Source of the DNA: Selaginella moellendorffii | Lineage: Eukaryota; Plantae; Lycopodiophyta | Direction: 5' to 3' | Assembly: GCF_000143415.4 (NCBI RefSeq) | Contig: NW_003314293.1 | Span: 1,618,457 to 1,682,456 of the forward strand | DNA length: 64,000 bases | Shown: one piece after another, positions 1 to 64,000 of the stretch | Layout: each line of letters starts with the position of its first letter | How positions within the stretch are numbered: position 1 is the stretch's first letter | Notes under the pieces: generated by a model | Told to the model about the DNA's origin: nothing | Seen by the model: only the letters and a program-made list of their open reading frames with translations | Database searches by the model: none | Program-made: the position numbers and the translations under genes

Positions 1-323
1 CTTTAGAAGAAAAAAACAAACATATTTTACCTGTTCTCCCAGCTTCGAGAAATTCGCAGAAAGGATCGATGGTGAGACAATCACATCCTTCTTTGAGAAT
101 TTGTCCACCCGTGAGGATGCATTGACTTGTAAGCTGAATCCTCTCCCCTGGCTGAGGAAAATCCATGAAATTTGCCGACTGTATACAGAGACTCATACCT
201 CGTCGATGATTTCGCAGTTGAAATCCGACCGCAATCCTGATTGCGCCCCCAGAACGAGCTCTGCGAGCTCGAAGGAGACGCCACAGCGAGCGCGGCATTG
301 TGCGCCATGAATGTTCCAGCCAT
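1..323 (-). CDS. RPE: Plastid ribulose-phosphate 3-epimerase, 5' part (continues off the window)
   Basis: Exons 323-199 and 151-31 splice to a Ser/Ala-rich transit peptide plus [29 protein letters not shown], the typical N-terminus of plastid RPE. GT donor at 30. Confidence 0.9.
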
Positions 324-395
324 CCACTCACGGAAAACTATAAACCCTAAAATGAATGGACGATAAAGAAGGATTGAAGCTCTGCCGAGCCTTAG

Positions 396-1511
<1,116 letters not shown>

Positions 1512-1670
1512 AAGGTTCCTTCGAGCTTATTGAGAATCACTCAAGTTTTTCAAAGTTTGCGATCTCTATTAGAGCTTTATGGAAGAACTGTTGGAAGTTT
1601 AAGATCGTCTACAAAGTTTTAGTGTAAGAATCTAAAGTGTTAAAGATTGCAAAAACCATTCATATCTATT

Positions 1671-2807
1671 TCATTGAGAACTTATCCAACATTGCGAGTT
1701 CTCAGTCTTAGAAGAGTCTAGAAGAGCTCTCTCCAAGTCGTGGACTCTCCTCTCAAGCTTGGCGATGGTGGCGTTTTGCCACTGGATCCCTTCCAGGCAC
1801 TTGGCCACCATCGCCTTGAGCTGCGCATTGTCCTCCATGAGCTTCTTCACCACGTCCACGTCCATGCTTGTTTGCCCGGAGATTTGATCTTGCTCGACCG
1901 CTTCACTCGACACTGGAACTTCCTGGTTATCAATCTTCTCGGGGCTGTGAAGATCTTCCTCCTCCGAGATCGTGCTCTCCGGCTCGGTGTCCATCGAGTC
2001 CTCGGCATCGCCGTGCTTGACGATGAAGAAATCATCGTCCTGATCGTTCTCCGCGTTTTCGATCTCGATGTCTTGAGCCTCTTCTCCATCACGGTCATCC
2101 TCCGCGTCCTCGATCTGGATGTCCTGAGCTTTGCTTCTGTTCTTCTCGTGCTCTTCTCGATCTTTGTCCTCCATGGGCTTCGAGAATTGCTGGAGCTCCA
2201 CGATCAAGGCCTTCCTCACTTCCTTGACGAAGGGCTGGACAGCGTCGATCTCGTCCAGCTTCAGTAGCAGGAGCGTCACGCGCTCGTTGAGCATCATCCT
2301 CTCCTTGCGATCCTCCAGGATGGCGTTAAACTTGGCAGCATCGGCCACACTCTCCCTGATCACCGCGAAGTCCTTCGCGATCGCCTTGATGTTGCGCAGC
2401 TGCTTGATGGGCTTCCATCGCCTCACAAGAAACCCGCGAAACACCGCCTGGATCTTCCGGGCCGCGCCGTCTTGGGATTGAAACGTGAAGATCTTCTTGG
2501 GAATCTTCTCGGGCTTGGCTGCTGCCGCCGCCGCCGACCTCTTGGGAGAAGGAACCCTAGCTTCCTCGATCGGGACGTCGATCACGGGCTCCTTCCGCGG
2601 AGGAGACTTCCGCGGCGCCGGAGAAGAAGGTTTGCGAGCCTCATACCTTGGATCCCTTTGCTGCTGCTTCTTCGGACCACCGCCTTTGGAGAAATTCTGG
2701 GCGAAATTTGGCGCGTAGAATGAAGAGAATGGATCGAAGGGTCCCTTCGATCGACCGCCAAAGCCGCCCCAGCCACCATCACTGAAGAGATCATCCATAA
2801 ACGCCAT
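1671..2807 (-). CDS. IQ-motif plus BAG-domain co-chaperone (BAG5/BAG6-like)
   Basis: IQ motif AARKIQAVFRGFLVRR, then BAG helices (ERVTLLLLKLDEI...VRKALIVEL), an acidic region and a C-terminal coiled coil. Intronless, ATG at 2807. Confidence 0.85.
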   Translation of the reverse strand: MAFMDDLFSDGGWGGFGGRSKGPFDPFSSFYAPNFAQNFSKGGGPKKQQQRDPRYEARKPSSPAPRKSPPRKEPVIDVPIEEARVPSPKRSAAAAAAKPEKIPKKIFTFQSQDGAARKIQAVFRGFLVRRWKPIKQLRNIKAIAKDFAVIRESVADAAKFNAILEDRKERMMLNERVTLLLLKLDEIDAVQPFVKEVRKALIVELQQFSKPMEDKDREEHEKNRSKAQDIQIEDAEDDRDGEEAQDIEIENAENDQDDDFFIVKHGDAEDSMDTEPESTISEEEDLHSPEKIDNQEVPVSSEAVEQDQISGQTSMDVDVVKKLMEDNAQLKAMVAKCLEGIQWQNATIAKLERRVHDLERALLDSSKTENSQCWISSQ

Positions 2808-2876
2808 TACCGAAGAAAAAGGATTTCTACAGAACCCTAAAGCTACCACGCGGACTTTATCTGCAAATCCTTTTGG

Positions 2877-2890
2877 GAGATTCTAGAACG
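2877..2890. promoter_or_regulatory. Heat-shock-element-like motif upstream of the BAG gene
   Basis: GAGATTCTAGAAC (nTTCnnGAAn core) about 75 bp upstream of the BAG ATG. Confidence 0.45.
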
Positions 2891-3048
2891 CCCCAGATGG
2901 TTTCCAAGCATATTCCCCTTCCAGTCTCACAGCATATTCGCTATTTAAAAATTTGATCTTGGCGGAAAAGCTACTCCAACAACGCACTAGCGCTTGGATA
3001 CAAATTCCTCGCGCCTCCATATCCTCGCTACCATATCCTCGATCGGAT

Positions 3049-3921
3049 ATGGATCAGCTAGTATCAATGTTTGTGGTGCTCGCAGTTCTTTCAGGCAAGT
3101 CTCTAGGATTTCTATCCCTATGACTGATCAATTCCATCGCAGGATCCGTGGCACATGAGACGAAGATCAATATCTACAACGCATGCCAATTCCCAGTGTG
3201 GCCGGCCTGGATCCCCAATGCCGGCGTTGCCCAAATCGCCCCCGGGGGCGCCAAGCTCCAGCCTTACGAGTCCATTCATCTGCTCGCCCCCTGGGGCTGG
3301 TCTGGCCGATTCTGGGGTCGAACGGACTGCTCCTCCTCCATCGCTGCGATCAATTCATGCAACACGGCTAACAACCACACGATGAACACGATGATCGACT
3401 GCGAGACAGGGGACCGCAATGGCGAGCTCGGGTGCTCCTCGCCGGGCCTTCCTCCCGCAACGCTAGTGGAATTCACCCCGCTGCGCGATCCCCACGCGCT
3501 GCTCGACCACTACGATGTCTCGCTCGTCGACGGCTACAATCTCCCGGTCAGAGTCATCCCCTCGTCGAGCAGCTGCAAATCCGCAGGGTGCAGCGCTAGT
3601 GCCGCCGACCTCCTCGCGCGCTGCCCGCCCGAGCTCGCGATCCGGAGGAGCGGCGGCGACGCGGGCGTGATCGCCTGCAAGAGCCCCTGCCTGGCGTTCA
3701 AGGAGGACAGGTACTGCTGTACGGGCGAGTACGGCAGCGCACGGAAGTGCCGCCCCAGTCCGTACTCGCGATGCTTCAAGCGCTCTTGCCCGGACGCCTA
3801 TAGCTACGCGTTTGATTCGCTCGACTCGGGCTTCGCATGCCCGTCCGGGGCCGAGTACACGATCGTGTTTTGTCCCAGGAGCTATGGCCATGGATCCAGC
3901 GAGGGTTCTCGTTCGTGGTGA
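3049..3921 (+). CDS. Thaumatin-like protein (PR-5), secreted
   Basis: Exon 3049-3094 (signal peptide MDQLVSMFVVLAVLSG), GC-AG intron 3095-3142, exon 3143-3921. Motifs NACQFPVWPA, WSGRFWGRT, YDVSLVDGYN, FKRSCPDAYSYAFD. Confidence 0.93.
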
Positions 3922-4090
3922 GAAAACACTGTATAACTTCTCATATATTAATTTACAGCGCATGGAACTTGAATTGTGTGCCTATGAATTGAAGAATGCC
4001 TGGATCGATCGATCGGACCTATGATCTTTTGTTCTTGGTTTTGGAGTTTCACTTTGATGTATGATCTTTTGCTCTTGGGATTCGGGGTTT

Positions 4091-5312
4091 TCACTTGATG
4101 TGGGAGTCGTAGATCGTGTATAAGCTGTCGGTGATGAGCAGTGGCAGCTTGTCAATGTACATGAACAGCCGCTGCAAATTCTCCCGCGACAGTTCCTCCA
4201 TGTCCTGCGAGTCGGAAACATCGGTGAAAACCCACAAGTCCCGCGAATTCACTCGCTTCAAGCTGTCACGGCAAAACGGACAAGATTGAGCTCTCGAATG
4301 CCTGGAACCAAACAAAAAAAAAAAACAAAGAGAACGAGCAAAGTAGAACACCTCTAAAAACCAAACTCTTGGAAACGTACCATTCTCTGTAGCATCGTAT
4401 ACACATTGCGTGATTGCATCCCGGCAGCGCGATTTTGCTGTTGGCCTCCAGGCAAATCCCACACTCTTGCTCCCGCTCCACGTCCAAATCGCTCATCCGC
4501 CCCCGTTCTTCGTCGCCCTTTCTCTTAAACTTCTCCAGGCACGCCGCGCGCTGCTTGATCGCCTCCACTTCCGTGATCCCACCTTGCAACTGCTGCAAAG
4601 AAGGATAAATATACGCTGGAACAAGGCACAAATCTTTCCAAAATCACTTAACGGGCTCTTCACTTCGTCTACAAGCTTACCGTAGAACTCCCGTAGGCTA
4701 GCTTTTCGTTCGTGCGTGGACATGGTGGTTGTGCCATCCACATAAACCTGCGGATCATTTACGAGAAACCAGCCAGTCAGTGTGGATCAAACGCGCCAAA
4801 CTATTAAAGACAGGATAAAATCAAGAAGGAAAAGAAGATCTCCAGCACAGAATGCTTGCTGACCTGAAAGAATTTGCCGGATTCTAACGACAAAAACTTC
4901 CCACAGAAAACAAAAGAGGGGAGGGATTCGAAGTTTACGACGATCTAGAGAGAGAAAACTAAACTGACCTTGTAGATGAGAATTCTTATCAGGCCCAAAG
5001 CTCCGGCGAGGCTACAATCCGTCCAGCGAACGAGAAAGAGGAAGAAATGCGCCGCGGGGCTGTAAGAGAGCCTCATCTGGAGGCAAGCGCCATCGTATCC
5101 TCTTGGAAATTCGGATGCCCTGCCAAAGAATTCATCACAAAGTAAGAATCACGAAGAAAAGCTCTCAAAAACACAAGAACACCAATATGCTATAGAACGA
5201 GCAGAGTTTCCATTGATCACACTCACAATGTGTTGGCGTGTTGGATGTCCGCCTCGAGTGACTTGAGAGACTCCTTGAAAGATTTGCCATGGCGCTTTGT
5301 CACAAGGATCAT
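4091..5312 (-). CDS. C3HC4 RING E3 ubiquitin ligase, AIRP2-like
   Basis: Five exons (~5312-5227, 5119-4969, 4747-4681, 4617-4381, 4301-4091). KSFKESLKSLEADIQHANTL, GACLQMRLSYSP, ECGICLE...LPGCNHAMCIRC, CPFCRDSLKRVNS. Confidence 0.92.
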
Positions 5313-5708
5313 CTCGCAAGTAACCCCTCTCTCTAGTTCTTAATTTTGGATTTTTTCCTCGATTCACTTCACGGAGAATCCCTGCCTCCACTGTGGATTG
5401 GAACCTCTGCCATCCAATCCCTTTCCCTTCTTCCCCGGAGCCCTATCTCTTTGGCAAGTACCGCATTTGGGGTGCATAGCTCTCCCTCCTCTCTCTCCCC
5501 GCTCTAGGAAAGAAATCCAGCAACGAGAAAAGAAGGAAACAATCCCGCAAGAAAATCGGGAATTCCCACAAAAAGCCTACCCCACGGGCGATGCGATTGG
5601 CGATCGACCCCGCCCAGACGCTGCGAAGAACGCAAAGAAGCCGCTCAACCGCAACACGAAACAAAGCGAGCCACAGGGAGCTTTTTCACCGGGGTTACTT
5701 ACCGCACG

Positions 5709-5836
5709 CCACGTGTCAGGGCGGGCGCTGACGTGTCCATGACGCAGCGAACACGTGGCGGATTGCCGGGGCCGTTATGGGGCCCAACCGTGGCACCAAC
5801 GTGTCGCTAGATTTAACAGCTGGAAAAAATACGTGT
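5709..5836. promoter_or_regulatory. ABRE/G-box cluster in the divergent promoter between the RING and UBA/PUB genes
   Basis: Five ACGTG cores: CCACGTGTC 5709, GACGTGTC 5730, ACACGTGGC 5751, AACGTGTC 5798, TACGTGT 5830. Confidence 0.7.
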
Positions 5837-5934
5837 GAGTCATCCTTTATTGACGACCATTTTGATTTGATAAGGGTTTGATATATAAGGGCTTGGTTTT
5901 AGGGTTAGGGTTTGAGAAGGAAGAGGCTAGAGCT

Positions 5935-7164
5935 ATGGCAGGACTTTCTCTTCAGTGTGGAGATTGCGGCGCGGCTCTGCGGACCGTGGAAGAGGCGCAG
6001 GAGCACGCGGAGATCTCAGGCCACGCGAATTTCGTGGAATCGACGCAAGCGGTCCTCAATCTGGTATGCACAGCCTGCGGCAAGCCCTGCCGATCGCAGA
6101 CGGAGGTGGATCTCCACACCAAGCGCACTGGCCATGTCGATTTCGCGGACAAGACGGCCGAGGCGGCCAAGCCCGTGGTCCTGGAGAGCGGCAGCAAGCC
6201 CGAGATGATGGACGTGGATCCGAAAGAGGAGATGCAAGCTCCGGAGGTGAACCAGCAGCTCCTCGAGGAGCTGGAAGCGATGGGATTCCCGCGCGCTCGA
6301 TCCGTCCGGAGCTTGTTCTACAGCAAGGCCGAGAACTTGGAAGGCGCCGTGAATTGGATCGTGGAGCACGAGAACGATCCAGATATCGATGAGGAGCTCT
6401 TGGTTCCGGCGAGCTCGCTAAAGCCGGCTCTCACTCCCGAGGAGGCCAAGGCTAAGGCGCAAGAATTGGTGGAGCGAGCACGGAAGAAGAAAGAGGAGGA
6501 GGAGAAGAAGCTGGAGAGGGAGCGAGAGAAGGAGAGGATCCGCGTCGGGAAGGAGCTCCTCGAGGCCAAGCGCAAGGAGGAGGACAGCGAGAGGAAGCGG
6601 ATCCTCATGTACAGGAAGGCGGAGAAGGAGGAGGAGAAGCGCGCGAGAGACAAGATCCGGCAAAAGATCGAGGAGGATCGAGCGGAGAGGCGGCGGAAGC
6701 TGGGCTTGCCGCCGGAAGAACCCAAGCCGGCTGATCAAGCAGCAGCGCCACTCGCAGCTCCAGCGGCAGCTCGTCCAGCAGATGAAACCAAGCCAGTCCA
6801 GCAGCCAAAGGCAGCGTCCAAGGCCGAGGAGCTCCGGAGCTGCCTGAGATCCATCAAGCAATCTCACAAGGATCAGGACGCGAAGGTGAAGAAGGCGTTC
6901 CAGACGCTCCAGACTTACGTGGGGAACATTGGGCGCGCCCCGCAGGAGGAGAAGTTTCGCAAGATCCGGGTGACCAATCCCACGTTCCAGGAGCGCGTCG
7001 GGGATCTCGGCGGCGTCAAGTTTCTGGAGCTGTGCGGCTTCGAGCTGGACCCGAGCGGCGAGTTTTTGAACCTGGCGGCGCAGAGTGTCGACATTGGGGT
7101 GCTGAGAGCTGCAGACAAGGAGCTCTCATCGGCGACCACCAATCCCTTCTTCGGCGTTCTCTAG
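5935..7164 (+). CDS. C2H2-ZnF / UBA / coiled-coil / PUB domain protein (p97-CDC48 adaptor-like)
   Basis: [12 protein letters not shown]...CTACGKPC...HTKRTGH; [15 protein letters not shown]; [31 protein letters not shown]; ends NPFFGVL. Single exon. Confidence 0.9.
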
Positions 7165-7203
7165 ACATTTTCCCCAAGAACCCTAAAAATTTATAAAGTT
7201 AAA

Positions 7204-7274
7204 GTTTCCGAAGAATCCTAAAAGCGATGTTTCCGAAGAACCCTAAAAGTGATGTTTCCGAAGAACCCTAAAAG
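7204..7274 (+). repeat. 25 bp tandem repeat, about 3 copies, containing a telo-box-like AACCCTAA
   Basis: GTTTCCGAAGAACCCTAAAAG(T/C)GAT units starting at 7204, 7229 and 7254. Confidence 0.85.
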
Positions 7275-7541
7275 GTCATTGTCTAAAAATAAGTAGATGA
7301 CGGAATATCCTCACGCGGATATACAAACAGGGACACAAAGGACGAAAGGGCTTTTCTTTGCGTATACAGGATGATGCGGCGGCGGAATCGATCGCAAGTG
7401 GCCAAGATCCCCTGGCTGCCAGATCCGACCCTCTTCGACGATGATGGATCCGGGTTGATTTGACCGTTCGCCTTCCTTCCCCCGCGCTGTCAAAGATTGA
7501 CGCTTCTTGGGGATCGTCTCGTCTCCTCTCGTTTGTTGGCG

Positions 7542-7961
7542 ATGGCGAAGCTGACGCCAGGGATTGTTGCGGTGATTATGGTGTCTGGGAGCGTGATCTA
7601 CATCGCGGCCAACAGGTTCCACCGGCTCAAGCAGCAGAATTTCGAGGATCGGGCGCCCGCCGCAAAGCCCAAGAAGAAGGTCCGCTTCTCCGACTCGGTC
7701 GTGGAGCCCAAGGGCGACAATCGCGAGTTTCGGAGGTCTCGCAAGGGTCGGGGGAGCGTCAATCAGGAGATTTCGGATCAGGGAGGCGAGCCGGCGCCGG
7801 CAACGAGCGCAGCTCCAGAGATTTCGGTGGATCGAGCGCCGCCGCCCGGCGATCACCGGCCAATCTCCAAGAAAGTGGAGGCGCTGCTGGGATCCAATCT
7901 GCCCGCTAACAGGATCGCGCTCTACTCGGACAGGTATCACGATCGCCTCCTCAAGGTCTGA
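7542..7961 (+). CDS. Conserved uncharacterised plant protein with N-terminal membrane anchor
   Basis: Hydrophobic N-terminus GIVAVIMVSGSVIYIA, then KKKVRFSDSVVEPKGDNREFRR and LPANRIALY, motifs I recall from an uncharacterised land-plant family. Confidence 0.7.
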   Translation: MAKLTPGIVAVIMVSGSVIYIAANRFHRLKQQNFEDRAPAAKPKKKVRFSDSVVEPKGDNREFRRSRKGRGSVNQEISDQGGEPAPATSAAPEISVDRAPPPGDHRPISKKVEALLGSNLPANRIALYSDRYHDRLLKV

Positions 7962-8643
7962 CGCGAGCGATTGATTGATTGCCTGGCTCCTCCTCTCCCA
8001 TTCTTTTTTTCGGTTCGATCGATTGTCAATTTTCTCTCTAACTCCCATCCACCGATCGCCACATTCGTTGCGTGACCATTTCTCTTCCGGTTCTGGTTTT
8101 CGTTTTTTTCCTGTTCTACTCTTCATTTCCCCGGCAAAAAGGGGGCTTTCAACATCTGGGGTGTCCTTCGCTTGGCTGCTTCGAAAAAATTTCGTGTGTG
8201 GCGACGACGGCCTCCCTCCACTTGCAGCTCCGAGTGGGCGGCGCAGCGAAGAGCAACAGTCAATCTCGCTGGAATCATTGGCGACGGAAGAAATCCCAGT
8301 AGCCAATGCGAGCGTCTCAAGATAAGAGATCCTTCCGTGGAAAGAGCAAGAACAATTGGTTATAGTGGTCGGTGGTGACCGGTCAGTGGTGATCCAGTGG
8401 TCAGTCTCCACCCAATTATTGACGGACTTCTTTAAGCTTCCATTCTTATCCAACATAAATCTTTGGATCTAAGCTTAGATTGTCTACATTGAAAAAGATT
8501 CCATTCCATGTACCCTAAAATCTCGAGACAAAACAAAGAATTTTTGGAACTATAGTAGTGTCCGTACAGAAATGCAAAAGAGGGGAATGAGAGAATTTAC
8601 AAGCCTGGGGCTCACTCCCAAGATTGCTTGCGTGGAATCCGCC

Positions 8644-9252
<609 letters not shown>

Positions 9253-9294
9253 TCACAAGGCTAGAACCCTAATGTAGCACGAAGTGGGGGAAGG

Positions 9295-10298
9295 ATGCAA
9301 ACTGCGACGGTGTGTAGCAGCCACACGGTAGGGTTTGATCGGCGGCGCTGCGAAGTACTGCGCACGCAATGCAGGCCACGTATCATCCAGAGATTGCCGG
9401 CGCAGAGTAGGAGGAGATTGATTACCGCCGCGGCTGGAAGCTCCGGGCCGAAGGGCGATGGATTCTCAGGTAGAGATTTCCTGGCGGAATTCGATGATCT
9501 GCTCAAGTTTAAGCCGGCTGACAAGGAGCAGCAGCAGGCGTCGACGAGCAGCGCGCTGTCGGATCTTTTCAAGGTGATGGACGAGAAGAAGAAGCCGGAT
9601 GATAGCAGCAAGAGCATGAAGTTTGGGACATTCAAGAGCTTGGATACGGAGGACAAGCAACCCAAGGCTGGTAAGAACTTGCATTGCTTCTTTTTGTTTC
9701 CTTTTTCGTTGCTAGATCGAATTTGTTGGTTTTAACTTCTGGATTGATTGATCGCTGTAGGGAAGGTCAAGAAGGAGCGGATCACAAAGAAGGTATGACA
9801 TTCCTCGTCATTTTCTTCTCTGATTCTTTTTCTCCTGCTTTTGGCAGTTTTTTGGCTCGTCTCCCGGCAAAATGGAAGTGAAGGAAATTGTCGACGCCTT
9901 TAAGCTCCATGAAGCCGATGTTGGATCGTCACAAGTTCAAGGTACGTTTTCCTTCCCATCCCAGCAATTGTTTCTCACTTTTCCCGGGGAAAAACATCCT
10001 TTGTAGTTGCGCTCCTCACCCAGCGGATCAAATACGTCGCAACTCATCTCAAAGACAACAAAAAGGTACGCCACCAAGCTCCCAAGATGTCGATCTCGAT
10101 CTCTTACAAGGAGTTACCAAATCGCAGGACTTTTCATCGCAACGGGGGCTCCGCGCGATGGTCGAGAAGAGGAAGAAGCATCTCCTATACCTGCGAAGAA
10201 CAAACATGGACAGCTACAAGGTGGTGATCGCCAAGCTGGGCCTCAAAGACAACCTCGACAAAGCGAGACTGGCAGCGTCTGGCCGCCGGGGCCGTTAA
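9295..10298 (+). CDS. rps15: Nuclear-encoded organellar ribosomal protein uS15 (bacterial type) with N-terminal extension
   Basis: Exons 9295-9670, 9761-9792, 9848-9941, 10007-10065 and 10128-10298 splice in frame to FKLHEADVGSSQVQVALLTQRI...KDFSSQRGLRAMVEKRKKHLLYLRRT...KLGLK. Confidence 0.9.
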
Positions 10299-10488
10299 AA
10301 AGAAAAGTCCCCTTGTGAACGCCACGTCAGTTGCACACGTCATTCTAATTTTGTCACGTCAGCCCTAAATTTTACACCATTTGCTAGCCACGCCAGCCCT
10401 AGAACTTTCTAGGGTTTTTGGGCTAGGGCTTGGGGGCGGCGCGAAGGTCGAGTATTTGAGAGAGGCCGTAGCGATGGTAGCGTGTTCT

Positions 10489-10572
10489 AGCGCGTGATGA
10501 TAACATAGTTCAGATGAGTCCCACAATGGGCGCTGACTATAAGCACTATGTCTTTCGCTCCTATCTGACGCT
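10489..10572 (+). ncRNA. Box C/D snoRNA, snR60/Z15/U80 family
   Basis: Box C GTGATGA 10494-10500, box D CTGA 10565-10568, terminal stem AGCG/CGCT. Guide CATAGTTCA is antisense to LSU rRNA TGAACTATG. Guide GTCTTTCGCTCCTAT is antisense to LSU ATAGGGGCGAAAGAC with one G-U pair. Confidence 0.88.
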
Positions 10573-10621
10573 TTGATCTTCCTTGGTATTTTCTCGGGTT
10601 TTCCGTGTTGTTCTTGGGTGG

Positions 10622-10765
10622 GCGGCTTCTCTAAGTTAGTCGTAAGGCTTAACTCTGTGCTTTTCGGCTCGTTCCCTTGAAGCCAAATGTCTCTGTCCTG
10701 CATCAAACGCGCTTCCTCCTTCATTGTGAACTGGATGCGCTGTGATTTCGGAGCAGGACACATTG
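10622..10765 (+). ncRNA. Candidate box H/ACA snoRNA
   Basis: Two hairpins (GGCTTC 10624 / GAAGCC 10679; GTCCTGC 10695 / GCAGGAC 10753) with ACA at 10760-10762, between two C/D snoRNAs. The H box is imperfect. Confidence 0.45.
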
Positions 10766-10781
10766 ACACGAAAAGAGGGTG

Positions 10782-10859
10782 TGCTGTGATGACCAAGTTT
10801 TTCGTGTTTGATTTATCGTGGCCATGATCACGACAAAAGAACATCTAAGGGTCTGAGCT
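10782..10859 (+). ncRNA. Box C/D snoRNA targeting 18S rRNA (possibly snoR19-like)
   Basis: Box C GTGATGA 10786-10792, box D CTGA 10853-10856. Guide AGAACATCTAAGGG is antisense to 18S CCCTTAGATGTTCT. Confidence 0.8.
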
Positions 10860-11173
10860 CCCGCCAAAGCCCTCGCTTGTTTGCGATGACTTTTGCGCTT
10901 TGTTTTCTCGCGGTTGTTGGTTTGTTTCTGGCGATCGAGACGGACACGGTAAGGCAGAGAGGTGAGATCTCTTAAATGCTGCATGTTTGACCAAACTCCT
11001 TTAAAGTCGGAAAGTAGACAAGGAACAAGAGAGGACCACGTAGCGGTGTTTGTTTACAGCCCAAAAAAAAACTCATGTCAATCCCCAGGATTTCCATCCA
11101 TGGACTCCCAAGACACCGCGAAGAACTCATCAAACTTCACTTTTGAGTATGTGTATACAAGAGAGAAAAGAAG

Positions 11174-11893
11174 CTAGTTGTGGTTGGCAGTCCTCGGTTG
11201 CGGAGGATTCGGGGGGCCGAGGTGGTACGCCTTTGTAGTGACGACGAATTTCCGGGGCCGAGGGGGTTCCGGGGGGTCGAGCTTGTAACCCTGCGTGCTC
11301 TTTTTCGGAGGTTCTGGCGGCCCCAACGTTAGCGCCTCGCGCCTGGCGGGAGTGGAACAGAAGGCCAGCGCTTGGCTTGGCCGGAACACGAGATCACGCG
11401 GCTGATCGAGTGAGGCGGACGTAGCAAATGCTGCCGCCGGAGTGGCGCAAGAGTCGAGAGCTTTGCTCAAGAACTGGACGGAGCAAGCGTCGAACTGTGG
11501 TGGGATTTGGGCCTGGAATTGCCCCGTCTCGTTGGTGCTCACGACGGTGGAGTGATCTGGATTCCCGCGGCTGCCGACGCATTCGATTTGGATCTCGGCC
11601 TCTGTTTGACAAGTACCATGGATTTAACAGTGAGACCACAACTCTCTCTCTCTCTTTCTTGCTTTATCTTTACCTGAGAAGACTATGCTGTTGCGCGTGA
11701 GCCTCGCTTCCAGGCAACTATCGCAGTAGACTGTGCCAAACAGGATCCTAATTGAAGAAGAAGAGGAAGAGCGGAGAAATCTTCGCGCATCTAGCGATAC
11801 CGCGTGAGATTCCAGCGCCAATACGAGTACCACTGCGAGCAGTAGACCCGAAGGAGAAGAAGATTTCAAAGAAAGGAAGATTGGGACAGCCAT
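11174..11893 (-). CDS. Pollen Ole e 1-domain secreted protein with Pro-rich tail
   Basis: Signal peptide, GTVYCDSC, intron 11673-11602, then AEIQIEC...TNETGQF...CSVQFL...SCATP and PPEPP repeats. Confidence 0.85.
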
Positions 11894-11900
11894 TCAACTC

Positions 11901-11941
11901 ATATATATATATAGGTGTGTGTGTGTGTGTGTGTGTGTGTG
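11901..11941. repeat. (AT)n(GT)n microsatellite at the left breakpoint of the tandem duplication
   Basis: ATATATATATAT AGGTGTGT... seen directly. A shorter (GT)n begins copy B at 20164. Confidence 0.9.
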
Positions 11942-13429
11942 GACAAATGTGGGAAAAAAATTTCTTGTGAGCCCCTTTGGTGTCTCCTGATCTTGCTTGT
12001 CATTCACCCACCTTTCTGATTTCTCCTGACACTGCACTAAATGTGCAGGTTTTAGACATGAGCTCTCTCTTGCTACTACCTTCTTTTTATCCCTCTTGAA
12101 TCTACTGCCCCTTGAGCTGCTGATGATTCAGAAGCCCCACAAGAAAAAAAAAAAAGGATTAATTTTTGGCTGCAAAAGGGCAAGTAGGCGGCAATTTGGT
12201 CAACACGGAGGAATTCAAGGCCTTTCAGAGTTTCCTTTAAGAGCTCAAAGTTTTTGTAGCGTTAAAGAGGGCGAGCACTATCTCTTTGATTATATCATAG
12301 AAAAGTAAACAAGGTAAAGGGGATGGATTGGTTCACAGAGATCACCAACGCTTTGGGCGGAATTCTAAATGGAGCGGCTGAGATCATGATCGAGATTCAC
12401 CACGAGTGGGCAAATACGCGACCATCTCCCAAGTCAAAATGCGGGTGATTACTTTTAGGATCACGCCGAGGAATCCCTGACTGCTAAACAAATCTAAAAG
12501 GGAAGTTGACAATGAATGGGGAAGCTTGCCTGCCAGCTCGCACCACCTTTAAATCTAAGCTCGTTTTTGTCGGTGTTTCCTCGATCTTCTTCTTATTTAA
12601 CTTTGCACTCCTATCTCTCACGTGGTACCAACAATGTACCCTTAAGGATGAATCGATAGACAATTTTCCCAAGATTGGCTCTCATTTCCAATCCACTGTT
12701 GGAGATTGCGCAACGAGATTGTTGCTTTTTGCTTGGGGAGAAGGGAGATTTCGTTTGAAGTGTTCTTCTTCTGTAAAGCAAAGGTGGTGGGCGTGTGTGT
12801 GCGTGCTTTCCATGATTGCGTACATGATTGAGTGGAGCGTGCACTATAAGGAGCTCACACCAAGAGGGGCTTATTCCCATTGGAGGTTGGCGAATTTTCC
12901 ATACCCCCCCCATTCATGTACCTTCGCACAGCAAGAACAAAAAACACCCAAGAAAAACGAGGCATGCGAACCACCGCCACCTTGGATGGATGATTCGCAG
13001 CTGATGATTTGCATGAAAGCCATACAGTGAAAATTGGAGCTTCTATTTAAAAAAGAAACTCAAAAAAATGAATTATTACTTTAATCGTCGCTGGTCACCC
13101 AATCGTCACCAGTTAATCAATCAGTAAAACAAGAAAAAAAAAATAGTGGGAATTTGACCGAGGCATTGTTTGGAACCATAGGCACAGGTGATCGATCGAT
13201 TTGAATGGGGTGGTACCACTACTATAAAAGACTGGGCGGCCGTAAGCATTGTCCTCTTGCTCTCCGCCAAACAAAAATGTAATCGAACTTCTTGGTCGGT
13301 AAAAAGGAACACTTTCAAAGTCAAACGAGCAGTTGTCACCGTGTTCATCAATGTTTGACTTGTGACAAGGACTGGGACTGGTATATTCCCCGGATCTTTC
13401 GGTCAGGGCTCGAATCGCGAGACGCGTGT

Positions 13430-13451
13430 AGCCGTTGGAGGGAGATTTAAA
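13430..13451 (-). promoter_or_regulatory. MSA (mitosis-specific activator) element plus TTTAAA
   Basis: TCCAACGGCT on the minus strand (13439-13430) matches YCYAACGGYY, about 55 bp upstream of the Borealin-like ATG. Retained in copy B at 21753-21762. Confidence 0.65.
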
Positions 13452-13493
13452 GCTACCTCGGATATTCGCTCGCATCCTGGGATTTTAGGGCTC

Positions 13494-14054
13494 ATGGCGA
13501 GGAAGAGGAGGGCGCTGGCCGTCAAGAGCAGCAATGCGAGGGCGGGGGAGGAGGAGGAGGACGCGGCGGCGGTGGAGGATGATCGCGTGGCGGAGCTGTG
13601 CCAGGCGATAGATTTGCAAGGTGAGAGGCTGCATTCGGGGGGAAATCTCTCAATCTTGGTCTCGACAGTGCAAGCGAGGGCGGCGGCGATTCGAGCCATC
13701 CGCGACGCGCAGATCGCCGAGTTCCTGGCGCAGCTCCAGCTCCAGCAGGCGAGCTTGTCGGAGGAGATGCTGGACATGCCGATTTGCGAGTTCCTGGAGC
13801 GGTTCTGCCCTAACACCGAGCTCGTGTGCAAGGAGAGCGGAGTGGTGGAGATGAGGAAGAAGAAGCTGCCGACCAGCGATGCCGGGGACCCTCTGGCTTC
13901 CTTGTTTGCGCTCAGTGCGCTCAAGAACACTAGCGCCGCCGCCGCCGCCGCCGCCGCGGCCACCGCCAAAAAGAGCTCCGCTTCCTTCTTTTGCACGCCG
14001 CGAACCTTGGGTGGTGGGATATCCTCGAGCATGAAGACTCGAAGTATGCGCTGA
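13494..14054 (+). CDS. BORR: Borealin-related protein (chromosomal passenger complex), possibly C-terminally truncated
   Basis: After a 48 nt intron (13621-13668): VQARAAAIRAIRDAQIAEFLAQLQL...MLDMPICEFLERFCPN, resembling the plant Borealin N-terminal helix (AAIRAIRD). MSA element upstream. Confidence 0.7.
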   Translation: MARKRRALAVKSSNARAGEEEEDAAAVEDDRVAELCQAIDLQGERLHSGGNLSILVSTVQARAAAIRAIRDAQIAEFLAQLQLQQASLSEEMLDMPICEFLERFCPNTELVCKESGVVEMRKKKLPTSDAGDPLASLFALSALKNTSAAAAAAAAATAKKSSASFFCTPRTLGGGISSSMKTRSMR

Positions 14055-14284
14055 GCTTTAGAGGCTGGGATCTCGCACCAAACAACCATTCTTTGGATCA
14101 AGTAAGTGTTACGTTTTTCTTTTCTCTTCCTCTCCTTGTGTATTGAATTTGTGTTTGCTTTCTCTTGAAATTCTTGCGGTTCTTTCTATTTTGTCTTTGT
14201 TCTTTGCTTCAAATTTCAAGCTCTGCTCTCGCTTTGTTACGTCACACAATTACTGGCATGTCCCTGTTCCTTTCCTAGTTTCCA

Positions 14285-14570
14285 TCGTGGACGGGAAGGA
14301 GGGCAGGTAGCTCGTCTTGTTGGATGGAATCAGGAAGCTCATATTGTATTGTTCTTCTGTCAGATCAGTCAATCAGACGTTCTTCTCAAATTGATGTGCA
14401 ACAAGACAGTATGTCCATGCATCACTTCGAAGTTTCAGGTCTCGTCACGGAAGGGATCCGTTGTTTCCGTTTTCCTAGCCGGAGCTGGTCATTTGGATGG
14501 GCATGTGTACTTTTAGATGGGAATGACACTATGAAATAGGTGTCATGAGTTCGGAAGCTATCGTCACCTT
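14285..14570 (+). pseudogene. Collapsed chalcone isomerase 5' relic (copy A)
   Basis: GTGGACGGGAAGGA..CAGGTAGCT is shared with the CHI upstream region at ~39682. cag|GLVTEG...FLAGAG and tag|GV match CHI exons 2-3 at 39860-40010. Confidence 0.6.
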
Positions 14571-15559
14571 GAGGAAAAAATCTTGAGCAGATAATGGCTG
14601 CCTCAACAGGATATCAATGGTTTGACTTTTTGGTTCACCTGACAAGGATTGAACCTGCTCCGGAAACAGACGTTCTTTTCCTATCGACTTGTCATTTGGG
14701 CCGACACTTGGCTCTGGAACCAGTTATATTCATAGGAAAAGTGCTGGTGCTGCTTGCCGCAGCTCCGATGGAGATCTTCTTGCTGGGAGCTGCTCGCTCA
14801 AGCGCATGACAAGCCAACTTGTTGCAATCCGGGCATTTGCTATCAGACTCCTCCGTTTATCGGGGCTTGCTATCCGTGAATTTCATGAACACCATGACAA
14901 TGGTCTCTGCGATTGCGGAATGAATAAACAAATGTTTTTCTAATCCATCAACAGCAAGTTGGAGCATTTCCTAAATCAGCTGACCTATTTACATTGAGGC
15001 CTTCCGTGAAATGGATCTATTAGGAAATCCCGTCCACAAGCAACGGACCCGGCAATGGACCTCTATATTCCGCAACAAGACTCAGTCGGGTTTCTGTTCC
15101 AACAAAACATCAAACTTCCTTCTGGAACGAAATGTCTTACTGTAAAGCTGAAAGGGTCCTCGCCACCATGGGAAGATGAGGTTCCTCCTCCACACGAGAT
15201 GGAGGATCCACGGCATGAGTTATCACACCCAGAGCATGTCCAGAAGGAACCACACCATAAGACATTCAATTAATTCTTCCATTGTATTTGTACAATTTCG
15301 TCCACAATAATTTCATATAACATCGCTCCACTACTTTACAGCACAGGAATCTCACATACAAACAAATTAGCTATTAACTAGTGACATACAACAAGGCATT
15401 ACCACAGGGATCATGAAATTCTCATTTCAACTGGGCCAAACCGTCGATAATCACCACTAGATAGAAAGCATGAAATTGTGAGTTCTGAAACAACTATGCA
15501 TAGCTTCAGATAAAGAACAGTTTATTAATTCAACCATTTGTGCTTGTACATGCTACTGA

Positions 15560-15742
15560 TCAATAGCAAGGGCCAACAAATGGAGGAGTGCTGTAGCAGA
15601 TCCCGGGATTGCAGCAGAAGGGCATGCTAGATGGGCACTGTGAACTACTTGTGCATCTCCGGTCCTGAGCACTAGCGACTTCCACAAAGCAAATTACTAC
15701 TAGAGCAGCAACCAGCGCAAACAAAACCGCGAACTTCGACAT
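15560..15742 (-). CDS. Small secreted 6-Cys peptide (knottin/hevein-like spacing), copy A
   Basis: Signal peptide MSKFAVLFALVAALVVICFVEVASA plus QDRRCTSSSQCPSSMPFCCNPGICYSTPPFVGPCY. Confidence 0.8.
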   Translation of the reverse strand: MSKFAVLFALVAALVVICFVEVASAQDRRCTSSSQCPSSMPFCCNPGICYSTPPFVGPCY

Positions 15743-17379
15743 TGTGAAACCAAGATGATTATTCCTCTTGCAGCCCACCTATTTATGAACCAAGTATTTC
15801 TATCACGAATGCCTAAAGGTCGGTCAAGATTAACATACGCAGTGCCTTCGAGGAACATGATAATGACTGAGAAGTCAGAGCAGCTGTTCACAAGTGGACT
15901 TTATATAATTAAGTGCTTGAGAATATTCTTAGAATATTTTCCTTTTATTGTGGAGATTAATGTTTATAATTTTCAACCTGTTTACTTATTAACATTAACT
16001 TTTTGTTTTAGGGTGATGCAAGCTCAAGTCAAAGCTTTTGGATATCGAAGAACCAATTAGCCAGTAGTGAGTATGCATCATTTTCCTCTTGCATGATTTT
16101 TTATTTTTTAGTTTTTTACATCTTTCCTTACTAGGGTGCTTAAAAATCTTCTACGCAATGGAATTCCCAGCGATTCTGGGAAGAATGGTGTGGGAAATGC
16201 ATCACTGAGAAAAAGCCCATTCAAATTGAATCAATTGAATATCTCAGCTACCTTGCAAACACTTCCAATCTCATTGTACATCTCGACCAGTAGTTCTCTG
16301 GAACGCAATGATCATGACATATGCCATATATAGCAAGCAAGCTGCAAAGTGTGAGCTTTCTAACTATTCTGACAATCCATAGTTTCTCGCAGCAGAGATA
16401 TGATGGCGGCTCTGGTAAACTTTTATAGAAAGTCTAGCAATGTGGATGACTTATGAGCAGTGAGGATGAAGCAGCTGAGCTTGGTAACCTGGAGCACAAC
16501 ACTCACACATAGCAGGGGCACCCCAATGCAGTATTTTTAGAGCAAAGACCTCTGCCACATGCCACATCATGAGAGGCAATGTCCTACCATATAATTGATA
16601 AAACTTATAAAATAGGTATTAGATGAGAGGAGGAAGCTCAATGAGATGTAGGTTGCTGAATGCTGATGGGAATTCAGTACAAAATTGGTAGTGCATAAAT
16701 CTTTTCTACTTCTCCCAAGAGAGCTAAAGTAACTTTATGTGTAAATAGAATTTAAATTTATAAAGGAATAAAATATTTATTATTTGTGCTTATTATTATA
16801 TAAAGTTTTTATTTAACCACTTTTTTTTCTATCTTTTCCAGATTAAGATCAAGTGCTTTTAAATTCATAACATATAAAGTAAATTACACACTTGTCAAAT
16901 ATTTGCCATCTTTATATTTATTAAGAAACACCCCATGGGATTTGAATTCACCTCCTCCTAATGAGTATTTGGGATTAATATGAACCCAAACTTAAATTAC
17001 ATGTTTGGATTAGTTTGGGCATTCCAAAGACTTTATAAAAATAGAGTTTTGAAAGGTGCTTAACACAAATTTATTTTTTTCTTATATTTTATTAGTGGTT
17101 CATTATTTCTCCTTCTTTCAACAATGAGCTCTTAATAATTGCATTGCTATCTCTTTCATGGCTCTAATATGATCTAATATCACTAGCTCTCTTAGATCCT
17201 TTTCTTCAACTCTAGTTAAATCTTGATATGCTATGGAAGTTATATTAAGTGTTGAAATAATGCAATATAGTACTTTACATGTAGCTTTAGCATATTTAGC
17301 ACCAACAATGACTTTTTTGTTTAAAGATAAAGATTTATATGCTAATAAAGTTTGATGGTTTGAGTGTAAGCAATTAAAA

Positions 17380-20160
17380 CGAACGACTTAAGAGATGATC
17401 TATTAGGGTTCAAATGGGCCATGAATAAAAATGTACAATTGATTAAAAGTTTTAGGATTTAGTTTAACATTCTTGGGGTAATATTAGGTTGAGTGACCTT
17501 TTGGGAAGTCTAAATTTAAGAGTTTACACTAAAGTAACCCTTAAGAAACATTTCTATCTTAGCTTTTATGATAATGTCAAAGATTTCATGCTCTCTCATC
17601 CGAAGTCAAGAGCTTACACCAAGTTCGATGATATAGCCTTTAAAAAACATTTTTACCTTGACTTTTGTGACAATATCAAAGATCTCATACTCTCTTATTC
17701 AGATATAACATCTCATACGACTGCTATTGATCTTGGTATTTGCTATAATAATCAATTGGAAGAATGATAATTGAAGTATTATCATCAAACCTTTGTGCCT
17801 CGTCTAATGACCTCAGTTTTAGAGTAACTAGCATATGAGAAAATAAGGGTTTTTTAGCACTGTAGGGAGAATTGCACAGTGGAATTTGATACTGCAATCA
17901 AGTACCTAGCAGATCATTCCTCACCTATACTATAGTAAGGTCTCGTGGACTTGACAATTGTTTAGAGTGGAATTTCAGTCAAGGATCTGGATTCTAGTGT
18001 AACTTTTAACTTAAGCAAGGCACAATTCCAATGGAAATTAAAGTTATATATTAAAGGTTTTTCCAATGTTGAATTAGACAATTCTCCCCTTCTCCAAATC
18101 TTCTTCTTATGCTTCTCTAATATTAATTTCTCACATTTCTTTACATGAGTTTTGGCCATTATAATTCTAGTTTTGTCTTTGCAATTACTATTCATGCAAT
18201 GTCAACTTCATCTATCATGATCAAGTTTACTTTTTCCTTAAGTAGGTTGATTTTAAGGATATTTTCAACAAGAGGAGAGTTAATATTTTGCCATTATATC
18301 AACTTTATGATTATTTTATTGATGTTATAGAAAGGAAATTACTACCATTTAGTCATATCTATAATCTTTTACTACTAAAGTTGGAAACCTTATATATACA
18401 TATCAAGAAGAATTTTTCTAAAGGTTTTTCTTAGTCTTTAGCTAGTGCACATATATTTTCTTTATATCCAGAAAGGACAAGTCTCTTCATTTAGTGATTA
18501 ACTACTATAGCTTGAACAAAGTCACTATTCTCAATTAACATTTACTTTTATTAATTCTTAAGATGTTGGAATGGCTCTCCAAGGTTTGATTCTTCACCAA
18601 ATTGTAAGTAATTAAATTTTTCATTTTACTTTAATCACTTGAACACAACTTTGACCATTTGGAAGAGTCTCACTCACAACCTTTATAAATTTTATTTTCG
18701 ACTTGGGGATATGCTAGCCCCATGAATGGCATATATGCCACTTAGATTTTGCACTTTGTCCAAGTGCTCTACATATTTAAAGCTATGTTCATTTACCCTT
18801 ATCTTTTTGGTAGTCTAAGATCACCTATGCTATAGTCCCATCTTTCAAAGACTGGGCCATCTATTTATGAGTGGCCATCCCATAACCACATTTTAACATC
18901 CTTAAGATGTCCAAAAACATAGGAACACCCTTCCCTAATGTCCCTTCTTCAGCCCCCATTAAGTCCCTCTCCATCCATGGTTGTGCTTGCCAATGCCACC
19001 ACTAGGTCAGGGCTCAAAAGTTTGACCACTAAGTGTCACTGACTTCTAGGACTTTTTCACCATGTGACCATGCTTTTAGTTAATATACATAAGGACTACT
19101 CCTCTTCTTTTTTATATGGGACAACATTTTGAAACACCACAACCAAATGCAAGTCTCATAGGTACTCTCCTTACTCCCTGGCCTTTGGGTGCCCTAGCTA
19201 TGTGGCTAGAGCGAGGTTCCAATGAACCACATTTAGTATCCAAGTAGGTAATGCACCCACATTTGGATTGAGAGCATTGACTATTCGATTTCTTAAGAAA
19301 GCTAGAGCTTGCTCTTAAACACTTAAGTTATCCCACTTATCCATTCATGTTCATTATAGCCTTGGACTCCTTAGTGGTTATATCATCACCCACTATATGG
19401 GTATAACCTTCTTTGATCACATTAACATTTTTTAGCCAAATTAATTCCACTAAAGTCCTCCATACTTTTGGAGCTCACCAAACCCTTTAGAGTTTGGGAG
19501 ACAATCACTTTGAGCTTTCACTCTCAAATTCAGACTTGGACTTGGACTTGAACTCTAACTTAGACTCAAACTCGGTCTTGGTCTCGGTCTTAGCCTCGGT
19601 CCCAATCTCGGTTTCCATTTCAAACCCAATTTCGGTATCGCGAATGTAACTTCGAGTATCGAAAGTTACTTATCAGCTAATCTTTTTGGATATTCTTTCT
19701 TTACTACCACAATGGCAAAAAGTTAGTATTGTTAGTCCCTTTTTCAATCTCCACCTAAACTAGTTGAGAAATTGGTCTTTGTGTGTGCATTTAATTAGAT
19801 AAGCATAAGGATGGAATTTCAAAGTAGCACATATGATCATAGGATAAGATTTAAATATACTGTCACCATGGATCCTTGAAATTTTAGGGGATAAATGGGG
19901 ATAAAATAACCACTAAAGACTTTTTCATTAAACAATTACCCCTTTTTTAGTTATTTTAAAGGGAGAGAAATAAAGTGTATTACATTTGGTATTAAAGGAT
20001 ATGTTTTAGCGAGTATTATTTATTGAGATTAAGCAATTAATCTCATTACATACATAAAGATTAAAATAATGATTCAAGTGGTACACATTTAGGTGCAAAA
20101 GGCTTCGCATTTGTTCATTAGGTATGGATTTTGGTTACCTTTTTATATTGTATTATGTGA
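17380..20160. mobile_element. Decayed retroelement-derived repeats
   Basis: AT-rich with no long ORFs. 17380-17470 matches 43870, 44290 and 49635. 19660-19800 matches 48805-48940. 6-bp (GACTYG)n array at 19530-19620. Confidence 0.5.
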
Positions 20161-21816
20161 GCTTGTGTGTGTGTGTGGACAAATGTGGGAAAAAATTTCT
20201 TGTGAGCCCATTTGGTGTCTCCTGATCTTGCTTATTATTCACCCACCTTTCTGATTTCTCCTAACACTTCACTAAATGTGCAAGTTTTAAACATGAGCTC
20301 TCTCTTGCTACTACCTTCTTTTTATCCCACCTCTTGAATCTACTGCCCCTTGAGCTGCTGATGATTCACAAGCCCCACAAAAAAAAAAAAAAAGGAATTA
20401 TTTTTGGCTGGACAAGTAGGCAGAGATATAAGCAATTTGGTCAACATGGAGGAATTCAAGGTTTTTCAAAGTTTCCTTTAAGAGTTCAAAGTTTTTGTTG
20501 TAGAGACCAGCGTTAAAGAGGGCAAGCACTATCTCTTGATTATATCATAGAAAAGTAAACAAGGTAAAGGGGATGGATTGATTCACAGAGATCACGAACG
20601 CTTTGGGCGGAATTCTAAATGGAACGGCTGAGATCATGATCAAGATTCACCACAAGTGGGCAAATACGCGACCATCTCCCAAGTCAAAATGCGGGTGAAT
20701 ACTTTTAGGATAACGCCGAGGAATCCCTGACTGCCAAAAAAATCCAAAAGGGAAGTTGACAATGAATGGGGAAGCTTGCCTGCCAGCTCACACCACCTTT
20801 AAATCTAAGCTCGTTTTTGTCAGTGTTTTCTCGATCTCCTTCTTATTTAACTTTCCACTCTCGTTCTATCTCTCACGTGGTACCAACAATGTACCCTTAA
20901 GGATGAATCGATATTGGCTCTCATTTCCAATCCACTGTTGGAGATTGTGCAACGAGATTGTTGCTTTTTGCTTGGGGAGAAGGGAGATTTCGTTTGAAGT
21001 GTTCTTCTTCTGTAAAGCAAAGGTGGTGGGCGTGTGTGTGCGTGCTTTCCATGATTGCGTACATGATTGAGTGGAGCGTGCACTATAAGGAGCTCACACC
21101 AAGAGGGGCTTATTCCCATTGGAGGTTGGCGAATTTTCCATACCCCCCCATTCATGTACCTTCGCACAGCAAGAACAAAAAACACCCAAGAAAAACGAGG
21201 CATGCGAACCACCGCCACCTTGGATGGATGATTCGCAGCTGATGATTTGCATGGAAGCCATACAGTGAAAATTGGAGCTTCTCGTTTGTCCCCAATTTAA
21301 AAAAAAAAACTCAAAAGAATGAATTATTACTTTAATCATCGCTGGTCAATCAATCAGTAAAACAAGAAAAAAAAAAAAGTGGGAATTTGACCGAGGTATT
21401 GTTTGGAAGCATAGGCACAGGTCGATCGATTTTAATGGGGTGGTACCACTACTACAAAAGACTGGGCGGCCGTAAGCATTGTCCTCTTGCTTTCCGCCAA
21501 ACAAACACAACAATCACTGGCTTGCTTACGTCCAAAGAAAGGATGAAGATCGAAGATGCAACAGGTATTATCCTTTCCTCATTCTTTTATAAAACAAAAA
21601 ATGTAATCGAACTTCTTGGTCGGTAAAAGCAACACTTTCAAAGTCAAACGAGCAGTTGTCACCGTGTTCATCAATGTTTGACTTGTGACAAGGACTGGCA
21701 CTGATATATTCCCCGGATCTTTCGGTCAGGGCTCGAATCGCGAGACGCGTGTAGCCGTTGGAGGGAGATTTAAAGCTACCTCGGATATTCGCTCGCATCC
21801 TGGGATTTTAGGGCTC

Positions 21817-22331
21817 ATGGCGAGGAAGAGGAGGGCGCTGGCCGTCAAGAGCAGCAATGCGAGGGCGGGGGAGGAGGAGGAGGACGCGGCGGCGGCGGAG
21901 GATGATCGCGTGGCGGAGCTGTGCCGGGCGATAGATTTGCAAGGTGAGAGGCTGCATTCGGGGGGAAATCTCTCAATCTTGGTCTCGACAGTGCAAGCGA
22001 GGGCGGCGGCGATTCGAGCCATCCGCGACGCGCAGATCGCCGAGTTCCTGGCGCAGCTCCAGCTCCACTGGACATGCCGATTTGCGAGTTCCTGGAGCGG
22101 TTCTGCCCTAACACCGAGCTCGTGTGCAAGGAGAGCGGAGTGGTGGAGATGAGGAAGAAGAAGCTGCTGACCAGCGATGCCGGGGACCCTCTGGCTTCCT
22201 TGTTTGCGCTCAGTGCGCTCAAGAACACTAGCGCCACCGCCGCCAAAAAGAGCTCCGCTTCCTTCTTTTGCACGCCGCGAACCTTGGGGGGTGGGATATC
22301 CTCGAGCATGAAGACTCGAAGTATGCGCTGA
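21817..22331 (+). pseudogene. Borealin-related copy B, frameshifted
   Basis: A 25 nt deletion (GCAGGCGAGCTTGTCGGAGGAGATG) at ~22067 relative to copy A shifts the frame. The poly-Ala tract is also shorter. Confidence 0.8.
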
Positions 22332-22562
22332 GCTTTAGAGGCTGGGATCTCGCACCAAACAACCATTCTTTGGATCAAGTAAGTGTTACGTTTTTCTTTT
22401 CTCTTCTCCTTGTGTATTGAATTTGTGTTTGCTTTCTCTTGAAATTCTTGCGGTTCTTTCTATTTTGTTTTTGTTCTTTGCTTCAAGTCTCAAGCTCTGC
22501 TCTCGCTTTGTTACATCACACAATTACTGGCAAAATGTCCCTGTTCCTTTCCTAGTTTCCAT

Positions 22563-22851
22563 CGTGGACGGGAAGGAGGGCAGGTAGCTGGTCTTGTTGG
22601 ATGGAATCAGGAATCTCATATTGTGTTGCTCTTCTGTCAGATCAGTCAATCAGACGTTCTTCTCAAATTGATGTGCAACAAGGCAGTATGTCCATGCATC
22701 ACTTCGAAGTTTCAGGTCTCGTCATGGAAGGGATCCGTTGTTTCCGTCTTCCTAGCCGGAGCTGGTCATTTGGATATTGGCATGTGTACTTTTTTAGATG
22801 GGGGTGACATTATGAAATAGGTGTCATGAGTTCGGAAGTTATCGTCACCTT
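22563..22851 (+). pseudogene. Collapsed chalcone isomerase 5' relic (copy B)
   Basis: cag|GLVMEGI...SVFLAGAG, duplicate of 14285-14570. Confidence 0.6.
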
Positions 22852-23703
22852 GAGGAAAAAATCCTGAGCAGATAATGGCTGCCTCAACAGGATATCAATG
22901 GTTTGACTTTTTGGTTCACCTGACAGGGATTGTTGCTGCTTGCCACAGCTCCGATGGAGATCTTCTTGCTGGGAGCTGGGAGCTCAAGCGCATGACAAGC
23001 CAACTTGTTGCAATCCGGGCATTTGCTATCAGAGTCCTCCGTTTATCGGGGCTTGCTATCTGTGAATTTCATGAACAGCATGACAATGGTCTCTGCAATT
23101 GCGGAATGAATAAACAAATGTTTTTCTAATCCATCAACAGCAAGTTGGAGCATTTCCTTAATCAGCTGACCTATTTACATTGAGGCCTTCCGTGAAATGG
23201 ATCTATTAGGAAATCCCGAGACTCAGTCCGGTTTCTGTTCCAACAAAACATCAAACTTCCTTCTGGAACGAAATGTCTTACTGTAAAGCTGAAAGGGTCC
23301 TCGCCAGGAGGCCCCATGGGAGGATGAGGTTCCTCCTCCACACGAGATGGAGGATCCACGGCATGAGTTATCACACCCAGAGCATGTCCAGAAGGATCCA
23401 CACCACCCTAAGACATTCAATTAATTCTTCCAGTGTATTTGTACAATTTCTTCCACAATAATCTCATATAACAACTCGGCTCCATGAGAATTTCATGATC
23501 CCTGTGGTAATGCCTTGTTGTATGTCACTAGTTAATGGCTAATTTGTTTGTATGTGAGATTCCTGTAGTTTCAACTGGGCCAAACCGCCGATAATCACCA
23601 CTAGATAGAAAGCATGAAATTGTGAGTTCTGAAACAACTATGCATAGCTTCAGATAAAGAACAGTTTATTCATTCAACCATTTGTGCTTGTACATGCTAC
23701 TGA

Positions 23704-23886
23704 TCAATAGCAAGGGCCAACAAATGGAGGAGTGCTGTAGCAGATCCCGGGATTGCAGCAGAAGGGCATGCTAGATGGGCACTGTGAACTCCTTGTGCAT
23801 CTCCGGTTCTGAGCACTAGCGACTTCCACAAAGCAAATTACTACCAGAGCAGCAATCAGCGCAAACAAAACAGCGAACTTCGACAT
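23704..23886 (-). CDS. Small secreted 6-Cys peptide, copy B
   Basis: Intact. Differs from copy A by V>I in the signal peptide and D>N, S>R in the mature peptide. Confidence 0.8.
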   Translation of the reverse strand: MSKFAVLFALIAALVVICFVEVASAQNRRCTRSSQCPSSMPFCCNPGICYSTPPFVGPCY

Positions 23887-26800
23887 TGTGAAACCAAGAC
23901 GATTATTCCTCTTGCAGCCTACCTATTTATGAACCAAGTGTTTCTATCACGAATGCCTAAAGGCCGGTCAAGATTTACATTCGCAGTGCCTTCGAGGAAC
24001 ATGATAATGACTGAGAAGTCAGAGCAGCTGTTCACAAGTGGACTTTATATAATTAAGTGCTTGAGAATATTCTTAGAATATTTTCCTTTTATGGTGGAGA
24101 TTAATGTTTATAATTTTCAACCTTTTTACTTATTAACATTAACTTTTTACTTTGTTCTAAGCTCAAGTCAAAGCTTTCGGATATCAAAGAACCAATTAGC
24201 CAATAATGAGTATGCATCATCTTCCTCTTGCACGATTTTTTTTTTTTTTCATCTACTCGGGTGCTTGAAAATCTTCTACGCAATGGAATTCCCAGCGATT
24301 CTGGGAAGAATGGTGTGGGAAATGCATCACTGAGAAAAGGCCCTTTCAAATTGTCTCAGCTACCTCGCAAACACTTCCAATCTGATTGTACATCTCGACC
24401 AGTAGTTCTCTGGAACGCAATGATCATGACATATGCCATATATAGCAAGCAAGCTGCAAAGTGTGAGCTTTCTAACTATTCTGACAACCCATAGTTTCTC
24501 GCGGCAGAGAATACGATGGCGGCTCTGGTAACTTTTATAGAAAGTCTAGCAATGTGGATGACTTACGAGCAGTGACAGGTCATAGGATGAAGCAGCTGAG
24601 CTTGGTAACCTGGAACACGACAATCGCTGGCTTGCTTACGTCCAAAGAAAGGATGAAGATCAAAGATGCAACAGGTATTATCCTTTCCTCTTTCTTTTAT
24701 AAAACAACACCATAGTGAGATAGAAATAAGCACAACACTCACACATGGCAGGGCCTCCACAATGCAGTAATTTTTAGAGCAAAGGCCTCTGCCACATGCC
24801 ACATCATGAGAGGCAATGTCCTATGCTCCAGATAATTGATAAAACTTATAAAATAGGACTTAGCTGAGAGAAGGAAGCTCAATGAGATGTAGGCTACATA
24901 TAAAACAAACTTTCATGCTGAATGCTGATGGGAATTCAGTACAAAATTGGTAGTGCATAAATCTTTTCTACTTCTCCCAAGAGAGCTAAAGTAACTTTAA
25001 TTTAAATTTATAAAGGAATAAAATATTTATTATTTGTGCTTATTATTATATAAAGTTTTTATTTAACTACTTTTTTTTCTATCTTTTCCAACAGGGATTA
25101 AGATCAAGTACTTTTAAAGCCATAACATATAATATAAATTACATACTTGTCAAATATTTGCCATCTTTATATTTATTAAGAAATATAATCAATACTAACC
25201 ATGGCAAGAATTAAACCCTAAACCTCTACTCATTCACCTTGAGTTAAGTAGTATTAGATTGGATAACCTTCTGGGAAGTCCAAATTCAAGAGCTAACACT
25301 AAATTCGATAACATAACTCTTAAGAAACATTCTTACCTTGGGTTTTATGATAATGTCAAAGATTTTATGCTCTTTTATCCAGATTCAAGAGCTTAAACCA
25401 AGTTTGACAATGTAACCCTTAAAAAAAAAATTTACCAACAATGTTAAAGATTTCATACTCTCTCATTCAGATCTAACATCTCTTACAACTATCATTGATC
25501 TTAGCATTTGCTATAATAATCAATTGGAAGAATGATAATTGAAGTATTATCATCAAACCTTTGTGCCTCCTCCAATGGCCTCAGTCTTGGAGTAACTAAC
25601 ATATTAAAAAATGAAGGTTTTTCATGCCATGTGGAGAATTGCACAATGGAATTTGATACTGCAATTAAACCTAGCAAATCATTTCTCACCTATACCACAA
25701 CAAAGTCTGTGGACTTGGACAATTGTTTAGGGTGGAATTTCAGTCAAGGATCTGGATACTAGTGTAACTTTTAGTTTAAGCATGGCATAATTCCAATGGA
25801 AATTAGAGTTATATATTAATGGGTCTTTCCAATGTTGAATGATAATGTTGAATTAAATAATTCTTCACTTCTCCAAATCTTCTTCTTATGCTTCTCTAAT
25901 ATTAATTTCTCACATTTCTTTATATGAGTTTTGGCCATTATAATCCTTGTTTTTTGCAATTACTATTCATCTAATGTCAACTTCATCTATCATGATCAAA
26001 TATACTTTTCCCTTAAGTAGGTTGATTTCAAGGATATTTTCAACAAGGGGAGAGTTAGCATCTTGCTATCATATCAACTTTATAACTATTCTACTGATCT
26101 TATAGAGAGAAAATTACCACCATTTAGTCATATCTATAATCTTTTACTACTAAAGTTGGAAACGTTATGCATACATATTAAGAAGAATTTTTCTGAAGGT
26201 TCTTCTTAGTCTTTAGCTAGTGTACATATATCTTCTTTATATTCAGAAAAGATAAGTCTCTTCATTTAGTGATTAACTACCATAGCTTGAACAAATTCAC
26301 CATTCCCAATTAATATCCACTTTCATTAATCCTTGAGATGTTGGAGTGGCTTTCCAAGGTTTGATTCTTCACCAAAATGTAAGTGACTAAATTTTCCATT
26401 CTACTTTAATCACTTGAACACAGTTTTGACCATTTGAAGGAGTTTCACTCACAACCTTCACAAATCCTATTATCGACTTAGGATATGCTACCCCCATAAA
26501 TAACATCTATACCTTTGCACTTGATCCAAGTGCTTCATGTATTTCATCCCACGATAGACACTCTAAAAGTACCACTGACATACTAGCTTTCATTTTTTGT
26601 TGGGTCTAATGCGTAATAGGGATAGTGGTTAGGTCTAATTGAGATATTATTTGACTCCCTTCTAACATTGTTTTTGTTTTATATCCAATTTGGGTTTAAA
26701 CTCAAGTTTCATACCATGCTAGATATTGGTATATTGAAATAGTGTCAAATTCCATTTATATTGGTATATTGAAATAGTGTCAAATTCCATTTAACTTTGT

Positions 26801-29800
26801 TTTGTATACTGGTCTTGCCATTAGAATATTGAATATTCTATGACTATTTCATTGTCAATTTATGCTTCTATTCCTTTGTTCTTTAGTTGTATGCTCAAAA
26901 ATTGTTCCATATTCGAATTCTTTCACTTCTTGGCTATATACTTAAAAGTTTGGCTTTGTCCCTTTGTTCAATAATCCAAGGCCATGGAACTTGAGTTTCA
27001 CTTCATTACCCTTGGTTAATGTGTTCAAGGGTTAGGTTCCGCTCCATGATAAATTATTATAGGGTAACAATATGCATTACATTAGTATTAAAGGATATAT
27101 CTCAGCAAGTACTATCTAATGAGATTAGGCAACTAATTTTATTGCATATGTAGAGATGAAAATAATGATTTGAATGGCTATACATTTGATTACTAAGGCT
27201 TCATGTGCATCCCTTGGAATAGATTTTGGTTACCATGAGTTATCACCAATTATTATCACCCAACTATAAAGTTCCTTCATGTCACATGGACAATGCCAAA
27301 TATGAATCTATGGTTTATGAAGCTTATAATATTTAATACAATCATTCATGATAGATACACTTTGAGTATTATCCATGTATCAAGGTTGGAAGATTGGGTT
27401 GGATTTCAATTGCATTAAAAAATTTAACTTCTCTAATTAAATCTATATATCTTAAAAGCTTCACCAACTAGATACTATTAAGAAGTAAAATAAAAACTAT
27501 ATATCTTTCATTATAGACCATTCTAGCAATGATTTCCATTTTTAAATTGTTTAGAAATGGTGATGAAGCAATCACTTGTGATAATGGAATTACCCATAAA
27601 AGAAACACTGTGTGCACTTCTTGTTATGCAACCGTCTTAGCATAGATACCAAAATTATCACACCAGCATCTATAAGAGCAATATTACATGTGGGAGGAAA
27701 CTTTTGGGTCCTCCCATATTTTATGTAGGGGTGTGGGATTCATCTACCTGAGCATTGGCCATACACGTGGACAAAAATTAAAAAATCTTAGAGATAAAAT
27801 ACTTAAAAATTACTATATATAGCATGGTAGTAGGATTTGGATTGGGACCCACATCTCTGAGAAACCCTAATAAAATTAGCAGTGATGTAGCAAGATTCAC
27901 TTGCAAAACTCGCCTAGACAGCTCTAGATGTTAGATAGATTTATCTTGACTGTTAATTTGAAACATCACAAATTTAAATGGTTTGATTACAGGCTAAGCA
28001 GCATCCTTATGATTTCAATGCTACAATGTGAGTAGCAAATATGGATCTCCATGATTTCATCCTCGACTGCCTCCCTAGATTGAGGATGGCTCCACCAAGC
28101 ATGTCCATCTCTCCTTGGGCATTCTTGCTGCTGGAGGAAGTAAAAAATCTCAAAGCTTTACATGGCAATTGAACCTCATATCCTTTTGCTTTTGGCCATG
28201 ATTGCGCTTTCTCTGCTGGGAGTCTCTTGTTTGCTAGGAGTGATGGCAGGAAAGTAGGATTACTCCTACAAGCAGTCATCTCAGTAAGATGTACAAGAAA
28301 CAATTTTTTTTTAACAAATCTTGCATGCACATCCCATGATAAGAATCTTAATCCAATCTAGGGAATCAGCAGGTAAGATTCATGCTGTTGTGTCTTTTTC
28401 TTTTCTTCGGGCTAGATAAGATATGCAAACAAAGGATTTCATTCTCTTGGGTCAATGCCTATTTTAACCATAGTTTAGCTATGTTCACTAATCACTCCAT
28501 AGAACATCACATTATTGATATGAATTATTTTAACGTAGTATCAATAATTTCCCAAAGCCTCTTCAAGTGATCTATATCTCTACTAGCAATTGCCCAACAA
28601 ATGCTGGGTGGATGGCAAATTTCATGCCATTTCAAGAGGTTTGCTGAGCTTACCTATGTTTGCTGTTTGATCTAATTTAGCAAGCAACTAGAACTGGCAC
28701 ACCTTTTCCAGGGTGTGGTGAGCACTCAAAAAGCCTCCCATGCTTTTTAGAATACAATGATGCTTGAGTTGTGAGAGGTGGGTGGGGTTTGCAAGTTCCG
28801 AGAACTCACCTTGAGCTTGTTCTCTCTCGTGGAAGGATAGAGACTGCAAACTCTTTGATGGTTCTGGTTGCATTGAAGGCTAGCTCTAGCTCCAGCTCTG
28901 CTGCTCGATGGCATCCACAAACCCAAATGAAGACGTCTCAAATTTCCACAACACACAAAAATCTAGATTGTTGTGGTTGGGGGCCAAATTAGCAGCCGCT
29001 GGCCTGATGCTGAACACAGATCTCTACAGGAAGAAGCGCAATTGCTGCGATTGCCACTGATCTGGCAAGCAAGCGTTAGCTCAATTGCGGCAGGGCATCT
29101 AAAGCGCGCTAAAAAGAACGGGCACAGGGGTAGGACACCACTGGTGACACATGTCAGATGCCTGTCTTGCCTCGTTCAGAGCCAATGAGCACTGGAGCTG
29201 TGGTGGTCTCCTGGGCTAACATTAGAAAAATTTCTTGCGCAACCATCGCCTGGCCCGGGCCTGGGATCCTGGGCCATCTATATATATAAAGCGATAGCAG
29301 GACAAAGCAGCTGATTTATGCTGGGTGCTAATGACCATAAACACGTAATAATAATTGAAGAAGAAAGAAAAGAAAGCTTATCGGATGAAAAGGGATTCTC
29401 TGACAGCACCAAAAAAGACACTGAGAAAAAACTTTTGATTCAAGCTCCTTACAAGGATTCCAGGTTCAGTTTGATTCACCGACCAAGATAATGGAACGAA
29501 AAGCTTCAGGAAAACGTGGACAATATACCTTCATTTCGACGGAGTACTCAGCTTTTTCTCTGCGCCTTATTTCGCTGAACTGGCAGTCCTGGCAGACAAA
29601 TTCCTACAGAAACTCCAATGCGTCTCGTTATGCTTCTGCACAACAGCATTTTAAAAAAAAAGAAAAACAGTAAAACCGAGCAGTTCGCTATTCACGGATC
29701 AACAAGCAAATTAGAAATCTTCGCTTCAGTTGGAGGGCTCTCATAAGCTTAGTATTGCTCAACGTCTTTCCAAACGAAGCAGATTTTCTTAGGAAGCTTG

Positions 29801-30283
29801 GTTTAACCCTCTGCTAGATTGCAGTCATTACTGCATCTGAAACCTTTACGCCATTGCACACCACTCCAGAGCATTGACGCCACTGTGAGCAAACTACTAA
29901 AGCAACATATCAAAATCTTTCAAAGAATCTCGGAGTTCTTACTCGACTACTCAATTCTACTCCTTAAATATCAAAAAAGCATTTTCTTCTGCCAAACAGT
30001 GATCGTGCTGCTATAAAACTCTAGAAAAGTTCCCAGTGTACGAGGTGCTTGCGTTTCCATGTTATTCTAGCCTTGCCACTGGCGTGGTTTTCCACAAGAA
30101 ATAGCTGCCATTGTCATTGAATAGCATAAAGCAACCATCCTCCTGACGGTATAAGATTGACATTGTCTTGTCCCACAGGAACACAGGATACGTGTTCCTC
30201 GTGGCCACCCAACACGAAAAAGCGTGCATCAATCCTTTTCAACACAAGTTCCACCTTACAGTGTTAAAAACAAAATATGGCCT

Positions 30284-32054
30284 TCATAGGACGCGCGGCT
30301 TCACCACCACCGTCGAGTGCTTGGCAATATGCAAGCTGAACTGTCCACCCTTCTCGCTCACGTCAATCTTGTCGCATCCCGGAGGTGGCAAGAGCTCAAA
30401 CTTGGCAACGAGACTTCCAATCACCAAGTGGAGCAGCGGCATGGCGATGATGATCCCTGGGCAGCTCCTCCGCCCCACCCCAAATGGCAGGAATCTAAAG
30501 TCATTGCCGCTGGCCTCGATCTTGCCGTCCAGAAACCTGCTTGGATCGAACACGTCGGGCTTGTCCCACAGCTCCGGATTGTTCCCCAGCCACCACGCGT
30601 TCACCAAGATCTTGCTCTCCGCCGGGATGTCGTAGCCGGCCAGCTTGGCGGGCCGGAGGTTCATGTGTGGCACCAGCAGAGGGATCGCCATGTGGTAGCG
30701 GAACGTCTCCTTGATCACGGCGGTGAGATACGTGAACTTTGGAATGTCGGGCTCCGTGATCGCAACTCCCGGCCCCAAGACCCTGTCGAGCTCCTCGCGA
30801 ACTTTGTCTTGGATATCCCTGTTGTTGACGAGCTCGGCGATGACCCACTCCATTGACCAGAGGGTGGTCTCGATAGCTGCGGGAGAAAACGGCGCCGAAA
30901 CGTTAGGAAAGTGGTCCATCTGGTAAAGCAGTAAACGACGATAGGTAGGTCGTCACTCACCAGCAACGTTTATGTTTTCCACTATGTACAGGACGTTGGC
31001 TTCGGTGATCTCTCCCTGCTTTTGAGCCTCCAAAATGTGATCGATGGCAACCTTGTCGGGTCCGGTCTTTCCAGCATTCAGCAATTGCCTGCGAGCACAC
31101 AAGGCTGAGGTTAGATATGGTTGCCAGAAAGTCAAAACAAACAAAAAGGGAAAGCTCCAAAAATACGTGAAGAGCTTACTTGCGCTCGTCCAGGAAGTAC
31201 TTCTTGAAGAGCCCCAGCCGGTTCTCCTTCACGTCCTTGCACATCTGCAGGTAGCGCTTGAGAAACGGGCGCAGGATGGGGATGAAGTCGCCGTAGTTGT
31301 ACTCGAAGCTCTGCGCAAGCCGGCTCCTCTCGCCATTGAGCTGCCGGAGCTTCAGAAAGAGCGGATCGTCCTCGCTCTCGAAGCGCCGATCAAACATCAT
31401 CTTGTACATGACGTTGTACATGAGCAGCTGGAGCCTCCTCCGGATCACAGTCCCGCCCTCCTGCGCCTCCTTGTTGGCGAGAAGATCCTTGAGCACGAAC
31501 TCGATCTCCTGCTCCCACACGGGCCTCGACTGCTGTACCACTTTGTTGGTGAAGAACGGGACGGTCATGATCCTCCTCATCCGCCGCCAGTGCTCGCCGT
31601 AGACCGTGAAGACCATGTCCTGCCCCTTTCCGGTGAAGATATCAAACACCACGTTTCTCGTGCGCGATCCAAACTCCACGCCCTGCGTGTGAAGCACCTC
31701 CTTGGCGAGCTCGGGCGAGGACACCACGACGAGATTCCTCTGCCCCATCTTGAGCAGGAAGATCTCGCCATACTTCTTGGCGAGCTCGGCCAGGTTGCGG
31801 TGATTGAGATCGTCCCCTACCTGGAGCCAGTTCCCGAATATCGGCACCGCCGGAGGGCCCGGCGGGAGCTTGAGCTTCGGTCCCAGCGCCCTGGAGGCGA
31901 GAATCGCCCCAAGAACGAGCGCCAGGAGGCCAAACAGCACCGTCTCGAGGCGGAGAGGAGACGATGCCGCCGCCGCCAGCGCGGCCTCCTCCGCCGCGGA
32001 TGCTACATTGATCATCGCTGCCACGGCTAGCAGTGTCGCACTGCCCCGATCCAT
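30284..32054 (-). CDS. C4H: Cinnamate 4-hydroxylase, cytochrome P450 CYP73A
   Basis: Exons 32054-31180, 31088-30961 and 30876-30284. [40 protein letters not shown], heme motif [10 protein letters not shown]. Alternative start at 32015. Confidence 0.97.
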
Positions 32055-32659
32055 CGCGACGAGCTTTCCCCTGCGGCAGCACAGAGAGACTGGATTAAGC
32101 AAATCTGGAGAGCAAGATGGCTGGATTGCGCAGATCTGGCAGCTTACCGGAGCTAGATCTCACAGCGCTCTTGGCGTGGGAGTTCCTACACCTCAAAGGG
32201 AGGCTAAGGAAATATTTAGAGACCGCTTTGCCCTATATACTCCCAAAGGTGTTATCACCGTCAATCTCTGTCAGCAAACCATGGCTGCGATCCACGCGTC
32301 CAGCGCCTAGCCGTCGGATCGGCCAGATGCCGACGGCTGCGGTTTGAGTGATGGACAGGCGCTTGACTAGTAGGCAATCGAAGCACGTGTAGCGGCTCCC
32401 GCCACAAAGAGGTAGGTAAAGCTGGCCGGGATCTTTGCGAATATTCTTGGGATTTGTACGGATGTGTGTCATGTATTGTAGTTTTTTGGATCGTGATCCA
32501 GGTCAATGGTAGCCACGATGGCCGCATTTGATTTTCTTTGTGAAAGATGCCTCTTAGAGCTATGATAGGTATAGCTCTCGTAAGAGAGACGCACAAAACT
32601 TAGTCTCTTTGATAATAGTTTAAGTTTTCTCCACGGCTCCATCACCACCTGTTGAGTGC

Positions 32660-33070
32660 CCGCCCACAAACTTCGATGACAATTCCTGAGCGGCTTCTTC
32701 GTTCCACCCAAATGGAAGAGATCTCGAGTCACATTGCTACTGACCTCTTCCTGAAACATGGTTGGATCGAAAACGTCTGGATTCCTTCATAGCTCGCGAA
32801 GGAGTAGTGGAAGGTTTCTCCTAAGATACGTGAGCTTTGCGGGTGCCGTCCAAGACTTTTTATTAACTAATCCCTTCCTGGTTGAAAAGTTCCATGATGA
32901 TCCACTCGAGGTTGACAAAAGCGCTGCAACAGTGTCCCGTGGAGCGTTGTAAAAGTCCACCGCACCAAAGATTGGTAGGTCGTCACTCACCGACAACTTT
33001 GATATTCTCCAGGATGTTGTCTTGTAGGTGGCTCTCTCCTCTGGTAGATCTCACACTTGTCGGGTCTAAC
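32660..33070 (-). pseudogene. Collapsed C4H relic
   Basis: ILENIKVVG|gtgagtgacgacctac has the same intron start as C4H (30960). Followed by LEWIIMELFN, KLTYL, PDVFDP and LPFG fragments with large internal deletions. Confidence 0.8.
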
Positions 33071-33099
33071 CATCCGAGCGCAAAAAATAAACAATCAGG

Positions 33100-33420
33100 T
33101 CTGGTCTCGTTTCTTTCATGCGCGAGGAACTACAGTCATGGAGGCGTGAGAGAGTTTGACGATGGAATTCATCTCCCATAATCCAATTAGCGTCAAGTTA
33201 CGCAGCTTCTCGCATGGCTTGTCAAAAACACAAGAGTTAACCAGCATGGCCGCCCTCAAATCCTGATGCTCGCTCGAGTCATAACAGAAGAACTTTCAGC
33301 CGCAGGGCATGTTGCCCAAACAAGTTGAGAGTTCTGAGGCTGCCATTCGAGACGAAGTAATTCTATCCCTCAAAACGTCCAGCCTTGGGTATGATGATAC
33401 CAGCATCTGGACCAATCTCT
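33100..33420 (-). pseudogene. Collapsed F-box paralogue relic
   Basis: DNA blocks match the adjacent F-box gene, e.g. CCCAAGGCTGGA.GTTTTGAG and TTGACAAGC.ATGCGAGAAG...CTTGACGCTA. Confidence 0.75.
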
Positions 33421-33506
33421 TTACTCTCGTTGTGTGAATGTATTATCACCGTTGAAATTAAGCAAGAAAATTCGTCAAATTTTCTAGATTTTTTCCTTGC
33501 TGACGG

Positions 33507-34822
33507 CTACAGATGGATCGATAACCATGGATGCAACTTCTCATGCGTGAAAGAAATGCGACAAGGAGACAACGAACGCAAGTCGGACAGCACCCGCAAG
33601 GATTCGTAACTTAGTCTCCCTATCACCAGCTCCAAATTGGCCACATCTTTGTAGTGAATAACAATCCCTTTGACTCCAAGTAAATCCTTGAGAACCAGCG
33701 CGTTGGGCAGTGCAGACTCCTCCACATGAACAGTGAGATCGTTGAGAAGATCGGAGACACCCCCAGACACAAATGACTGCAACGCAGATCAGTAAGAAAA
33801 AAGAAAAACAAAGACAAATGATCAAGATCCACCTGAAGAGAATGACAGTCGCAATGTAAAGTGTCCACACTACCAAACGAAGATAAGAGCCTGTCGATGG
33901 TGATATTGTGGTGGCTTTTAAAATAATAAAGGGAGAGCTTGGAGACCAGAGGCATGAACCAAGACATCTCGGCAATCGCATCCATCTCCCAGGCTCCAAA
34001 TAGCGTCAAGCAACGTACCTTCTCGCATCGCTTGTCAAGAACACAACAGCCGTAAAAGCTGGCCACCTTCAAATCCTCGGAGCGCAACCGGATGCTCACT
34101 GGAGTTCCTGGGCTGTGTACTCCCACCAGCAGAGCTTCCAGCTGTGGGGCGTCGATTGTAAGCTCAAACGCCTCAAGGTCCTCATCGCATTGCCCGAGCA
34201 CAGTCAGAGCTTTGAGGTTTCCACTCGAGACTGTAAGGGATTGCCCGCCAACAATGACAGCGCTCAAAACCTCCAGCCTTGGGCACGATGCTAGCAGCAT
34301 CGGGAGCAGCGCGTGAGGGACGGGGCTGACAAGCTTGCAAACTTCTAGGGCCTGGAGAGAGCACGACACCAAGCTCTTGGTGCTAATGCCCATTGTCCCA
34401 CTTATGTAGATCATCTGGATCGCGGTGGAGCACGCGATCAAGCTCCAGACCGCCGGTCCCCACTTGAGCCCTTCCAGTTGGAGGGCGAGCCTTGTGACGG
34501 AGCCAGCAGCCCAAGCAAGCCAGTGACCGCTAACTTCCATCTGGTCGTCGCCATAGCCACACTGGAGCACGACGATGAGCTCCTTGAGGCAGCCGGGAGC
34601 CTTGTACTTGGCGCGGTGGAGGACGCTGGAGATGGTATCCTCGGCGTCCCTCACCTCCTCCATGCTACTTACCTCAAAGTCGAAGTGGAGGCGAGAAACC
34701 GCCGAGCTCAGCTCCCACCATCGCTTGCACACCAGCGAGCACTCCGCGAGCTGCCGCGCATCGCCCACCTTGCTCAAGATCTCCACCAGGGTGCTATCGT
34801 CCAGCTCCACGCTTCGCCTCAT
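33507..34822 (-). CDS. F-box / LRR-like protein
   Basis: N-terminal F-box LDDSTLVEILSKV...CSLVCKRW, LRR-like CPRLEVL. Exons 34822-33833 and 33776-33507. Confidence 0.85.
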
Positions 34823-35095
34823 TCGACACCCCCTGCCCTGGTTTCAAAAATGAAACGTTTAGCTACGTTCCGTACAAGACGTATTTGCCTTTCGTACGCT
34901 GAGAGTTCTGGCCATGTGGCCCAAGAACAGGGGGGTCGGCGTCTCAAATCTCGTGCCCCGCAGTTTCAGCGGAGAGAATGGCTTCATTATCCTGAAAAAC
35001 TGGTCATGGAGGATTTGCTGTGAGAGAGCCCGCATTTCTCATCCCCCTTGTTTCTTGGCTTCCAGGAGCTAGGGTTTTCTCGCGCTCGCTAGGCA

Positions 35096-36326
35096 ATGGC
35101 GGCCTATCCCGGGACAACCGCGATCACCACAGAGCTCATACAGAAGGTGCGTGAGTGTTTTCTTCCTTTTTTTTTGGGGTGTGCGTGGGCGGCTTTAGGT
35201 TGTCTGTCCAGTAGCATCTATAGTTTTTCGGATGGAATGTCGTTTTCCTGTGCAAGAGAACGTTTCATTCCTTTTTGGGTTTTAGGAGAGGAGCATAAAG
35301 TGATCTCTCACAGTTTTGTAAGGCCAAAGCTCACTTTTTTTTGCTCTTTTCTCTTTTGGATTTGGTGCTGCANNNNNNNNNNNNNNNNNNNNNNNNNNNN
35401 NNNNNNNNNNNNNNNNNNNNNNNNNNNNNNNNNNNNNNNNNNNNNNNNNNNNNNNNNNNNNNNNNNNNNNNNGAATGCGCGCAGTATGCCACTGACTCGA
35501 AAATCTTCGATCTCCCCCTCTCTCTCTCTGGTTTCTATTCGGATCTCTTCTTCATTTCTTTAAGCTTTTGCCTTCTTTCGCTGGATGAACACCGAATTCA
35601 TGGAAGGTGGAACTTAATTCTTCCCTGCTTTCTCTTTCAGGTACCAGCTGAAACTCCAGCAAAATCTCATGTACCTCGCTGCCATAGCTGACGCTCAGCC
35701 ACAACCACCTCTTACAGCTGCTCAGGTACCTTTGACGTAAACTGCGAGAAGAAGAAATAGTTTAGTGTGGATGCTTAAGAAAAATTCTCTTTTTTTTTTA
35801 GGTTCCTCCCGGGAGTATGATGCAACCGGGGCAGCACTACATGCAGCAGCAGCAGCAGCAGCAGCAGCAACAACATATGATGCAGCAGTCGATGCTCGGG
35901 CAGCGAAATCCAATGCAGTACATGCAAGCGCAAGGCCCGATGCATCCCGCCGCTGCTGCCGCCGCCGCCGCGGCTGCACAGCAGCAAGCCATGGCCGTCC
36001 ACGCAGGGATGGTCTCAGGAGCTCACAACGGACTACACATGCTCGGGGAGGCTGGCGTTGGCGGCAATGGCCCGGCGGGTGCCGGGAGCTTTGCGGACTT
36101 TGGGAGAGCAAATGCCAGCGCTGGAGGTGGCGGGGATGGCCTCCAGACGAGCATCGGGCTCGGACAGGACATGAGGAGCGGCGCTCCCGGGAACCGGGAG
36201 ATGGGCGGCGGCGGCGGTGGTGGCGGCGGAGGTGGCGGCGGCGGAGATGGCGGTGCTTCCGGAGTTCAAGGAGGAGAAGATACCGAGCCATCTTACTTGA
36301 AAGCTTCCGAGGAGGACGGGAACTAA
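35096..36326 (+). CDS. GIF: GRF-interacting factor (SSXT/SNH domain), interrupted by an assembly gap
   Basis: ITTELIQK| (gap) ECAQ|YQLKLQQNLMYLAAIAD, Q- and G-rich region, terminal SYLKASEEDGN. Confidence 0.93.
35373..35472. other. Assembly gap (100 N)
   Basis: Run of N hiding most of GIF exon 2. Confidence 1.
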
Positions 36327-37380
36327 CGGGAAGAGAGCGCCAGAAGGGAACACTCCAGATCGCTGAGATGGACAACACAGCTACAAGCCAGGCTCGTTTT
36401 TCTTTCACTTGTTTCTCGATTCTTTTTCCTGGGATGGATGGTCTCCTGCCGAGAGCTTTTCACGGGCAAAGTTCCAGCGGCAAGAGCAGGGAGGCTTTCC
36501 AGTGCTAACTCTCTTTCGTCTTTCTTTCTTCTCCTTTTCCCCTTTTGCATAGATCAAGTGATGGTATCTTTAGTTCCGCAAAGTTCCATCTTTGTCTGTA
36601 AGCTCCCACTTTGTTTGTACTAATGTAATCAAATCCTTTTCGTCGTTTCTTTAATGAGCTCGACCGCTTTTGCTCTCACTCTCGCTCGATCGATCGATCG
36701 ATCGAGGAACTCCACGACAAAGGGAATGTCTCTCGAGCGAGAGGGACAGCAAGCCGGAGGAGAGAAAAGCCGGTGCATGGTTCCAATCATTGGTTTAATC
36801 TATTGTGGTTAGGCACATGGCAGTGTTGGAATTATTTCCAGATTTAATCGCTTGAGGGCTCGCCCGCGTGGCTGGCGTCAACTTTTGCATCACCCGGGGC
36901 CGGGGGAGCAATTAACTATGCTAAATGGCATGCACGTTAATTAAAACCTGAACGATATGGTTTCCATTCCAATGGGTTTTGACGTTGGCGAATTTAAAAC
37001 GACCGCGGCAAGTGCCACGCTGGCAGGGTGGACACGCGGGCGATGCCCATTTGCTGTCGTGACGGCCGTTTCCAGGTGGCGGGGGCGTGTTACCTTTAAC
37101 AGGCGGTGAGATTTTGTCTTTGACTGCCACTAGCACATAAAAAACCAGAGTAAGTCCGATATAGAAACTTTCTTGCTGGAAGCTCTAGGGCTTAATGCCG
37201 CCGACAGCGCATTTCTCTCTTCCCAGGCCGCGGTGTGAGAAGCTGCGATAGATTGGAGGAGGGAGATTTCGCTCGCGATTTTCTTCTCTGAATCGATCAC
37301 TCTCTTCGCCGGAATCAATCTCTCTTTCTTGGCGATTTCCGCCGATCGACTCGATTTCGTTCTTGCTCTCTTGACATTCC

Positions 37381-37821
37381 ATGGACAGAGTGAAGCAAAT
37401 GGTGAGGCGATGGCAGAAGTTTTCATGCGCGGGGAGTTTCTCGAGCGCGCCGGCGATGGAGTCAGAATGGAGGAAAGGAGGCGGCGAGGGCGACGCGGCG
37501 GCGCTGCTGCCCGAGGGAGGAGCGCTCACAGTGTACGTTGGGAGGGAGAGGCGGAGGTATGTTCTTGGCGACGAATACGTGAATCATCCTCTCTTCAAGT
37601 CCCTCCTCGCCAGGAAATCCGCGCGCGAGGCCCTGGATCGCGGCTCGTCGCCGGGGAATCCCCCGGATTTCTCCTCCAGCGCCGCCGCGCTCGAGCAAGA
37701 GATGTGCATTCCCTGCGAGGTCGTGCTGTTTGAGCATTTGCTGTGGATTCTCAGCAGCGACGACGCCGCGGAGATCAGGGACTCGGCGGAGGAGCTTGTG
37801 GATTTCTACGCGTGGGCATGA
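37381..37821 (+). CDS. SAUR: SAUR-family auxin-responsive protein
   Basis: PEGGALTVYVGRERRRYVL...VNHPLFKSLL...IPCEVVLFEHLLW. Confidence 0.88.
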   Translation: MDRVKQMVRRWQKFSCAGSFSSAPAMESEWRKGGGEGDAAALLPEGGALTVYVGRERRRYVLGDEYVNHPLFKSLLARKSAREALDRGSSPGNPPDFSSSAAALEQEMCIPCEVVLFEHLLWILSSDDAAEIRDSAEELVDFYAWA

Positions 37822-38186
37822 TCATCGCCCCCTGGAAAGTCACTTCGGCCCATTTGTTCTTGGCAAGGAGAAAGGAGAATATTCCTCCCGCAAATCCACA
37901 TTCCTGGAATATGCTTGTAACAAAGCATCTGTTGAATATTCTATTGGAGTATGAACATTCGTGGAATATGCTTGTGATTTGACTAGCAAAACCCTAAAGT
38001 ATCTTCGGTTCTGTACAAAGAAGAATGTGGTCTACCACGATCGAGATCCGCCACTCTTTGAGAAGTAGATCGATCATTCCCCACTCAAGAAATCAAAAAA
38101 AATATCTAGAAAGCCCTGTGTTTGTGCTGTTCCACCTTGCCAATCAAACGGATTGTTCTTTCCTCCCCGCGGACTCTGTGGATGGA

Positions 38187-38651
38187 TCAGAAGGATTTTC
38201 TCCCCAAATCCTTGAGATCGCTGTCCTTGTTCTTGACGAGCAGCAGCATCTGCTCGAACTGGCGGGTGTCGCAAGCGAATTTGAGGCCGCCGCTGTGCTT
38301 GAACCCAAACTCGGACGCGGATTCCTCGAGCAGCGGGCGGAACACGGGATGATTCAGGAGATGCGCTCGGATGATGTAGCGCTGCCTCTCCTCGCCCACG
38401 TACACCGCCAAGCAGCCCTTCGGGACGTCGCTGGAGATCCGGGCGCTGCTGCTGCCGCCGGAGCTGACGCTTCTTCTCGGAGGATCTAGCTTGCAATACA
38501 CGGCTTTGCGCTCCACGACGTTGGAAGTGGAGCAGCCCATGAGATTGAAGTGGAAGCCCAGATGGTGCTGGTGCTGCTCGTGCTGGGATCCCATCTTCTT
38601 GGCCTTGCTCACCACCAGGTTGTGGATGTTGTTGCTGCTGCTGTGGATCAT
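38187..38651 (-). CDS. SAUR: SAUR-family auxin-responsive protein
   Basis: DVPKGCLAVYVGEERQRYII...LNHPVFRPLLEESASEFGF...GGLKFACD. Start codon uncertain. Confidence 0.92.
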   Translation of the reverse strand: MIHSSSNNIHNLVVSKAKKMGSQHEQHQHHLGFHFNLMGCSTSNVVERKAVYCKLDPPRRSVSSGGSSSARISSDVPKGCLAVYVGEERQRYIIRAHLLNHPVFRPLLEESASEFGFKHSGGLKFACDTRQFEQMLLLVKNKDSDLKDLGRKSF

Positions 38652-39775
38652 ACTTTCTCTGGAACGGGAAATGCTCTCCCCTCTTTTTATTTGCGGAGAT
38701 ATGTGGGATTTGTGGCGAATTCCTGGAGATAAATGACAGATCTTTGGTTCAGCGTCCGCCTCGTGTGTGACGAAGAAAGCGCGCCAAGACAGATTTGCAA
38801 GATCGAAAATGGGGCCTCTGTGTAAGAACGCAAGACAAGAGCTAGAAGATGACCTCCCTTATATCACACACACTAAGAGATCATGAGAAACGAGAGATTA
38901 GACAAATCTTTGTGAGGATTTGGAGAGCGCTCTAGAGAAATTACCCCTTTTTTGGGGGAATTTGACTAGGCAGCAGACATATCTACATGCCCCACTCTTT
39001 CTCTCCCTTTCTTTTGTTTTGCTTTACCGCCACCTTCGCTAACACTTGAGCGCAAGCGCCAGCCAACGTCTCCTCGTTTAAAATGTAAAATGTACCTAAA
39101 GCGGCCTTTGTGTAAAGTTTGTGAAGAAATTTATTCTACCCCACACTTCACGAGAGGCCCACACAACACTCTTTCCCCCAAATGGCTTGAAGCTTTGCTG
39201 TAAATTATGACCGTCATCGTGGAGACCACTGAACTACCACCCAAGAACAAAATGAAAAGAAAATTGCCCAATTGCAAGTGTTTGTGCTTGAATTCTGAAA
39301 AATTCTTGCATGCGAAGGTACGGAGAGAGTACCCGCAAGTGCACCTTGACGGATGTGTATGTAGAACAGTCTCCATACAGTACATACACGTATCCTACGT
39401 TGTAGACTTGGACCCACGGGAAAAGATTCCAAACACCAGGTCGCACGGATTTGTCCTTCTGTACATTTTGTTTTTTTTTTGGAGGTCGAACCTTGAAATC
39501 AAGACTCAGTTGTTTCGTCGTTTCCACAATTTTCATTGTTTTTGCGTGGTTCCCGTCAGTTGTCCACTATCACGGAATATACCTAGACGAAATCTGATTG
39601 ATTTTGGTTGACTTGGCTCTGACAGTTTTTTTCCAAGAATTGGGAGGCTGAGTACTAATTTAGCTTGCTCTTGATTAATCTGTGGACGGGAAGGACGACA
39701 GGTAGCTGAGAATATCTAAGTTATAAGTCCAACAGGGTGGACTTTCAGATTCTGTGAACCCTCGCTACACCAGCT

Positions 39776-40604
39776 ATGGCTCCGGAGCTCCTCAAGCAAG
39801 GTAAAATTAGGAAGCAATATCTCAAATGGAGCAATGTGGTGACTGGGATTGTGTGAAAGGTCTTGTAATTGAAGGGACTCAGTTTCCTCCAGGTTTGACA
39901 TCTCCGGTTTCACAGAAAAGCCTCTTCCTCGCTGGAGCTGGTAAATTTCCTGCCATGTTTCTTGTCCAGAGCTATTGATTGTAATGCCAGTGTCTTTCAG
40001 GTGTCCGGAACATACAGATAAATCCCCAAGTGACCATCACTGTCACAGTTTTGGGATTTTACTTCGAGGACGGCATCTTGAAACATCTTTCCGGGAAATG
40101 GTCGGGCAAATCTGGCTCGGAGCTGGAGAAGGAGGACGATTTCTTCACGGATATCATCAATGGTATGTATGACACTGTTGCAATCCAATCCAAGGTTTTG
40201 ATCTACTCTTTCTTACGCTAGCTCCATCCGAGAAAATCTTTAGCGTGACGATGCTCAAGCCTCTTCCTGGCACCGACTTCTCAAAGAAAGTCATGGAGAA
40301 CACAAAGCAAGTGCTGGCCGAGTCGAATTCTCTTGGCGAGGACGAGGAGAAGGCAATTGAAGAGTTCTCCAAACTTTTCGAGGACCAGGCCCTCAAGCCA
40401 GGAATGGGGCCGTTTTACGTGTCTTCCTCCTCCGGCCTTGGAGTCGGCTTTACGGACCCAGACGAGCCATCCAACTTAAAAATCTCGTCTTCGATAGGAA
40501 ACGTGAAGTTTGCAAACGCTCTCCTGAGCACCATGATCGGGAAGAACCCGGTGTCTCCAGCTTCGAAAGCTTGTATCGCGCAACGCCTCTCAGCGCTACT
40601 GTAA
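39776..40604 (+). CDS. CHI: Chalcone isomerase (type II-like residues)
   Basis: Exons 39776-39800, 39860-39940, 40001-40162 and 40222-40604. LFLAGAGVR, TVLGFY, KWSGKSGSEL, KKVMEN, STMIGKNPVSP. Confidence 0.9.
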
Positions 40605-40666
40605 TCGAACGTTTCGAGAGTTTACCATCTCTTTGTGTAGTAAGATCAAACGAATACCTCACGGGA

Positions 40667-42140
40667 TTAACGTTGACGTATGTTCTTCGTGATCTTAAAT
40701 TTGGACCACTGCTCATTCCTTGGAACAAAATCCGGCCTCACCACCAATCCCTCTCGTCAATCCTGACGTAAATCCCCTCCACGGCTCCATCCCTGTCCGC
40801 CGAGTTGCAAGACATCAGCAGCTTCATCCACTTGGCCTTGCTCTTGACCAGCATCCCATCAACCATGAAGATCCCGGGAACTTTTTCTATCGACTCCTCC
40901 TCAGCTCGTTCGCTTGCTTGATCCCAGCGTTAAACCTCTCCCGGCTGTAAAATCTCTCCTTTTCAACGTCCAGGATGTCAAATGCGATGAAGTAGTCCGG
41001 TATCCTAGTAATGGATCGAGTGAATGGCCACCATCCACTCGCCATAGAGTATCATCTTTCCCGGCTCGTCCCCCAGCAAGCGAAACAGCCTTTCGTTGTG
41101 CTCAGTAATCCACCGGTCCAAAACTTCGTACTCGAGGATATGAAGTGAGAGCGGTTCTGTGTGGGCGTCGTAACCCAAGCTAAAGGCCATGTTTGCTCCA
41201 TCGATCTTCGCCTCAAAGCCGTCGTCATCTCCAGTGCGGTGCTCAAGTCCGCCACCAAGTCGTCCGGTGTGCCGCTCTTTCCCCCGGTGTCAAACCCGTG
41301 GAAACTTGATCATCCTTGTTCCGCTCGAGTATTGCAGCGATGTGGACACCACGACCTCCGGCTCGGCTTCCGCTATTTTCTTGTCCTTCTGTTTTTCTTC
41401 TCCAGTTGGGATCGATGCTTTCTTTAGCTTGTGTCGATGTGATTTTCTCTTTAGTTTATTTTTGAGTGATCTTCTCAGCTGTAGCAGCAGCAGCAGCTCC
41501 TTTCTTCGTCCATCTTTCCACCTAAGGGCTCAAGCCATACTGGTAAGCCCTGGTTTGCCGATATCGCGGTTGGACAAACTTCACCTTCACCTCCATGGAA
41601 TCCAGGAGTTGCTCCACAAAAGGCTGGTATACCTTTTCACAAAGTCCTCCAGCCACTTAGTTTCCAAGACGCAGCTCAATGGCTTTGGCGGCGTCCTTTG
41701 GGATGGAAATGTGTGAGCGTTCATCTTCTCACCGCGCGGTACAGTCGAGAAGCCTTGCAAAAGGGTCTACCATGGCTCACGAAATAGCACGCCAGGACGG
41801 TACCGCCGGGCATGGTGATGGAGGAATGGAGCATTTCCGAATTTCCTCCTCTTCCTTTAAGCGCCAAGAAGATGGAGTTTGCAAATTGTTTCCATCCACG
41901 TCACTCCACAAGGTGCTATTCGCCGCGGAAGAACTCCTGGGCTCAAACGCTGGCACTTCCCAGCTCCAGCTCCGGAATGCCGACGACTCTCCCATCCTGG
42001 TGAAGATGCTACACTCGACTCCATAGCCTGGCATGATTCACTCCACTCAGGAAAGATTTAAGAATGGACTCACCATGGCAGGAAACGAGAGCTTTCACTT
42101 CCTGGTCCTGAACTCCGCTAGAACCCTAAACTGGTACCAT
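40667..42140 (-). pseudogene. Dual-specificity-phosphatase / ATP-dependent RNA ligase fusion, decayed
   Basis: Fragments in order: GTVLACYFV, LETKWLEDFVKRYTSLLW (DSP); MIKFPR, GTPDDLV, EAKIDGANMAFSL (KxDG motif I), QNRSHFI, ILYGEWMVAIHSIHY, DYFIAFDI, VEGIYVRID, VVRPDF (ligase). Many frameshifts. Confidence 0.8.
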
Positions 42141-42194
42141 AACAAACAAGATAGCTCTTTATTGATGGGATAACGTGGGACTGTGGATCAGATC

Positions 42195-42630
42195 ACACTG
42201 GTCGGCATCCTCGCGGGAGATTGCAAGAGTTAAAGCATGCATTCCTATTCAGAACGCCTCCGCAAACCACTCGAGTGTACTGGCACACAGCTGGGCAAAC
42301 TGGAAAAGCCAACGTTATATAAAAATGGAATAAGATCTAATACTAGATCATGTAAGATTGATCGCTCACCTCGCTGGAGGAGCGCCCGCTGTCCAGCAGC
42401 TTCAGCTTGCATCGCACCCCCTGATACATGAACAAGAATTAGAAAGAATCTTCACTCAAGCGGAGATTATACCCAAGAGAACCAGCAGCACCACAGCAAT
42501 TGCAATGACACTTGTTGATTTCATCGCCATTTCCAATCCAAGCACAGAAAGTAACACACTCTGATTTTATAACCGCTGTGATTTGTGACTTTTCTGCAAT
42601 CAGAAAAGTCAAGCCTCCCAAGTGAGACTA
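42195..42630 (+). repeat. ~430 bp dispersed repeat, with inverted copies at 63375-63776 and (more degenerate) 62820-63150
   Basis: GGCATCCTCGCGGGAGATTGCAAGAGTTAAAGCATGCATTCCTATTCA and CAGAAAAGTCAAGCCTCCCAA occur as reverse complements near 63720-63765 and 63385-63405. Confidence 0.85.
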
Positions 42631-44659
42631 GTCCTTCTTTAACAGTAAGTCGTGGTCATTCTACAAACGATCACGTGCATCTACCATATAAAACTCGAGT
42701 ATACTGAATTTTTAATTTGCCATGGTTTTTGGTTTAAGCACATATAAATGTCAAGTTTTCTCCAAATAGTGTCAAATACAAATTAAATACACTTACAAAG
42801 CCTAATGGACAATGCACAGTAAATTATTATTTTAGTAACATAGCTATTCAAAATTAAAACGTTTAATCTATTATTTGATAGGTATATATTCTTATTAATG
42901 TTGATATCTGTATGATCCAGATTTAATTTTAAATTTAATAGCTATGATTATTTTGAAAAATATAATTTATTTTGTGAGGTCCAATTGTACAACTATAATG
43001 CCACATATTATTATTAGTATAGTAGGATTTTGGTAGCCATTATATTGGTTTCAATCCACTCTTGCATATAAGCTAAGGTTTTTGGGTTAATCAAATATAT
43101 GTATTTCTGTATTCTATGCATTGAAAATTTTGATTCTCCCTCAAGGAGTGCTTTGATTTGTGCTTTTAATTTAGATTTAACTTATCATCTAGATCTCTTT
43201 TATTCTTCTAATTTTTTCCATTTCTTCTCATTTACTTTTCTTCTTTTCATTCATTTTCATATTAGAGAAATAGCCTCTTCTTCTTTTGACTTTGGAGTAG
43301 TAAGTAGTATAATTGCTCAATGCTATATGGTTGTAGTTGAACAATCAAACTTAGTTGATAGTGGCATTCACAACATGTGTATATAACTTCTTTTGCTCTT
43401 GCAAGCAAATTTTGTGTCTTGCCGAAGTTCTTCTATATGAATCTTAGGGATGATATATATTATTGGTTTAATCACTTTATAGTGATTGCCACCTATCATT
43501 CTTGGGATATTGCCTAATGTCTACACAAGTTTCCCATATATCTTAAAAGGATACCATTTCAATGGTATAATGGTTTAAGTGTAACTACTAGTATGGATTA
43601 CAACTTTCTTCTAAACATCTTAAATGTGCATTTAAACATGTTGACAATTGTGATAATATATTCTAGCAATTCCATTGTCTCTATTAAGGGTTGTCTGACT
43701 TCATTATGCAATTTGATGTTCACTTTTAAAGCCTTTTTCTTTGTGTGGAGCAAAATATATTAGAGCAGATTAAATTAGGAATATTGTGGTTAACGCTTTA
43801 TCAACATCTTGTGGGACTAAATGCACTTGCCCCAACCACCTTTGATGACGCTTTTCAACTAACTATAAAGAACAACTCAAAAAATGATCTATGATTTAAA
43901 TATAAAGGGAAAGGGCCCATGAATAAAATTACACCCCTTTTTCAATTAGTTAAGGATATTAAAATATTTATGGTTAAGCATCTTTGGGTTCAAATAGTAC
44001 TAAGCTAGATGACTTCCCGAAAAATCCAAATTAAAGAGTTTATATTTGGTATTAGAAGGGTTTTAAATTTGACTTTGTTGATTACTTAAATCACACTATA
44101 TATTGTGATTGATATTAATAGGTTTAGTTTGCCTCTAGCTGGGTGTTAAAAGAGTAGGGCTCTTAGGGAAAGCTATAGCTCTTAGCTTCCATTCACGAGA
44201 GCGTGAACTTACAAGAAAGTGTAATAGATCTTAAACAGCCAAAGTTAATGACTCGAGAAAGAATCCATAATATTTAAATATAAAAGAAAAAGGCCTATGA
44301 ACAAGAGTGCACCCCCTTTTCCAATCAGTTAAAGGTTTTGTGATATTCAGGATTAAACATCTTTGGGTTTGAATAATACTTTTCATTTCATATGAAAGAT
44401 AATTTTGTTCCAATGGGTTATTGCCCGTATTAAAGAACAAAAGCAAGGAAGTGGTTATGGTTAATATCATGTTGGTGCTACTATGGTGGAAGGTATTAAT
44501 ATAAAAATTCTTTAAGGAAATAAGAATTGTACAAGTAATGGGGAGTTTTTCTATGATTCTGTATCAACTATTGTTTGTTAAATAATGTGATGATCCCAAA
44601 TATGTATCTACTTTCTTATACTATTAATCTTCTAGAATTGTTTAGGGTGCAGTCATTAA

Positions 44660-45630
44660 TTTAATAAATTAGACTTTACTTCAGGATATTGACAAATGCT
44701 AATGGCTAAAGAGGATATTCCTAATATTACTCCTTGTACACTATTTGGTTTTTATAAATTTTTGGTAATGCCATTTGGTTTGAATAATGCTCTAGTTACT
44801 TTTCAATAGATAATGAATAAAATTCTTTATGATATGCCCAAGGTGACTATTAACTTTATTAATGATCTTTGATCCACTCAAAGGGGACATAGGAAGAGCA
44901 TATTCATGATGTTTGCAAAGTGTTGGATTGATTGCAAAAAGTTGGTTGGAAACTTAAAGCAATCAAAATGCATAATTGGATTTAAGGACATGAGTTATCT
45001 TGGGTATTGTATTTTTTATAAAGGTTTACAAGTTGATCATAACAAATTTATGGCTATTTTGAAATTCCTTACTTTAAAGTATGTGAATGATGTGCAACAC
45101 TTACTCAATAGGTGTAATATCTTGGTTGTTTTATTAATTATTTTTTGATTGTACTACATTATTATAAATTTTGTTGAATTTGTTAATATCATTTTTCATT
45201 TAGTCTGAGAATTAAGAACAAAAATTTGTGGATCTCAAAGAGTTATTCAAGAACCTTTTAGTTTTAGCATATGTTAATTATACTCAACCTTTCATTTTGT
45301 GCATAAATTCTTTTAATATTGGTCTTGGGGTGTGCTAATGCAAGAAATCATAAATATATTTGTTTGGCTTCATCTTATTACATACATTAATTATACATTA
45401 CAACTAGTAGAGGTGAACTACTCACAACAAAGAAAAAGTGTAGTTTAAGGTTTTAAAAAGTTTTATGTGTACTTGCATAGTTCTTAGATATTACTAAAAG
45501 GTGTGGTTACTTCATTATTGAAACAAATAAATTTTATTAATTATACTGTTTAGTGGTTGAAGTTTCAAATATATAATTTTGTGGTTGTTCACCACCCAAG
45601 GAGTTTTATAATTGATGTTGACACCCTTTC
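44660..45630 (+). mobile_element. Decayed Ty3/gypsy RT-RNase H
   Basis: LDFTSGY*Q...EDIP...FGFYKFLVMPFGLNNA.VTFQ, YLGY, GLGVC.MQ, with stops and frameshifts. Confidence 0.85.
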
Positions 45631-48600
45631 TTGATCTTCTCTATCTTTTTTACTCTATTTTCATATTCCTAATAAATTTGTTATTCTAGCATTAATGGAT
45701 TTTCTAAATGAGGATTCCATAATATTAGTGATTGTTGTACTTAATGTTTAATGTCTACAAAGTGTGAAGCAAGATTTACCTTCTTTTATCAAGGTTCATG
45801 AGGCTCAAAAAGTTAAATTATATATCCAAAGGCTTTGTGCTGAGCTTACCAATCTTGCATCACTTATAAATGACTTATCATACTATTATTTATATTTTCA
45901 ATATCACTTCAAGGCAGACTTTCTTTACTTTATCAAGATTAACCTTGATGAATAGAAGAATAAAAATAAGAGAGCTATGATAAACATAAAGAAAGCATGG
46001 AATATAGATTAAAAGCACCACTAAAAATAGGCATATAAGGCATATGAAAGCCGTAAATGTTTCTTTGTCAAATTGCTAATTTACTTTATTTATTTAACAA
46101 ACTTTTACGTTAGTCATAGCTAAATTCCCTTGCTAAAGTCCACTCATATTATATCAAATCCTACTTATTTTTACTTTACTTCAACAATTGCACAAATAAT
46201 GAAATGTTATCCCCCTCTTCATAGATTCCCAACTTTCTTCTCCAATCCCTCTCCTTGGGATAAATTAGATTTAAAGTTCGGTTATACTCCTTACAAGTAC
46301 AAACAACTAAACACACTAAGCTTCCAAACTTTTAACATCCTTTAATATAACAAGATTTATTCATAAAACCCTTTAATTAAATACATCTTCTAATTTGGGG
46401 CCTCAAGGGAAAATAATGGTTTAATAGTCCAATATAAGTATCTTAATTTCCCACCTCTATCCCAAAGGCAAGGTATAAGCCCCTTAAAAAGGGTGAAGAT
46501 CAATAAACTTTATAGTACTCATTATTGATTTTTTTTTCTGGGAGTGGGAGTTGCTTTTAAATATGTCTTTGAGGGGCCTCTTTAGCATCTCTCAAACTAA
46601 TGCTCACTCCTATCTAAGGCTACTAACCTGACCCAACATAGTTCAGAAACACTACTAAAAAATTCTTTCAAGACTAGGTCTTTAGCTTCACTCTCTTTAT
46701 CATACTTTTGGAACCCCCTATACCCAACCCCCTGGGAAATAAACATTTTATGCTTTCACTCCATGACTTGTATTAGTATTTGTACTTAGTATTGGACTCA
46801 ATTTTGATTTAAACTCTTTATCATTTTAATCATAATTTTAAGATTCTTTAGCCTAAAACATTTGTAGGATTAATTAAGTTTTTTCAATATGGGTATTAAA
46901 CTTCTTTTATGAGTGGTGAAATTATAAGGAAAAAAATCCCTAAGCTTGTTAACCATGGGTCTGAAGCATCCCCAATAGTGTGCCTAAGTCAAGCTTCCTA
47001 ATTAAAAACCCATGACAACGAAATTTAAATGTCTCTATACCTTCCACTTCACCTCACTCTAGTATCCCTTAGATACTAGGGAGTTGGGACTTGAAACCAA
47101 CTTTTGCAAAATATGTTTATAGATTTGACATCCCTTTATGGGATCGAACATAACTTTTTACACCTGGTCAACTTAACTAATGTAAGGACTCTGATCTCTA
47201 TCATACTCCTTGCATTGAATGAACAAGACAAATGAGGAATCAAAAGGAATTGATAGCTAGCAAGTAGGGAATGGAATAAGAGGGATGAAGAGAGAGAAAG
47301 AAAGAGTATAGAGAAAATAATAACCTTCCCTAAGCTTGTGTCATCCCTCCTTATATCTAGTGTGAGTATTAAGCTTTTAACAAGTCATCCCTCCTTAAAA
47401 ACTCTAGTCCTCCAAAGGTTTTAAAGTTGTTCATTTGTCACCCAAGTACATTTGTTATCATCAAAGCCTTCCCAGTATATCCTATGATGACAAAGAGCCT
47501 AGTTACAAAGCTTTTACTTCTACATTTCAATGACCCTTTCTTGCCACATGAGAATTTATCTATCCTTGCTTACCAGCTGATTTGGAATTTGGATTAAATG
47601 CAGCTGCCCTGAGGTCAGCCACATGGAAAATGTCATAAAGCCTTGTTCCTAGCGGGAGTTTGACACAATAAGCCAACTCATTAAATGCCTCAACTACCTA
47701 TAATAGACCAAATAATTGAGGCTGAAATTTCTCCTCCCCAAGGTATATCTCTCGAGCTTGAACTTTATGTAGACATAGTCCCTAATTGAGAATTGTTTAG
47801 ATGAGTGATGTTGATTATAGAAAAATTGCATAGACACTTGAGCAGATTCCAACCTTTACTTTGTTAATTGCTAATTGCTAGATTTCATGTATTCCTTACA
47901 AATGTTCCTCAACATCTAGAGGTAGTGAGCCATCCATTACCAGAGCTAGCAAAGAGAACTACTGTCTATATAGTTTTTGGAACGAAGATATTCCCAAGGA
48001 CATATATTGTGTAGAATTATAAGTGAATTCTTCAAACAATAGCCATTTCACTTAGCTGCCTAGCTTGTCTAAAGTGTCTCTTGAGGAAGGTTTGTAGCCC
48101 TTCATACCGGGAAACCACTCTTGCAGCAACCACAGTGAGTTGAATCCAACCATTCTCTAACAAATCAATATGGTGCCAAACTTGGACTCCATAAAGCTAG
48201 ACCTTTCCAAAATCTAATGGTAACAGGTTTGGTAGAGGGTTGCAGGCTTAGCATACACATGTGGATCTTTGTGAAAGCAAGTGAAACACTTTTGTGAATA
48301 TGAAACTTTGCTTATAAACGAAGTTATAGATAAGTTTTTCCATGCATGCCCATAACTTTTTTTGCATGCCATATATAAAAATCCAATCCCACATCATTAG
48401 GGAGTCCAACTCAGACATTTGCCACATAAGTATAGTCACATATTTTAGGGCTTTTAGGCCACACAATACAGAACCATGATTTATGTGTATTCACAATACA
48501 CTCTTGATTAGCAATTGGTATTAGCTCAACACAATGTCATAAATGAGATTGATTAGGAAACATTTTTGCTGTGTGGGAGCTTGTTTTGTGCAAGGCTTTG

Positions 48601-49797
48601 TCATAAAGAGTGTCCACTTCCTTATAGGGGGCCTCTAGCTTCTTATGTAGAGTGTCACTTGAGACCTAGATGTAGGGTGCCTCCACCACCATATATGGAG
48701 CTTGGTCAGTACCACCTCATCCACTTTGGAGGCTCTTCACATGATGGGTCCTTGTGTTGAGCCTCATTATTTGTTGCATCAATTGTCACAAATGTGATTG
48801 TGGGTATCAAAAGTTACTTATCAACTAATCCTTTTAAATATTCTTTTTTTACTACCACGACGGCAGGAGGTCCATATTGTTAGACCCTTTATCAATCTTT
48901 GCCTAAGCTAGTTGAAAAACTAGTCATCACATATGCACTTAGACGGAAAGGGCTTTAAAGAAGGAAATCCTAAGTTGCCATTTAGTTAAGTATACTTGAC
49001 ACGGTGATGAGAAACTTATGTTGTTGACTTGCACTTGCTAGTGTTGAGAACCCCTGTGATATTAAGTTTGGTCCCTCAATACTCACTAAATCATAGCTTA
49101 CCGTGTCTACCAAACACTCTTGCTATCATGCCCTTGCATTGGTCATGTTCAATCCCAATTGCTATTTATGGAAAGTGTTTAGAGTTGCTAATTTAGTATA
49201 TCTACGAAATGTAGAGATTGTCTTGAATACAATGGTGTTAGTCATGTGTCCAAATTTGCAATCTAGTGTTATTCTATATTTAGTAAGTTTCAAACTTGTC
49301 CTAGAGAGTAACTTTTGGTATTAAAGGTGGATAAGGGTGAAAGCCCAAAGCATGTGTTCCTCAAGGGGAAAGGGGGGGGGAGGTGTGGTGTTTCAAATGT
49401 ATAGTAAGGATAGTGAGTAGCTCAAGCATGGCTAACCAACCTATAGTTTAGCTCCCACTTGCGTGCTTATCTTTGTTTTGCATCTGACTTAGGTCTAAAG
49501 TTCCACACCATGCTAACTAGTGAACTACCCATATCCTTTTGTTAAGCTACCAGTATGCTAAAATAGTGCTAAACTCTATTTGGCTCTATTTTACATACTG
49601 CTCCTGGCATTAGGATGCTGTAAACAACCACAGAGAACGACTTAAGAGACGGTCTATAGGGTTCAAATATAGAAAAAAAGGGCCCATGAATAAGAGTGCA
49701 CCCCCTTTTCCAATCGGTTAAGGGTGTCCTTGGGTTTAAATACTATATATTTACTAAACTCAATCCTTTAATGAAACATTACACTTTTAGTAGCTCA

Positions 49798-50950
49798 TTA
49801 TAGGTGTCCTGAGACTAAGGCAAAGATCACAGAATTTACGGGCATACGCATCCAAAGATAAAGCCCCTGCTGAATCTCTAACAGCTGGTTCACGAGATCA
49901 ACCTTTTCAAACTTCTTGACAAATGAAGCATAAAAAACCTTTGTCAAATCAATCCAAGAAGTCGACTTTGGATTAACTTTGATGTAGTTCTTCCACCACG
50001 AATAAGCATGGCCCATAAGCTTCGTCACAAAAAAATTTATCTTCAACTTATCCTTACAAGGATTGTAAGACCAACAAATTTCCCACAATTCCAACCAAAA
50101 ATCAACCTCTTGACTATCACAAATATTTAGTGATGATTTCCATTCCACGATACCATAATCCTTGGCATGCTTGACATACTAATAGTAATCACGAACATGA
50201 GATCGATTTAACCCTTGAGGTCTATGTGAAGCAAGAAATCCTTAATGAGATTGATGGAATCCTTAACTTCCTTTATGTCACTCTGAACCTCAAAAATCTA
50301 GTATCCTTGCCACATAACGACATCATCAAGAGTCTCTTCTACATTGTTATGGCCATCATCACTAATGCCATACTCCTCATCAAGATCAATATCTTGCTCA
50401 CCCGCCATCCCCAAAAGAACATGTTGCTCTGATACCAATGAAATGAACAAAAGATTGAACCCTTGGCCAACCTCCCAACCCATCCCACAGGCCATGAAAT
50501 ATTCTTAAAATATTCTCTGGGTGTCAAAGAGGGCTAGGTGCTAAGTATTCCTAAGGCACTATGCTGCAAAGGAGAGGGAGAGAGCCATTAGGGTTCTGGT
50601 AGGACTGAGGTATTCCCTAATCCATCCTTGCTATGCTTTGAATAGATGTTTCCTGAGAGGGAGATCCAGCAGCCATGGGATGATCCAAGAGGCAGAGAGT
50701 CATGGATTCCAGAGAGGCAGAACTAAAGGGTTTGAGAGGGAGATAGATTTCCTGTCATGGACATGAGAGTGCTTAGATGCAAAGGGAGAGTGATCTCATA
50801 TTCATGTCATTGACATTGAGAGGGAGTGTCAGAGATATACAATCTCCATGACATGAGAGTCTATGTGACATGAGTGCCACATCACTGATCCAGATGTAGG
50901 ATAGTCACGACTATTGATCATGTATATGCATTATGATATATCAAAGTGAG
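49798..50950 (-). mobile_element. LTR retrotransposon 5' end: LTR, tRNA-Met PBS, gag fragment
   Basis: Minus strand ...CA TTGGTATCAGAGC, PBS at 50437-50426. gag-like WLELWE...KLMGHAYSWW. Far end of the LTR approximate. Confidence 0.8.
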
Positions 50951-52288
50951 AGTCATCCACCATTGTTTTGCTTCTGTGTCTTTCATATTTCTTCTTTGTT
51001 TGTTTGGACCTTATGGAGAAGATCCTTGATAAATAGAAAGGGTGCTATTATAATCCAAGTGTGCATATGAAGAACAATTTGATACACTTACATATGCAAA
51101 TAGTCAATGTTATGCATGTGGGGACCTTCGATCACCAGACTACAAAATTAACATTCAAGCTTATGTTACTCACGAGAGAACCAAGAAGCTAAACAATGGG
51201 GTCTACATCAATGAAAATCTAGGTATTGTCAAGTTTGCTGGAAGAAACAGTAGCATCAGTGTGTCCCAAGCCTTCGTCAATACAAGCCATCAGTAAGATC
51301 AAGAAGCAAGTTAGAGGCATCTTGAGAACTCGGGGCTACAAACTATGTGCTGCAATGATCTTGGTGTCTTTCTTTGGTTATATGCTTCTTGCGGGAGTTA
51401 TCCATCGCTATTACATCTTTCCACAAAACCACAACACTTACAAAGCTTTCTCCAAAGGGTTTCATCTCGCTCATGGAATAAGTTGCTGGTATTTTTCCAG
51501 CGTAAGTCGCACTCCATTTTACAAACCAAATATTGATCGACAATATAAAATCCTGCAAGCAAGATCACACATTACAGTTCAAAATTGAGAGGATGAAAGT
51601 ATTTGAGTTTGTGAGCTTGACAAAGTACTCCCACACTTTCCTGCATTGCAAACAAACACTCCCACATTCCTTCCTTCCTTTGGAATGCTCCGGAATAATC
51701 TCTACATAAATCACCGGTTATAGGCCTAATTTCTCTAAGACTGATCAACTCACCTTGAATCTCTGGATGCTTTCCGTACTGAATGCTGGTTGGTTTGAGG
51801 CCAAATTCAGCTGAAATGGAACCCACATATGGCGCATCTACAAGGTCTTTTCCTTTCCACCAGGTCCAAGTGAGAATCCGTGTTCCAGCAAAGAACACAA
51901 CTGAATAAAGTTACCTTTCGTGACAGGACACAAACACTGCCTTTTATAATCCTTGACTTTCTTACAACAGTTGTTTGAGGTATCCGTTTTCATGGCACCA
52001 CAATGATTAACATTTTGAGTTATTTTCAGATGAGCCAAGGCATTGTTAGTTGTACTAGTTGATCAGCAGAAGATTTACATAATGCCAGAACTGTAGTACT
52101 TCGAGTGCTAGTACTTTGAAATATGAATTTGCTAGTTCTTGATTATAACAAGGATTTTTAGATGCTGCATTGCATACTAAAGCTGCTGGACGAAGGCTTG
52201 ACTCCTCAGAGCTTTAAGGGCCGAGGAGAAAGATCGGTTGAAATAAAGCAATGTTTCTTAAGAAAGTTACATTACTTAAATTACTGAT

Positions 52289-53270
52289 TTAAATACTGCT
52301 GAATTTCGGGGGATCACGAGGGAACGATATGTCCGATAGGATATTGCATTTCCCACGCTCCAGTCTCATGTAACCTCCTTCTCCCCAGCTCCTACCCCAC
52401 CAGTTTTTGAGAATCCAATACTCGACCCCATGTTGTGTCCGTCCATAGCCGACTATGAGTACAGGAAGGCTGGCCTTCGAATCAGAGCAGGGGCCTGAAT
52501 ATATGCCCTGCACACGCGCGCAAAGAGTTTGCTATCAAATGCCCACATCCAGGAGACGTAACTTACTCCAGCATATGAATCAAATTCAGAAGCACTACCA
52601 TCAATTCGAGCAATCACCGGCTGCTTTGACACGACCTCTACCAAGAAACTATCACTCGTTCCCGGCACAGTTCCGATTTGAGACATGGAAACATCATTAG
52701 TCTGTAAGGATAAGTTCAAAACGGTCAGTGCGACTTAAAACAACATCATGACATACGAATGGCTTGCAGGAACTTTGAACGCCCGTATACGGGTACTTCG
52801 AGTCAGTAGTAATCCCCTGCAGGCGAATGTAGTTGAACGCATGGTAAGGATCTGCAGTACCCTTCTCATTGCATCCGCTGTTGTATCTGTTGCAATCGAT
52901 CAGTTGCTGTGGTGAGAGCACCACCATCCTTCCGGTTTGTATCGCTTTGAGGCTCTCCACTGCACCTGCTGCTGCAAATGCCCATGACCCACCTGCAAAA
53001 CTTGTGAGTAAGATATTTTCTTATCAAGTGAGTGACAAACAAAACCTTTGCAGCTTTTGCGAAGATCCACATCCCAGACTCTAGAAACAGCTCCAGATTC
53101 CCTCCAGTCGACTGAATTGCTGAAGCTCGCCTCTTGAGACAATGCCTGTAAATTGAACTTGGGGCCCAAGTTTGCATGTTAGCGGGTGCACTGATCAGTA
53201 CCTGGATCCAGATCAACGACATTGTGAAGAAAAGAAGAAAGGAGAGTTGCAGTGGAGAAAAATATGCCAT
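52289..53270 (-). CDS. Secreted papain-fold (C1A) protein without prodomain or catalytic dyad
   Basis: Exons 53270-53202, 53145-53046, 52992-52757, 52701-52567 and 52507-52289 all in phase, 252 aa. SVDWRESGAV, LSPQQLIDC, YPY, YWILKNWWGRSWGEGGYMR. Active site reads CKGGSWAF and ASLPVLIVG. Confidence 0.9.
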
Positions 53271-53353
53271 TTTGATTGTTGTCCGACCTACACAAAAAGT
53301 TCTTCCCATTTGTACCACCCACGTCATTTTCATGATATATGTATTTTACTGGA

Positions 53354-54778
53354 GGCATGCTTCTCTCACTCTTACCTTTTATACTTCATACTTCACGTGG
53401 TTTACAATTAGGCTGTCTTTTCGGAGGTTGACAACAGTGGAGAAAAAGACATTTGCGCGTTTCTCACAACGACTCTAGGTTAGCATATAACAAGCTATGT
53501 ATGTTAATAGACATCCACTGCGTTTCTCATACTCTTACATTTTAAACTATTAAATCCACGTGTAGATGTAGGCTGCTAATAAGTATGAATAAGAGCCCAT
53601 TTCCATATGCATTGTAATCACTTCATTTTCAAAGTCTAGATTAGAGTTAAATGTAGAAACATCAGGTGTAGAGCACGTGGTTTACAATTAGGATTCATAT
53701 ATAAAAAACAAATCCTTACAAGATTCTATCTATTCACATTTTTTTCATCTAACATTAGATGTTTTACTATTTAAATGGTTGGCATTTGAATATAAGATAA
53801 CTTTCTTTCACATTGCAATATAAATCCGGCATGCTTCTCTCACTCTTACCTTTTATACTTCATACTTCAGGTGGTTTACAATTAGGCTGTCTTTTCGGAG
53901 GTTGACAACAGTGGAGAAAAAGACATTTGCGCGTTTCTCACGACGACTCTAGGTTAGCATATAACAAGCTATGTATGTTAATAGACATCCACTGCGTTTC
54001 TCATACTCTTACATTTTAAACTATTAAATCCACGTGTAGATGTAGGCTGCTAATAAGTATGAATAAGAGCCCATTTCCATATGCATTGTAATCACTTCAT
54101 TTTCAAAGTCTAGATTAGAGTTAAATGTAGAAACATCAGGTGTAGAGCACGTGGTTTACAATTAGGATTCATATATAAAAAACAAATCCTTACAAGATTC
54201 TATCTATTCACATTTTTTTCATCTAACATTAGATGTTTTACTATTTAAATGGTTGGCATTTGAATATAAGATAACTTTCTTTCACATTGCAATATAAATC
54301 CGGCATGCTTCTCTCACTCTTACCTTTTATACTTCATACTTCAGGTGGTTTACAATTAGGCTGTCTTTTCGGAGGTTGACAACAGTGGAGAAAAAGACAT
54401 TTGCGCGTTTCTCACGACGACTCTAGGTTAGCATATAACAAGCTATGTATGTTAATAGACATCCACTGCGTTTCTCATACTCTTACATTTTAAACTATTA
54501 AATCCACGTGTAGATGTAGGCTGCTAATAAGTATGAATAAGAGCCCATTTCCATATGCATTGTAATCACTTCATTTTCAAAGTCTAGATTAGAGTTAAAT
54601 GTAGAAACATCAGGTGTAGAGCACGTGGTTTACAATTAGGATTCATATATAAAAAACAAATCCTTACAAGATTCTATCTATTCACATTTTTTTTTCATCT
54701 AACATTAGATGTTTTACTATTTAAATGGTTGGCATTTGAATATAAGATAACTTTCTTTCACATTGCAATATAAATCCG
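53354..54778 (+). repeat. 474 bp tandem repeat, 3 copies
   Basis: Units start GGCATGCTTCTCTCACTC at 53354, 53828 and 54302. Almost identical, each with CACGTG motifs. Confidence 0.97.
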
Positions 54779-54798
54779 CGTACACCAGACTGAGGAGC

Positions 54799-55939
54799 AT
54801 GGGACTTAATTTACCTCATTTAGCAATGGCTAAATGGCTACTACTTTTCTTTGTCTTGGTATTGTTCTTCCGATGCATTTTGGGCAATGATTGAATTGTT
54901 TCATTGTGATGAAGGTTTTTGGTGCAAACGGAAAAAGATCCCCATTGTATGGTGGAACCGATGGGGAAAATTTCAGTGACGGTCAGTCTCAGGGTATTGT
55001 GAGAGTCAAGATCTGGTCTGGGTATATTGTGGATGGGATACAGGTTCAATCAGATCAAGGGGGAGAACATGTTTGGTCTGATCCTCATGGCACTTCAAAG
55101 GGGGAAGCCAAAGAGGTAGCTATTTGTAATGCTCATCTTCTCCTAAGATTTCTTTCAGGTGGTTTTAGCTTATCCGGATGAATACATCTACAAGATTTCA
55201 GGGCGCACTGGACCAAATCCATGGACTTCTAATGGCTTGAGTAGGCTTTACTTGCACGTCAACAATAGAAGGACCAATGCCCAAACTACCTTTGGCCCAT
55301 TTGGTACCCACGACTACTCCAATCAGACTACATTTGATTCCCCAGAAGGGACAGTGGTTGGATTTTTTGGTTATGCCTCTTCAACAACATACTTCCGAGG
55401 AATTGGCGTCTATTTCCAAGATCCTTGTGACTGTCCAACACCATCACCACCGCCTTCTCCACCTCCACAACCGCTGCCATCACCCCGAAGACCTTGCAAA
55501 GGCTATCAATGGAGCACAACTGGAAGTAGTTGTTGTTGCGTGGAACGCGAATCTAAGAAGCACACATGCTGTCAATCATCAACTCGAGAGTGCCCGCCCT
55601 TGAGATATGGCGAAGCTCTTCCACCAGCATCCCCAGTACGATATCCGCCACCCAGATTNNNNNNNNNNNNNNNNNNNNNNNNNNNNNNNNNNNNNNNNNN
55701 NNNNNNNNNNNNNNNNNNNNNNNNNNNNNNNNNNNNNNNNNNNNNNNNNNNNNNNNNNTTCACCACGGCCACAACCGACATTGGGAAGATGTCCAAGGTT
55801 TGATAGGTATTGCCAAAGTAAGTCTGGGCGGAAGTTTTGTTGCTGCGTGCCAAATAGCACTGGAAAATGTGGATCCACCCGGACGTGCTGCTGTGATTCT
55901 TGTAGCCCACGGAAGAATTGTGCCCAGTGTTGGGCTTAG
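54799..55939 (+). CDS. Secreted jacalin-related lectin with Pro-rich linker and Cys-rich modules (gap inside)
   Basis: Exons 54799-54858, 54915-55115 and 55159-55939. Signal peptide, PLYGG.DG, SGYIVDGIQV, PDEYIYKISG, TFGPFG, VVGFFG, then PSPPPSPPP and two CCC...CC modules. The frame after the gap is inferred. Confidence 0.85.
55659..55758. other. Assembly gap (100 N)
   Basis: Run of N inside the lectin's second Pro-rich linker. Confidence 1.
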
Positions 55940-58149
55940 AGGATGTAATCAGAAAATATTATGAACTTAATATGAATTTATTATAAAATAAATATAAATA
56001 ATAATTCCAAAAATAGACTGAAAGAAGAAAAAAATATAATATTTTTTGGACAACTTTAGTAATGGCAAAAACTAGCTAAAAATAGATGATTTTGTTTGCT
56101 TAAAAAGACTAGATGTTCTAAGATATTCTACTTAATGGTTGTTATTCATTTGGATTAATTTTATTTTTTTAATTTATAAACTTTTTGGTTTGCTTAAGCA
56201 AACCTGTAAAGGGATGGTAGTGGAAGGATATTCTATCATCTAAGGGTTGTTATTCATTTAGATTAATCGCTTCCCGGCAATCCGTCCACTCCACTCTTGG
56301 ATTTCGTCTTGGCCACCACAGCACAAGGAAGAAAAGCTTCCTATATTTATAATTTATAAACATTCCTAAACACTTCCTAGTATATTCTAGTTTATTTTAC
56401 CATCTAATGGTTGGTATTCAGTAAGATTAATCTTGTGTTTATAAATTATAAACATGTATATAGCTATAAACTTCCATTTGATCAATTAGATTAATAAATA
56501 TAAATAACAGATAAATATACCATGATATATATATATTTTTGTTATCACTTCCAGGATTTTCCATTTAAAGAAGTAAGTGAAGTGGCAAAATTTGCAATAT
56601 TACCATTTCTTTTGATGCAATAAATGGTCATTAGTGCCAGTTTACTAATTTTTGTTTTGGTGGGAGGATATTCTAGGTGAATATCCTCCTCTCACTTTGC
56701 TTTGTTTGCTTCATTGAACAAAAAGGACTACCCTAGTTGTCCTTTATATATGGTTCCGTACCTCCTAGGAAAAACAAATCCCTTATGAAAAAGTTGCTGG
56801 AAAGAAGAAACTGCCAAGAAACTCTAGAAAGACATCTCAACCAAAAAATGGTTGACAAACAATGTTCTGAGACAGATTTCAAGACCAAACTCCAGGCAAA
56901 GATGAGTAGGAAACAAATTCATATTTCCATCAATCGCTTGGATCACTTGCGTCTTGGCAGATTGCCTGTCCCGGTAGTACACAACACAAGGATCTTGCTT
57001 GTGCACAACAATCCCCAAAGCAACCTTTGCCCTGCCTCACTTGCTAACCAGCACCTCCATATCATTGAAAACACAAAAAGATGGAAAAGTCTCGAAATAT
57101 CTAGACAGAAGTAATGGCCTGTCTGGACTGAATAAGGCATCCAACTGACCAACCCGTACTTTGTACCTCCCTGTGCTTTCAATGTAGTTAAAACAAGTAT
57201 CAAAGATACATAAAAGCAAGAACCATATGAGGCAGGCTGAAACAACATAATGCAATTGAAGAATGCATAGCAATTTGATCAAAGAAATTCTGTCTCATGA
57301 CACTGAATGAATAACCCTGCTTAAAGGAAAGAAACTTATCTCGTAAGAGAATCATAGTGTGGACATTCCTGTAATCCACCACATGAATAACATTTCCCAG
57401 GATAGTTGCGAAATGCTGTGCTCCCAACACAATATTGGACCTCTTCATTGCTAAACTGCAAAGTTGAAAAACACATCATGCATAAGTGTTAAAGATTGGA
57501 CAAAAAAAGAAACACCAAATACCAAATGTAGGGAAACAAGAAGGAACCAATTTAGAGAAAATACCTCTTGACATGATTACCACTGATCAGATTTGGCAGT
57601 TTTGAACCTGTAAGCTCTGCAAGCCAGTAGGAGTTTGTCCATGCACTCTTAAAGACTTGATACAGGGAGGTTGAAACTTCACTCTATGGTGCAAAGCATG
57701 AAGGCACCAAACAACACACATGGGGGGGGAGTTTTCACCTCATTGCTGTGCATGCATAAGAGCAGTGTGATATTGTTGAATCTGAATACAAACAGCTGCA
57801 ATATCTAGATCCTCATCCAACTGATCTGTGGAATTGGTGTGAAGATCCTGTGATGTCCTAATAATTGTAGTGGGATCTGCTTCCTAGAAGGAGATCTGGT
57901 AGGAGGTAAACAATGTTGTATGGGGAGAATTGCTTCCAAACTATACACCAATTGGAATGGAGGGAGCTTCCCTATTGTCTTATATATCCATATGGTAATA
58001 GGGTTGGCTAGGCATGGGAATTATCTTGAATAACCTTCTAGAAGATTGTCTTGCGTGACTTTTCGTAACCTCAACCTGGCCATTCCTTTGAGGCTAGTAA
58101 GAACTCAACTTAAGATGAGAAATCCCAAGTGTTGTTGTGAGGTTAGTAA

Positions 58150-59400
58150 CAACAATGCCTAAAAAGAAAAAACAAACTCATCAAAGTGTTGTATGCTAAA
58201 GAATCCCCCAAAATCACGATTAGAATGATAGAGAGTTCATCAGGTCTAATATCAAGTCTGAGACTGAGTCTAAAGTCCGAGATTGAGTCTGAGACCGAGT
58301 CTAAAGTCTGAGATCAAGTCTGAGATTGAGTCTAAAATCCAAGATCAGATCTAAAACTGAGTCTGAATACTAATATAGGTTATGGGGTGAAAGCCCAAAA
58401 CAATAATCTCCTAGGGGCAGGAGTTTCCAAAATATAATATAGATGGTGAGACTAAGGATTTAGTCTTGAAGAAACTCTCCTTCATCTAAACCGAGTTAGG
58501 GTTAAAATTAAGGGTTAATAGCCTTGGGTGGGAGTGAATATAGACTTGAGGAATGCCAAAAAAGCTCCTCAAAGAAATGCTCAAAAGCAACTCCCACTCC
58601 TAAAAGGGAAATTGATTGTGGTGCTTCTGGCTTATGTGGAGTGGCATTTTACTTAAGTACTATAAAATTCATTGGTCCTCTCCCATTTATAGGGGCTTGG
58701 GCCTTCCCTTTGGGATGGAGGTGGGGAGTTGAGGTACTTATACTAGGCAATTAACCACGGTGTTTCCCTATGGGGTTTTAAACTAAAAGATGCATTTAAG
58801 ACTTTAGATTTAAATGCAATAAGTATCTAAACCTAAGTAGGACTAATGTAGGATAGGCATGAACTTTGGCAAGAGAACCTAATTAAAGCCAAGGTAAAAG
58901 TGGTTAAATAGATGAGGTTAGTTGGCAAATTAGAAAAGAATTTTTTTTTTCCTTACAAATACTGTGGAAAAATGGTGGCAATACTTGCTACTTTTGCAAT
59001 TTATGCTCCAGAGATTATTATTTATTCTTATTGGAGATACTCAAGTCCAAGACTGAGTCCGAATACTAATACAGGTTATGAGGTGAAAGCCTAAAGTGAT
59101 TGCCTCCCAAAGGGGAGGGATGAATAGTGAGGTTAAGGACTCAATTTTAAAGGTAAAATAGGGAGGGGGATTGGTAAAAAGTTTGGGAATCTTGGTTAAC
59201 ATTTTATAATAATTAGTTAAACCTAAATAGGATTAAGCCAGAGTTTATATAATAAGTGTGAATCTTAGCAAAGGAACTTAATTAAAGTTGAGGCAAAAGT
59301 GGTTAGATAGACAAAGAAAAGGAAAAGTTTTGCATACTATGGAAAAATAGTGACATTATTTACTATCTTCACAATTTGTGCTCTAGAGAGATCACTACAA
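58150..59400. repeat. Retroelement LTR/UTR-like repeats
   Basis: 6-bp (GAGTCT)-type array at 58250-58365. GAATACTAATA.AGGTTATG.GGTGAAAGCC at ~58365 and ~59061. Inverted similarity to ~46050-46480. Confidence 0.55.
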
Positions 59401-60270
59401 CATCAAGTTCTTGCTAGAGCAACCACAGCTGAATAAAAGACAAAAAAGATGGATAGAGAAACTTCAAGTGCTCTAGGGAAGAAGAATACTTTGTTGGATG
59501 CATTATCTAGAATGTTTGAGAAGCCAGCATCACAAGTCTTAATAGGAGTATCCAGACGGACACCAAACTTCCTGGCTAGAGTGGCAGAGGGGTACATAAA
59601 CAATGTGGTGCTCAGGCCAATCTTCACTCCACTCTCACAATCTGCTGATCAGTCACATCCTGAATTGATATTTAAGAATGGCCTTCTCTGGAGGAAAGGG
59701 AAACTAGTGATAAGCAGAAAGGCAAATCTTAGGTAGGAGGTCTTTGCACAGTGTCACTCAGGTCTGCTAGCAGGCCATCCAGGCATGGCAGGAACTCTTA
59801 CAGCCATCAAGTCTCGCTTTTACTAGAAGGAAATGTAGTGGGAGGTCAAAAGTTGGATGAGGGAGTGTTTGGCATGCTAGCAAATCAAGACTGAGACAGT
59901 CCCTTTTCTAAGGTTGCTGAAGCCGTTGCTAGTAGCTCAAGCATTTTTTGCATCAGTATCGATGGATTTCATCTCAGGCTTGCCTAAGGTGGCTGCTTTG
60001 GATGCTGTCATGGTGGTAGTAGACTGCTTGACAAAGATTAGCCACTTTATTTCTTTGGCAACCACAGCAGATGCAAAGGTGGTTGAGCTATTCTAACTGG
60101 GAATTGTCTAGTACCATGGGATCCCCGGAGAGATTGTATCAGACAAGGACTTGAGGTTCTTGAGTCACTTCTGGAGATCCTTGTGCCAGTCTCTGCGAAT
60201 GAAACTAAGCTATAACTCCACATATCATTCCCAAACAGATGGACAGACTGAAAGGACAAACCAGACTATG
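59400..60270 (+). mobile_element. Ty3/gypsy integrase relic
   Basis: HHCC zinc finger (CH...GHPG...CLAC), SMDFISGLP, VVVDCLTKISHF, YHSQTDGQTERTNQ, with TAG stops at W/Q codons. Confidence 0.92.
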
Positions 60271-60279
60271 GCAGTGGAC

Positions 60280-62650
60280 AAAGTGTGTTTCATAATTCAC
60301 CATCATTTGATTTAATTGAATTATGAATTGGTTTGGTTGTGGCAATCATCAATGAGATCTTCAATGCTTGGGATAGGGAACTTGCTTTAACTGTGAGCTT
60401 GTTTTACTCTCTATAATCCACGTGATAATCAGGGCAGGGGCTTGAGCTTTCTTCTATCATGTCATCATCTATCAGCTCGTCAATCATTTTGTCAACCATC
60501 TCTCTTTCCTGCCTGCTGAGGCACACGAACGGACTACAAGTTGGCCAAGTTCTTTCTTGAAGGCTTATGTGGTGTTGAACGCCTGTTTGCTCGATGGCCT
60601 CCTGAGAACAAACCTACCTTTGGGAACTTTTCAGCCAGTTGACAAACTGCTTCTGGAATATCTGCTGCTTTGATGTCCCATAATGCTTCTGAAATCGGCC
60701 CAAGCTCCTCAGTTTCCTGGGATTTTTCACTGCCCCCAGCTAATATCCTCCGAAAGAGCTGCCCTGCTCTCATTGCTAATCCTGAGAAGCTCAACAACTT
60801 TGAATCCCTCAGCTCAATTCTGCTTTCCTGCAGTGAAGCTTCTTTTCCTTCATCGGGTTGAGGCTTGTGGTCACTGCTTTCTTCATGCAGGGCTCCTTTT
60901 CCCCCGCTGCCTGAGTTTCCCTTGCAAGCTGGTTGCAACCTGCTTTCTTCACACAAGACTTCTTTTCTCTCGTGTGCAACTGCCATAGTATCATCCTCTT
61001 CTAAAGACACTGAAATGCACTCTCCACTTGGTGAAAGTTGCCCATACGTATGTCATAATACTAGGATTGCGCACTGTTGGAGATAAGATGTTTATACTGG
61101 GCTAGCAAAGCGGTCAAAACTGGTCAGCAAGGTCTAGCTCCAACCCAACGATGTGTGGCCATCCTTCTCAAAGGTTAAGTGCTTTTCTTAGAAGTTGACT
61201 ATGATGTCTCCTAGCTGCTGCAGAGTCTCCACTCCCAGTATGACATCAACTGCCCCCATGTCCAGCATCCAAAAGGATCCTGTGACCACATATCCTCCTG
61301 ATGTGGATGAGCAAGTAGTCTTTTGGCTAGCCTTGATCACTCCCCCATCAGTGATCTTCACCTCCAGAGGATGAGCTACATCGACTAGCAAAAGCTTCAA
61401 ATTTCCCAAAGACTTCCTGTTGATGAATGTGTGTGATGCACCTGAATCAATCAATGCAAAAGCCACACGTTGCCCCACATTACCTTGGACACAGAAACAT
61501 TCTGGCCCAGCCTTGCCCATAAAAGCTGGTAGTGAGACTGTTCCTCAAAGAGAAGCTGAGGCAAATTGAAAGGACCTATAAGAGTGGGCTCCTTATCCAC
61601 TAGTGTGTCGCTCACTGGGGCGTGAACCTCCATGATGAACACCTCACGATCATTGTCGATTTCATCCAGTTCACATGGTAGCAGATCACCCTGCTCGTTG
61701 GCTTGAAGTTGTATGCTAGAGACCCTGGCTCTTGGGTGTGGCACCTCCTGAGCCTTGCACACTGTGACTTCGATTCCATTTCTCGCCACAGTCAAAACAC
61801 TTGCCTTTACGCAAGTCTTTGAGCCTCTTATCACGATTTACTGACGCTGGGACTCCAGTGGAGGTCGTGAAAACTGCTGTGACTGGTGTGGTGCAAAAGG
61901 TTATGGTCGATTGTTTATAGCCTCTCTATGTCCATCATATCTACTAGCCAACTTCTCTTCCAAATCCCTCAACTTCATGTCTACATGCAATGCATACGTC
62001 ATTGCTTGATGAACTGTTAGCGGGTTTTGAGCAATATCAACAGCCATGGACGTTGGGAGAGATGCTATACACCTCTGCATCAAGGCCTCCTCCAGGATAT
62101 TGTTGACAGCATAACGAGCTTGCAGCCATTGTTCGTTGAACTCTTTCAAGGTGGTAGATAAACAATCCCGCATAGCTTATTGAACGGGTAACTCCTCCAT
62201 AGCCACGTTGATGACTCCTAACGAATTAGCTTCTTGAATGTTTCCCAGTTTGGAAGAGTGTGTGCTCTTTCTAGGCTGAAGAACCACCCTGAAGCCAATC
62301 CTTTGAGGTGTAAAGTAGCAAACGGCACTTTATAATCCTCTGAATGTCCTTCGTAATTGAACCATCATTCAATGCAATGCAACCAATCCTGCAGCTTGAT
62401 GATATCATTCTCCCCCCCATACTCAAGAACGTTGAGCTTATCTTTTTCCTGCCATAAGTTGGACACTATTGGGTAACAAGCTGGAAAAGTTGGACTGACG
62501 ATGGTGGCACCATGGGCTGGAAAGGTGGCACAACAACAGGCTGCTGCCACAGAGTGCCCGTCGATGCCGATGCTGCCTCGCCACTCCCCTGTGGTGAATT
62601 TGTTGTTCTAGGGAACATCGGGTTGGCTGGAGCGAGCTCAGGAGCTCTCA
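60280..62650 (-). mobile_element. Ty3/gypsy gag, protease and start of RT relic
   Basis: gag WLHCIE...ATLHLKGLASGWF, aspartic protease ALIDSGASHTFI...DVILG, RT start IEESSSP...VDYRE.NK.T. Confidence 0.88.
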
Positions 62651-63374
62651 TACACTTAGAAGTGATTTAAAATTGGAGTGACTTCACATTGCCTTTAGAC
62701 GTGTCAAACTTATGAATCAAGCAAGTACATTGGCAAGTTTGTTCTTCAGATTCTTGCAGAAAATTTTGAATAATACTCTAGCTTCTAGTGGCTTTTTTGA
62801 ATTGTAGTCTATCCACGAGGGAGTCTCAGTTGGTATGCCTGACTTTTAATTTCATTCAAGAACTTGTGTATACTTTTGAGTATAAATCTAAGGACACTTT
62901 ATCATCCAAGGCTGTTCCATAGTGGTGGTGTCGGTGGTTCTATTGGGTAAGTGTATAATTCAGTGTGGAAGATTGCCCTATGGGTGCGATGCAAGCTGAA
63001 GCCGCAGGACAGAGAGCGCTCGGTGAGCAACCAATTTCCTGAAACTTTCCTTAATGATTTTTCTTTCTTAGTTTGCCCTGCTGTGTACCAATGCCAGCAG
63101 AGGCGCTCTGTTTAAAGATACATGCTATAACGCTTGCACTCTCCATGGGGTTGTTTATATCTGAGAATGTCCAGGTTATGGTAACTCACTATTGAAGTAC
63201 TTGAGAGTTAAGTCTTGTCGATATCATACGAATATGAAGCTTTTTCTGTATGTCTCACTTTGAAAAGGTAGCAAAAGAAAATTTCAAGTTCGATATAGTG
63301 TAGGACTTTCTTTGCATGAGTACCTTGAGATTGCGTGATTCTATGTATAGCTTTATAAGATAATCTTTGTGTAC

Positions 63375-63776
63375 AAGTCTCAGTTGGGAGGCTTGACTTT
63401 TCTGGTTGCAGCGTTCATGAAATCAGAGCGTTTGTGTTACATTCTGTGCTTGGAGCGAAAGGCTTGGTTGGAAATGGGAATGAAATCAAATATCATGGCA
63501 ATTGCTGCGGTGCTGGTTGTTCTCTTGGGTATAATCTCGGCTTGAGTGAAGGATTTTTGTCATTCTTGTTAATATAACAGGGGTTGTGATGCAAGCTGAA
63601 GCTGCAGGACAGCAGGCGCTCCTCCAGCGAGGTGATACATCAGACAATTCGATATAACTTTGGAGATCTCTTCTAGTTTGCCCGGCAGTGTGCCAGTACA
63701 CTAGAGTGGTTTGCAGAGTGAATAGGAATGCATGCTTTAACTCTTGCAATCTCCCGCGAGGATGCCGGCCAGTGTA
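63375..63776 (-). repeat. Inverted copy of the 42195-42630 element
   Basis: Reverse-complement match over about 400 bp. Confidence 0.85.
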
Positions 63777-64000
63777 ACTTCTAATAAAACGTTATTATTA
63801 TTGTTTATTATGACATAAGGAATCACAACTAGCTTACAAACGACGAAGGATAAGTTGAAGCACGAGGGGGGAAATCCGGAAATGCTGGCCTCGATCTCCA
63901 CTCTGGTTCCCGAGCAAGCGAGAGACTATCTACTCTAGCAGTCACATGCCGCACACACCACAATTTGGCAAAGCTCAAACCTTTTTTGCTCAAAACCGCT

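Follow-up and report, generated by a model that had tools for sequence, protein, structure and literature searches.

The genome of Selaginella moellendorffii contains a two-gene cassette of about 4.7 kb in which two divergently transcribed genes with secreted-looking products, a papain-fold protein on the minus strand and a jacalin chimera on the plus strand, are joined by a spacer that is present in one, two or three units. The three-unit copy lies in the 64,000-nucleotide stretch of DNA analysed here (the window), the two-unit copy in the allelic haplotype (L001) and the single-unit copy at a second, paralogous locus (L003), where the cassette is also whole. The three loci lie on the window scaffold, GL377610.1 and GL377578.1. 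The data support the conclusion that the cassette is kept as a pair at two loci. In the reading that we favour, with somewhat better than even confidence, it is a Selaginella-specific unit, recently duplicated in the genome, with a bidirectional promoter and secreted non-enzymatic binding proteins as its products. Both genes are already in RefSeq and unstudied, and a literature search by the locus tags and accessions of the pair found no paper. Newly described here are the paralogous cassette, the two-unit haplotype, the doubled 19-bp element in the spacer, the exchange of an Asp for Arg in the jacalin domain and the hypervariable Cys-rich modules. The pair is well documented and lineage-specific, and its function is a candidate one only.

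The ATG codons of the two genes (at 53270 and 54826) are 1,555 bp apart. A preliminary description had placed the pair amid retrotransposon debris, and fragments of a gag gene (49798-50148) and of a retroviral protease (61188-61520) were indeed located on either side. Its claim of two divergent secreted-looking genes is borne out by exon structures resolved on both strands, with signal peptides judged by eye and, in addition, from an N-terminal helix in the structural model. Exons were searched singly and unjoined, and whole-protein work used the database models P0182, P0004, P0001 and P0002, which agree with the exon boundaries derived here. An Rfam scan of 51000-57000 returned no RNA family. 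The open reading frame at 51572-51898 was considered as TAL-effector repeats and discarded, the matches being summed sub-threshold repeat hits.

The papain-like gene (52289-53270, minus strand) has five CDS exons including the stop codon (53202-53270, 53046-53145, 52757-52992, 52567-52701 and 52289-52507), with introns of 56, 53, 55 and 59 nt that are all GT-AG. It corresponds to RefSeq 'ervatamin-B' X1/X2; the 252-residue product is isoform X2 (P0182), and in isoform X1 (P0004) the acceptor lies 12 nt upstream of that in X2. The two isoforms in RefSeq hint at transcript support. Single exons match Pfam Peptidase_C1, and P0182 matches PF00112 at 2e-50 over residues 33-243. The alignment-based AF2 model of P0182 has a pLDDT of 89 and was used throughout, while a single-sequence AF2 model (pLDDT 37) was set aside. 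In Foldseek it superimposes on procerain, ervatamin and actinidin with a TM of 0.9 and rmsd of 1.4-1.8 Å.

The residues needed for catalysis are replaced within this fold. In the alignment to ervatamin B the position of the catalytic Cys25 (P0182 residue 59) is occupied by a Ser codon (52985-52987, minus strand); the position was aligned also with ervatamin C and is Ser in all three gene copies. The catalytic His159 is replaced by Leu (residue 194, codon 52466-52468, minus strand), which stands opposite the His of both fibroinase and actinidin in a column that holds His in 47 of 60 aligned homologues. The oxyanion-hole Gln19 is Val (residue 49, codon 53068-53070, minus strand), followed by a 4-residue loop insertion that lies between this residue and position 25 and adjoins the latter. 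According to the same alignment Asn175 is retained. P0182 has exactly six cysteines, five at positions where Cys is invariant or almost so and the sixth opposite the C-terminal Cys of fibroinase, so that all disulfide cysteines are kept. Loss of Cys25, His159 and Gln19 together with retention of the fold residues agrees with the non-catalytic papain fold proposed earlier. The pseudo-protease begins with a signal-peptide-like N-terminus, which forms a helix in the model, and a Pfam search of P0182 gave no PF08246 match to an I29 prodomain; the Peptidase_C1 match begins with residue 33, just after the 23-residue first exon. A prodomain is normally needed for the folding of papain-like proteins, and its absence counts against the reading that we favour.

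Several inactive papain folds offer comparisons. Soybean P34 (Gly m Bd 30K) resembles the spikemoss protein as a papain fold of the secretory pathway that lacks the catalytic Cys and has no protease activity; it is a plant member of the papain superfamily, inactive for want of this Cys, and carries pre- and pro-regions when synthesised (PMC2292165). In a comparison by description only, the spikemoss protein differs from P34 in having no prodomain, in the loss of His159 and Gln19 and in the insertion beside position 25. The nucleophile is likewise replaced in Plasmodium SERA, in the inactive cysteine proteases of the scabies mite and in sponge silicatein, chains of which appear among the structure matches of the pseudo-protease. 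These proteins belong to unrelated lineages with independent losses, and serine-type SERA and silicatein retain the His, unlike the spikemoss protein. The SERA and mite families comprise inactive or serine-type paralogues (PMC7132891, PMC5956821). Closer at hand, the Selaginella protein annotated as 'zingipain-2' (XP_024545824.1, P0055) shares Gln19Val, a Cys-x-Gly-Gly loop before position 25 and the loss of Cys25 and His159, but keeps the I29 prodomain and has Gly rather than Ser at position 25 and Thr rather than Leu at 159. It is the nearest relative found and the sister of the pseudo-protease in the tree (44% identical, SH-aLRT 92), with a branch length of 1.4 substitutions per site between relative and cassette genes.

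The jacalin chimera gene (54826-55939, plus strand) has three exons (54826-54858, 54915-55115 and 55159 to the stop codon at 55937-55939) and introns of 56 and 43 nt; exon 3 is broken by an assembly gap. The jacalin beta-prism domain (54915-55422) is split by the 43-nt intron (55116-55158), and Pfam Jacalin PF01419 matches exon 2 at 1.3e-7 (model positions 4-61) and exon 3 at 4.3e-8 (65-136). In its C-terminal Gly-x-x-x-Asp loop the sugar-binding Asp is replaced by Arg (codon 55396-55398), which stands opposite the Asp of Parkia lectin 1zgr in a loop longer by 2 residues. Selaginella jacalin domains have been reported without the motif that bears this Asp (PMC6362431). The domain is followed by a first Pro-rich linker (55423-55494) and, from 55495 up to the gap (region 55423-55658), by Cys-rich module 1, which has 7 Cys in the window allele and 10 in both L001 and L003. 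Beyond the gap (55659-55758), the segment 55760-55939 completes Pro-rich linker 2 and then encodes Cys-rich module 2 (12 Cys) up to the stop codon.

The gap falls in a collapsed extensin-like repeat, whose counterpart is complete in the allelic haplotype. Exon 3 of L001 is a single uninterrupted 374-codon ORF, in which window position 55658 corresponds to L001 10890 and 55759 to 11278. The missing sequence is 387 bp (129 codons) of an array of 42-bp Pro-rich repeats, and the 100 N of the window are a placeholder, where an in-frame Ser-Pro array is expected. The frames to the left (codons from 55495) and right (from 55760) of the gap are those of the uninterrupted allele. The repeats of L001, nine 42-bp units, encode about 130 residues of Ser-Pro(4-8); the L003 version is shorter. 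Ser-Pro(3-8) motifs of the kind that define extensins are found in the L001 and L003 chimeras, the window's share falling mostly inside the gap. The Pro-rich stretches show no Tyr cross-linking motif (Tyr-x-Tyr or Val-Tyr-Lys) in either L001 or L003, and we therefore call them extensin-like and not extensin. The full layout is present in L001 and L003, and with Pfam Jacalin in exons 2 and 3 the fusion of jacalin, extensin-like and Cys-rich parts described earlier stands.

The Cys-rich modules are hypervariable between copies, and the divergent variant of module 1 includes a 16% tract that could stem from a donor paralogue. Pfam assigned them to no family even at E = 10, PF00396 (granulin) included, BLASTP gave E of 1 or more against a granulin-bearing protease and no mutual similarity, a large protein search limited to proteins of 206-654 aa yielded no word-sharing candidates, and the ESM Atlas search had no match. 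The Cys-rich sequence starts with Cys-x5-Cys-x5-Cys-Cys-Cys, a pattern that may resemble plant granulin. Most mannose-type jacalins are cytoplasmic, whereas the spikemoss chimera looks secreted. The potato and tomato lectins of the Solanaceae, in which extensin-like domains are joined to hevein modules, and chimeric jacalins such as the dirigent-jacalins likewise combine a lectin-type domain with Ser-Pro-rich rods and Cys-rich modules; the spikemoss chimera differs from the Solanaceae lectins in that its Cys-rich modules have no Pfam family and its jacalin domain no sugar-binding Asp. Fusion of plant jacalin domains to other domains is frequent (PMC5485960, PMC6362431). The S. moellendorffii paralogue P0003, annotated as 'galactose-specific lectin', is similar to the chimera in its signal-peptide-like N-terminus, its Ser-Pro linker and its Cys-rich tail. 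Its jacalin part is 54% identical to that of the chimera and likewise has Arg for the Asp in a lengthened loop, but P0003 contains only a single short linker and a single Cys-rich module.

Between the two genes, a tandem array (53354-54778, plus strand; period 474, 3.0 copies, 99% matches) occupies 1,425 bp (92%) of the 1,555-bp interval between the start codons, in line with the three near-identical 474 bp units reported before. The units (53354-53827, 53828-54301 and 54302-54778) each end with TATAAAT (53819-53825, 54293-54299 and 54769-54775). The unrepeated proximal region upstream of the papain-like gene (53271-53353), as read from the sequence, appears to contain an ACGT-core element (53320-53326) and a TATA-like stretch (53330-53344). 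The 19-bp G-box element CACGTGGTTTACAATTAGG occurs twice in every unit and so six times in all (53394-54640, plus strand), starting at 53394, 53674, 53868, 54148, 54342 and 54622, those at 53868 and 54342 with 1 mismatch. The element is conserved in L001 and L003. CACGTG sites are enriched in the 1.4-kb array, which holds 7 of the 16 consensus matches in the window. A mobile-element origin of the spacer was considered and rejected: the spacer has no other copy within the window and is in place at the paralogous locus, and since no inverted repeats were found in it, it is not a MITE-like insertion.

Could the triplication be an artefact of the draft Sanger assembly, the true locus having one or two units? 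In favour of this, an assembly gap lies 880 bp downstream, in the jacalin gene, and a neighbouring 1.8-kb segment is inverted in the window relative to both other copies. Other observations speak against it. The units differ from each other by 2 substitutions and 2-3 indel columns and are hence distinguishable, each through private changes, and the 474-bp period fits inside the length of a Sanger read. Moreover, the other haplotype, assembled independently, has a tandem array with an identical junction and a different unit structure. We therefore give this explanation next to no credence.

The L001 spacer consists of two units of 631-644 bp. At L003 the single unit gives an ATG-to-ATG distance of about 720 bp, so that the pair at this locus has its starts within the approximately 1 kb that defines bidirectional-promoter gene pairs; the 1,555 bp in the window is due to the array. 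The tandemly duplicated segment begins 84 bp upstream of one ATG and ends 48 bp upstream of the second, and the unit junction is identical in both haplotypes. Divergence within the array (0-0.4%) is below that of allelic introns (0.9%), and together with the unit numbers of one, two and three this substantiates the recent amplification that had been suspected for the shared upstream region. At the window locus the whole spacer was duplicated in tandem once, after which unequal exchange reshaped and homogenised the arrays, giving 3 x 474 bp in the window and 2 x 631-644 bp in the allelic haplotype. In the scenario that we propose, the spacer would act as a bidirectional promoter, whose repeated G-box element may recruit bZIP or bHLH factors and so co-regulate both genes. 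Extra units would multiply the upstream elements while one proximal copy stays with each gene. Both products would enter the secretory pathway and act through non-enzymatic binding in the wall or apoplast, where the chimera might be anchored through hydroxyproline-rich rods.

A different account holds that the genes are young duplicates under relaxed constraint that are turning into pseudogenes, and that the structure of the spacer array is polymorphic but neutral and devoid of regulatory effect. In its favour, pN/pS is close to 1 both between alleles and in the jacalin gene. Counting exon by exon, then summing, and comparing within-species copies only, we found 6 nonsynonymous to 1 synonymous change between alleles of the papain-like gene, a pN/pS of 0.47 (p = 0.10) between this gene and its paralogue and of about 1 or above for the jacalin domain. 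The values between copies are indistinguishable from 1, but the counts are too small to separate 0.3 from 1. Signs of decay include the lost stop codon of the L001 pseudo-protease, the frameshift (+1 nt) in the signal-peptide exon of L003 with an altered C-terminus, and the shortage of cysteines in module 1 of the window; canonical active or binding residues are missing from both proteins, and the locus sits in repeat-rich, rearranging DNA. Against this, all three papain-like copies have an intact five-exon ORF and keep their splice sites and six disulfide cysteines despite the long branch, which at the sequence level indicates that the pseudo-protease has been maintained long-term. In addition, papain-like and jacalin-domain exons are no more diverged than introns, so any decay must be very recent. 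We consider relaxed constraint rather unlikely overall and continue to prefer a maintained cassette of secreted binding proteins.

It had also been proposed that the genes form a co-expressed apoplastic defence pair, with the dead papain fold as a decoy or binder of pathogen inhibitors, the lectin directed at pathogen glycans and the promoter triplication raising the dose. Tomato Rcr3/Pip1 offers a parallel to such a role, as a secreted papain fold proposed to act by being bound; as a guarded decoy, Rcr3 is proposed to be bound rather than to cleave substrates (PMC7468133) and, with the inactive soybean P34 (PMC2292165), provides a precedent. Unlike the spikemoss protein, however, Rcr3 is an ordinary proprotease whose active site is intact, and pathogen inhibitors target it. 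Secreted-looking products with a common spacer, the copy-number polymorphism of this spacer, G-box elements of a type bound by stress-related bZIP/bHLH factors and Cys-rich modules that are hypervariable, as in many interaction genes, all speak for a defence pair. Yet nothing links this gene pair to pathogens. The 4-residue insertion beside position 25 remodels the substrate cleft, so it is doubtful that inhibitors of active proteases would bind there, and the Arg in place of the sugar-binding Asp speaks, on sequence grounds, against the canonical view of a lectin in defence. In the Cys-rich modules synonymous divergence is as high as nonsynonymous, which points to exchange or old alleles and not to simple positive selection. 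The closest outgroup genes are unpaired, P0055 having no jacalin neighbour and P0003 no papain-like neighbour, and this too counts against the proposal, as do the lesion or oddity present in each of the three copies and the pN/pS values indistinguishable from 1. Complex prediction with the mature pseudo-protease (P0182 27-252) and the jacalin chimera (P0001 18-240) gave a score of 0.07 (mark 0.34), which we count neither for nor against the pair. Taken together, we judge a defence pair of this kind to be clearly improbable.

To our knowledge, almost nothing is known of pseudo-enzymes and chimeric lectins outside seed plants. The cassette offers a clean case of a papain fold that lacks both prodomain and catalytic apparatus and is still intact, next to a jacalin domain that lacks the sugar-binding Asp. 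In one sequenced individual the shared putative promoter region is present singly, doubled and tripled, a natural experiment in which allele- or locus-specific RNA-seq could measure the effect of tandem promoter duplication. A far-reaching and very improbable extension would be that the two proteins form an extracellular device for sensing or baiting, evolved in lycophytes independently of seed plants. In it the dead papain fold and a wall-anchored pseudo-lectin with hypervariable Cys-rich heads would be co-induced through the G-boxes of a single bidirectional promoter, with unit-number alleles (1, 2 or 3) and old, divergent Cys-rich alleles under balancing selection from pathogens. If a defence role were true, lycophytes would have arrived at bait-type extracellular immunity on their own.

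Exon boundaries were taken directly from the window sequence. The minus-strand papain-like gene (52289-53270) has introns of 56, 53, 55 and 59 nt and the plus-strand jacalin chimera gene (54826-55939) has introns of 56 and 43 nt, all of them GT-AG. Exons were queried one at a time, never joined, and whole-protein analyses were performed on database proteins. Two Selaginella moellendorffii database proteins correspond to the pair: RefSeq 'ervatamin-B isoform X1' (P0004) matches a minus-strand exon at 100% identity, and SELMODRAFT_416970 (P0001) matches exon 3 on the plus strand at 99%. The exon joins in these proteins and in ervatamin-B isoform X2 (P0182) are exactly those of the sequence-read models. 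The preliminary description of a divergent, secreted-looking gene pair was accurate. The 43-nt jacalin intron (55116-55158) is very short even given this genome's short introns, and the database proteins confirm it. RefSeq already contains both genes; they are unstudied, and literature searches with their locus tags and accessions turned up no paper.

The assembly gap in exon 3 of the jacalin gene (55659-55758) was the first point tested. L001 (GL377610.1) is the allelic haplotype, collinear with the window at 94-99% identity and without the gap, and its exon 3 forms a single ORF of 374 codons. Window positions 55658 and 55759 correspond to L001 10890 and 11278, and by this comparison 387 bp (129 codons) are absent from the window, comprising nine 42-bp units in an array coding for Ser-Pro(4-8) repeats. 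On both flanks of the gap the window is read in precisely the frame that L001 uses in its unbroken exon. The 100 N are a placeholder, and exon 3 of the window allele may likewise be continuous. RefSeq XP_024537545.1 (P0189) splices from just 5' of the gap (55623-55658) to integrase-like retrotransposon sequence downstream of 55940, and the splice of the gap-spanning GenBank model EFJ22014.1 enters the wrong frame. The C-termini of both gap-bridging models, P0189 and GenBank P0001, are annotation artefacts caused by the assembly gap.

Pfam identifies a single jacalin domain split into two halves on exons 2 and 3. The complete layout, as read in L001 and in the paralogous locus L003 (GL377578.1), has six parts in this order: a signal-peptide-like start, the jacalin domain, a Ser-Pro linker, Cys-rich module 1 with 10 Cys, a long Ser-Pro rod that lacks Tyr motifs and Cys-rich module 2 with 12 Cys. 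This bears out the proposed jacalin/extensin-like/Cys-rich fusion. The Cys-rich modules matched no known family in searches including Pfam, BLASTP and the ESM Atlas. The jacalin domains of the window and of the S. moellendorffii paralogue P0003 both have Arg where the sugar-binding loop normally carries Asp. This agrees with a published finding that the motif bearing the binding residues is missing from Selaginella jacalin domains (PMC6362431). Taken together, these observations make canonical sugar binding by the chimera doubtful.

The papain-like product has 252 residues, with the mature domain directly following a 23-residue hydrophobic N-terminal exon. A Pfam search gives a Peptidase_C1 match (2e-50) but no I29 prodomain. 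Alignment to solved enzymes places Ser at the Cys25 and Leu at the His159 position, and a MAFFT alignment of 60 homologues shows Val in place of Gln19 and a 4-residue insertion ahead of position 25. Asn175 is retained, and six Cys occupy the disulfide columns. An AF2 model built from an alignment has high confidence (pLDDT 89) and superposes on plant papain-like proteases with a TM of ~0.9. The product is thus a non-catalytic papain fold, as had been suggested. Its nearest relative is 'zingipain-2' (P0055), another S. moellendorffii pseudo-protease (44% identical, sister, SH-aLRT 92). Both have Val19 and a Cys-x-Gly-Gly loop, whereas only P0055 still has the prodomain, so active-site death preceded prodomain loss. 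No protein more than 50% identical was found outside S. moellendorffii in a library of 1.8 billion representatives. That the gene is still intact at the end of a long branch speaks for constraint in the past.

The spacer contains a tandem array (53354-54778) of 3.0 x 474 bp at 99% identity, covering 92% of the ATG-to-ATG distance, consistent with the three near-identical units noted before; each unit has private differences. The array is not a mobile element, since the window holds no further copies of the unit and the spacer has no terminal inverted repeats. L001 carries two units (631 and 644 bp) with a unit junction identical to that of the window and with their own indels and a small inversion. 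L003 carries the entire cassette with one 586-bp unit, which includes the sequence blocks of both haplotype versions. In the simplest history, a single spacer duplication would have occurred after the loci separated, and unequal exchange would then have altered unit number and homogenised each array. Every unit ends in TATAAAT, a 19-bp G-box element occurs twice per unit and is conserved at all three loci, and the array holds 7 of the 16 CACGTG sites in the window. We infer that the spacer is a shared promoter of the two genes and that unit number affects output.

Nucleotide divergence of the window from L001 and L003, respectively, is 0.9% and 2.2% in introns, 0.9% and 2.6% in papain-like exons, and 0.6% and 1.4% in the jacalin domain, compared to 16% and 21% in linker 1 plus Cys-rich module 1 and 6.6% and 12% in module 2. 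In module 1 it is the window allele that stands apart, with L001 and L003 separated by only 5 nt, and 3 of its 10 Cys are lost or replaced. The tract 55495-55620 (pS 0.24, pN 0.16 against L001) adjoins the assembly gap and has flanks diverged by less than 1%. As synonymous sites have diverged as much as nonsynonymous ones, the pattern is not what simple positive selection would be expected to leave; the tract rather resembles an old allele, the product of gene conversion by an unseen paralogue, or a mis-assembly of reads at the contig end. Outside module 1, substitution counts are too low for dN/dS. In L001 a 4-bp deletion within 7560-7640 removes the stop codon of the pseudo-protease, giving 271 instead of 252 aa. 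The L003 chimera has an altered C-terminus. Its signal-peptide exon, in the region 9200-9290, has gained a single base, and the annotated product therefore begins at an internal Met and lacks a signal peptide. Speculatively, the frame would be recovered by use of a splice donor 6 nt downstream.

Directly 3' of the papain-like gene, a 1.8-kb segment (50273-52065) is inverted relative to L001 7406-5623 (95.8% identity), its part 51490-51902 also relative to L003. This is either an inversion private to the window haplotype or a scaffold mis-orientation. Minus-strand retrotransposon gag (PF03732, 49798-50148) and retroviral-type aspartyl protease (PF08284, 61188-61520) fragments flank the cassette 2-5 kb away. 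A large direct repeat of ~6 kb (12286-18477 and 20536-26252; copies 7.8-8.3 kb apart, 85-100% identical) is probably a tandem duplication or an LTR-type element.

The pair is retained at both the window locus and L003, which is weak evidence for linkage because the loci were copied together as one segment. Within 10 kb of P0003 and of P0055, the closest outgroups of the two genes, there is no gene of the opposite type. The head-to-head pairing is thus a young arrangement, limited to this cassette. The two products may form an apoplastic defence pair, as originally hypothesised. The finding varies on known kinds, namely a pseudo-protease, a chimeric lectin-like wall protein and a promoter copy-number variant. 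It is valuable chiefly because nature has here set up a test of how promoter dosage affects a divergent gene pair.

What the first reader, a model, noticed from the sequence alone, without database searches (positions are those of the whole stretch)
52289..53270. Intact papain-like gene lacking the I29 prodomain and with Cys25>Ser, His159>Leu, Gln19>Val
Seen: five exons splice in phase (69+100+236+135+219 nt, 252 aa, no stops). The signal peptide joins almost directly to the mature domain (QALS-QEASFSNSVDWR). CGSCWAF reads CKGGSWAF, LNHAV reads ASLPV, KDQ reads WDV (papain numbering by my alignment), while Asn175 and most structural Cys/Trp remain. Losing both the catalytic residues and the inhibitory prodomain while keeping the ORF suggests a selected non-peptidase function (inference), unlike the frameshifted relics nearby.
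Basis: partly seen in the sequence, partly recalled or inferred. Interest (0 to 1): 0.75.

Follow-up and report, generated by a model that had tools for sequence, protein, structure and literature searches.

The report
Spikemoss dead papain without prodomain
This spikemoss (Selaginella moellendorffii) gene encodes a probably secreted protein that keeps the papain protease fold but has lost its cutting residues and its prodomain, so it most likely binds something rather than cuts; databases currently name it as an enzyme.

Summary
A five-exon minus-strand gene (53270-52289) splices in frame to 252 aa. It is identical to RefSeq XP_024537667.1, "ervatamin-B isoform X2", of Selaginella moellendorffii. 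It is a full papain-fold domain (PF00112, E=2e-50; AF2 pLDDT 88, TM 0.93 to ervatamin C). Ser replaces Cys25, Leu replaces His159, there is no Gln19, and the Gly65-Gly66 motif is disrupted. There is no I29 prodomain, and no prodomain remnant anywhere in the window.

All six disulfide cysteines, Asn175 and the tryptophans remain. Losses hit 6 of 10 active-site columns but only 6 of 51 other conserved columns (p=0.002). The lineage has a very long branch (about 2 changes per site) with an intact ORF. Both argue for long-term selection on a non-catalytic fold.

Recent evidence is weaker. The assembly holds three intact copies, each head-to-head with a jacalin lectin gene. Their dN/dS is 0.36-0.47 between paralogues and 6N:1S between probable alleles. 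Neither differs clearly from neutrality.

I found no orthologue outside the species and could obtain no expression data. The scan had already flagged this dead-papain family on other DNA of this genome.

Verdict: real, probably functional pseudoprotease; ligand unknown.

The parts
53202..53270 (-). Exon 1: start codon and 23 residues with a signal-peptide-like hydrophobic core
   Evidence: Translation. Kyte-Doolittle mean reaches 2.36 over residues 4-22, and Ala-Leu-Ser precedes the likely cleavage point. AF2 models residues 6-26 as a helix.
53146..53201 (-). Intron 1 (56 nt, GT..AG). RefSeq isoform X1 uses an acceptor 12 nt upstream (exon 2 then starts at 53157), which adds four residues (FNLQ).
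53046..53145 (-). Exon 2: mature N-terminus (SVDWR...). Val49 (53068-53070) sits at the Gln19 column and is followed by a 3-residue insertion.
52757..52992 (-). Exon 3: Ser59 (52985-52987) at the Cys25 position, the central helix, Cys56/Cys63/Cys95 equivalents, and the disrupted Gly65-Gly66 motif (CNEKGTAD).
52567..52701 (-). Exon 4: start of the R-domain
52289..52507 (-). Exon 5: Leu194 (52466-52468) at the His159 position, Asn215 (52403-52405) equivalent to Asn175, and the stop codon at 52289-52291.
53331..53333 (-). Upstream in-frame ATG, 21 codons before the annotated start and conserved in all three copies. If used, it lengthens the N-terminal region of the signal peptide.
53376..53399 (-). 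TATAAAAG (53383-53376) and CACGTG (53399-53394) upstream of the gene, inside the first unit of the tandem repeat.
   Evidence: Read directly. Function not tested.
53354..54778 (.). Three 474-nt tandem units (99-100% identical) that fill the intergenic space up to the divergent lectin gene.
   Evidence: Copy number differs in L001 and L002.
54763..55990 (+). Divergently transcribed neighbour: a jacalin-like lectin with a Pro-rich linker and Cys-rich tail. It is interrupted by an assembly gap at 55659-55758.

Best explanation
This is a real, intact gene for a secreted papain-fold pseudoprotease of Selaginella moellendorffii. It descends from a plant papain-like cysteine protease (PLCP). It has lost the nucleophile (Cys25 to Ser), the general base (His159 to Leu), the oxyanion Gln19 and the Gly65-Gly66 substrate-backbone clamp. 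It also has insertions next to the old active site and has lost the whole I29 prodomain. Without His159 the Ser cannot be activated, so it cannot cut by the papain mechanism (inference from the established C1A mechanism). The disulfide-stabilised two-lobe fold has been kept. The protein therefore most likely works outside the cell as a binding protein that uses the remodelled cleft or surface. The ligand is unknown. It could be the product of the neighbouring jacalin-lectin gene or a protease inhibitor, but both are speculation. The gene was duplicated as a two-gene module together with the lectin gene. Shown here: gene structure, fold, residue losses, copies and the pattern of conservation. 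Inferred: secretion, lack of activity and binding function.
For: The model equals RefSeq XP_024537667.1, and a second isoform is annotated. PF00112 matches at E=2e-50 over the whole domain with no I29. No I29 remnant is found with 55 prodomain queries against the window and the flanks of the copies. AF2 gives pLDDT 88.4, and Foldseek gives TM 0.93-0.94 and rmsd 1.3-1.8 A to ervatamin C. P0180 keeps 49 of the 61 mature-domain columns that are conserved in 51 active PLCPs. Changes fall in 6 of 10 active-site columns and 6 of 51 others, Fisher p=0.002. All 6 Cys are kept. The branch to this lineage is 1.9-2.0 changes per site with the ORF intact. Three intact copies exist, and the paralogue omega is 0.36-0.47. 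Intron positions and phases are shared with another S. moellendorffii PLCP-derived gene, so this is an old spliced gene and not a retrocopy. The N-terminus has a hydrophobic core and an Ala-x-Ser cleavage motif.
Against: Recent constraint is weak. Over the three copies there are about 15 nonsynonymous and 8 synonymous changes (omega about 0.5, not significantly below 1). The probable alleles differ by 6N:1S. dN is about equal to intron divergence. L001 has a 4-bp deletion that shifts the last two codons. No relative above 47% identity exists outside this species in collections of 5.8 and 1.84 billion proteins. No transcript or protein evidence could be obtained here: the protein was seen only on the genome contig. 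No signal-peptide predictor was available. Papain-family enzymes normally need the prodomain to fold (established knowledge), so folding of this protein is not assured.
Confidence: 0.6

Rival explanations
1. The ORFs are intact but the gene family now drifts neutrally. It is a formerly functional pseudoenzyme, or a gene fragment duplicated along with the lectin gene, and it is now on its way to becoming a pseudogene. Gene conversion, not selection, keeps the three copies alike.
For: W versus L001 shows 6N:1S (omega 1.74) plus a 4-bp deletion before the stop in L001. dN (0.017-0.022) is about equal to intron divergence (0.023-0.027). Introns and UTRs are as similar as exons, while the flanks are only 74-91% identical, which fits gene conversion. 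No orthologue was found outside the species. No transcript evidence was obtained.
Against: The ORF is intact in all three copies after a very long branch. Structural positions are spared while active-site positions are lost (p=0.002). Paralogue omega is 0.36-0.47, with p=0.03-0.06 against neutrality. RefSeq models two isoforms, and that pipeline normally does so only with transcript support (my knowledge, not checked).
Confidence: 0.25
2. The gene model is incomplete. An unrecognised upstream exon supplies a prodomain, or an alternative splice restores the catalytic residues.
For: An in-frame ATG lies 21 codons upstream. Splice choice at intron 1 is variable, giving isoforms X1 and X2.
Against: tblastn with 55 I29 prodomains finds nothing in the 64-kb window or in the 6-kb flanks of the other copies. 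The divergent lectin gene starts 1.5 kb upstream, and the space between is a tandem repeat. Ser59 and Leu194 lie inside exons, with no alternative codon available. All three loci give the same model.
Confidence: 0.04
3. The protein is still a hydrolase and uses Ser59 as its nucleophile, as in serine-type papain homologues.
For: Ser occupies the Cys25 position, as in silicatein and SERA5 (PMC5500368). Asn175 is kept.
Against: His159 is Leu, Gln19 is absent and Gly65-Gly66 is disrupted. No general base or oxyanion hole is left. Silicatein and SERA5 keep the His.
Confidence: 0.03

Closest known systems
Active plant papain-like cysteine proteases (C1A): ervatamin B/C, and RD21/XBCP3- and SAG12/CEP-type enzymes
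   Same: Same fold (TM 0.93, rmsd 1.3-1.9 A), 36-45% identity, the same three disulfides, Asn175 and Trp177, secretory N-terminus, and shared intron positions.
   Different: This protein has no I29 prodomain, no Cys25, His159 or Gln19, a disrupted Gly65-Gly66 motif, insertions beside the active site, and no granulin tail.
S. moellendorffii XP_024545824.1 / XP_024545719.1 ('zingipain-2', P0053/P0188)
   Same: Closest relative at 44-47% identity. It is also dead (Val at Gln19, Gly at Cys25, Thr at His159) and has the same one-residue insertion before position 25. Introns match at the same codons.
   Different: It keeps the I29 prodomain. It shows clearer purifying selection (omega 0.30, with introns 6% diverged). 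A sister relationship appears only when the active-site columns are included (91/87). Without those columns it is unresolved (p-AU 0.42).
Plasmodium SERA5 and sponge silicatein (papain homologues with Ser at the nucleophile position)
   Same: Papain fold with Cys25 replaced by Ser. SERA5 acts non-catalytically (PMC5500368). Silicatein alpha is among the structural matches.
   Different: Both keep His159 and Asn175 and are made with pro-regions. Their lineages and biology are unrelated. Here the His is lost as well.
Prodomain-less dead papains elsewhere: Podila verticillata MVEG_12081 (P0304, 248 aa) and an intronless gene in Logan runs DRR493894/DRR493891 (P0086, 248 aa)
   Same: Same architecture: a short hydrophobic N-terminus joined directly to a papain domain that lacks Cys25 and His159.
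   Different: Only 36-41% identical and on separate long branches, so the losses were probably independent. The source organism of P0086 is unknown.

Membership tests
Papain family fold (Pfam PF00112, MEROPS family C1, subfamily C1A) | Significant full-length match to the Peptidase_C1 profile | tested here: met
   E=2e-50, 172 bits, profile positions 3-219 of 220. Exon-wise matches at E=7e-18 and 2e-16.
Papain family fold (Pfam PF00112, MEROPS family C1, subfamily C1A) | Two-lobe papain fold with three conserved disulfides | tested here: met
   AF2 pLDDT 88.4. Foldseek TMt 0.93-0.94 to 2pns and 1o0e. Six Cys sit at the conserved columns.
Active C1A cysteine peptidase | Catalytic dyad Cys25 and His159 | tested here: not met
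   Ser59 and Leu194 occupy those columns.
Active C1A cysteine peptidase | Oxyanion-hole Gln19 and Asn175 | tested here: not met
   No Gln is present: Val or Arg falls at that column depending on the alignment. Asn175 is kept.
Active C1A cysteine peptidase | N-terminal I29 inhibitory and folding prodomain | tested here: not met
   No PF08246 match. No remnant in the genomic DNA.
Non-peptidase homologue of C1A (pseudoprotease) | Clear homology with catalytic residues replaced and an intact reading frame | tested here: met
Non-peptidase homologue of C1A (pseudoprotease) | Maintained by selection and expressed | tested here: inconclusive
   The deep conservation pattern favours selection (p=0.002). 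Recent omega is 0.36-1.74. Expression is not testable with these tools.
Secreted protein | Cleavable N-terminal signal peptide | tested here: inconclusive
   A hydrophobic core and an Ala-x-Ser motif are present, but no dedicated predictor was available.

The most novel reading that the evidence does not exclude
Selaginella carries a lineage-specific family of secreted papain-fold proteins that fold without a prodomain and have become extracellular binding proteins. This member would work as a pair with the divergently transcribed jacalin / Pro-rich / Cys-rich lectin with which it was co-duplicated. It could, for example, act as a defence sensor, or as a sink for pathogen-made protease inhibitors. 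Repeated amino-acid changes at a few surface codons (92 and 115 differ in all three copies) would then reflect diversifying selection.
Probability: 0.15. Interest if true: 0.65.

Novelty: new variant of a known kind. Interest (0 to 1): 0.4.

Why it matters
Catalytically dead papain homologues are known in animals and parasites but are hardly described in plants. This one also lacks the prodomain that papain-type enzymes normally need both to fold and to stay latent. If it is expressed and folded, it gives a simple test case for how a papain fold can fold on its own and be re-used for binding. There is also a practical point: public databases name it "ervatamin-B", which implies an active protease, so the annotation is misleading. 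Set against this, pseudoproteases are common across protease families, the ligand is unknown, and evidence for present-day selection is modest.

Tried and rejected
1. A word search with exon 5 alone found one unrelated fragment, so exon-level relatives from other Selaginella species are absent from that collection.
2. Literature searches for the locus tags and accessions, and for plant or lycophyte dead PLCPs, found nothing specific.
3. I looked for the other 'dead papains' that earlier scan notes report in this genome. Only the P0053/P0188 lineage came up in my searches. The LamG- and granulin-linked members could not be fetched.
4. A shared dead ancestor with P0053 is supported with the active-site columns included (91/87). 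It is lost when those columns are removed and is not rejected by the AU test (p=0.42). I do not rely on it.
5. Hypervariable codons: two codons differ in all three copies. With about 27 changes over 252 codons, about 1.4 doubly hit codons are expected by chance (my arithmetic). This is not significant.
6. A transposon-capture origin: no inverted repeats flank the duplicated module.
7. Pfam does not recognise a granulin domain in the neighbour's Cys-rich tail.

Full report
**Observation**

The gene lies on the minus strand. I read the sequence and translated each proposed exon by reference. A script that reads window.fa confirmed the following:
- The exons are 53270-53202, 53145-53046, 52992-52757, 52701-52567 and 52507-52289.
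- They total 759 nt and give 252 codons plus a TAA stop, with no internal stop.
- The four introns are all GT..AG and are 56, 53, 55 and 59 nt long.

I never sent a typed or joined model to a search tool. The exons were joined only inside scripts, to check the reading frame and to compare with database records.

The exon-3 search returned a database protein, and its cluster contains P0180 (RefSeq XP_024537667.1, "ervatamin-B isoform X2", Selaginella moellendorffii). P0180 is identical to the joined model. All later whole-protein work used that record. Isoform X1 (P0002, 256 aa) uses an acceptor 12 nt upstream in intron 1.

**What it is**

- Pfam matches Peptidase_C1 over the whole domain (E=2e-50) and finds no I29 prodomain.
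- HMMER alignments to solved structures place Ser59 on Cys25 and Leu194 on His159.
- Gln19 is absent. Pairwise HMMER puts Arg there, because a 3-residue insertion follows.
- A further residue is inserted between Cys22 and position 25.
- The Gly65-Gly66 motif reads CNEKGTAD. Alignments differ on whether one Gly survives.
- An AlphaFold2 model built on a 62-sequence alignment has pLDDT 88.4. It superposes on ervatamin C at TM 0.93-0.94 and rmsd 1.3-1.8 A.
- tblastn with 55 prodomains from homologues finds no I29 remnant, either in the window or in the 6-kb flanks of the other copies. No other papain-like sequence exists in the window.
- The N-terminus has a hydrophobic core (residues 4-22) followed by Ala-Leu-Ser. 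The mature part has exactly six Cys and no N-glycosylation sequon.
- An in-frame ATG 21 codons upstream (53333) is conserved in all copies. If used, it would lengthen the N-terminal region of the signal peptide.

**Copies and context**

The assembly holds three loci.
- L001 (GL377610) is collinear with the window over 14 kb at 91-97% identity, apart from a 1.8-kb inversion. It is probably the other haplotype.
- L002 (GL377578) shares only about 4.7 kb with the window. That stretch covers the dead papain gene and the divergently transcribed jacalin-lectin gene, so the two genes were duplicated as a unit.
- All three copies keep the ORF and the Ser, Leu and Val replacements.
- L001 has a 4-bp deletion just before the stop, which extends the protein to 271 aa.

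**Selection, recent timescale (Nei-Gojobori)**

| Comparison | Result |
|---|---|
| Window vs L001 | 6 N : 1 S, omega 1.74 |
| Window vs L002 | omega 0.47 (p=0.06) |
| L001 vs L002 | omega 0.36 (p=0.03) |

Intron divergence is 0.005-0.027, so dN between paralogues is about as high as intron divergence. The whole transcription unit is far more similar between copies (97-98%) than its flanks are (74-91%), which fits gene conversion. Recent constraint is therefore weak or unproven.

**Selection, deep timescale**

- Of the 61 mature-domain columns that are at least 85% conserved in 51 active homologues, P0180 keeps 49.
- Changes fall in 6 of 10 active-site or substrate-binding columns but in only 6 of 51 others, and the latter are mostly conservative. 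Fisher p=0.002.
- In both trees the lineage sits on a branch of 1.9-2.0 changes per site, several times the median. The frame, the splice sites and all disulfide Cys are still intact.
- A sequence drifting freely for that long would have collected many stop codons and frameshifts (inference).

This is the main argument that the fold has been under selection since, or during, the loss of catalysis.

**Relatives**

- Nothing above 47% identity exists outside this species in the two large protein collections.
- The closest relative is another S. moellendorffii gene pair, P0053/P0188. It is also dead (Val, Gly and Thr at the three key columns) but keeps I29. Its omega is 0.30, with introns 6% diverged.
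- Two of our three mature-domain introns sit at exactly the same codon and phase as in P0053. P0053 has no counterpart of our intron 1, because its first exon carries the signal peptide, the prodomain and the mature N-terminus. The prodomain-coding part was therefore lost from within, or together with, the first exon.
- The two dead lineages are sisters when all columns are used (91/87). They are not sisters when the active-site columns are dropped, and the AU test does not decide (p=0.42).
- Among active enzymes, the gene groups with angiosperm PLCPs of the RD21/XBCP3 or SAG12/CEP types. Support for either placement is weak.
- Prodomain-less dead papains also occur in a Mortierella-like fungus (P0304) and in an unidentified organism (P0086). 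The architecture has therefore arisen more than once.

**Mechanism**

With Leu at His159 there is no general base to activate Ser59. With Gln19 and the Gly-Gly clamp gone, the canonical catalytic and substrate-binding machinery is dismantled, so the protein should be inactive. This is an inference from the established C1A mechanism. The most likely role is extracellular binding.

I cannot say what it binds. The pairing with the lectin gene comes from a single duplicated block, so it is not independent evidence of partnership.

**Earlier notes of this scan**

Earlier notes supplied the species name, which I confirmed. They also report several other dead, prodomain-less papains in this genome. 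I could confirm only the P0053 lineage and the two sister copies of this gene.

**Literature**

Searches found no description of this gene or of such plant proteins.

Noticed in passing
window 53354-54778: Three 474-nt tandem units, 99-100% identical, fill the space between the dead papain gene and the divergent lectin gene. Each unit carries a CACGTG motif. L001 has about two units and L002 has one, so the shared promoter region varies in copy number.
   Followed up: partly
window 54763-55990 (+); L002 4026-5217 (-): The neighbour gene encodes a signal peptide, a jacalin-like domain (PF01419), long Pro-rich extensin-like stretches and two Cys-rich blocks. Pfam does not call the Cys-rich blocks granulin. 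In the window the gene is broken by an assembly gap of 100 N at 55659-55758.
   Followed up: partly
window 50273-52065 vs L001 7190-8973: A 1.8-kb segment immediately downstream of the gene is inverted between the window and the probable other haplotype.
   Followed up: no
L001 about 6990-7036: The L001 copy has a 4-bp deletion two codons before the stop. It shifts the frame and extends the protein by 19 residues (271 aa, XP_024541519.1).
   Followed up: yes
L008 4001-5359 and L009 3001-4369 (GL377567.1): A second dead papain lineage of S. moellendorffii ('zingipain-2') keeps the I29 prodomain but has Val, Gly and Thr at the Gln19, Cys25 and His159 columns. Its two copies lie 0.9 Mb apart on one scaffold with the same neighbours (PP2C, Mad3/BUB1, ATG13). 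Their omega is 0.30.
   Followed up: partly
L006 4001-4747; L007 888-1634 (Logan DRR493894, DRR493891): An intronless 248-aa gene from an unidentified organism encodes a hydrophobic N-terminus joined directly to a papain domain with Val, Ser and Ala at the three key columns. It has the same architecture as this gene but is only about 38% identical.
   Followed up: no
window codons 92 (52886-52888) and 115 (52817-52819): These two codons encode a different amino acid in each of the three copies (R/T/E and Q/H/R). This is suggestive of diversifying selection but is not significant with three sequences.
   Followed up: partly
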